From Mesotaenium endlicherianum (taxonomy: Eukaryota), in contig WELA01002258.1 in assembly GCA_009602735.1 (NCBI GenBank), positions 804,244-868,243 of the forward strand: a stretch of 64,000 nucleotides of DNA, given 5' to 3'. The notes beneath the pieces are model-generated. The model searched no databases. It had not been told where the DNA came from and worked only from the letters and a program-made list of their open reading frames with translations. Shown piece by piece: positions 1 through 64,000 of this stretch. A program made the position numbers and the translations under genes. The first letter of the stretch is position 1, and every line of letters starts with the position of its first letter.

Positions 1-13432: not shown

Positions 13433-14281
13433 ACCTTCAAAGCATGTGAGGGTGCAGGTATTAGCTGCTGAGTTTGTCATGCCCAAGCTGTCCTTTGTTA
13501 TAATCTCGACAGCTATTGTAGTCTGGTCCACTCCCCTGTGTAGTGCTGCTGGTCTCCTATGATTTGCACCCTTACTACTCTGCCTGGTTGGAGCTGCAAT
13601 TGTACTACGCGTTGTCTTATAGTTTCTTGCAATGACAAGGTCACTGTCAGCCCATCTGCACTCTCATGGGGTCCCACTTGAGCTTAGATCTTGGCTGCCA
13701 GGTTCTCTAATTTCCTTCTGGAAGAAAGCTTGGGGAGGGGAATCTTGGTGTTCTTGATGTATTTGGGCTCCCATAGTCCTGTTGCTTGAGAGTATGTGTT
13801 TGACATGATGTTGACAAGCATTGGGCATTGCTCTTGAGTTAGCTTCAACTTGTACTTGATAGCCAGTCCTAACCTATCATCCCACTGCTCCTGTATTTGC
13901 TTCACTGTGACCTCCTCTATGATTGGCTTCAGGTGCAATTCTGGTGTAATAGCTTCCAGCATGTTTTTGTTCTGTGGCTTGTTCAAGAAGGCTGTGAATG
14001 ACTTGGTCATGTTTATCTCACATCCAAACTTGTCCTCCATAAATAACTTCAGGTGATTGCTCATTCATTGCCATGTTCTTGCAGATCCTCCTCCTATTCT
14101 ATGACGCTTTGCCGGAGGAATTTGAGGGGCTGCCATAGACACCTTCTGCTTTAGGTTCCTTATCTCTCTCTTAGGTCCTCTCAAGTCACTCTTCATGCCC
14201 ATGAACTGCAGAGAAACCTGTATCTCCCCATCAGCTGCTTTCATCTTCAAGCTTCTATTGTCATCTGCATATTTTAGTATT
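13433..14281 (-). pseudogene. RAG1/Transib-like transposase, fragment 2 (candidate first catalytic Asp in VRVQIIGD, 13552-13554)
   Basis: ORFs 14065-14281 and 13684-14064, then ...NSAANTCTLTCFEGQD after one frameshift. Flanked by the TSDs of elements B and C. Confidence 0.65.
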
Positions 14282-15569
14282 TCAGATGAAATGAATCGAC
14301 TTACCAAATAGGCGATTAACAATTAATGAAGATCTTTATATCAGCATGTAATTTTTATGGTGTTTTATGTTTGTTGATTAAACAACAAAACCCAACACAC
14401 TAGCAGCGGACAATACTCGTAAGTCAAATGCGAGTAAACTAGCATCAATAATGTAATGAGTAAACTCATACAGAAGCAAGGCTAGAAGACAGTGCATATC
14501 AATGGCTTCTCGCCTTGAAGTCAGATTTCTCTCAGTAAGTTGTACAAGAGAGTTGGCCTTGTTTCCGAATGCCGAACTTGAGAGCAATCCTAGCGTATGT
14601 ACATGGACTGAGTTTATTGTTCAACGGTAAGTGCAATGGCACCGCCTACCCGGGAGTTAACCACGTTGGTAGGACCTCGGTTTACCAAATCCACCGCCAT
14701 CTCCCATCATCCCACTCGCGATCCATCCTAAGGATGTCATCCGGCCATTCATCTAGCATACAACAATCAGATGCATATCTAGGCAGTTTGCTGCTACCGA
14801 GTACGGAAGTCAGCTGGCTGTCATAAATTTGTCAGCAAGCTGACCTAAGTTGACTTCAACCTGCTGCTTTTGGTTGAGTCATTAAGTTGATAATTTCATG
14901 AAGTTCAGCAGACTGAATATCAACTAAAGTTCAGCAAGCTGAACTTATTTAACTATTATATTCAAATAAATACTATATCTATCAATATACTGATTAATTA
15001 CAATCCCTCCAGCTTAACTCAATGTCGCCTTGACAACACTAAACTATAGAAGTATCTGGTCAGAAAATTAACAGGACTAACCCCCCACCGCCTGCCTCTT
15101 GCTTCAACACTGTTGCCTAGCTGTGGGGATCACTAGTGACAGTGAGCTCTCACCTCCACCCTCAGTCCACTTCCGTTGTGGGGTGCAAACAGAGAGACCT
15201 CCAGCAAGGCTTAACTAGAAGATGGTTTTGATGTCTAGGGGGTTGTTTCCGGGGCTTCAGCATTAGGTGACTGAGATCTGGACCTAGATCCGAACAGCCC
15301 TCTAGATCTGTCAACTGGCCTTCTAAAGAATCCTGTTTGTTCTAAAGTCGGACCTCGAGGAGAACGAAGGTTTGTAGCCTGTTCTTTAACCACTTAGGTG
15401 TTGATCCCCACATAGACAAGCATACCAGTAGGATGTTGAAATAAATTGGCAAGAGGTACATGTCTCTAAGCGAAGGGGGACGCCGGCATACCTCTGGCCA
15501 CTTCTCGTGTCCCTCTCCTGGCACCCCTGTCCTCTGGGATGTTCTTCCTTTATCTGGTGCCAATTACAA

Positions 15570-16913
15570 TCAGATCAACTTCTTCCCTCGCTTGGGCAAG
15601 TGGATTGGGGGAACGAGTGCGGAATCCTGTTGCCTCCATGACAGGCATAACATTCCATACACCTGATCTTGGCTCCCTTGGAAGCCTTGTTCCTGCTTGC
15701 CCTTGGGTCTCCTAAGTACCAGCTCCTGATGCTTCTCCTCTGCCCTGTTCTTCTTCCTCATCCTCCTCATCTTCCTCCCCTGAGAGGGTAGGGGTCTTGT
15801 CCACTAAGTCATCCTGCTCTCTGGTAACATGGAAAAATCTACTGATTCCCCTTTTTAAGGACGAGCTGGAGATTGCCTGACCTTCAGCCTGCTGATATCT
15901 ATCCTGCCTGCATTCGTTGCCCATTTGACAAAGGCGTGCTTCCCCTTAAAGGAATAGTCTCTTCCCCTCCTCCGGTGCTCTTTCATCTCCGCATTCATAT
16001 TACTCAGGCAGCCATTCAGCTTGGGGTCCCAAGGGGCAATGTGAGGTGGTAGGATGAGATAGCCGTCCAGCCCATAGTGGAAGTCATCCGTGTGGGCTCG
16101 GTCACACTTCTGCTCTTTGTTGGGGACGGTCATCCACCTCCAGCCTGTGGGCTGCTGGTAGTATTGTGGTCCATGCTCAACCTTTTTCAACTTACAAAGG
16201 AACTAGTGGGGAGAGAACATATGCTGCCCTGCTTCCCTGGCTAAGTACTCCCAGCTCCTCCTCTCAACTTTATTGTAAGCTGGCAGTAGTGTGGGGTAGA
16301 ATACCGTATCCTTAAACCTATCGAGCTGCATGCTCACCATCGAGATGAGTCCCTAATTTTCCACTATTCCAGGTACCAGAATTGGCTTGTCCTTCGAATC
16401 AGCTGCAAGGTACCGGGCTTGCTTTGCTGTATAGCAAACCATCTTAGCATAATCTTTGCAGAGGACCACACCAGTGTGTGTCTCTATGTACCTATCAAGT
16501 GCTTTAGCTTCTTCTCTTTATAAATTTGTTGTCTCTTTTAGCTTGTTGATTTCCTGGGCTGCCAGTAATGCTTCCTTGAGGTTATCAAAGGTTTAGCCAC
16601 TTACCACAGTATATCTGTAAGTGGCCAGGCTCTTCTACTTGTCAGCTTCAGCCTTCTTTTTTCTCTCCTCTTTCGCTGCCGCCGCTTCCTCTTGTTGCTT
16701 CTTCTGTCTCTCCTCCTCAGCCCTCCTGATGTTTTCCGCCTCCTGCTCCTTTTTCCTCTGTGCTTCCTCTGCCGCCTCTTGTTGTCCGCGGACCCTTTCT
16801 TGTTCTCTTCTGGTGAGGGACGTCGCCGCCAGCTCTTTTTGGTATTGCTCCATTCTCCTCCTGGCTTCTTCTGCCTTGCGCTTTCTATCTTCCTTTTGTG
16901 TGGTGGGAGCCAT
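15570..16913 (-). pseudogene. Accessory 3' ORF of element B
   Basis: ORFs 16635-16913, 15855-16190 and 15712-15924 share PTxWRWM, LPPHIAxWDPxL and KGKHAxxKWA with the C copy. Confidence 0.75.
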
Positions 16914-17291
16914 CCTGCATATGTAAGCAGGACACGAGTTAGTAGGATCTCGATTTTTGTCACAAGAGTTGCTGGAAGGAAGGCAACTTATATTATTATG
17001 GTTGGTTAGTTCTCGTTTACCTTACAGGGTGGTTACTAGGAGTTAATGTAGCTGCAGTGCGATGAAACATAAACGGATGAGTGTGTGTGCAGGGTGCGTT
17101 AAGTGATGTGTTGATGTGCGAGCCCCTTAATCATTTCGCCAACTTTGCTTTATGTGGGCCTGGCTCTCCATTTGTCACTATGCTGACATTTGACAGTCAA
17201 TAACTGACCCTTTCTCGCACACTAACTGTCCTTTACTGGCACACTTCCTCTCCAACTTAAATGGAGACAGGACCTCCTGTCACCTTCCCAT

Positions 17292-20000
17292 GTCAAGTGT
17301 TACCACCCAGTCGTTTATGGATATTGTTTACCGACGTCAAGCTGGGATGGGCAGTGGTTGTAATAGATCCGGGGTGGTATGTGCCGAGACTTGTTATTCT
17401 GAGTCTGATCACAGGACTTAATACATGTCAAGACCTCCCGAGGCAACCCATCTTAATGATAATGTTTTGCCAATTTGCCAACAGTTTGGCATGCTCCAAA
17501 TGCCCACCCTGTAAATTGTCATGTGCTGGACTCAGTAAGAATGACCTTATTTCCAAGTTACTAGGAATGACCAACTTCAGCCTGCCTCAAAAGGTTTCAG
17601 TTATCCAGACCCCTCCTTTTAGCCTATACCCGAGTGCAGTAGAAGGACACACACCATTAGTGGGGCTGGACTCAAATGTTGGGTCAGAAAGGTAGGCTTT
17701 CCTAAGTTGTTCAAGGAAGGACTTTTTCACCTTTAGTGAAGTGAGTGCACAAAGGAAATTATCGACAGCATGCTGATTAAAGTTTCTTCCTTGCAAGTCA
17801 GGTCGTCTAGAGAGTGCATCAGCAGGATTCAACTTCCCTGGTTTGTAGTCGATCTGGACTTGGAACTGCTCCAGCATCTGGCTCCAGCGGTTCTCCCTCC
17901 TTGACAGCTTGGACTTCTTCAGAAAGTGAGTCAAAGCTAGATGATCTGTAATCACCTTAAAAGCTTTACCATGGAAGTATGCTCTCCACTGTTTTAGCAC
18001 ATGAATGATAGCAAGCAGCTCTTTATCATGCACATAATTAACTTCAGCCGGGTTGAATTTTATAGACTTATCCAGCACAGGGTGCCACTCCTGCTTTACC
18101 TTACCATCCTTAGTGGCTTTGTCAGCAAGTTGCAATTCAACAGCATCCATAGCAAAGTCAGAAGCATCAGTAACCACTTGCACAGGTTTGCTGGGGTCAT
18201 ACACGGCTAGGACTGGGGCAGAACAAAGAGCATCTTTAAGGGTCTGGAAGGCAGCCTGCTGCTCTTCCCCCCACAAATACCCTATGTCTTTCTTAGTAAG
18301 GTCGTTCAGTTTATTGGCCTTCGTAGAATGGTTCTCAATAAATCTCCTATAGTAGTTACCCAACCCAAGGAAGGATCTAACTCCACATATAGACTGCGGT
18401 AGTGGCTAGTCCCTTATGGTCTGGACTTTCTTAGGATCCACACTGATGCCTTCTTTACTAACAACGTGGCCTAAGAATTCAGTAATTTCCTGAAGGATAT
18501 CACACTTGCTCATTTTAGCATATAACTGATTTCTTTTGAGAGTGTCCATGACTGTTTTTAAGTGTTCAACATGCTGAGCTTTATTTTTTGAGAAAATAAA
18601 ATTATCATCCACGAAGACTTGCACGAACTAATCCAAGTAAGGTCTAAAATGTCATTCATAGCATCCATGAAGCTTGCAGGAGCATTAGTCGGTCCAATTG
18701 GCATTCCATTAAACTCATAGTGTCCATAACGTGTGCGGAAGGCAATCTTGTGTTCAACTCCCTCAACAATTTTGATTTGATGTTAACCACTCTTGAGATC
18801 TATTTCACTGAACACTTCAAAACCAGACAAGGTATCAAGCAAGTCCTCGATTCTGGGTAAAGCATACTTGTTCTTCACTGTAATTCTGTTAAGAGCTGTG
18901 TAATCAACGCACATCCGCATACTTCCATCCTTTTTCTTAACAAATAGGATGGGTGCGTCATACGGTGATTTATTAAGAGAAATATAAACTTTGTCCTCAA
19001 GCTTTGCAATTTGCATTTTCAATTCTTTGCTCTCCACATAAGACAAGCCATAAGTGCGTTGCCAAGGTGGCTGACTCCCAGGTAATCAATCAATTCTATT
19101 ATCTACTTCTCTCTTAGGGGGTAGCTCTGAAGGCATTTAATAAACCATCAGTATATTGTGAAACAATTTTTGCAGCAGTAGGGTGCTCCGGAGGGCTCAC
19201 CTTTTTCTCAACCACTTCTGCAAGTTGAGAAGGTACCTCTCTTAGCGGCATACAGAACATTCTGCCCTCCTTCTGGTTCCAACTTTTAATGAACTCAATT
19301 GCATTCAGCAAATTTTATTCTCCTGGAAGCCTCTTCTTTTCCTTCATTTGCCATCCATATAGGACATGAGGAAGAGCACTGGTGGGTGCCAAATTAGTCT
19401 GCCCATCACTGGCTCCTCTCACTTCAACTGTCCCTTTGCTCCAACACACTTCAGTTTGATGTGTACTAAGCCAGGACCTGCCTAGCACGAAATCATAAAA
19501 GCCAGTGTTGAGTACCTCAAACGTAAGCGTTTCAGTTAGAACTGCAATGCAAGAACCTGACTGGACCTCAATAGGCTTGGTTATAATTCCTCCCGAGACA
19601 CTTGAGGCATCTCCAAGGAATATTTTTCTATTCCCTTGGGTGACAGAAGGCAGCCTTAGCCGCTTTACTAAGTCCTTCCGAATAAAAGAATGTGACGCCC
19701 CTCCGTCTACAAATGCCCCTACCTTCCTACCTGCAATCATGCAATGCAGTAGGATAGGGGGAACTGTCTTGTCCTAACTTTTGCATTGTTCTTCTGACGT
19801 AGCAAAGAAATGTTGGACATCAGGTGGAACAAGATCCTCCAGAGTGTGCACTCTTTGAAGGTCTATATTGCTGATGGTCTCTTTTATCTGGTTGTCAGGC
19901 ATGCATAGTGGATCCAGTTCAGCTGGACCCATAATACCTGCTACGAGGGCAGCTAGTGACGACTCACTATCTCTAGCATCCTCACAGTCAGTAGACTAGA
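17292..20000 (-). pseudogene. pol: Degraded pol of B; integrase core and chromodomain deleted
   Basis: FVDGGASH protease, FVDD RT, TDASDFA RNase H. At about 17292 the sequence jumps from the integrase start to the 3' region that matches about 8990 in C. Confidence 0.9.
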
Positions 20001-21174
20001 TTACTGATTATTGCTGTCTTTTGAAGGCTGGTCCTTTCTCTCGACCTTTGGAAGGTGCTTGCTAGGACACTGCTCTCTGTAGTGACCCAGTTGCTGGCAG
20101 TGGAAGAAAATAGATTTTGCTGAGGCTGGTCTCGGCTTAGCCCTACCATCACCTCTTCCATAGCCACCTCGAGAGTAACCACCTCCCCCTCTAGACTGTA
20201 TAGCATTATACTCATACTCGTACTCATCACCTTGATCATCCTCAGCCCGGTCTCCTTCAGTTGCATTGTAGGAATCGTGGGGCTTTTTGACAATCTTAGA
20301 CACCTAATTATTACTCTGGCGCTTGTGATTGATTTGCTGCTGATCCCAGGCATCAGCGTCTCAAGTCAGCCAGTCTTTCATACTTCTTTTCACCAAAGTG
20401 ACCAGAGACTTCGGATTTCAAGCCAAACTTGAAGTATGCTATCCTTTTCCGCTCTAGCAAGTCTGGCTGCTTCATCATGTTCTCCTGGAACTTTTGAGCA
20501 AACTCAGCAATTAAGGTGGTCTGCTTCAGTGTCAAGGAGATCATTGCATAGATAGCTTTCTCTTGCTGATTGATGATATCAAACTTCTCATGCAGTTTCT
20601 AAACAAACTCTACCCAAGTAGGGTCACCGAGTTGCAGAGCTTTACGCTCTCCTTCCAATAAGACCACCATTCTTTTGCACTGCCTTTCAATAGAGCATTA
20701 GTGTGCCTGACTTTCTCGTAATTTTGCAGCTTTGGGTAGTTCTCCAGCCACTGCTCAACATCAGCGAGAAAATTGATCAGGTGATACTTTTCCCTCAAAA
20801 CCATAGTCCTGGGGAGGTTTCGGCTTAGGCTCACTAGGCCCTTTGCCACCACCACCAGTGGTTTGAGAACCCAGTTCATCTCTATCCTGCGGCAAGGACA
20901 TTATGATTTTTCTGTCCTCCTGTTGGGACTGATACATGCTCGCCATTTGCGATTGGATTTGCACAAATAATGCTCCCAAATCTACTCTCTGAGGTGGGAG
21001 TCTAGCAAATGCAGCAGCAACAGTGGCATCCACTTGCTCAATAGTGTCCTCAACAGTCCCTCTCGCTCCTGCAGCAGCAATTCCTGCCGCATTCAGTCGG
21101 TCACAATATTGACCTAGAGGTACATTGAGTTGTACAACAGGATGTGGGTTCGGAACATTGGCCCTAGCTGCCAT
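20001..21174 (-). pseudogene. gag: Degraded gag of B
   Basis: KPKPPQDY..LLKGSAKEWW, FKFGLK, RGG-rich segment and knuckle remnant HCQQLGHYREQC. Confidence 0.85.
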
Positions 21175-21998
21175 AAGTTATTCGACAATACGCTCGTCCG
21201 CTGGCTGTCCTTCCCTCCTTTTTGTATCTTCAGCAGCTTTTGCTAATCGTTCAACTTCTGATTTGATTCTGTCATCCTCAACCTGTTGTACTGCGACTAC
21301 GGCAATAGCAGCTGCCTCATCTGCGGCCTCTCTAGCTGGGGTTCTGCCACTGCTTCAGAATAGGTACGGGTTCTCGCTACATGGCTTTCAACCTGGTTTT
21401 TGACCATTTCGTTATCCTGGTTCTTCATGTCTCGGGAGTTGCTAGTTTGAGACCTTGTCTGTAGTGAAACAGATAGATAAAGTACTTAGTAAAACAGAAT
21501 AGTTTATCTATTCAAGACAAGGATCTTTGAACACAAGTGGTAGCTTCTTGAAAGAGAGATGGCTTCTTGATAGTTAATATATTTCTGGATTTTGGCAAGT
21601 ACAAGAGTGATTCTCCCATGTCTTTCTATGTTCTAGCTCTTGTTTATATACTTGCTACATAAGTAATTTCTAGGAAGGTGTATGTTGATGTGTTGGCACC
21701 CAACACATCCCAAAACTTGCCACCTCTTTCTAGAATAATGTACACATGTCCTTTTGACCTAAAAATGGCACATCTGACTTTTGCCACATGGAGTTCTTCT
21801 AGGTCTTTCCTCTAACTTCGAAAATGCCTTGGAAGGTTCAAAGGACATGAACCAAGTTACTAGAGTACCTATTCACACTTGACTCCACACAATACTACTC
21901 CAAATATATTTGAAAACATTAAAATATATGCAAACTAATATATAATAACTCAAATCACTACATCACCCCCCCGATAGAAAAAGCGACGTCTCGGCGCG

Positions 21999-22127
21999 TC
22001 AAGTCAGGTCTTACACATGTGGAGCAAACTAGTCAACAGTTTCAAGTCAGATGCCACACATGTGAAGAGGACTAGTCAAAGGCGCCAAGTCAGGTGCTAC
22101 ACATGTAAGGTAGACTAGGCAAGGTCG
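21999..22127. repeat. Three diverged ~43-bp tandem units in the 3' UTR of A2
   Basis: CAAGTCAG..ACACATGT..ACTAG.CAA occurs three times. Confidence 0.75.
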
Positions 22128-22731
22128 TAGGTGGTGTGACCTTATTGGCTAGCCTACTCCTTAATGATAAAGAAAATTGTACAAGTTGGCCCAGAATCTG
22201 CCACGAACTCAAAAATTCATAGCGGCCACAGAACTGCTCCAAATCTGAAAATTCGAGTGCCAGACGGACCGCGTCGGAGAACTCTACCGGGTCACCAAAT
22301 TTGAGAGCATTCTCATTTCTGGAGTGTCGTTGAGAGCTGAGAGAGTAGGCACTCCTCCAAATCTGTGCAGAAACTTCTGAAAATCATAAGTCCTTCTATA
22401 CTTCTCCAAATGCTCCAAACTAAGTCTCAAACTGGGCGCTGTAAGATGTTCTACCAGAGTCTTGAGTTTCAGAGCATTCCAAGTTCAGGGGAGGGCACAA
22501 TGTCAGAAGGCATATTCTGCCCTAACAATGCCAGCAGCCTGACCCCCTTCTACTTAGAGCATCATATCTCTCTCACCAGTGCTCCAAATTGAGCAAACTT
22601 GGACTCTAAATGACCGGCTACTCATGGACTACAGCCAGGTAAATTTTCAGAATTTATTATGCAGAGACCTATTACCAGTAGCAGTTTTAGTTTTCTGTCC
22701 AGAAACTGCGAGAAGAGAAGAGTGTCTAATG

Positions 22732-25700
22732 TCAATTTTTCCTCTTTCTTGTTCTTGCAGGCTGCCTCCAAGGGGTCTTCTGCTGCTTCTTGATGGTGGC
22801 AGGCTGCCTCCCTGAAGTCTTCGGGCTTCTAGTAGAGAGACTTGGGGCTGGTCCAAGATGGGGGTTGGCGGCATGGAAGCGCTTCAACTTTCTCTGAACT
22901 TTGTCAAGGTAGTGCGCCGCCACCCAACTATTCTCCGAATCTGGATATCCTTTCCACTTGATCAAGTATTGCTGCTGTCTCCTGAAATTTCTCATAGCCA
23001 CTATGTCTTCCACTTCGTACTCCAAATGATCATCCACTATTGTTGGGGCTGGTGGGGTTGTCACACGTCCTGGGAACTTGTTGTCGGGTTGCACATATGG
23101 CTTGAAGAGGGAAGCGTGGAATACGGGGTCGATGTGCATAGTCTGGGGAAGTTCTAGCTTGAAAGCAACGGGGTTGACTTGCTGGATAATCTTGAAGGGT
23201 CCCAAATACTTGGGAGAGAACTTGCTGCCGGCAGGCCTGTTGTTCAGGGAAATGTTCTTGGATGATAGTAACACGTTGTCACCCACTCTGTACGTAATTT
23301 CTCTTCTGGATCTGTTCGCCACTCTTGCTTGAGCATCTTGCGCGTGTTGTAGAGCTTTCTTCGCTGCTGTAAGGGCTGCTTCTAATGTCTCCATAAAATC
23401 TGTGGCTGCAGGTACTTCATCATGGCCAGCCGTGAAGCTCAGTGGCGTGGTCGGATGGAAGCCATAGTTGAGGAAGAATGGGGACTCTTGGGTAGAGGCC
23501 TGCGTAGTGTTGTTGTAGGCAAACTCGAGGGGGGTCAAGTACATGTCCCAGTCTTGCTCGAGGGTAGACACGTAGGCCTTTAGAGAGGTCTTTAGGGTAC
23601 GATTCATACGCTCGGTTTGCCCATCTGATTGTGGGTGGTAGGCAGTAGACATATCCAGCGATGTACCCAAGTTCTTGAAGAGATTTTTCCAGAAATGGCT
23701 TGTGAATCTTGGATCTCTATCTGACACAATTCTTGATGGTAGTCCATGGAGTCGGAAGATGTTGTCAAAGATGAGTCTTGCAAGTTGTGGTGCTGTAGCC
23801 TTAGTCGTCGTGGGAATAAAATGAGCCATCTTGGTAAGTCTGTCCACCGCCGTGAGTATTGCATTATGGCCTCGAGGTGTCACGGGCAAGTCCACGATAA
23901 GGTCCATTGAGATGTCCGTCCATTGTCTTTCGGGGATTGGTAGTGGTTGGAGGAGTCCTCCCGCCTTTTGCGATGATGGCTTGATTCTTTGGCATGTGTC
24001 ACAGCTCCTGCAGTACTCCTTGACTTGCTTAGACATGCCTGGCCAACAATAAGTCCTAGCTAGAACGCCCGTGGTCCTTAGGATTCCAAAGTGTCCTCCA
24101 AGAGGGTTGTCGTGTGCTTCTCGTAGAAGCAAGAGCCGGAGGTCTAAGTCATTAGGAACACATCTCTGGCCCGTATCTTGCCTCACCCAATAATTGCCTT
24201 CTTGCTTCTTGCATGGGTCCAAGGCTGCTTCTCCGTTCTTGTAGTAAGGGTCTCTTTCATAGGCGGCTGAAAATCGAGCTTCCAGATCTGTCTTCAGGGA
24301 TACCATCACTGCATTTAATTGCAGTCTTGAGAGGGGGTCAGCCGGGTTTGTCTTGCCGGGCTGGTACTGAATCGTGATGTTGTATTGTTGCAAGTATCCG
24401 CTCCATCTTGCTTGTCTCCTTGAGAGATACGGCTGCGTTTGGAGGTGCTTTAACGCCTCGTGGTCCGTGGTGACCAGTACTTTGCGTCCTTCAACGTAGC
24501 AGCGCCAAACCTTCAAGGCATGTACAATCGCCAATGCCTCTCGCTCCGTGGTTGTATAATTTTGCTCGGCTGGATTTAGCTTCCTTGACTCGTAGGCGAT
24601 GGGCTGCAGTCCCTTGCCTTGGTCTTGAAGCAGGATTGCTCCTATTGCATAGGAAGATGCATCGGTGATGACGTGGAAGGGCCAATCTGGGTTTGGACTT
24701 GGGAGTGTGAGCACCGGGGATGTGGTCAATCTTCGCTTTAACTCTTGAAATGCCTCTTCCTCTTTCTCGGTCCATGTATATAGCCTGTCCTTCTTGAGTA
24801 GATCTGTCAGGGGGGCTGCTATGTGCGAGAAGCCTTGGATGAATTTTCTGTACCAATTGGCAAATCCCAAGAATGACTGGAGTTCTTTCTTGGTCGTGGG
24901 GGTTGGCCATTCCTCCACCACCGTGGTCTTCTTGGGGTCCATCTTGATGCCATCAGCAGTCACGTGGAGACCTAGGAACTCCACTTCTTGTTTGGCAAAC
25001 TCGCACTTTGACTCCTTCGCAAATAGCTTGTTTTGCTTCAATACTTCAAGGACTTCTTTCAAGTGTCTCGCATGCTCTTCAAGGGTCTTGCTGTAGATAA
25101 GGATGTCATCGATGAATACCACCACAAATCTGTCCAACATGGGCTGAAATATGGTGTTCATCATAGTCATGAAAGTTGCTGGCGCGTTGGTGAGTCCAAA
25201 TGGCAGGACCATGAACTCAAAATGTCCATATCTTGTCCTGAATGCCGTCTTCTCTATGTCCGGTTCTGCGATGCGAATCTGGTGGTAGCCGCTCCGTAAG
25301 TCAATCTTCGTGAAGTACTTGGCTCCAACCAGCCGGTCCATGAGCTCATCCATGCGCGGCAGCGGGTATCGATTCTTGATGGTGATCTTGTTGAGGGCGC
25401 GATAGTCCACACACATCCTCAAGGTACCATCTTTCTTCTTGACAAATAGCACCGGGGCTCCAAATGGCGACTTGCTAGGTCGAATGAAGCCATGCTCCAG
25501 TAGCTCCTTGATTTGCTTCTTGACTTCGTCTAGCTCCGTGTATGACATTTTGAACGTAGGCCGAGAGATGGGCTTGCTTCCGGGCTCCAACTCTATCTTG
25601 TGGTCTACGAATCTTTTGGGGGGTAGGCCCTTGGGCAATTCCGGGGAGAACACTTCTTTGTAGTCCTCTAAGACTTCTTGTATCTCCTTGGGAACGGGGC

Positions 25701-26397
25701 TGCCTTCTTGACTCTCGATGTCTTTCTTGATGTCTTTTGGCGTGATCAAGGCCAAAAGAAGCTCGTGTCCCTTCCTCACAAGTCTCTTGAGTTGGAGGGC
25801 GGACAATAGTATCTCGTGTGCCGGCTTCTGGATGTCTTGGGTCTGGATATTCTGGATTGCGCGCAAAATACAGATTCTTGAAGTGATGTCATTCTTGATC
25901 TTGATAGTACCGGTCCTCCAATCAACTTGGGGGTTGTGCTTGGTCAACCAAGGCGTCCCTAGGATGACGTCGTACTTGCCCAATTGCATGGGGGAGAACA
26001 CTACTCTATCCTTGAAGGACTTGATAGAGAGTGCCAAGGGGTACGTCTTCTTGGAAGGGGTAGTATAGGAGAATCCATCGGGCATCATAATCTCCTCGTC
26101 GTGGTCAAGAGTTCGCATAGTAATACCGTGCTTGGTGGCAAAATCTGCAGCAATGAAGTTGCCTTGAGCTCCGCTATCCACCAAGATGTGGACCTTCTCT
26201 CCTCCAAGGTAACCTCTCAAACTCATTGGGGCTGGAACGTCGTCTTCAACGGGGGTCTCCACCTCACTTGGCGTGTTGCCTTCTCGTGAAGTGGGTCTTG
26301 GGGTGGTAGGCTCCTGGCCTACCGGCGCTGTCCGTTTTTTGACAACTTTTTGGGGCATGAAAGTGCACGATGGCCCTTTTCCTTGCAATAAAAGCAT
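22732..26397 (-). CDS. pol: Pol polyprotein PR-RT-RH-IN-chromodomain (probably reached by -1 frameshift)
   Basis: Uninterrupted 1221-aa frame with LVDSGA, FIDD, TDAS, HHCC, D-D-E integrase, GPF and chromodomain [15 protein letters not shown]. Confidence 0.97.
26305..26340 (-). promoter_or_regulatory. Candidate -1 ribosomal frameshift signal
   Basis: A AAA AAC in the gag frame (26334-26340), followed by stem GGTAGGC-cagga-GCCTACC. pol is in the -1 frame. Identical in A1 at 185-191. Confidence 0.75.
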
Positions 26398-27599
26398 AGT
26401 CCAGCCGTCATGAGAGCTTCTTTTTCAGCCGGGGAGAGTCTTGCTTTCACTCCTTGCTGGTTTCTTGCATCATAAGTGTCATTGGAGGGTCTTCCACTCT
26501 TCCGGGCAGCCGCGGGGTCCCTTTTAATAACTCCGATTTCCATGGGTGTGGGTCCAGATTCGGATGTGGAAGGGGCTGCGTACACCCGCGTCGTCGGTAC
26601 CCGTGAAGATGAAGGCACGGAGTGCTTGAAATCCAAGGTATCCACCTTTTGGGCCACTTCAATGATCTTTGAGAAGTCCGTCAAGTCGCGTAACTCCACT
26701 TCCTTTGCCACCTTGGGTTTGAGGCCAAAGATGTAGCGGTCAATCTTCTCCTCGAGAGACATGTTGGGGATCTCAAGAGTGAGGGCGTGAAATCTGGATG
26801 TATACTCTTGAACGGACGTCGTTTGCTTGAGATGGTGGAGCTTTCCTCGGGCAATCTTCTCCGCATTGATGGGCATGAATTGCTTCTTGAGGGCCTCACG
26901 AAAATCTGCCCATCTTGCATATGATGGTGGGGGCTCTTGGCCGAGCATGGGGTGCGCCATAGCTTGATATATAGCCGCTTGATAGTTACGCCACCATGAT
27001 GTTGCTGCTCCTCTAAGTAAGGTAACGGCAAAGGGAACGTAGTCCTCCTCGGGTACTTCAAGGAATGCGAGGTACGTCTCCACTTGGTAGAGCCATAAAT
27101 TCAGGTTGGCACCTTTCCCGGGGTTGAAAGTGTCGGGTTTGCCGGGCTTGATGAGTTTCCTTGCTCTCGTTGGCTCTTGTGGAGGCGCTTGAGCCGGGGC
27201 TGGATTTTGAGCATTGCTCGCAATAGGGGCAACCATGGCAGCCATAGCTTCTCTTGACGCTTGCACGGTTGCTTCATAGGTGGCCAAGCCCACTTGGTTG
27301 TGGACGGTCATTAGGAAGGCTGCCCACTCATTTGCGGGAACTCCTTGTGGTGGGGTCAACTTTGCTATAGCGGCTGCCACGGGATTTGACGGTGCTCCTC
27401 CTTGTGGTGCTTCTTGTTGTTGCAGATTTCCTTGAGTAGGCTCTCCCATCGACGCTGGAGGAGGGTGTGCTCCTCCTTGTGGTGCTTCTTGTTGTTGCAG
27501 ATTTTCTTGAGTGGGCTCTCCCATCGGCGCTGGAGGAGGGTGTCTTGGAGAGGAAGGGCTTCCTTCGAAAGCTTGCTGTTGGTCTTGAGGATCGGCCAT
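26319..27599 (-). CDS. gag: Gag of A2
   Basis: 426-aa ATG ORF just downstream of the PBS, with a retrotransposon gag core and CCHC knuckle. Confidence 0.96.
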
Positions 27600-28909
27600 C
27601 TTCTTGTGCTACCAAAGTGCCTAGCTCCGATACCACTGTAGTGAAACAGATAGATAAAGTACTTAGTAAAACAGAATACTTTATCTATTCAAGACAAGGA
27701 TCTTTGAACACAAGTGGTAGCTTCTTGAAAGAGAGATGGCTTCTTGAAAGTTAATATATTTCTGGATTTTGGCAAGTACAAGAGTGATTCTGGAATGTCT
27801 TTCTATGTTCTAGCTCTTGTTTATATACTTGCTACATAAGTAATTTCTAGGAAGGTGTATGTTGATGTGTTGGCACCCAACACATCCCAAAACTTGCCAC
27901 CTCTTTCTAGAATAATGTACACATGTCCTTTTGACCTAAAAATGGCACATCTGACTTTTGCCACATGGAGTTCTTCTAGGTCTTTCCTCTAACTTCGAAA
28001 ATGCCTTAGAAGGTTCAAAGGACATGAACCAAGTCACTAGAGTACCTATTCACACTTGAATCCACACAATACTACTCCAAATATATTTGAAAACATTAAA
28101 ATATATGCGAACTAATATATAATAACTCAAATCACTACATTGTCCTTACCATACAAAGAAGATTGTGATACAATCTCCGATACCATTGAAATGAATCAAC
28201 TTACCAAATAGGCGACTAACAAGTAATGAAGATCTTTTTATCAGCAAGTAATCTTTATGGTATTGTCTGTTTGTCGATTAAACAGCAAAAGACAACACAC
28301 TAGCAGCGGACAATACTCGCGAGTCAAATGCGAATAAACTAGCATCAATAATACAATCAGCAAACTCATACATGAGCAAGGCTAGAATACAGTGCATATC
28401 AATGGCTTCTCGCCTTGGATTCAGATATCTCTTTGTAAGCTGTACAAGAGAGTTGGCCTCGATTCTGAATGCCGAACTTGAGAGCAATACCTAGCATATG
28501 TACATAGAATGAGTTTACTGTTCAACGGTCAGTGCGATGGCACCGCCTACTCGGGATTTAACCACGTTGGTAAGACCTCGGTTAACCAAATCCACCGCCA
28601 TTTCCCATCATCCCGAATCGCCATCTATCCTAAGGATGTCATCCGGCCATTCATCTAGCATACAATAATTAGATGCATATTTAGGCTGTTCGCTGCTACC
28701 GAGTATGGAAGTCAGCTGGCTGTCAAAAATGTGTCAGCAAGCTCACCTAAGTTGACTTCAGCCTGCTGCTTTTGGCTGAGTCATTAAACTGATAATTTCA
28801 TAAAGTTCAGCAGACTGAATATTAAGTAAAGTTCAGCAGGCTGAAGTTATTTAACTATCATACTTCAATGAATACCATATCTACCACTATACTGATTCAT
28901 TACATCAGA

Positions 28910-29110
28910 CTTGTATCTCTCTACTCTACTCTCTAGCCTCTTTCTCAGCACCTGTTTTCTTCCTCTTCAGAATATGCCACCTGCTCCTCTAGGCATGTTT
29001 GGGTTACTTTGCACTCTTGGTAACGTCATTTTATTGGGTTCATCATGATGCTTTTTGGCTCTAAGAATGGGTGCAAGTTCCACCTGGGACATAAACTCTA
29101 CAAGATCCAT
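28910..29110 (-). pseudogene. RAG1/Transib-like transposase, fragment 1 (probable N-terminus)
   Basis: MDLVEF...GIF*RGRKQVLRKRLESRVERYKS continues in frame into EILKYADD at 14281 once B is removed. Confidence 0.6.
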
Positions 29111-30709
29111 GATGAAAAAGAAGTTTTGTATGAATGTGTACAGAGCTATAGGCGGATTGGTAGGTAGGTAGTTGGTAAAATGTTGGTTCAACAATTTTTT
29201 TAATATTTTTTGATTTTGTGATTTTGTAATTCTAAAAATGTTTATTGGTTTTAAGCAAAGAATAATTTTATGAGCATGTAGAGTTCACTCTGCCTACACA
29301 TCAAAAATGTGGCATACATTGAAATGCACATGTAGCACTTATGAGGGTGTGAAAACCAAAATTGTCAGTATTTTTACCCGTGATGTTCATTAAATTGAAG
29401 AAACTCTTCAAGTTTGAAAACACCTTCAAATTTCAAACTTGAAACTGTTGTGGAATCCTCTTACATACAAGAATAGTCATGCAAAGTACTAGCATAATAC
29501 AATGCCAGGTTGTTAACATATGCCACTGAACACATGCATGAAAAAACGTCACATTTCAAGAAGTCGGCGACTTATTACCTACTTTTGCATATGTAGCTCA
29601 TGGGCCCTATCTTGGTGATTAGAATGGGCTGAAACGTGAACAGTAACAATATGGGGGGATGAAAAATTTAGTAGAACCATTTTCAGATCCGTACTCCAAG
29701 TAATTTTGCATTGTACGGATTGGCATGCTTCACATGTGCGAGAAACTCCACATTTCACATCTTGGAGGCTCACAGCCTCGTGTGGTTTGATGCAAACTGA
29801 AATTTTTCTGATCCATGGTTACCCAATTGGGTCCTTAATGCCTCCTGAAAATTTGGGGGGAATCAAGAAAGTGGAGTACAAGTTATGGCCATCTGTATGA
29901 AGTGAAAGAATAGTGCAACATGCAACATTTTTCCAAGTATCGCTTACTTCTGCAAATTTCAATTTGTGTGCATATCTTGAGTCTCACTCCATTTAATGAC
30001 CCAAAACTTTGCCAATATCTCTATGGGGGCATGACATATCCAAAAAACAGATTTTAGATCCGTACTACAAGCATACCGCATTTTACGGACAGCCACTCTT
30101 CACATGCGTGAAAAGCGCCACATGGCAAACTTTGGAGGCGCATAACTTAAAGTTATTTTATGAACTTTCATCATTTTGAAATTTCATGGCTGCCTATGAG
30201 GGTCCTTAGTAACCTCTCAAAAATTGGACTACATTAAGAACTTTTTGAACATTTAATGATTATTTGTATGAAGCAGCAAGAATGAGAGAAAGTGACAATT
30301 TCCACTTTTGTCGACATATTCTTCAATTTCACTAAAAAAGCTATAACTTATGGAGAACATGTCAGCTGTGTCTGAAACTTTAGGGGAGTTTATTCATGGG
30401 GGTTATCTACTATTGTTCCAAAATTCAGAACATTCCAACAAAACCGCCGCAAATGGCGCTAAAAAGTACCTAAGCGCCCAAAAAATGGGCATTGGGTTGC
30501 ATGTGAGTGCCACTTCACTTTAACGAGCAACGCGTAATATTTGGGTCCCACAAGTCCGCGCGTTGTGCGTCTTGAAGTCCAAAACGTCCAAGCGTGCCAC
30601 TATCAATCAAAAAAATTAAAATGTGCCCGTTTGTGCTCTTCACGTGAATCGATCATTTTGCTTAGTTTAAGGAACTCAATATGGAAAAACGCGAACGGCG
30701 TAACCCCTC
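29111..30709 (-). mobile_element. Probable 5' non-coding end of the DNA transposon, with subterminal repeats
   Basis: Diverged repeat with ~370-bp period (29681-29780 vs 30052-30148). Abrupt junction into Gypsy protease sequence at about 30709. Confidence 0.5.
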
Positions 30710-33340
30710 ATTATGACCAAGCCTATTGATGTCCAGTTAGTTTATGGCATTGCACTTCCAACTGAAACGCTTACATTTGGGGTACTCAACACTGGCTTTA
30801 ATGATCTCGTGTTAGGAAGGTCGTGGCTGAATAGACATAAAGCTAAAGTGTGTTGGAGCAGAGGTACAATTCAAGTGAGAGAATTCAGCGATGGGCAGTC
30901 TAATTTGGCACCCATCAGTGCCGCTCCTCTTGTCTTGTATGAATGAAAAATGAAGGAAAAAGCAAGGCTTCCAAGGGGATGCAAGTTGCTGAATGCAATG
31001 GAGTTCGTCCAAAGCTGGAACCAGAAGGAGGATAGAATGTTCTGCCTACTCTCAAAGAGGTACCTCCTCAACGTTCAGAAGTGGTTGAGAAAAAGGCAAG
31101 CCCTCCGGAGCATCCCACTACTGCAAAAATTGTTGCTAAATATAGTGATGTTTTTAACATACCCACAAGATTGCCACCTAAGAGGGAGGTAGATTATTAG
31201 ATTTATTTGGTATGGGAGTCCCCCTTCCTAGCAACATATGTATGGTTTGTCCTATGTGGAGAGTGAGGAGCTAAGAATACAAATGGAAGAACTTGAGGAG
31301 TATGGGTACATATCTTCAAGTAAGTCCCCTTACGGCGCACCCATCTTGTTTGTTAAAAGAGAGATGGCAATATGCGAATGTGTGTGGACTACAGAGCTTT
31401 AAATAGAGTCACAAAAAAGAACAAGTATGCTTTACTTAGAATCGTTGATCTGCTGGATACATTGTCTGAAGCTAAAATGTTTACCAAAATTGACCTAAAG
31501 AGTGGGTCTCATCAAATCAAAAGTGATGAGGGAGATAAATACAGAAATGCTTCCCGCACAAGGTATGGGCATTATGAATTTAATGTGATGCCTTTTGGTC
31601 TGACTTATGCCCCTGCTACCTCTATAGGTGCTATGACATCTTCAAACATTATCTGGATAAGTTTGTGCATGAATGACATTCTCATTTTATCAAACATGAA
31701 TTTGTGCATGCTGAGCACCTTCGGATAATAATGGAGACTCTTAGAAAAAATCAACTATATGCTAAAATGAGCAAGTGTGATGTCTTAAAAGAGAGTATTG
31801 AATTCTTGGGTCATGTTGTCAGTAAGGCAGGCATCAGTGTGGACCCCAAGAAAGTCAAGACCATAAGGGAGTGGCCAGTACCTCAATCTGTCTCAAAAGT
31901 TAGATCATTTCTTGGATTGGCTAACTACTACAGGAGATTCATTGAGAATTACACCCCGAAGGCCAGTAAACTGACAGACCTTACCGAAAAGGACATAGGA
32001 TATGTGTAGGGACAACAGCAGAAAGCTGTCTTCCAGACCCTTAAAGATGCTCTGTGCTTTGCCCCAGTTCTCCAGTATGTGACCACAGTAAGCCCGTGCA
32101 AGTGGTTATTGATGCTTCTGACGTTGCTATGGGTGCTATTTTGTTGAAGCCTGCTGACAAAACCACTAAGGATGATAAGGTAAAGCAAGACCGGCATCCT
32201 GTCTTGTATGAGTCGATGAAGTTCAATCCAGCTAAGATTAATTATTATGTCCTTGATAAGAAGTTGTTAGCTATCATACATGTTCTCAAACAGTGGAGAG
32301 CATACTTATACGGAAAAGCTATTAAGGTGATTACAAATTATCAAGCTCTGACTCACTTTCAGATAAAGTCCACGCTGTCGAGGAGGAAAATCGCTGGAGC
32401 CAGATGTTGGAGCAATTCAAGGTCCACATCGACTACAAACCAGGAAAGTTGAATTTTGGTGATCCCTCTCTAGAAGACCTGACTTGCAAGAAAAGAACTT
32501 TGATGAGCATGCTGCTGATAGGGCACTTTGTGTACTCAATTTCCTAAAGGTTGAAAAGTCCTTCCTTGAACAACTTAGGAAAGCCTACCTTTTTGACCCG
32601 GCATTTGAGCCAAGCCCAACTGATGGTGTGTGTCCTGCTACTACACTCGGTTATAGGCTAACGAGAGGGGTCTGGGTAACTCAAACTACTTCAGGGCGGC
32701 TGAAGTTGGTCATTCCCAGTGACTTGGAACTAAGGTCTTTATTACTCACTAAGGCCCATGACAGTGTACTGGGTGGACATTTAAGGCAGGCCAAAACTGT
32801 TGGCAAACTGGCAAAACACTACGACTGGGAAAGGGTTACCTTGAGAGGTCTTAAAATATGTTGTCTCGTGATCAGTGTCAGAAGAATAAATCGAGACATA
32901 CACCATCCGAGGAAATATTACAACCTCTACCTATCCTTGCTGGAAGGTGGGAAACCATATCAGTAGACTAGGTAGTAGCACTCCTGACAAGTGTCAATGG
33001 GCATGGACTCTATTCTGGTAGTACTGGATAAATTGACAAAAGTAATCAATTTCATCTACACCACTGTTTAAGTGACTGCTCTCGGTATTGCGAGACAATT
33101 CTACAATAATGTAGTGTGCCAACATGGGCTACCCTCCAATGTAATCGCAGACAGAGACTCAAAATTTACGAAGAGCTCTGATGGGGTGGATGGGAGTCAA
33201 ACAGCTACTTAGCACAGCAAACCACCCTTTGACTGATGGGCAAACTGAAAGAACTTACCGTGTTCTACAGGAGGTGCTAAGAGCCTATATTAGTAAATGA
33301 CAAGATAACTCGGATGACTTGTTGCCCCAGATTCAATTCT
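30710..33340 (+). pseudogene. pol: Degraded Gypsy pol fragment E (family B/C/E)
   Basis: Colinear with the pol of B and C from mid-protease to integrase ([27 protein letters not shown]). Truncated at both ends. Confidence 0.9.
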
Positions 33341-34820
33341 GGTCAATTAGCCAAACAACCAAGTTGCTATTGCCAAAAGCGTCGTAAAGTAATTTGACCA
33401 CTTCGCAATGTTACAACAGAATTATCCATGAAGTTACTTTGAATAATTATGAGATAATAACCTAATCAATCACAAATTGATTAGTTTACGATTGATTGTC
33501 ATTCTTTCGGATAATGCACAGTCACAGATTTTGGATTAAGGACGAGTCGTTAACTTGAACGAAGTCATATAACTCAAACGACATTATTATGCAAAGTTAC
33601 TGTGCATCCATCGCAGATTCGAACTCAAAACCCTTTCCCGCTCTCAAGGAATTAGCAAAGATAACGAGTTCCACATATTTTCTTTCCGCTATTATCAAAT
33701 ATTCCTTGAATACCAACAAAAAGATTCTCAGAACTTAGAACGTTTTGCAGAAACGTTGCATAGAGCTCCTTGCTGATTTTATTTGCAAACTCTCTACAAC
33801 TTACAATCAGAATTCCTGTCAAGGAACTCTTGAATTATTTGCGCCTTCTCCTTCTCCCTCCTTTTTCTTTCCCTTCGGTTGTTGCTCCTTAGCTCCCTTC
33901 TGGAAAATGTGCGAAGCGAAATGAGGCAGGTCTGTGCATGGCTTATGCCTATCTCAGGCACCACGCAAGCACGTTCCTTTCGAAACTGTCGTAATCACAA
34001 TTGCACGCATGCATGTTCGACCTCGTGGGTGTTGTTGCATGTCTAAAATTGTGTCGCGTCACTCACTTTGCATGCAGACCTCGGGACGGTCGCGCGTGCT
34101 CGTTCAACCTTTTGGTTGGCATGCACGCCCTTGTGGCTGGGAACCTATGTTCCCTATCGAGTCACATCTGCCATGGGAGCTCCACCGAGAGGTCGCTGCC
34201 AAGCTATGTTTCTTACTTGGCGTGGGCTTGACTCAGCCGTCGCTAAACAAGTTGTGTTGTCAGCTTTGTCTGACTTGGCAATTGCTAAGCTAGCTGTTGG
34301 GACAGCTTCCTTAACCTTGCAGCTGCTGACAGGGACAGTTTGCAGGTCCTGGTGGGGTCGGCTTTACAGCTGACCTGGCTGTCAAACTCTACCCATCGTT
34401 GAGGGTTGGTTTTGACTCGTCACGGTCACAATTTTGTGTGACTTGACCCTTGACTTTCAACGCCAGCCGGTGTTGACTTTTCCGTATCTGAGCGGCCGTA
34501 ATTTGCGTCTCACATGCAATGCTGTCGAACTGGCAGCAATCGCAACATTTGTCCTAGCAGTGCAACATTTTAACATGAGGCTCAGGCATCAAAGTTCTAC
34601 TGTACAAGTTCATTTCTCTTTTTAAACTAAGACCTCTCTCAGTGACTTTCCATCGCTTTTGTCCTCCGGATTGATAGTGAAATGCATACGTTATCATTAG
34701 ATATATTGAATTGATTATTTGTAATAATTAGTCAATGACCTTTTACATGGCTGCTTCAATGACACCTTATCGGATTGTTACCTTAAACATAAGCACACTC
34801 ACATGCGGGAATACACAAAA

Positions 34821-34878
34821 ACACACACACACACACACACATACATACACACACACACACATAGAGAGAGAGAGAGAT
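34821..34878. repeat. (CA)n/(GA)n microsatellite
   Basis: Direct inspection. Confidence 0.9.
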
Positions 34879-35594
34879 ATTTCTTCCAAATATGGCGCAT
34901 ATAACGATGTGAAATGTATGATCGTGAAAATATCACGTCATAATCAATGGAAGACATCTTTTGACGCTCACTTCAGCTCGCATCAATCGCACGCCTTCAC
35001 ACACGTGTATGCATATAAACGTTCGCACGCATATATACTAGCCCGCACGCAGGCCCGTACGCATCTTCACATGCTCGACTTATTCGCCTAGGCACGGACC
35101 CCAGTGCTCCTTTCACGCATCTGTGGATGGTGGCTCGCAGGCACGTGTCTGTCGTTTGTGTGAAGGCCTGGGGGACCAAAAGATTCACACGCTCGAAGAA
35201 CCAACAAAAGATACAGATCGGATGAGCACGATCGCGAGGATCTAATTTGTTCTGGCCAACGACGCCCGATAAACGATTTTGATTTGCGTGGGAAAAGTCG
35301 CCAAACGCTGGCCAGATTTGGAAGCACGTGTATCCATTAGAGAAGGAATCTTCCGTATCTGGTACAATTGACCAGGTACGATTTGCCACGGTCAAAACTG
35401 TCCGGATCAGCGTGGACTAGGAGCCGTGTAGCGAGCGTGACTGCGCGGACCACTGCGGACGGATGGCCTGGGAGTGCTGGGGGCGAGGAAGACTGTCCGT
35501 CTTGTTTACGGCTCCAGGGCAGTGTCCAAATCGTCGGGGGCCAGGTACCAATTTTGTGTGTCAGGTCGACACTTGAGGTCTCAGCCTGCCGTGC

Positions 35595-35919
35595 TCGGTC
35601 ATACTCCATTGTTATTTATTCGTGCACTGCTCAAAGTCAAGATCATTCTCGCTCACACTCGCCTACTGTGTACATGGTGCGGGAAGAAAGTTGGCCACAA
35701 GATAGCATTGGTGGACCGTGACTGTGGAGGAGAGACCATGCGGCGCCATGAGGCAATTAAGCAGAATTAAGCAGCAATCAAGTACTAGGCGCCGCATTGC
35801 GCTTGACCCGGTGATCATTACGATGCTTCGACAAAAAAATCACGATTATGAATATTATCGACGAGGACTATGTCACTGGGACCAATTGTCAGTTGAGAGA
35901 ACAACAATGCATGCGAGCT
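35595..35919 (+). repeat. Left arm (outer part) of a long inverted repeat
   Basis: Similar to the reverse complement of about 55258-55542, e.g. AAGTACTAGGCGCCGC.TTGCGCTTGACCCGGTG. Confidence 0.85.
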
Positions 35920-36265
35920 TTTGAAATGTAGATTCAATTTGCAATTAAATCTAAGTTTGATAATCTCAAAAGAACAGATTGAGAAATAGGCGGGCTTATA
36001 CAAGCCCGCCTGCATTCAGAACTTGCCCTTATTTGCAAATTCTTCAATAGAGACTCGAGAGCTCCAGAGCTTTTGCTCTTTCTCACCTATATAAGCTATG
36101 CACTCTACTTCACTCTCCACGCATGTGCTAAGTGAAGCTAAGAGTGCATACATAACAGTGAGTCAACGATGTTTTAGCAGCATACTATCGCAAAATCTAT
36201 CAGAGTAGTTTTCAATAAATAGTTTTCTACCCAGTAACCAGTACATTGCCTTACCTATTCAAGAT

Positions 36266-36533
36266 TTGGCAGCCCTTCTAGCTCTGTTGGAGAGAGGCAA
36301 GTCTCCTATTGACCCTATCCTTGAGAAGAATACTCAGTCTCTTTCTTCGGATGCGATGGCAGAAGTTATCAATCAGGTGAAGGAGGCTGTGGTCCGAGAT
36401 TTGAAGCGTAAAGCTCCTGCTTCTTCATCTTCCCAGCCATCAGAGTAACAACCAGTGAGCCAGCTTGAGCAACTACAACAATTCATGGTGGCGTTATTCG
36501 AGAAGGAGGCCAAAGAGAATGCCAGAGAAGATG
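36266..36533 (+). pseudogene. gag: PAT-like gag, 5' part (interrupted by Copia)
   Basis: The frame continues at 41736 across the AGATG TSD. Confidence 0.6.
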
Positions 36534-39500
36534 TATAGAAAATAAGCAGTTCTAGCTCTAATTGCTTAGCATGTGCGTTCACATGTGTGGAGGTTGACTG
36601 AAGTGTGTGGTCGGACGAGTCCAGCTAATGTTGGTTGAGAGTGTCGATGTGTAGAGCTTCTCATGACTAGGACTATCTATTAGTTTGAGGTAGGTTAGCA
36701 GCCGCAAATGTGAAAGTAGAAGGGCAGAGAAACTTGTAAGGGATACACTTGAGTAAGAAAGAGTTGAGCCCCCGAGAAAGAGAGTGCTCCTCTTGGTGTT
36801 GTGTGCATGCTTATATGTGTTGTGTATGAGCTGCAAGTGAAGTATTTGTCTTGCTATAGAACGAGTAAGCAATGACAGATGAAGATTTTCAACATGGTAT
36901 CGGAGCAAGTTCTAGCTCTCGGCTCTCGCACTTCAATAGGAAGGGTACTGAGTATCTTGTGTGGTCGCGAAGAGTGTGTGCACAATTAGCCAAACATGAT
37001 CTCAAGGAGATAGTGCTTGGAAATGAAAAGATCCCAGATCCACTCCAGGTGCCCGCTGCAAATGCTGATGCAGGAACCAGAGAAGCGTATGTAGGGAATG
37101 GAGCAGCTAGAGTTGCATGGCGAAAGAGGGAGGCACATGCATTTGATCTGCTTACAAAGAGCTTGGGTCAGGAGACCTACATGAGAGTGCTGAATTTAGA
37201 GACCAGCACTGCGATGTGGGAGTCGTTGAAGAACCTGCACCAGCAGTATAGTGTTGCTAACAGAGGCACCTTTAAGAAGAAGTTTGCTCTGTTGAAGCAA
37301 GAAGAGGGAGAGAGCGTGCAATCTTACTTCTCCCGCATCAGAGAAGTGTGTGAGGAATTAAAAGCCTTGGATGCCGAGGTGAATCAAGAAGATCAGGTGA
37401 TTCAAGCTTTGAACGGATTGGATTCAAAGTTTGAGACCTTCAGAGACTCCCTGTCAGTGCTGACAACTGCTGAACTCACCATGGAGAACATTGAATCCAA
37501 GTTGCTCATTAAGGAGGTTCAGATGGAGACCAAAGAAAAGGCAAGCTCATCCACTGAACAAGCTCTACTCATGTTTGAAGACAAGAAGTTTCGTCTGGTG
37601 GGCAATCAACTAGTGGAGCAGATGGAAGAGCTTAGCGTGGCGAGTTCCAGTCGGCAAGGAGAAGGATGGGGAGAAAGGAGGTCAAGATCTCATAGAGGAG
37701 GCTATCAAGGCAGAGGAGGTGGAAGCAAGAAAGGGAGATGCTTCATTTGTGGGAAGACAAGACATTCTGCACCAAGCTGCGAGGATGCAGTGTGCTTCAC
37801 GTACAACAAGAAGGGACATCTGGCCAGGGATTGCAGCCAGAAGAGAGAAGGTACTTCCCTTCACAATGCTGAAGAAAATGCCAATGCTGTTACTATAGAG
37901 GAGTCACTGGTGTGCAGCGAGCAGGATGAGGATGCCTGGTTTGTTGACTCAGGAGCTTCAAGACATGCCACTCCTAGGAGAGAGATCATGCTCGACTACA
38001 AGTCCTGCAGTCCAGTGCCAGTCAGAGTTGGTGATGGCATGCTGCTACAAGGGATTGGAACTGGAAAGGTGGTAGTCATGACACAGCTAGGCAAGAGGAG
38101 GCACAAGTTTACGATGCAGGATGTGCTTCACTGTCCGGGACTAGTGAAGAATCTGTTTTCAGTGCCAAAGACCACAGCTCTTGGAAACACAGTGGTGTTT
38201 GAAGGAAGTGATTGTCGAGTCATGGACTCGGACGGTGATGTGGTAATGAAGGCTGTGAAGTCAAGTGTTCAAGGCAGCTTGTTCAAAATCCAGTGCCAAA
38301 CTGAGATTGCTCTATCTGTAATGGACCAGGTTCTTCAGGTTGAGTTTGCACTTGGTGCACAGGGAGGTGACAAGCTGGAGAGTGACATCAACCTGTGGCA
38401 CCAGAGGCTGGGACATGTGAGTGAGCAGAGATTCAAGCAAATAGCACAAGACAAGGAGAGAGGGCTGCCAGACTTTACAGGGCAGAGTTTAGAATTCTGC
38501 AGGGGATGTCAGATGGGGAAGCAGGCCAGGAAGGCATTCCCAAAGGGAGAAGCTTCAAGGGCTAGTGAGCTGCTGGAGTTGGTGCACTTAGATGTGTGGG
38601 GACCTGCTAGTGTAACAGCTAGATCGTCAAGAAACTTGTATTACATCACCTTCACAGATGACTACTCCAGGAAGACTGAGGTGTATTTCATGAGAACCAA
38701 GGATCAAAAGTTCTTGAAGTACAAGGCATCCGTGGAGAAGCAGTCGGGAAAGAAGATCAAGACCCTGAGGACTGATAATGGGTCTGAGTATGTCAACGGC
38801 TACTTTGACAAGTTTCTGAGGGACGAAGGCATCAAGCATGAGCTGACTATCACTTACTCTCCTCAGCAGAATGGAGTTGCTGAGAGGAAGAACAGGACTC
38901 TTGTGGAGGCTGCAAGAGCGATGATCTTTGCGTCTGGTCAGAACGTGAGCTTCTGGGCAGAAGCTGTAAGCACTGCAGCTTATGTGAGTAACAGGCTGTT
39001 ATCGACTGCTATTGGTGGAAGGATTCCTGAGGAGGTTTGGAGTGGGAAGAAACTCTCTGTGCAAGAGTTGAGAGTCTTCGGGACAGAGGTGTGGTCCCAT
39101 ATTCCCTTGGACAAGAGGCACAAGCTGCAACCCAAGTCTGAGAGGTGTGTACTCGTGGGCTATGACACCAACAGCAAAGGGTACAGGGTGGTGAAAGTGA
39201 GAACAGGAGAAGTGATCGTGAGCAGAGATGTGATCTTCAACGAGAAGGTGCTGGACCTTGGGAACTCTAGACTCTATGAAGAGTTTGTACCAGAGGGAGA
39301 AGAGCAGAGCAGAGTTGAGACTCGGCTTCAAGCTGCTGCAAGAGCTGCCCCTGCTGCTGGAGCTCAGGCACTACCAGAGATGCCGCAACCAGGCATTGAA
39401 GCTCAGGAGGAGCCTGAATCAAGGAGTGATGAGCAAGAGGGAGCAGCCTCCGATTCTGAGGACGAGGTCGAGTTCATTGGGGAGAGAACAGGACCTAGAC

Positions 39501-41730
39501 TCTCAGAGGGAGCAGCACAGGAGAGGAAGAGAACAAGTCCACGACCTCAGGGAGCGGCCGTACCAGAGGAGAGAAGATCAAGGAAACTGGCAGGCAGGGA
39601 GCCAGAAGCAACAGAGGGAGCTGAGAGGAGCTCCAGATCACCTGCAGGAGGGAAGCGTCCACTAGTGAAGAGAGCCATGGCTCATCTAGACACTCAAGAA
39701 GAGAGAGTGTGCCACCTGCTAGATTTGGCTTTGATGAGTATGTAAGTGTGGCTGAGTTGATGGTTGAGGAGGATGCTGTAGAGAGTGAGGTGGTTTACAT
39801 GGTAGATGACTCAGAGCCCAAGACCTTTGAGGCTGCTATGCAGACAGAGGAAGCAGCTAAGTGGAGAAAGGCTTATGAGGAAGAGATGGAGTCACTGGCA
39901 AAGAATGAGACATGGGACCTGGTAAAGCTGCCACCTGGTAAGAAGGTTGTGGGAGGCAGGTGGATCTTCAGGAAGAAGAGGAAGGCAGATGGATCAGTGG
40001 ACAGATACAAGGCGCGGTTTGTGGCAACGGGCTACTCCCAGACAGAGGGAGAAGACTATCATGAGACTTTTGCACCAGTTGCCAAGATTGCCACAGTGAG
40101 AGTCGTGGCGCAGATTGCCGCAGTGGAGGATATGGAGATGCATCAGATGGACGTGAAGACTGCATTTCTGTATGGAGAGCTGGAGGCGGAGGTCTACATG
40201 GAGCAACCAGAGGGATTCATTGATGAGAAGTTCCCGAAGAAGGTGCGCAAGCTGAAGGAGTCCCTGTATGGACTGAAGCAGTCTCCAAGAATGTGGAACC
40301 AGAAGATAGACTCCTTTCTTCATGGTGAGGGATTTGTGAAGTCCAATGCTGACAGCAGTTTGTATATGAAGGGAGCAGGTGATGACAGGGTGATGCTGGT
40401 ACTGTATGTTGATGACCTGCTGCTCGTTGGCAAGAAGATGGTGGAGGTGCAGAAGGTGAAGGATGCCCTGAGTCGTGCCTTCGATATGAAGGACTTGGGA
40501 GAGGTACAGTTCCTGCTTGGCATTCAGGTGAAGAGAGATAGGGCCAAGAGGATTGTAATGCTGGGTCAGCCAGCCTACTTGCAGACAGTGCTGGAAAGGT
40601 TTGATATGATGGGCTGTAAGCCTGTCAGTGTGCCCCTTGATCCTAAGCACAAGCTGAGCTCGAGTATGTGTGCTAAGGATGAGCATGAGTGGGAGATGAT
40701 GTCTCAGGTGCCCATGAAAAAGGTTGCAGGTAGTATTATGTATCTGATGGTGTGCACACGTCCTGATATTGCTAACATAGTCGGGATAGTGAGTCAGTTC
40801 ATGGAGAATCTAGGCCCTGCACACTGGGAGGCTATGAAGAGGATCCTGAGATATCTCAAGGGGACACCTTGGAGGAAGTGATAGTGTGAGGCTAGAAGGG
40901 TGCAGTGATGCTGACTGGGGAGGAGACATAGACACTCGGAAGTCTACAACAGGTTATGCATTCTCTCTGGCTAAGGGTGCTGTGACCTGGAAGAGCAAGA
41001 GACAAAAGGTGGTGGCCTTGTCGTCCATGGAGGCAGAGTATATGGCAGCCTCACAGGCAGTGAGAGAGGCACTGTGGCTGAGAAGACTTCTGGAGGACCT
41101 GGGCTATGAGCAGAAGAGACCCACTATTATTTTGAGTGATAGTCAGAGCTGCATTGCATTAGGAAAGAACCCTGTTGAGCATGCTAGGAGTAAACATATA
41201 GATATTCAACATCATAAGTGCAGGGAGTGTGTGCTTGATGGTAGCGTAGACTGATAAGATGGTGGCTGATGCCTTGACAAAGGCTGTTCCTAAAGTAAAG
41301 CACCAATGGTGTGCTGAGATGCTAGGACTAAAAGAGATAGTGAGCAAATAGATTAGAATTGAGAGGGAGTGTAGAAAATAAGCAGTCCTAGCTCTAATTG
41401 TTCAGCATGTGCGTTCACATGTGTGGAGGTTGACTGAAGTGTGTGGTCGGTCGAGTCCAGCTAATGTTGGTTGAGAGTGTCGATGTGTAGAGCTTCTGAT
41501 GACTAGGACTATCTATTAGTTCGAGGTAGGTTAGCAGCCGCAAATGTGAATATAGAAGGGCAGAGAAACTTGTAAGGGATACACTTGAGTAAGAAAGAGT
41601 TGAGCCCCCGAGAAAGAGAGTGCTCCTCTTGGTGTCGTGTGCATGCTTATATGTGTTGTGTATGAGCTGCAAGTGAAGTATTTGTCTTGCTATAGAACAA
41701 GTAAGCAATGACAGATGAAGATTTTCAACA
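36534..41730 (+). mobile_element. Full-length Ty1/Copia element, TSD AGATG
   Basis: 361-bp LTRs 36534-36894 and 41370-41730 (about 11 differences by eye). PBS 36895-36906, PPT GAGAGGGAG. AGATG at 36529-36533 and 41731-41735. Confidence 0.97.
36872..41351 (+). pseudogene. Copia gag-PR-IN-RT-RH polyprotein with frameshifts and small deletions
   Basis: Knuckles, WFVDSGAS, LWHQRLGH, RTDNGSEY, QMDVKTAF, YVDD and SDADWGG. Breaks near 39.7, 40.87 and 41.25 kb. Confidence 0.95.
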
Positions 41731-41735
41731 AGATG

Positions 41736-42237
41736 TCATCGCAAGAGAATTGGAAGGCTCAAAGAATCCCAGGAGGTATCCACTCTAGGCAGCCTATCTG
41801 AACGCAACAGAATGCAAATGGCGGCATGCAAAGAACTGATGGAAGTCTTCTTTGATGCTGAGATGGCCAAAGCCAACGATGGCAAAGACGCTATGAGAAA
41901 GCTTATTGATGAAGGTATTTCTCTCATTTTTTATTGCGAAAGCCAGATTATGTTAGCACATAAGCATGGCTAGACTATTGTCAATGAAGTATTGAAGGAG
42001 AATGCTGATAAGGATAGAATGAGCGTCACAGTTTTACAAAGAAAGTGCCAACTAAAGGCAGATAAGAATAAGAAAGCACCAGAGAAAGACGCAGAGAAAG
42101 GAAACAAGAGAACTAGGCAGCAGCAAAACCAACAGAGAAGGGGGGATCCAAACTACAAACCAACATGCTATGCTTGTGGAGTGTTAGGTCACTTGTCTAC
42201 TCATTGCAAGATAATCACTCCAATACCTCAGCAGTAG
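41736..42237 (+). pseudogene. gag: PAT-like gag, 3' part with zinc knuckle
   Basis: CYACGVLGHLSTHC. Confidence 0.75.
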
Positions 42238-42829
42238 CAGAATTAATATTATGGGCAGCAGAAGCAGCTGATGCTCCCACCAGTAAGTGTGGCCAATTAT
42301 CAATAATAGGAAGTGAGTAATTTGATGTATGAGCCTGAAGTAAGGCGAGGCAAATGTGCCAAGAAATGTTATTCGAAATTATATTAGGTCATGGCATCTG
42401 CAATCAATGAAGTGATTAGATTGGCTGAATTTTTTGAGTATCATTGGTATGAAATTATCCTTGTACATATATCCGTTCTTGCATCCTGCTATAAAAAAAT
42501 TGTCAATTATTGCGTCGATAATTGAATAATTTCTAATGTTTTATATTAGAATTCCACACGAATTCTTGTGAAGGTCATATTCTCTTGCAGACACTTGCAA
42601 AATGAATAATTTTTGGAAAGGAACAGCATAATTGCTGCAGCCTCAGGGAAGAAGCATTGTACCCTAATGGGTTAGTGGCTTGTGGGATATTGTCATCTGC
42701 TACCATGTGTGGCAGATGAGGAAACTGATGAGTGGCGGGAGATCCTCAATGATCTATTGGGAAGAAAGGTTGAGGTGAAGGAAGAAAAGAAAGCCAGCTC
42801 CACAGCAGACATTTCTCCAAATATGGAGC

Positions 42830-44330
42830 AAACGTAAGCCAAACACAAATCCTTCTGGATGAAGTGGTGCAGATCTTTGTTTGTAATGTCTGTCATCACT
42901 AAGGAACATAGGCTAGTATGAGCGGATCAGAACCACCCTGCTTTTTCTTTTCACAAACGAAACCACAAGGGAGTAGATATGCACTTGAGTTTTGCTAAGG
43001 AAGCTGTGCAAGAATTATTAACCACTAGAGTTACCATAAGATGGGAGAGAAGAGAACCACCAAAATGTGTTAGCCCACTTAATGTGGCAAAAGGTAGAAA
43101 GCCAAGGCTCATACTAGATCTGAGGTTAGTGAACGATTGGCTAGAAAGGGTCAAGTTCAAGTACAAAGGTCTAGACAAAATAGCAGATACAATTAGGCAA
43201 GTGGAATTCGTTTTCAATATTGACCTTAAGTCTGGGTACCAACATTTACCCATAGACCCAGTTTTTTGGGAGTATCTAGGTTTCCACCCAGAAGGAAAGT
43301 ATTATGTCTTCACCACACTCTCTTTCGGATTGTCATCTGCCCCATACGTCTTCACTAGAGTAATGAAGGAAATTGTGGGAAAATGGAGAAGGGAGGGCAT
43401 TAGGTTTATCCCATATTTGGATGATTTCCTCATAGCATGTGAGACCCCACAGGCACATAAAGAATTGTTGAAGAAAATCTTGGGAGAATTGGCAGCAGCA
43501 GGAATAGTAGTGTATATGAAAAAAGCTCAACTCAATTTGACAAAAAGTCATAAAATTCTTAGGAGTAGTTATAGATACAAGGGACATGTGGATCTATATA
43601 GACAAAGAAAGAAAGCTCAAATTTTTGAGCAAGATCAGAGAAATTCAGAAGATGGGAAACACACAGGGGACAATATTAGCTAGGGAGATAGCTAGAGTAG
43701 CAGGTCAAGTGATAGCCATGAAGCCTGCTCTTGAGATCACGACTGGGATTTATACTAGATACATGTTTCAGATGCTAGCTAAAAAAGTAGACTGGGATGA
43801 GCAATTACAGATAACAGAGGGAGTTAAAAAAGAATTTTTTTTCTTGGAGAATGCCTTTGATCAGTTCAATGGAGCACCTATCAAAGTCCACATAACCCCT
43901 CAAATGCTCCTCTATGTAGATGCGTCAGAGGATGGATAGGGGGGGGTCCTCATAGATATATTCTCCACAGAGAAGTGGCAAATGCAAGGGAAGCTGAGGG
44001 AGGAACAATTAGGCACTTCTTCCACTAGAAGGGAGCTAGAGGGGCTGTTGGCAGCACTATCAACCTGCACACACCTGATCCAAGAGAAACAATTGCTCGT
44101 TAGAGCTGACAACCAGGCATTATACTACATCCTTAGAAGGGGGAGATCTGCAGAATAGGACATTCAAGAGAGTACCAGGAAAATATTTGACCTGGCTAGG
44201 CACTCACACCTGGGGTTCATGATAGAATGGCTGCCTAGAGATCAGAACCAAAAAGCAGATTACTTGTCCAAAATCAAAGAGAAAGATGATTACTGCCTTA
44301 GAGAGGCCTATTTTGGAGAGCTGGAGAGGA
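42830..44330 (+). pseudogene. PAT-like RT and RNase H
   Basis: RLILDLR, DLKSGYQH, FGLSSAP.VFT, YLDD, YVDAS, SSTRRELEG, IEWLPRDQNQKADYLSK. Confidence 0.92.
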
Positions 44331-44734
44331 GGTGGGGTTTGCACACTGTGGATAGATTTGCTTCACCTGCAAATGCTAAGCTGAATAGGTTCAACAGCAC
44401 ATTTTTGTACAAGGAAGCATAATGCACTGATGCATTCTTATGTGACCGGAGTCAGGAAAACAACTATTGTTTCCCCCCCCCACAGTTGACTTTGGCTTTG
44501 ATTGCACATGCAAAGAGATGCAAGGCACAGTGCACCTTGGTGATCCTTAGGTGGGAATCAACTAGGTGGTGGCCTATCATTCAGCCATCTCCAGAGACAT
44601 GGATACCTCAGGTAAAGGACTGGGCCATGCTTGACTACAGTAGACAGTCCTTAGCTCCAGGGAGAGGTACAAAAGCCTTTGGTAATGAAGGCATTCCTTC
44701 GTGCTACATGATGGCATTAAGGATAGTATTCTAG
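44331..44734 (+). pseudogene. DIRS-type MT domain (Dam-like adenine methyltransferase fold)
   Basis: TVDRFASPANAKLNRFNS ... DAF ... NYCFPP ... LVI.RW....WWP. Confidence 0.8.
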
Positions 44735-45732
44735 GGGGCAAAGGGTGTGCAGATGCTATTTTTGCAAGTGACCCTGAGTGCATCATGCTCAACAGAGAAA
44801 GAATGGCCATCTCCTTCTCCTCAGTCAGCAAGAACTCCTTGCGAACTTACAACACCTATTGGAGAAAGTTTGTAGAATGGTGCAAACAGAAAGGATTCAA
44901 GTTTATGCCTGCATCAGAAAAGGTGGCTCCAGCATATATGGTGCGCTTAGTAGCCTCCAAAGTTTCTTTCTCAATTTTCAACCTATCAGCAGCAGCCATA
45001 GGCACCATGCACAAGTTAGTCAAACAGCCTAGCCCATCGATAGGCATTGAAATGAAGATGATCAGAGAGGCAGCAAACAGACAGCTAGGAAAGCCAAAAA
45101 ACACTAAGATGCCTATCTCTCCCTCTAAGATAATCCAGATCTTGGAGTGGTATGCTAGAAAAGATGCTTCCCTCGTTGACTAGATGAAAGCCAATACCAT
45201 AGTGCTTATGTACTACGGGTTCATGCAATATTTTGATTTAGCTCAGCTCAAAATTCATGAAGCAGAGTTAGAAGAGGTGGAAGGCATTCAATTGCTGTGG
45301 GTGTGGTTAGCAAGAGCTAAGAATGATCAGGTTGGAGAAGGAAAATGGATACCCATTCTTCACACCAAGAGCAAGTGGTCTCCAGTGCTTCTCTTCACAA
45401 GACTGATGGCCATGGCCCCCACCTACAAGATGAGAGATTTTATCATTCAGGAAGTCCTACCTTCAGGGAAAGCTCCATCATATTACCTTATCAGAAAATA
45501 GTGTCTAGAGTGTTTCTCCCACGTAGGATTGTCAATTGCAGAAGTAGGAAACCATTCTATTAGAAAGGGAGCAGCAACAGTCGCCGCCTACCTAGGTGTT
45601 CCTGACATAATTATCAATAAGCTAGGGAGGTGGAAATCTGACAAATTCAAACTGGCATATATAGTTGAGATGAATGCCTCAATGCTAGCAGCTGCTAATA
45701 TCATTGATCTACCAGACATTGCCGATAAATAA
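44701..45732 (+). pseudogene. Tyrosine recombinase
   Basis: YNTYWRKFVEWC, AKNDQ, HSIRKGAAT, GRWKS...AY. The first catalytic Arg position reads Q (GFMQ). Internal stops. Confidence 0.9.
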
Positions 45733-46484
45733 CCATATTTTCAGAAGCAAATTCAGGTGGCCTTTAAAAGAAAATTAGCTAAGAAATAAAAAAATAAAAT
45801 TGCTGTACCATGTGCTGTGCAACAGCTTTCTACAATAAGGGTTACAGTGACCATGCTTCTTTGAAAGTAAGCCTGAAGGCAGAGCATAATTAAAAGCTAG
45901 TACTACTTTAGATCAGACCCCTACCATCTATTCCCACCCATTTCCCTTTCTCCCTTCCATCCTCCCTGCCTACCTTACCTCTAACCTATCCTACTCATGC
46001 CCAGCCCCTCCCTTTCCAGCTGCACATGTATGCCATTGTGCAGCTTACTTCACTCATTTTCTCCTCCAAATAAAGCCTATCACTCTTTACTATACTCCAC
46101 TTCATACTATAATATAATATAATACTATATAAATACATTCTATAAAATATATATATATATATATATATATGAATTCTTAAAAGGAGAGAAAGATTATCAA
46201 AATGTAGATTAAATTAGCAATTAAATGTAAGTTTGATAATCTCGAAAGAACAGATTGAGAATTAGGCGGGCTTACACAAGCCCGCCTGCATTCAATTTTA
46301 CCCTAATTTGGAAGTTCTTCAATAGAGATTCGAGAGCTTCAAAGTTCTCGCTCTTCCTCACCTATATAAGCTATGCACTCTACTTCACTCTCCACGCATG
46401 TGCTAAGTGAAGTTAAGAGTGCATACATAACCCATCCACCCACCCACAATAAATAGAATAACAAAGCACCACAAACACCTAAAA

Positions 46485-46502
46485 TGAGAGAGAGAGAGAG
46501 AG

Positions 46503-46574
<72 letters not shown>

Positions 46575-46647
46575 NNNNNNNNNNNNNNNNNNNNNNNNNN
46601 NNNNNNNNNNNNNNNNNNNNNNNNNNNNNNNNNNNNNNNNNNNNNNN

Positions 46648-46703
<56 letters not shown>

Positions 46704-46718
46704 TATAAGAGAGAGAGT
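46485..46718. repeat. (GA)n microsatellite with assembly gap
   Basis: Direct inspection; N run at 46575-46647. Confidence 0.95.
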
Positions 46719-47512
46719 GACAAACAAAGAGATCAGACATAGAAACTACTGATTAAAAAAGGGGATGCATGTATACCATCACAATCTGCACTAAGCTGCA
46801 TGAAAGAAGTAACACTTTAACTAAAAGTGGACAATGTCTCTGCAGAGTATGCCTGCCCTGTTGATCAAGGCAGATTTTAAAGAAAGCTAACAAAGCATGT
46901 TTTTTTGGCTAGTTTGGAAGATCGCAAGTCTGCATCTATGTACAGGTACTGAGATACCAGACATGGGGGAGCATAAGCAGTGGGGCTGCAATCTGGAGAA
47001 ATGACAGGAAGAAGGAGATAACATACTCAAGGCAGCTGTAGCAACTCAGAATAACAAATATATAACAACAGAAGTATGAAGTTTTAGCTGCCCTAGTTGC
47101 AGCAGAGTCCTTACAAAAGCAGGAGAGGAAACTTAGCAGTATAGAATTCGCATATTTGAGCTACAATGATGTAGCCCACAGAAGAGGAAAAGAGGCACCT
47201 ATTGAATATGAATAGTAGCTACAATTCAACAGAAGTGGAAGAAACAGAGAAGTTAAGAAGTTTGAAGAAAAGTGGAAAGTAGAAAAGTAGATGGAAGACA
47301 ACCTCTCATCAACTCCAGACTCACCGTAGCACTCCAGCTTACTACACTCACCCTCTCCTCGAATAAAATCCTATTACTCTTTACTATACTCCATTTGATA
47401 CTATAATGTAATATAACATTATATAAATACATACTAATATAATATGACATTTATATATATAAAGATGATTCTAGAAAGAATTCTAAAAAAGAGAGAGAGA
47501 GAGATTATCAAA

Positions 47513-48239
47513 CGCGGAAGGTACCCAAGAGATCATCTCATTCGGTCCACGTGACATGAACTGAGTTTTTTCCCATCGCGTTGACTCAGAAAGGATCTTA
47601 TTTGCCTAGTGTAAATTGGTGTAAATCTGTACGCACCAATTCTTACCAATTATAGTATCAATTGACAAAACATTTCTCCAATTTCTTCCAAGTCGTCATG
47701 CACTTCCAACAGTGTCGAGTCGCACCAAGGTCCGGGAATTCAACATTGAGTCGACCTGGATTCAAACCTGACATCTATTGAATGATCAGCCTCAGGAGCA
47801 ACTCAGGCAGAGCTCGGGAGTAGACCGGACGTTTCCTCCAGAACCACGACAGGATGTTTCATCCAATTACATCCAGTGGCGTCGAGCAGTATATATAAGG
47901 TTCGTGTAAAGCTTCTTCTCGCACAATCGACTCGATTACACACGCTGTTGTTCAGCAGACTGGCCCTGCAAAGGTAACGTCTGGCCCAAAAATTGACCCG
48001 GTGTTTGTGCACGCAAACAAGCTCTTGGAGGCATTCAGGACATACCCCAGTAAGACCTCGACGCGCCCGATTATACATACAGATATAAGAGCGCCATGTC
48101 GTCAACGCATTTTATAACCGCAACAGCTTATTGATTTGACGAGTTCCATAACGATTTATTGTGTTGTTGGTCTATCTTATGTCAACAAAAACGTCATTTA
48201 CAGGACACATATGGAGCAGCCTTACACATCAACATTGGT
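47513..48239 (+). repeat. Left arm (inner part) of the long inverted repeat, with a TATA box
   Basis: Similar to the reverse complement of about 54520-55250. GGCGTCGAGCAGTATATATAAGGTTCGTGTAAAGCTTCT is identical in both arms. Confidence 0.9.
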
Positions 48240-51200
48240 GTGCGCGCAACCGACAGCAGCACTATCGGCTTAGCCCCCGCAGCAGCTGCGCACACGCACC
48301 GCCACACGGCACGCACACACAGCCTCGCACGGCTGGATGCGTACGGACGGGCAAGGCCGGCACTCACGCGTCGGCAGCAGCATCCCGAAGTGCGCTGCGC
48401 GGCCCGATTTTTGACCGCCGTCTTGACAGAGCGCACAGGTCCGCAAACAGCCAAGGCTTAAACCCTGACTGCGCGCAAAACCCTGGCGCATCTGACATGT
48501 GCGCCAATGCATCCGCAACAAGCGCACGCGCCGTGGTAAGCACGCTCTGTACTTCGTCCGAGGCAGGAGGCACCCGCGGGACCGACAGATAGGGGACCCA
48601 GAACAATCGCGCCTCCAGCGCCTCGGTGGCGCCACTTGTCGACCTGGCAGGAGCCCCAGCGTCGTGCATGGCAGCGCTGTCAATACACGTACAGACGTCG
48701 GCAAGAGCATGACTCCGCGAGCGACATGCTCAGAGGAGCGCGACGCCATCTCCACGACCCCAACGACTAGACAACAAAGCGCCGCTGACAGCACGTAGCC
48801 ATCTCGCGACAGCGCAACGTCACTTGGCGAAGTCACAGCGCTGCAGCCGAGCGCACGTCTACCCCATGATGGAGCGTCCACGACTGGAGCTCGAGGAGCC
48901 AATGACAGAGCACCTGCAGGCTCTGCGCGCCCTGCGCTGCTACCTGTCAGCAGCGACAGGATGCGCCTTGACAGGCCGACAGGTGGCAGGCCTCAGGCCT
49001 GCGTAGCCCCGATAGTCGATGTTGCGAGCAGGCACTGACGGGGCCGCGCAACGGCCAGCACAGCCAGCGCAAACGCCGACACATGCGCCTCTGGCCTGTG
49101 CTGTCCTGCTGATGCCAGCAAGGCTCCCCACCGACTGGGCGGAGACAGGTGGCGCCCTGCTGCAAGCCCGCCAGCCTGCCACCCCGATTGCAGCAACAGC
49201 AGCCTTGCGGGCTGCGACACGACAGCCATCAGCTGCTGCTGCTGCGAGCAGCAGGCTCCAGCAGCAGCGGCCACGTGTCACGCACACGTTGGCCGGAGTG
49301 CCGACTTTCGGCAGCGGCGTGGCCAGGTGCACACGCCCATCTGGGCCAGCGCCACGAACTGCGCTGCGCACATTCGGCAGCAGCGCAGCCGGCACAGCTC
49401 CGGCAGCAGCAGCGCACACGCGCCGCCACATGGCACGTGCATGCAACCCGGCATGGCGAGGTTTGTCCGAGTGACCGTGACAGGCATCCCCGCATGGGGG
49501 GGGGGACCTTGGACTGCGCTGCGCAGCCAGATCACCGTTTGGAGCCCCGACGGAGCACTCAAGCCCCCGCACAGCCAGGGCTTAAACCTTGACTGCGCAC
49601 AACATCCCGACGCACGCGCGACTTGGGTCGCCGGGTTCGCAACGTGCGCACGCGCCAAGAAGGGGGCGCCACAAGCTTCGTCCGGGGAGGCCGCACCCTA
49701 TGCTCTGGACGGACCGGCGTCACGTCGAGGGGACGCAAAGAGCAACCTGGAGACGCCACGTGGCAGCCCACCAGCAGCGCCACACACTGTGCACAGCAGC
49801 GCCAGGCACATCAAACAGCGCAGGCGGTGGAGGGCGTCGACAACACCGCTCCAGCATGCGCCGCTGGTCAGCACCACAGCGTCCGCAGCAGCTGCGCACA
49901 GCAGGAGCGTGCACACGTCGACACGTGTCACGCGCGCACGCCCCGGCACAGCCAGCTGCAATCTGGCGGTCGCGACCGACATTCCTGCGCAAGGGAGGGC
50001 ATCCCCAATTGCGGTGTGCGACCCGATTGCCGGTCAGAGCTTCGACGACGCACTCACGGCTGCGCTCAACCAGAGCTTAAACCCTGGTTGCGCACAAAAC
50101 CCTAGCGCACGCCAATTTGCGCTGCCGGGGTTGCGATAAGCGCACGCACCAAGGGGGGTGCGCCACAAGCTTTGCCCGGGCCAGCCGCACTCCAGGCCAC
50201 AGGTTGGCGTTACGAACCGTCCGCCCCATGAGCTACCTGGGGGCGCTACTTGGCAGCCCCGCAGCAGCCTCGGACGCTACGCACATTTGCGCAGGGCGCG
50301 CTTGCGCACGCGGCCGATAGCGCATCTGTGCGACCAGTGCAGTGGGGGGGAAACAGCGACAACGCTACAGCAGCGCCAGCGCCAGGTTCGCCAGCGCCAG
50401 GTGCACCAGCGCTAGCACCAGCGCAAAGTGCGCCACTGCCAGCGCCAGGTGCGTCAGTGCAGCGCCAGGTGCGTCAGTGCAGCGCCTGTGCCAAAGTACA
50501 CCAACGCCACCACTAGTGCCAACGCCAGCGCCAGCGCCACCCGCAGCACCAATGCCAGACGCGCCAGCGCCAGCGCCACCTGGAGCGCCAGCGCCAGNCG
50601 GCACAGCTCCGGCAGCAGCAGCGCACACGCGCCGCCACATGGCACGTGCATGCAACCCGGCATGGCGAGGTTTGTCCGAGTGACCGTGACAGGCATCCCC
50701 GCATGGGGGGGGGGACCTTGGACTGCGCTGCGCAGCCAGATCACCGTTTGGAGCCCCGACGGAGCACTCAAGCCCCCGCACAGCCAGGGCTTAAACCTTG
50801 ACTGCGCACAACATCCCGACGCACGCGCGACTTGGGTCGCCGGGTTCGCAACGTGCGCACGCGCCAAGAAGGGGGCGCCACAAGCTTCGTCCGGGGAGGC
50901 CGCACCCTATGCTCTGGACGGACCGGCGTCACGTCGAGGGGACGCAAAGAGCAACCTGGAGACGCCACGTGGCAGCCCACCAGCAGCGCCACACACTGTG
51001 CACAGCAGCGCCAGGCACATCAAACAGCGCAGGCGGTGGAGGGCGTCGACAACACCGCTCCAGCATGCGCCGCTGGTCAGCACCACAGCGTCCGCAGCAG
51101 CTGCGCACAGCAGGAGCGTGCACACGTCGACACGTGTCACGCGCGCACGCCCCGGCACAGCCAGCTGCAATCTGGCGGTCGCGACCGACATTCCTGCGCA

Positions 51201-52280
51201 AGGGAGGGCATCCCCAATTGCGGTGTGCGACCCGATTGCCGGTCAGAGCTTCGACGACGCACTCACGGCTGCGCTCAACCAGAGCTTAAACCCTGGTTGC
51301 GCACAAAACCCTAGCGCACGCCAATTTGCGCTGCCGGGGTTGCGATAAGCGCACGCACCAAGGGGGGTGCGCCACAAGCTTTGCCCGGGCCAGCCGCACT
51401 CCAGGCCACAGGTTGGCGTTACGAACCGTCCGCCCCATGAGCTACCTGGGGGCGCTACTTGGCAGCCCCGCAGCAGCCTCGGACGCTACGCACATTTGCG
51501 CAGGGCGCGCTTGCGCACGCGGCCGATAGCGCATCTGTGCGACCAGTGCAGTGGGGGGGAAACAGCGACAACGCTACAGCAGCGCCAGCGCCAGGTTCGC
51601 CAGCGCCAGGTGCACCAGCGCTAGCACCAGCGCAAAGTGCGCCACTGCCAGCGCCAGGTGCGTCAGTGCAGCGCCAGGTGCGTCAGTGCAGCGCCTGTGC
51701 CAAAGTACACCAACGCCACCACTAGTGCCAACGCCAGCGCCAGCGCCACCCGCAGCACCAATGCCAGACGCGCCAGCGCCAGCGCCACCTGGAGCGCCAG
51801 CGCCAGGTGCGCCCGCGCCAGCGCTAGCACTTCGCAAGCGCGACGGACCAGGTTAGGGACGCCGTATTGAGAAGTCACTGCGCCTTCCTCGTTCCTTCCA
51901 CTTCCTAGAGACGTTGTCAGCGCCAGCCGCCTCCGTCCTACACACGCTCGTCTCGCCGATCACGTCGATGCAGCTCAGCAACAAGGTCATCTCGTTGGCA
52001 TTGCAATGGGAGCCGGCATTCTCATCTGCCGATCTAGGCGTGACGCTGGAGACGACGCGACAGGCAGCCCAGCTGCTGCTACAGCCCCGCGGTACCAGTC
52101 TATGCACCGCTGCCGGCAGGCCAGCGTCCGACGTCGCCTCCGTAGTGCTCCCCGCGCCCCGCGCGACCTCCGTGCGAGCGCAAGAGGATCAGCAATCTTA
52201 ACGCTGCGTTTCTGGATAATGCGCACGGAATTGTCCTCGTCCTTCGTCCTCGTCCTTGTCCTTCGTCCCGGTTGAGAGTC
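48240..52280. repeat. GC/CpG-rich block of diverged subrepeats, (GCGCCA)n runs and an exact 1209-bp duplication
   Basis: GCTTAAACC(C/T)TG units near 48456, 49580, 50074, 50789 and 51283. About 49390-50588 recurs at 50599-51797 after a single N at 50598. Confidence 0.85.
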
Positions 52281-53024
52281 GGCAATGTTGCTGCGGACGT
52301 ATTATTGCGTGCACATTATTGCGAGGCGGCCTTATACTATCTATTGGGTTGCAGCAGCACTCTCTAGATGACTATGCGTAACTATTATCTCTCCTAATAT
52401 ATTAGTACTTTACTTAGGGCTCAGTTACCTTGCAACACCGCATGCAGGTGAGCATTAATGCCATATTTTAGATGTCTTTGCTTTCACTCAATCACTATAT
52501 GAACTTTGTGGCCCTACTGTGCTACTGTGCTAACCACACATACAATATGTAACTAAATTCCCGGCTTCTTGGGGCTAACTCTTGTACTGGTGCTGAACAG
52601 CTTGCGAGGCGCTTGAAGCCCAAAGGCATGAGAATGATCCAAGTTCCGTCCTCCTAACTCTCACAGAGGCGTAGGCACTTCAATTATGAATCAGAACACA
52701 CGGGATTGAGGCTTGCAGGGTCCTCGAGAGCTTGCTGTGATCTAAGAACGTGGCAGGCTGCAAGCATCAAGATGGGGGGGGGGCTGGAGGCCATCGTAAT
52801 AAATCATAATGTTTTATTTCTTCTTCCAGCATTGGCGATGTACATAATCTTGAAATCCATGTATACGTTAAGACCAGATTTTTCCAAATCTGGATTTTGA
52901 AGTTGCATCAAAGCAACTTTGATTTGACTCCTTATTAGCGGCATGAAGCTCCTATGAAAAGGGTGAGCTTGGTCCCACTGCGGCCGAGACCTCAACTAGG
53001 ACACGAGCAAGTGTTTCCGACACC

Positions 53025-53450
53025 TCAATAGCAGCAATAAGTGCCAGAAAGAGTGAATCTGCTCCCACTGCGGCTTGCTTTCGCCTTGTATATGTAACAG
53101 TTAGTAGACCTTCGCGAAATGTAAAAGATGGCCGTCATTATGTCCACATCTTCCCCGTAGTAGTTTTGATCAAGAACATCATATGTGGCTGCGTAGTAGT
53201 TGGGCAGAAGTCGCAGACGAGAGAACCAAAGGTATCTGCCGGAACTCAGGTAGACAGAGACAGAGTACGAGTAACAGCTATCTCGTGGGGTCAAGCTGCG
53301 AGCAGCTGCCAGGGTGCTCTTCACTTCTTGGACTTCAGCCTGCTTGGCTTCCTTCTTCTTTGCAGTGCCCGCCGTGCGCCTCAAAAGGTCGGTGTCGATA
53401 GAAGTGCGGGAGGTGCACATCTTGAGCGTGGGTGTCTCGCGTGTTCAGAT
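53025..53450 (-). CDS. Possible terminal exon of a small Tyr/Cys-rich protein gene (or pseudogene)
   Basis: 131-aa ORF, preceded by GCTAAG-polypyrimidine-TAG acceptor at about 53451-53495. Downstream of the TATA box at about 54860. No family recognised. Confidence 0.35.
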
Positions 53451-54519
53451 CTACAAAATAACAGAAGAGAATGAGTGCCAAGTTGACTTAGCGTGATGTC
53501 CCTACCATTGAGCATATGATATATTGAACATGTGATGCGGCTTTGGTTCATACACAGCAATGCAGACCATGCAGCTGAACGCTATCAGAACAGAGATAAT
53601 AAACAGGGTCAATCAGGCGTGTGTGGAGACGGGTGGAGGTATCTACTTGGGTGCTAATAAATACCTTTCACATGAGTACATGTAGTGTTCAAGCAATATG
53701 TCTACGCATACACATGGCTGGGTGCCTTAGCAGCCAGCAAACAAACGTTTTTTGTGTTATAAAATAATACTGCGTACGTATTCAAATGTATACTATCAAC
53801 ATAAATTTACGTCTGTAAATGGCCAAGACGTGCATATTTGTGCAGCTAACAACTCATGGACGTTCCGTATAAAATGTATACCTGTACAGGTATGGCCTGT
53901 AAGGCAAGTGACGGCGACATCCTTGCATTCCTCTGCGCTACTCTTTGCAAGAGCTCCATAAAGTGCGCCTGCCAATGACGTGACGATGGTGACACAACAA
54001 TACAAGCAGGTAAGTTCATAGCTTGGGGAGAGTGAAGGGAAGACTTTGCGTCCTGTGTCTGTATTCACACCGACAAGAGCTGTTATTTGATGCGAGAAAG
54101 AAACACCCTCCTGTAGCCCGGACATATTGAATCATTATTGCGTTCTAGCATCCGCTCCTAGACATGTTTGTGTTTATTAATGGGACACAAATAGCGTCAA
54201 CTACTTGCTGAAATCACTAAGAAGAGAAGCTTTGCACCCACTTTCCCACTCGCCAAGGCCATCTTGTTCTTGTGTTCAAACTGCTGCACTGAAAGCACCA
54301 TGAGATAAAAACATCACGTGTCAGCTGATAAGTTACACAGTAACGTGGAAGACAGCACTATCCCTGCCATGACCTCAAGTTGCAGGTAGTCATGCAGACG
54401 TCCTTCACTTATTGCCAAATATGAAAAGAATTGTAAGCAACGAAGCACACCAATTGACCTACAGCTAACTAAGCATGCGCGAAGAGAAACTCCTGGGCTC
54501 ATATTGCGAACGGTGACTA

Positions 54520-55542
54520 CCAACGTGGATGTATAAGACTACCCACATTTAACCTGTAAATGACGCTTCTGTTGACAATTGATAGACCACCAACACGATA
54601 CATCATTATGAGACTCGTCAAATCAACAAGTTGTCGCGGTTATAAAACGCAACGACGACATGGCGCTCTTACCTGAATATGACCGGGGGCGTCGAGGCCT
54701 TGTACCGGGGTCGTGAATGCCTCCAAGAGCTTCTTCGCGGGCACAAACACTAGGTCAATTTTTGTGGCCAGTTGTTATCTTCGCGAGGTCAGTCTGCAGA
54801 ACAACAGCGTGTGTAATTGAGGAGTCGATTGTGCAAGGAGAAGCTTTACACGAACCTTATATATACTGCTCGACGCCACTGGACGAAACTGGATGAAACA
54901 TCCTGTTGTGGTTCTGGAGGAAACGTCCGGTCTACTCCCGAGCTCTGCCTGAGCTGCTCCTGAGGCTGACGATTCAAAAAATGTCAGGTGTGACTAAATC
55001 CAGGTCGACTCGAGTTGAATCCCCGGTCCTTGGTGCGACTCGAGAATGTTGGAAGTGCATGACCTGAGATGGCTTGGAAGAACTGGAGATACTATAATTG
55101 GTATAAACTGGTACCGCCTCTGAAAGCAGTGCATGTGAGTCGTGACATGAGAGTTGTTTGATCTTGAGTCAACGCGGTTGGAACCCATTCCAGCATCTTG
55201 AAATCTCACGTGGACCGATCAGGGCGATGCTTACGCGTGGGACTTTCCGTATGCACCAGCTCGCATGCGTCCTTGTTCTCTTCTCATTTGACAATTGATC
55301 CCAGTAATATAGTCATCGTCAATGGTTTCACAACCGTGATTCTTTCATCGAAGCACCGTAATGAACACCGGGTCAAGCGCAACGCGGCGCCTAGTACTTA
55401 TTGCCTCATGGTCCCTCCTCCACCGCCACTGCTACCTTGTGACGAATTTTCTGCCCGCAGCGTGTACAATATGCGAGTGTGAGCGAGAATGACTTTGACT
55501 TTTAGCAAGTGCATGACCGGATGACAATCGACTGTGACCGAG
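54520..55542 (-). repeat. Right arm of the long inverted repeat, with TATA box (about 54857-54865) and CAG|GTAAG donor (about 54672)
   Basis: Matches 35595-35919 joined to 47513-48239. Confidence 0.9.
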
Positions 55543-56176
55543 TGACCCTCGCTCCGACTCAATTCCTTGCTCTATACGCAGCCTTACGTTCCCCCTAGCC
55601 GCGTTTACCACCTTTCATGGCGATTTGCTCCAGTTGGCAGTGGCTACTGTGGCTTGCTTCGGTTGGCTTTACCAGACTTCAATGCGATGCGTTCTCCTTT
55701 GGGTATCTGAAGCCCGTCCGCTCTACCTTTTTTTCTCTGACCTATTTCAAGGCTGTTTCAAGGTGGTACAAGGAGTGTTCGTTACTAAGATCACCTGAGG
55801 GCTCTAATCAGTAGAAAATCAAATATATGGATGATGTTTAAATTCTTCTAGCATTTGCGGTCGTGCTTAACAGTGTCTGTCCCTTAGCACGTGCATAGCC
55901 TTTCAGCACGTGTGCCTTCGACCTGGTCGATGTGTCGGTCGATGTATCGATGGCCCTCCTCACGTGCGGGCAAACATGGTCGATCAATCTTCGCACGTGT
56001 GTCGGTGACAAGCCTTACCAGGGTTAACCCATCCCTGGGCTCCTGAACTTGCACCATGCAACGATGACCAGTACTCGAGGCATCATTCTCCTTCACCCAA
56101 CTCTCACCGTCTGCTTACCCTGAGATTTTAGCAGAAAATTCAAAAAAATACCTGCCTTGCCTTAATTCCTCCTACA
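55543..56176 (-). repeat. 3' LTR of the DNMT-Gypsy
   Basis: Starts TGTAGG right after the PPT and ends GGGTCA where inverted-repeat homology resumes. The partner LTR is not in the window. Confidence 0.7.
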
Positions 56177-56186
56177 CCCCTCCCTT

Positions 56187-56853
56187 TCAGCTGAGGCGTC
56201 CCTGCCTTTTCTGCTGAAAGCTATTATTTTCCAGCCTTCTAGCTAGGGGTTTAGGGAGGCAGTCAGGACATTCCCATTGTTCTGCCATAATCTCTTCCTC
56301 GCCAATGCAGGATGTGTGCCAACGGGCACCACACTTATCGCAAGTTACCATTGCTTCCTGATCATCCAGCACTTTGCAGCTGGCACAAGGCGTGGCTGGC
56401 ACCAATTCCTCGGGCACAACCCTAATCGTAGGATTAATATTCGGCAAATGGCTTAGCGAACAATTTTGCACGTGGTCTCTCATGGTTTTACCATCGAAAC
56501 CTTCCAGTTCAAACACACCATTGTCAAACGCATGCACCTGAACTGGTGTCGATGGTGGTCTTGGTCTGGCGCTTGCGGTAGAAAAAGTCTCCTTCTTGAA
56601 TCTGCGTCATCTGCAGGCGGTAACTTCCGTCTCGCGTCCTGGCGTAACGCTGCGTATCTCTTTTCTGTGCAATTTTCAGATTGTCCAGTGCAGCCGGCAT
56701 TATGCGCTCAAATAACGCCTTACGGCGTACCATCACCTTTAGCAGTTTATCAGGGCTGTCCAGGTCTTTCACTTGTTTAATCTCCCGCTTGATGCTGTTG
56801 GGCACTACTAGACTTCTGCCAAACAATATCTGATATGGCAAGTAATGCGCCAA
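56187..56853 (-). pseudogene. Duplicated integrase C-terminus and PHD finger (copy 2)
   Basis: CASC..CDKC..WHTSC..WECPDC. A small deletion causes a frameshift near 56535. Confidence 0.88.
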
Positions 56854-56916
56854 GACTTTAGCAGAAAATTCAAAAAAATACCTGCCTTGCCTTAATTCCT
56901 CTTACACCCCTCCCTT

Positions 56917-58260
56917 TCAGCTGAGGCGTCCCTGCCTTTTCTGCTGAAAGCTATTATTTTCCAGTCCTGTAGCTAGGGGTTTAGGAAGGCAATCAGGACA
57001 TTCCCATCGTCCTGCCATAATTACTTCCTCGCCAATGCAGAAAGTGTGCCAACGGGCACCACACTTGTCGCAAGTTACCATTGCTTCTTGATTGTCCAGC
57101 ACTTTGCAGCTGGCACAAGGCGTGGCAGGCACCAATTCCTCGGGCACATCCCTAACTGCGGGATCAATATTCGGCAAATGGCATAGCGAGCAATTTCGCA
57201 CGTGGTCTCTTATGGTTTTACCATCAGAACCTTCCAGTTCTAACACACCATTGTCAAACGCATGTTTCACGCGCAAGATCACTGCACCTGAACTGGTGTC
57301 GATGGTGGTCTTGGTCTAGCGCTTGCGGTAGACAAAGTCTCCTTCTTGAATCCGCGTCATCTGCAGGCAGTAGCTCCCGTCTGGCGTCCTGGCGTAACGT
57401 TGCGTATCTCTTTTCTGTGCAATTTTCAGATTGTCTACTGCAGCCGATATCATGCGCTCAAATAACGCCTTACACGCACCATCACTTTTAAAAGTTTATC
57501 AGGGCTGTCCAGGTCTTTCACCTGTTCAATCTCCTGCTTGATGCTGCTGGGCACTATTGGACTTTCGCCAAACAGTATCTGATATGGCCAGTATTGCGCC
57601 AAGGCAGCCTGTTTGCTGAATTTGTAACCCATAACCAGCCATGGCAGGGCTAGATCCCAGTCACGCTTGTCATGCTCGAGGCAAAACTTGCGCAACGCAG
57701 ACTTAACGATTTGCACCATCCTTTCTGCCAGACCATCTGCTTGCGGATGATCTCTAGACGTAGTGCGATGATCAATGAAGCATCTATCCAAGAGTTTCTG
57801 AAAAGACCCTTGGAACTCAGACCCTTGGTCTGTCAGCACTTCTGCTGGAGCTCCATGACGCACAATCACACCATTGAGTAGCGCTTCTGCGGTCCCCAGA
57901 CTCTCCTTAGCAGTCAGAGGCACGACCTCTATCCACTTAGAGAAATGCTCAATCATGACCATGATATACTTGTTACCTCGCTTAGACAGCGGTAGCTCAC
58001 CTGCGAGATCGCAGCTCCAGCGATAGCCTAGGCCCATGATCGGCAAAGGTTGCAAATGTGGATGTTGCTGTGTAAAACCAGCCTTGACGCGATCACAGCT
58101 TTGGCAAGCCTTGATCACATCTTCACACTGCTGCTTCATGTCCCTCCACCAGTAAGACAGTTCCAAAAGACTATACGTCTTCTTGACACCATAGTGTCCA
58201 GTGTTCTCGTGCATTTCCTGCACAAGAGCTCGTCTCCCGATGGGTTGTGGCACTAACTTC
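56917..58260 (-). pseudogene. Integrase with C-terminal PHD finger (copy 1)
   Basis: H-H-C-C, WSCDLAG, TDQGSEF, ADGLAER, then C4-H-C3 PHD PCASC..CDKC..WHTFC..WECPDC. Confidence 0.92.
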
Positions 58261-58539
58261 TCCTGACCAGTACCTTCAATTTTGAAGAGGTTGTTGCGTT
58301 TCCAGCAAAACCATTCAGCTCAATGGCTTACCTGATCCTTCTCCTTTACTCATAGTCCTTCCAAGAGAATTCCCGTCTTCAGCCACTGCATAGTATCTTG
58401 ATCTTTCCAGATTTCTGGACTGAACAGGAATAGAGGCTCAGCTTCACCTGATGCTACTAATCCAGCCATTTCGGCTCAGCAAGCCACCAACTCTGCTGGG
58501 CTGCTCGGGTGTTCGTCTTCTCAAGCTCCTGTTCTGTCG

Positions 58540-60520
58540 TCTGAAGATGGGTCTGGGTTCCTGCTGAGTCCATTGGCGTCGTTGTTGAGCACTCCTGCTC
58601 TGTGCACCACTGTCATTAGGTACTCTTGTAGCTTAAGAGCCTAGCGAGCTAACTTACCAGTGAGGTCTCCATTCTTCATCAGCCATAGTAATGGTGAGTG
58701 ATCCGTGATCAGCGTGAAGGGTCTTCCCCACAGATACTCTCTGAAGTGTGTGACAGCCCAAACCACTGCCAGCAGCTCTCCTTCGTAGGACGAGTAGTTG
58801 CTCTCCGCTCGATTCTTAGATCGTGAGGCATAGGCAATGACAAACTACTCTCTAGGGCTTGCGGCCTGAGTGAGTATTGCGCCAATTCCCACACGACACC
58901 AGTCAGTGTGCAGATTGAACGGCTTGGAGTAGTCGGGCGTTCGCAAGACTGGAGCTGTTACCAGCCGCTCCTTAAGCTCGTTCATGGCTTTCTCCTGAAC
59001 TTCTGTCCACACAAAAGGCACATCCTTTTCCAGGAGTTCCGTCAGGGGTTTAGCAATTCTACTATAATCCTTCACAAACTTACGATAGTATCCGCTTAGC
59101 CCTAACAGAGCTTTCAGCTTAGACACATTCGCAGGTGCAGGTATCTTATAAATGGCCTCAGTCTTCACTGTAGTGAAACAGATAGATGAAGTACTTATTG
59201 AAATATAATACTTTATCTATTCAAGACAAGGATCTTTGAACACAAGTGGTAGCTTCTTGAAAGAGAGATGGCTTCTTGAAAATTAATATATTTCTGGATT
59301 TTGGCAAGTACAAGAGGGATTCTGGAATGTCTTTCTATGTTCTAGCTCTTGTTAATATACTTGCTAAATAAGTAATTTCTAGGAAGGTGTATGTTAATGT
59401 GTTGGCACCCAACACATCCCAAAACTTGCCACCTCTTTCTAGAATAATGTACACATGTCCTTTTGACCTAAAAATGGCACATTTGACTTTTGCCACGTGG
59501 AGTTCTTCTAGGTCTTTCCTCTAACTTCGAAAATGCCTTAGAAGGTTCAAAGGACATGAACCAAGTCACTAGAGTACCTATTCACACTTGAATCCACACA
59601 ATACTACTTCAAATATATTTGAAAACATTAAAATATATGCAAACTAATATATAATAACTTAAATCACTACATTCACAGCCTGAGGGGACATAGCATTGTT
59701 CCCAATCTCATGTCCTAGGGAAGGCACGTGTGCCTCAAAGAATCTGCACTTCCCTGGATGCAGCTTCATCTGGAATTTCTCCAGGCGTTGAAACACTTGT
59801 TCCAAGTGCTTGAGGTGCTCCTCTATGGTCTTGCTGAATACTACCACATTGTCAATGTATGGTTTAGCAAAATCCAGCCCCTCCAGCACTTTATCCATAG
59901 TCCTCTAAAATATGGCTGGGGCATTTTGCAGCCCAAATGGCATTACTTTCCATTGCCAAAGTTCCCTTTGAGCCCAGAAAGCGGTCTTACCTTGATCTTC
60001 TGATTTCACAGGAATCTGGTTGAAGCCTTGGCGCAGATCGATAATGCTGAACACCTTTCCGGTGGTGGCAATTGCAAAGATCCGCTCCGGTGTAGGCATC
60101 ACATAGCTGTCTGGCTCCGTATAGAGATTCAGTCGCCTATAAATCTCCACACATACGAGTGGCAGTGTAATTGCCGGCCTCGTCCTTTTTAGCGACTACT
60201 ACTTTGGGAGCCCCATGCACTGAGGTGGATTTTCCAATCATGCGGAGTTAATGCAGCTCTTCGCAAGTTTTCTCCACACAGTCCCACTCTGTCTGACTCA
60301 GCTTATGCGGCCCAAGTCTGACTGGGTCATCAGTAGTGAGGGTGATTTCACACATACTGGCACTGGTTCTACCAATCTCCTCTTCAGTAAACGCAAACAC
60401 CTTGCGGTGTTTCTTCAGCAACCTTTCTACTTGTGCTCTCTGCTGGGCTGAGACCATTTTCCCAATGGCAAAAGTCTCAATTTCAGGTTGCTTCTCCCCA
60501 ACAAAGGCATCCAATAGTTG
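58540..60520 (-). pseudogene. RT and RNase H of the DNMT-Gypsy (split by a solo LTR)
   Basis: IDLRQGFNQI, MPFGLQNAPA, YIDN (decayed YIDD), HTDWC, RNRAESNYSSYEGELLAVVWAV. Confidence 0.92.
59169..59671 (-). mobile_element. Family-A solo LTR, TSD TTCAC
   Basis: 503 bp, nearly identical to 27637-28139. TTCAC at 59164-59168 and 59672-59676. Confidence 0.97.
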
Positions 60521-62560
60521 CTATTCTTTGGGTGCAGGTGGGGGCTTTCCGCCCTCATCCTGGCCCTCAAGCTTTTCTGCCTGATTCTTAGGAGGTGGGG
60601 TAGCGGGCTTTGCAGCTTGCTCCTTCATTGCCATAGGCTCTGCAGCCTGTTTCCTAGGCTTTTTACCTTTCCCAATGACACGTTGCCTCTCCTGCGGTGA
60701 GGTGTACGTTAGGCGCCTCCAAATGGGTTGCCTCAGGAACATTTCCTCGTCGACTGCAGTCCAACTGGTCCCGGTTCCTCCTTCTTCACGTGGCCGAGGT
60801 TGGTTTGCCATTGGCCAACCTGCAGGATCTGTCCTAGGGCTGATTACCCAGCCCTACTCTTGCTCAATAATAGCCATGCGGGCGGCAGTCGTGCCATACT
60901 CCTCCCTTGCAGGTGGTGTGTTCGTCCATGCTTGCGTCAACGTTTGCGGCCTTTGAGGTGCCGCTAGTTGTGCGAGGAAAGCATCGTCTGTTGCGGTTAA
61001 GCGCCTGATGGTGTTTCTTAGATCCATCAATTCCTATTCTGGGATTGCAGATGTCATGGGAGCAGGTGCCTCCGGCCCCTGCATCCTAAGATCTGATAGT
61101 TGCAGCAAGGGCGTGTTAATGCCTGGCGGCATACTTATGCCCAATGCCATTGCCCTGCAAATCAAGCCGTCCTCTCCCTCTCTCTGCGGAATTTCCCGCA
61201 GAGGCGGAGGAGGTGGGGCTGTGGTTCCTCGCGGAATGCCCTCTCTCTGAGCCTTCCCCTTATGCTTGACATATCGCTTTAGCATCCTCCTTAAAGATGC
61301 GTTACCCTCACGGGCCACCTTCCTTGGTCTGCTTGCACGACTCTCGGGCTTACCTTGGGCTGTCTCCACTTTAGCAGTGCAGGCAGTCACCTCTTGCCGT
61401 TGCGGCGGTCGTACTGTTGACTTGGGCTCTGCCACTGACAAACTGGCAGTAGGGGTACGGGATGTTAGTGACCTAAGTTCTTCATAAAGATCTGCCGGGT
61501 GTGGTCCCATCAGGTGGTCAGCTACCCAGTCGTCTGTCCTCAACTCCTGTAAGTCAAGCGGATCCAACTCTGGCGTAGGAAAACGTGGAATTTCTTCCCT
61601 GGCGTCCCCTCCATTGTTGAGTGATGGCAACTCCAACTTTGAGAGGCCTTGCATCTCTGCATCCTCTCCCTCCTCTGGCTTCTCAGTTCCAGCAGACGGT
61701 GATTCTTCATCCCCTCGTGTGTTGAGCCTCACCATGTTGATGATGGCTGACTGTAGAGCGAGAGCTGCTTTTGCCACTTTCTCTTCCTTGAGGCAAGGGG
61801 CGTCTGCTTCCAGCAATTGCTCCATGACTTGCCTGGTGATCGACTCACCTGTGCTGCTAACTGTGTCTTGTGGTTGCCCTTTGGCTTCTGGCTCTGAGCT
61901 CATCAGAACAAGTATAGCGGGCAATCTCTTGACCGTCTCCTTCCTGCGTTCTTCAAAAATCACCACCAGACAAATGGTCTTTCCAGACCCTCCTGAATTT
62001 CCTGAATTCTGACTGCATTCTTCGGCCCATTTGCCAATATTGCACTGGCGTTCTTCATATCTTGACGTTACCGCGTCTGGGGATGGGCTTCCGTAGACCT
62101 GGTCTGGGGTCATATTTCGTAACGCAGAAGAGGTAATGTCTTCCCATTCCGGCGCCCTCACAAATATTTGGCTGGAGCGTTCTGCAGATAATGGGGCCTC
62201 CTGTGATTTGCTTACTGCAGCGCTCCCCAAAGGGTTTGCTGCACCAGTTGCCTGGTCTTCCATGGCTACGTCTTCTCGCAGCCTTCGCAGCTCTCTTTCC
62301 AGAGGGTCGTGTAGAGCCGCCATCCGATTGTCAATTTGCGCCAATAGGTCTTGACACCTGGTCAGCTCCACCACTCTGGTTTCTCTGAGTGTTTCTTCTT
62401 GGTCAGCCTCAGCTGCGTCCCTTTCAATACTATGTTCTTTTTGTCGCCAATGCGCTTCTTTGATAGCTCTCTGATCAGAGGTTGGCATCGCATGGACTCC
62501 AATCGTTATTGGTCTCGGCCTGGGCATAGGCTTGTCCGAGAACGTCATCTGCTGCCAAGT
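60521..62560 (-). pseudogene. Long linker of unknown function between DNMT and RT
   Basis: The 523-aa open frame 61034-62605 continues from DNMT motif X. Charged, coiled-coil-like and Pro-rich segments. Confidence 0.7.
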
Positions 62561-63390
62561 CATAATCGTCTCCACCAACCATGTCATGGAGTGATGCCCA
62601 ATCATATTGCCGAATATCTTCCCAGCGTTGTCCTATCCCACCATTGCAACAATTTCTTGTGCAATGGAGTTGGGTATCCCCAGGCACCTTCCCTTCTCTT
62701 CAGCTGTCGGCTCTCTCTACTGAGCTTCTCTGTCGTGCGCATTCTTGACCATTCCTGGTCCTCCATTCACGAATGCGCCGCGTAATCTCCTCCATCTCCC
62801 TCAGGACTTCAATGGACATGCCGTTGGTCCAAAATAGTCTCGCCCGGTGTGAGAGTCCTCTGTCCCTGGCGTGATTGATCAATACATGATGACCCAGGGT
62901 GGAGTCGAAGACCAGCCATGGATGTCCTAGCTTCATCTGGTTATACTCCATCCCTGGATGTCCATTCTCAATCACAAACACTGGTGGGAAGGGATGCTGG
63001 CGTTCCCGCAGCATGCTGATGATTCTCACCATCCATCCCCAGTGTCGTGCTCGCGGGTCATTGAATCCCCTCCTGTTTCCAGCTTGCGAGAAAGGTTGAC
63101 AAGGGAATCCCGCAAAGATCCAGTCAATCCTGTAACCATACAGGTCCTCAAACTTCACATCGAGAATGTTCCCTCCAGCAAGACGCACTAACTTAGAATC
63201 AGTAGGAACCAACGCCTTGAAATGGTACATTTGCCGCATCAGACTCATGACCTCCTTAAATGCTGTGAAAGCACCCGCATCATTGTCCACATACAGCACT
63301 TTGGATACCTGGATACCTCGCTGAATCAGTGAGATGGTTCCAGAACCAAGTCCGGCAAACAATTCCAGCACTACTACTCCTCTCCTTCGA
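62560..63390 (-). pseudogene. C5-cytosine DNA methyltransferase domain within pol
   Basis: Motif I VLELFAGLG, II YVDND, III GNILDV, IV AGFPCQPFSQAG, V DPRAR, VI FVIENG, VIII HRARLFWTN. After a frameshift: IX REPTAEEKGRCLGIP and X KIFGNMI. Confidence 0.92.
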
Positions 63391-63689
63391 AAAGGATCCT
63401 CCATCCTCACAATGCCTTGCGGCAGCGGGTCTACTCCAGGCATCAAATTGGCAGCAGACTTAACTGGATAGGGAACTGGCAGCAGCTCTTGCGGGCCACG
63501 GTCCCTGTTACTCACAGCTTCCAGTTGCTCCATAATCCGAGGTTGCCAAACCAAGGGAGTCGGCATGTTGACGCTGGTGTAGCCCTCCTCTTCGCGTTGC
63601 ATGATGAGGTCATAATGGCTTGGATACCGGTCATTCACACAACAGTCTAGCAGTCCGTAGTTTGCTTCTCCCGAGCAAACCATTTTTAC

Positions 63690-64000
63690 AGGAATTTCTC
63701 CTGTCGGCTGCCGATCTGTCGACTGGTAAGTCACCCTCTGCTTCCGCAGGTCGATGACCATACCCAGGGGAATCAAAGCTTCTGTCCCCAAGAGACCATC
63801 ATAGTTCTCTGCCTCTGTCACCGTGCATTCTATGAGCAGTGACGCCTCCTTAGGTTTCCCAAAGTTAACTGTGATTTTTACAGGCTTGCGGGTAATTCCA
63901 CAAGACTTTGAAATCAGCCCAGATGCAGTCCTCAATTGAAAAGGACTTTGTTTCAGGTCCCTTGCCGTCAATCCTTGAGCTTTCACAGCTCGCTTTCCCA
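63690..64000 (-). CDS. C-terminal half of a retroviral-type aspartic protease, in frame with the DNMT
   Basis: LRTASG flap and YDGLLGTEAL..LGMVIDL motif. The catalytic Asp lies beyond the window. Confidence 0.75.

Follow-up and report, generated by a model that had tools for sequence, protein, structure and literature searches.

The minus strand of the window, the 64,000-nucleotide stretch of DNA analysed here, carries a decayed Ty3/Gypsy pol whose domains run from a protease end (PR) through a C5 DNA methyltransferase (DNMT), a spacer of ~790 codons, reverse transcriptase (RT), RNase H (RH) and integrase (IN) to a PHD finger (Table 1). The copy is dead, as the sequence-only reading had stated, with stops and frameshifts in pol. 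On balance, we lean to the view that its active ancestor methylated its own cDNA at CpG sites, and the integration complex is predicted to have docked on H3K4-unmethylated nucleosomes. Hosts use such methyltransferases to silence retrotransposons. The window covers pol from the C-terminal part of the protease to the 3' end, with gag and the 5' LTR beyond its edge.

Table 1. Features of the Ty3/Gypsy element, with positions in the window
Feature	Positions	Strand	Evidence
Aspartic protease, C-terminal part; frame leaves window	63600-64000	-	Alignment to P0007, P0014, P0018; own profile 24 bits
DNMT3-type C5 cytosine methyltransferase, motifs I-VIII, sharing the protease frame	62777-63389	-	PF00145, pLDDT 88.5, Foldseek
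Methyltransferase motifs IX-X, next frame, two stops	62522-62776	-	tblastn P0014 residues 1266-1344, E 4e-4; alignments
Low-complexity spacer, in frame with motifs IX-X and RT N-terminus	60476-62521	-	Stop counts
Reverse transcriptase, stops and frameshift near 60141	59677-60475	-	PF00078 E 8.6e-11 and 1.4e-9; 47% identity to P0014
Solo LTR of chromodomain Gypsy family, foreign to element	59169-59671	-	TG...CA, TTCAC target duplication
RNase H region, stops	58512-59163	-	PF17919 E 1.4e-15; tblastn
Integrase with H2C2 zinc finger, core, and C-terminal part; frame shifts near 57465	57140-58415	-	PF17921 E 8e-16, PF00665 E 1.8e-12
C4HC3 PHD finger at integrase end; stop 56919-56917	56980-57123	-	PF00628 E 4.5e-6
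Tandem duplicate: integrase tail, second PHD (56250-56393), stop, polypurine tract, LTR start	56123-56854	-	89% identical to 56853-57603
Polypurine tract (56187-56177) and probable 3' LTR (56176-55543, TG...CA)	55543-56187	-	Sequence, single copy

The PR-RT-RH-IN order of a Ty3/Gypsy pol was recovered with Pfam, tblastn and family profiles, and RT, RH, IN and the PHD finger follow on the same strand in the order first read from the sequence (Pfam). The proposed fusion of protease-like sequence to C5-methyltransferase motifs was confirmed by the frame at 62700-63998 (minus strand), which is open and extends past the window edge, by the 432 codons that protease and DNMT share without a stop, by a PF00145 match (residues 210-346; E 2.9e-15; 56.9 bits, cut-off 22), and by ELFAGLG, GFPCQ, IENG, and HRARLFWTN in the translation. 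Relatives align across the protease-like part, of which only the C-terminal portion is present; the window frame gave no Pfam match to protease, and the alignment to P0018 placed the catalytic DSG just outside the window. Under the motif numbering that we assume for C5 methyltransferases, motifs I-X are present with the catalytic Cys, Glu, and Arg, IX-X lying in the next frame with stops. The target-recognition region, present in relatives, is not intact in the window, ~150 nt (~50 residues) being gone at a frameshift near 62780.

The model of the window DNMT (pLDDT 88.5) had DNMT3A/B as top Foldseek matches (best, DNMT3A, E 1e-10), and the family DNMT profile matched DNMT3A at 1e-20, a plant DRM-type entry at 1e-10, HhaI at 3e-10, and DNMT1 at 6e-4. 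Profile and fold support a DNMT3-type enzyme, as suggested earlier from motif VIII, and together with the frames show the domain unrearranged and intronless inside the Pol frame.

The PF00628 match of the PHD finger scored 27 bits against a cut-off of 24, and both Pfam checks proposed for the element (PF00145 and PF00628) were positive. All eight zinc ligands are kept, and the nearest solved PHD fingers are those of KMT2C/D, WSTF, BAZ2B, and KDM5A. At the column that we take to be that of the methyl-K4 Trp, the Trp is absent, and a Glu of the window finger aligns with the acidic-wall position of BAZ2B. Because this Trp is absent, the finger is predicted to read unmethylated H3K4; judged from the BAZ2B alignment by criteria in the part of PMC5415848 consulted, its residues place it in the BAZ2/KDM5-PHD1 class. 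The Trp was likewise absent in 36/36 relatives' PHDs scored, and an acidic residue occupied the acidic-wall column in only 12 of the 36 family PHDs.

Integrase tail, PHD finger, and polypurine tract are tandemly duplicated, and the element therefore has two PHD fingers. Divergence of the two copies under selection, considered from an NG86 ratio of 0.30 (112 codons), was rejected by neutral simulation because the 18 synonymous changes over the 216 codons of the duplicate fit the ~17 expected from neutral decay. At the 3' end, the claimed polypurine tract was recovered with a TG directly after it (56176) and a CA at 55544-55543; the LTR itself is probable, judged from a single copy. Another repeat starts at 55542, and no repeats were seen within 55543-56123.

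The reading frame of the spacer has 3 stops in 666 codons; one antisense frame has 8, and the four further frames have 29-31. The distance from DNMT to RT core is 787 aa in the window versus 128-182 in five relatives, making the spacer ~600 aa longer. No usable homologue of it was found in Pfam, Atlas, relatives, or loci, and a single match in Pfam, with a coiled-coil-like family, fell under the cut-off. The 503-bp solo LTR between RT and RNase H is 95.6-97% identical to LTRs at 21459-21963 and 27636-28140.

All relatives were found by DNMT search, and because the DNMT itself was the bait, DNMT-less sisters are uncounted and some of the motif conservation follows from the search itself. In this sample the catalytic Cys, Glu, and Asn were kept in 82/82 typed rows and the two motif VIII Arg in 81/82 and 80/81, both also in the window. 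Among relatives long enough to reach its position, the PHD finger was present in 36 of 38 proteins and in 10 of 11 loci. The rarity claimed earlier does not hold for the pairing, given this frequency among DNMT-found relatives and the writer-plus-reader retrotransposons of a preprint discussed below. Of the 81 relatives in which a retroelement domain was recognized, 62 have the DNMT behind RT/RNase H or ahead of integrase, at 95-190 aa from integrase in loci of this commoner layout. All intact frames with DNMT and PHD (37/37) have the order RT-RH-DNMT-IN-PHD, unlike the window. P0014, a single 2352-aa frame, reads gag-PR-DNMT-RT-RH-IN; no relative yielded an intact frame that joins the whole window layout to a PHD, P0014 and P0040 stopping short of the PHD position. 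The expected single frame PR-DNMT-RT-RH-IN-PHD was thus recovered through IN and not with the PHD, and the window element is the sole PR-DNMT-RT layout with a PHD finger among the elements seen here. The two layouts sort with phylogeny and, together with the 37 naturally intact DNMT-integrase-PHD frames, make self-methylation and histone-guided targeting testable without the dead copy.

The DNMT is under purifying selection in relatives, with dN/dS of 0.10 (L093/L094) and 0.14 in the two closest pairs; the dN/dS check proposed at the outset thus gave low values, which concern relatives, the window DNMT being unusually divergent. When the DNMT was used as query in word-based homologue searches, the first confirmed 0 of 954 candidates and the second gave 12 homologues with P0007 as the sole retroelement. 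In viral contigs, the integrase query had no match, and none of the 80 loci kept by DNMT alignment had RT, RNase H, or integrase. The Atlas search with the PR-DNMT frame returned generic methylase clusters only (0.77). The C-terminal tail of relatives was considered as an adenine methyltransferase, a weak candidate in that only 2 of the 6 examined matched PF02086 (E 3e-4 at best), and had no solved structure below E 0.2.

In itself the locus belongs to a known kind of element, in decayed form. KnitGypsy-Dnmt3 of Klebsormidium nitens, a Gypsy-DNMT3 published by de Mendoza et al. in 2018 (PMC5890265), shares with the window the intronless DNMT3-type domain in a Gypsy Pol frame with catalytic residues kept, and purifying selection is reported for it as found here for the window's relatives. 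It has DIRS-like repeats; a PHD finger and the domain order are absent from the text and three supplements of that paper and may be shown in its Fig. 4c. Set against that description, the elements examined here show two layouts, a PHD finger, and, in the window, a very long spacer. The Klebsormidium DNMT produced no methylation in yeast, in a test called inconclusive, which counts against self-methylation; the paper left the activity of the enzyme unresolved. CG methylation by retrotransposon DNMTs, also in yeast, is demonstrated in that paper solely for SymbioDIRS-Dnmt3 from Symbiodinium, which like the window carries a DNMT3-type domain in Pol but is a tyrosine-recombinase dinoflagellate element with an independent acquisition (PMC5890265). 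The EpiLTRs of Cymbomonas and Euglena (bioRxiv 10.64898/2026.05.21.726589, 2026 preprint) also join a DNA-methyl writer and a histone reader in one LTR retrotransposon. Besides DAM and a chromodomain they carry a DNMT whose sister group is DNMT4, and they are set apart from Gypsy-DNMT3 by their authors, whereas the window element has a DNMT3-type domain and a PHD finger; Pfam and profiles gave no match to DAM or a chromodomain in it, and its pol ends ~20 codons after the PHD. A PHD finger as accessory domain of Gypsy Pol is described for Gypsy-7a_cRei, with no methyltransferase listed in that description (PMC9940879), and for the algal Gypsy REM1 (cited in PMC6673714 and PMC8557442). Neither the pairing of DNMT3 with a PHD nor the two layouts turned up in the literature searched, Fig. 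4c and the main supplement of PMC5890265 aside.

In the active ancestor, Pol would have been packaged in the particle and cut by the protease, leaving the methyltransferase beside RT, where it would methylate CpG of fresh cDNA so that new DNA would arrive methylated. The PHD finger would direct insertion away from H3K4me3 promoters and toward chromatin with normal CG methylation. DNMT and PHD lie ~1,600 residues apart in the window pol, and processing would probably leave them on separate proteins; they would act in sequence on one cDNA instead of forming a single regulated enzyme like ADD-DNMT3. The parallel drawn earlier with the ADD-plus-catalytic pairing is accordingly loose for the window layout and fits the commoner RH-DNMT-IN-PHD layout better. 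A bolder reading, possible yet doubtful, is a large old Gypsy lineage that keeps an active writer of DNMT3 type together with a PHD reader of H3K4me0 type, in which the DNMT moved between two pol positions, an adenine-methyltransferase-like domain joined some members, and pre-methylated cDNA was aimed at H3K4me3-free chromatin, rebuilding the logic of ADD-DNMT3; the window would then represent a rapidly evolving branch that has a new insert of 600 residues. The divergence of the window DNMT, its shortened target-recognition region, its distance from the PHD, and the lack of extra CpG loss all speak against so bold a reading.

Self-methylation by the ancestor has to be weighed against an unlikely but serious alternative, that the family enzyme is active and the DNMT of the window sub-lineage was relaxed or altered (a non-catalytic binder, or of other specificity) before the copy died. 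Of 45 DNMTs, the window's diverges most (mean identity 27% versus 46%), while the integrase is average, and departs from three near-invariant positions ahead of motif VIII. Its identity to P0014 is 31%, compared to 59% for the integrase core, and the 45 other pairs at 55-63% integrase identity all have DNMT identity of at least 43%. Its end branch is 1.76, ~4x the median, in a DNMT tree with branch lengths (18/61 layout-A rows; P0141 and P0115 left out), where its position is unreliable because of the long branch. The PHD finger, second most divergent of 37, and the lengthened spacer point the same way. The retained Cys, Glu, Asn, and both Arg, the confident fold model, and the stop-free 432-codon frame weigh against relaxation, and the target-recognition gap probably arose after insertion because it coincides with the frameshift.

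A substrate other than the element's own cDNA (insertion site, host chromatin, or invading viral DNA), with the PHD as mere anchor, is quite improbable. The DNMT position in the 62 of 81 relatives, from which it could travel with integrase and PHD, and the absence of extra CpG loss from the element would suit it, and an anti-viral role has been proposed, only as a hypothesis in PMC6338049. In the window layout, however, the DNMT precedes RT and is distant from integrase, and both DNMT positions allow particle delivery, which suits a cDNA substrate. A DNMT that arrived by later insertion, as a nested element, or through a chimeric assembly, as the long spacer without homologue might hint, is very improbable and already largely refuted. 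Protease and DNMT form one frame whose junction aligns in several relatives, without break in P0007 (E 6e-21) and P0014 (E 1e-27). The integrase groups with P0014 and P0040 (tree, SH-aLRT 99), and the six rows of the window's layout group in the RT tree (92; P0141, with a DIRS-type-looking RT, left out). Motifs IX-X, spacer, and RT start share a common frame, and no repeats flank the DNMT, whereas the nearby solo LTR has a clear target duplication. Together these results support the DNMT as a family trait of pol.

CpG observed/expected was 0.59-0.61 in the PR-DNMT and RH-IN parts and 0.40 in RT, compared to 0.28-0.59 in four DNMT-less LTR elements of the window. CpG depletion, no stronger than in these neighbors, was dropped as a sign of self-methylation. 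Transitions per site in the duplication were 0.156 in CG, 0.159 in CHG, and 0.104 in CHH, a weak context bias not counted as evidence.

The feature is real: a decayed Ty3/Gypsy element with a C5 methyltransferase (DNMT) in pol occupies the minus strand between 64000 and about 55543, and the copy is dead, as the sequence-only reading had stated. The frame joining protease (PR) to DNMT matched PF00145 (E 2.9e-15), and frames downstream matched reverse transcriptase (RT), RNase H (RH), integrase (IN) and PHD in Pfam. All methyltransferase motifs named in that reading were found in the translation, under a numbering that we take to apply. At a frameshift, about 50 residues of relatives are absent, corresponding to the DNMT3A region after motif VIII in the family-profile alignment. 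A single frame runs from DNMT motifs IX-X via a long spacer to the RT N terminus. Across its roughly 860 codons it contains 6 stops, compared to 31-40 for four of the other frames over the same stretch and 12 for the fifth, which is antisense. The DNMT-to-RT distance is 787 residues versus 128-182 in five relatives, and a search for homologues of the spacer found none. A tandem duplication covers the integrase tail, PHD and polypurine tract (PPT); its two copies diverge as neutral decay predicts.

Features of the element, its neighbours in the window and its relatives
Feature	Position	Strand	Details
PR-DNMT open frame	62700-63998	minus	extends past window edge
DNMT motifs IX-X	62776-62522	minus	next frame; three-frame reading and tblastn with relative P0014
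Solo LTR, 503 bp	59169-59671		between RT and RNase H; TTCAC target duplication; stems from family of the chromodomain Gypsy
PPT, then TG...CA stretch	3' of duplicated integrase tail/PHD		putative LTR, single copy
Chromodomain Gypsy	21460-28140	minus	near-intact; LTRs 98% identical; open pol of 1230 aa
Copia element	36525-41730	plus	LTRs 96% identical
Decayed DIRS-like element	41700-46400	plus	zinc knuckle, RT, RNase H; presumed from motifs: DAM-like methyltransferase segment, tyrosine-recombinase-like frame
565-bp inverted repeats (83%)	47675-55089		around GC-rich region with near-perfect 1.2-kb tandem duplication; possibly a terminal-inverted-repeat element
Adenine-methyltransferase-like end domain	L084:9864-10226, L086:11344-11772, L092:10920-11345, L096:5031-5456 (metagenome loci)		also in relatives P0015-P0017

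Sequence comparisons assign the DNMT to the element family, and its origin as a later insertion or chimera is highly improbable. The relative P0007 aligns through protease and DNMT of the window (E 6e-21), and its PR-DNMT region retrieved four long proteins. P0014 encodes gag-PR-DNMT-RT-RH-IN in one frame, and P0015 and P0017 each hold PF00145 and PF00628 in one frame, both exceeding Pfam cut-offs. An exhaustive DNMT search gave 926 proteins at E <= 0.001, the best 150 of which were taken; 153 proteins were scored with profiles seeded on relatives and the window, with a Pfam check on 5 of them. Among the matches listed, DNMT was joined to a retroelement domain in 81 of the 153, the others comprising 69 with DNMT alone, one PHD-DNMT and two without a match.

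Among these listed matches, 62 of the 81 have layout A, in which DNMT either follows RT/RNase H or precedes integrase, and 19, including the DIRS-like P0141, have layout B, that of the window, in which it follows gag or protease or precedes RT; the metagenome locus L094 also has layout B. DNMT, integrase and PHD share one frame in 37 listed proteins, every one of layout A, and PHD is present in 36 of the 38 reaching at least 220 residues beyond the integrase core. Integrase was reached in 11 of 19 metagenome loci, 10 with PHD. The window's exact layout is without an intact example among these sequences because both listed layout-B proteins with integrase stop short of the PHD position. The trees were quick searches. 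In the integrase tree, rooted with two further Gypsy integrases encoded in the window, the element clustered with P0014 and P0040 (SH-aLRT 99), nested in layout-A elements; the RT tree grouped six layout-B rows (support 92), and DNMT trees separated the layouts weakly (85 and 83). The simplest reading of these sequences would be that the lineage gained the DNMT once and that the domain later moved within pol, in one direction or the other.

The family profile gave a full-length match to DNMT3A (E 1e-20), with DRM-type, HhaI and DNMT1 entries far behind, and the predicted fold of the window motif I-VIII segment (pLDDT 88.5) had DNMT3A as best structural match. Catalytic Cys, Glu and Asn were identical in 82/82 typed rows, all retrieved with this query. 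The two closest of 91 DNMT pairs (14 loci) gave dN/dS of 0.10 and 0.14, the latter near saturation. A Ka/Ks below 0.2, inactivity in yeast and a proposed role in methylation of cDNA are described for KnitGypsy-Dnmt3 in the accessible part of PMC5890265.

The window PHD keeps all eight zinc ligands, and among solved structures it comes closest to the PHDs of CHD4, KMT2C/D, ATXR5, WSTF, KDM5 and BAZ2. The accessible part of PMC5415848 divides PHD readers into two groups: an acidic-wall residue marks those that read unmethylated K4, and a conserved Trp marks those that read methyl-K4. The window PHD is predicted to read unmethylated H3K4, since it has a Glu aligned to the second of the two paired BAZ2B Glu residues and Arg where the methyl-K4 Trp would be expected. 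At the column we take to be that of the Trp, 0/36 relatives scored have Trp; the wall column is acidic in only 12/36.

From the domains observed in the element we infer every functional step that follows. DNMT would be delivered to the particle as a piece of Pol and methylate CpG on new cDNA, and the integrase PHD would direct landing to chromatin without H3K4me3, a scheme we consider probable by a little. The main result against this mechanism, put forward in the sequence-only reading, in the window's branch is excess DNMT divergence: mean identity is 27% to 44 others versus 46% among those 44, and for integrase 47% versus 48%. As post-insertion decay would hit both domains, the extra divergence must date from when the lineage was active. 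As a rival reading, a DNMT relaxed or altered in this branch is unlikely. CpG content (0.59-0.61 for PR-DNMT and for RH-IN, 0.40 for RT) gave no support for self-methylation compared to 0.28-0.59 in four DNMT-less LTR neighbours within the window. A DNMT substrate other than cDNA is distinctly unlikely. ADD-like coupling of DNMT and PHD is unlikely in the window layout because about 1,600 residues separate them; in layout-A loci, DNMT ends 95-190 residues ahead of integrase. That a Gypsy lineage with an active DNMT3-type writer and an H3K4me0-type PHD pre-methylates its cDNA and targets chromatin without H3K4me3 is a tentative, somewhat doubtful generalization.

In the literature searched, the Gypsy-DNMT3 family is named only in PMC5890265 and bioRxiv 10.64898/2026.05.21.726589, and no pairing of DNMT3 and PHD in one retrotransposon was found, including in the accessible parts of PMC12344493, PMC11244446 and PMC3350952. 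PHD is absent from the text and three supplements of PMC5890265; one may appear in Fig. 4c or in that paper's main supplementary PDF. Algal retrotransposons with PHDs are noted in accessible parts of PMC6673714, PMC9940879 and PMC8557442. EpiLTRs are defined by DAM, DNMT and chromodomain, with Gypsy-DNMT3 treated apart, in the available portion of bioRxiv 10.64898/2026.05.21.726589.

The DIRS-like neighbour at 41700-46400 weakly suggests a non-tracheophyte host, provided that PMC6338049 is right. In P0059, where no retroelement domain was detected, a PHD precedes a DNMT of the family type; the gene may belong to the host or have been domesticated. One frame of 1290 aa in P0141 combines a C5 DNMT with RT and RNase H of DIRS type and a NPPW motif resembling that of DAM, identifying from sequence a DIRS-like element with two methyltransferases. 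Many RT-RH-DNMT-IN relatives have a further C-terminal domain weakly resembling N6-adenine methyltransferases (PF02086 matched in 2/6, best E 3e-4); if real, these relatives would combine two writers and PHD, as in EpiLTRs.
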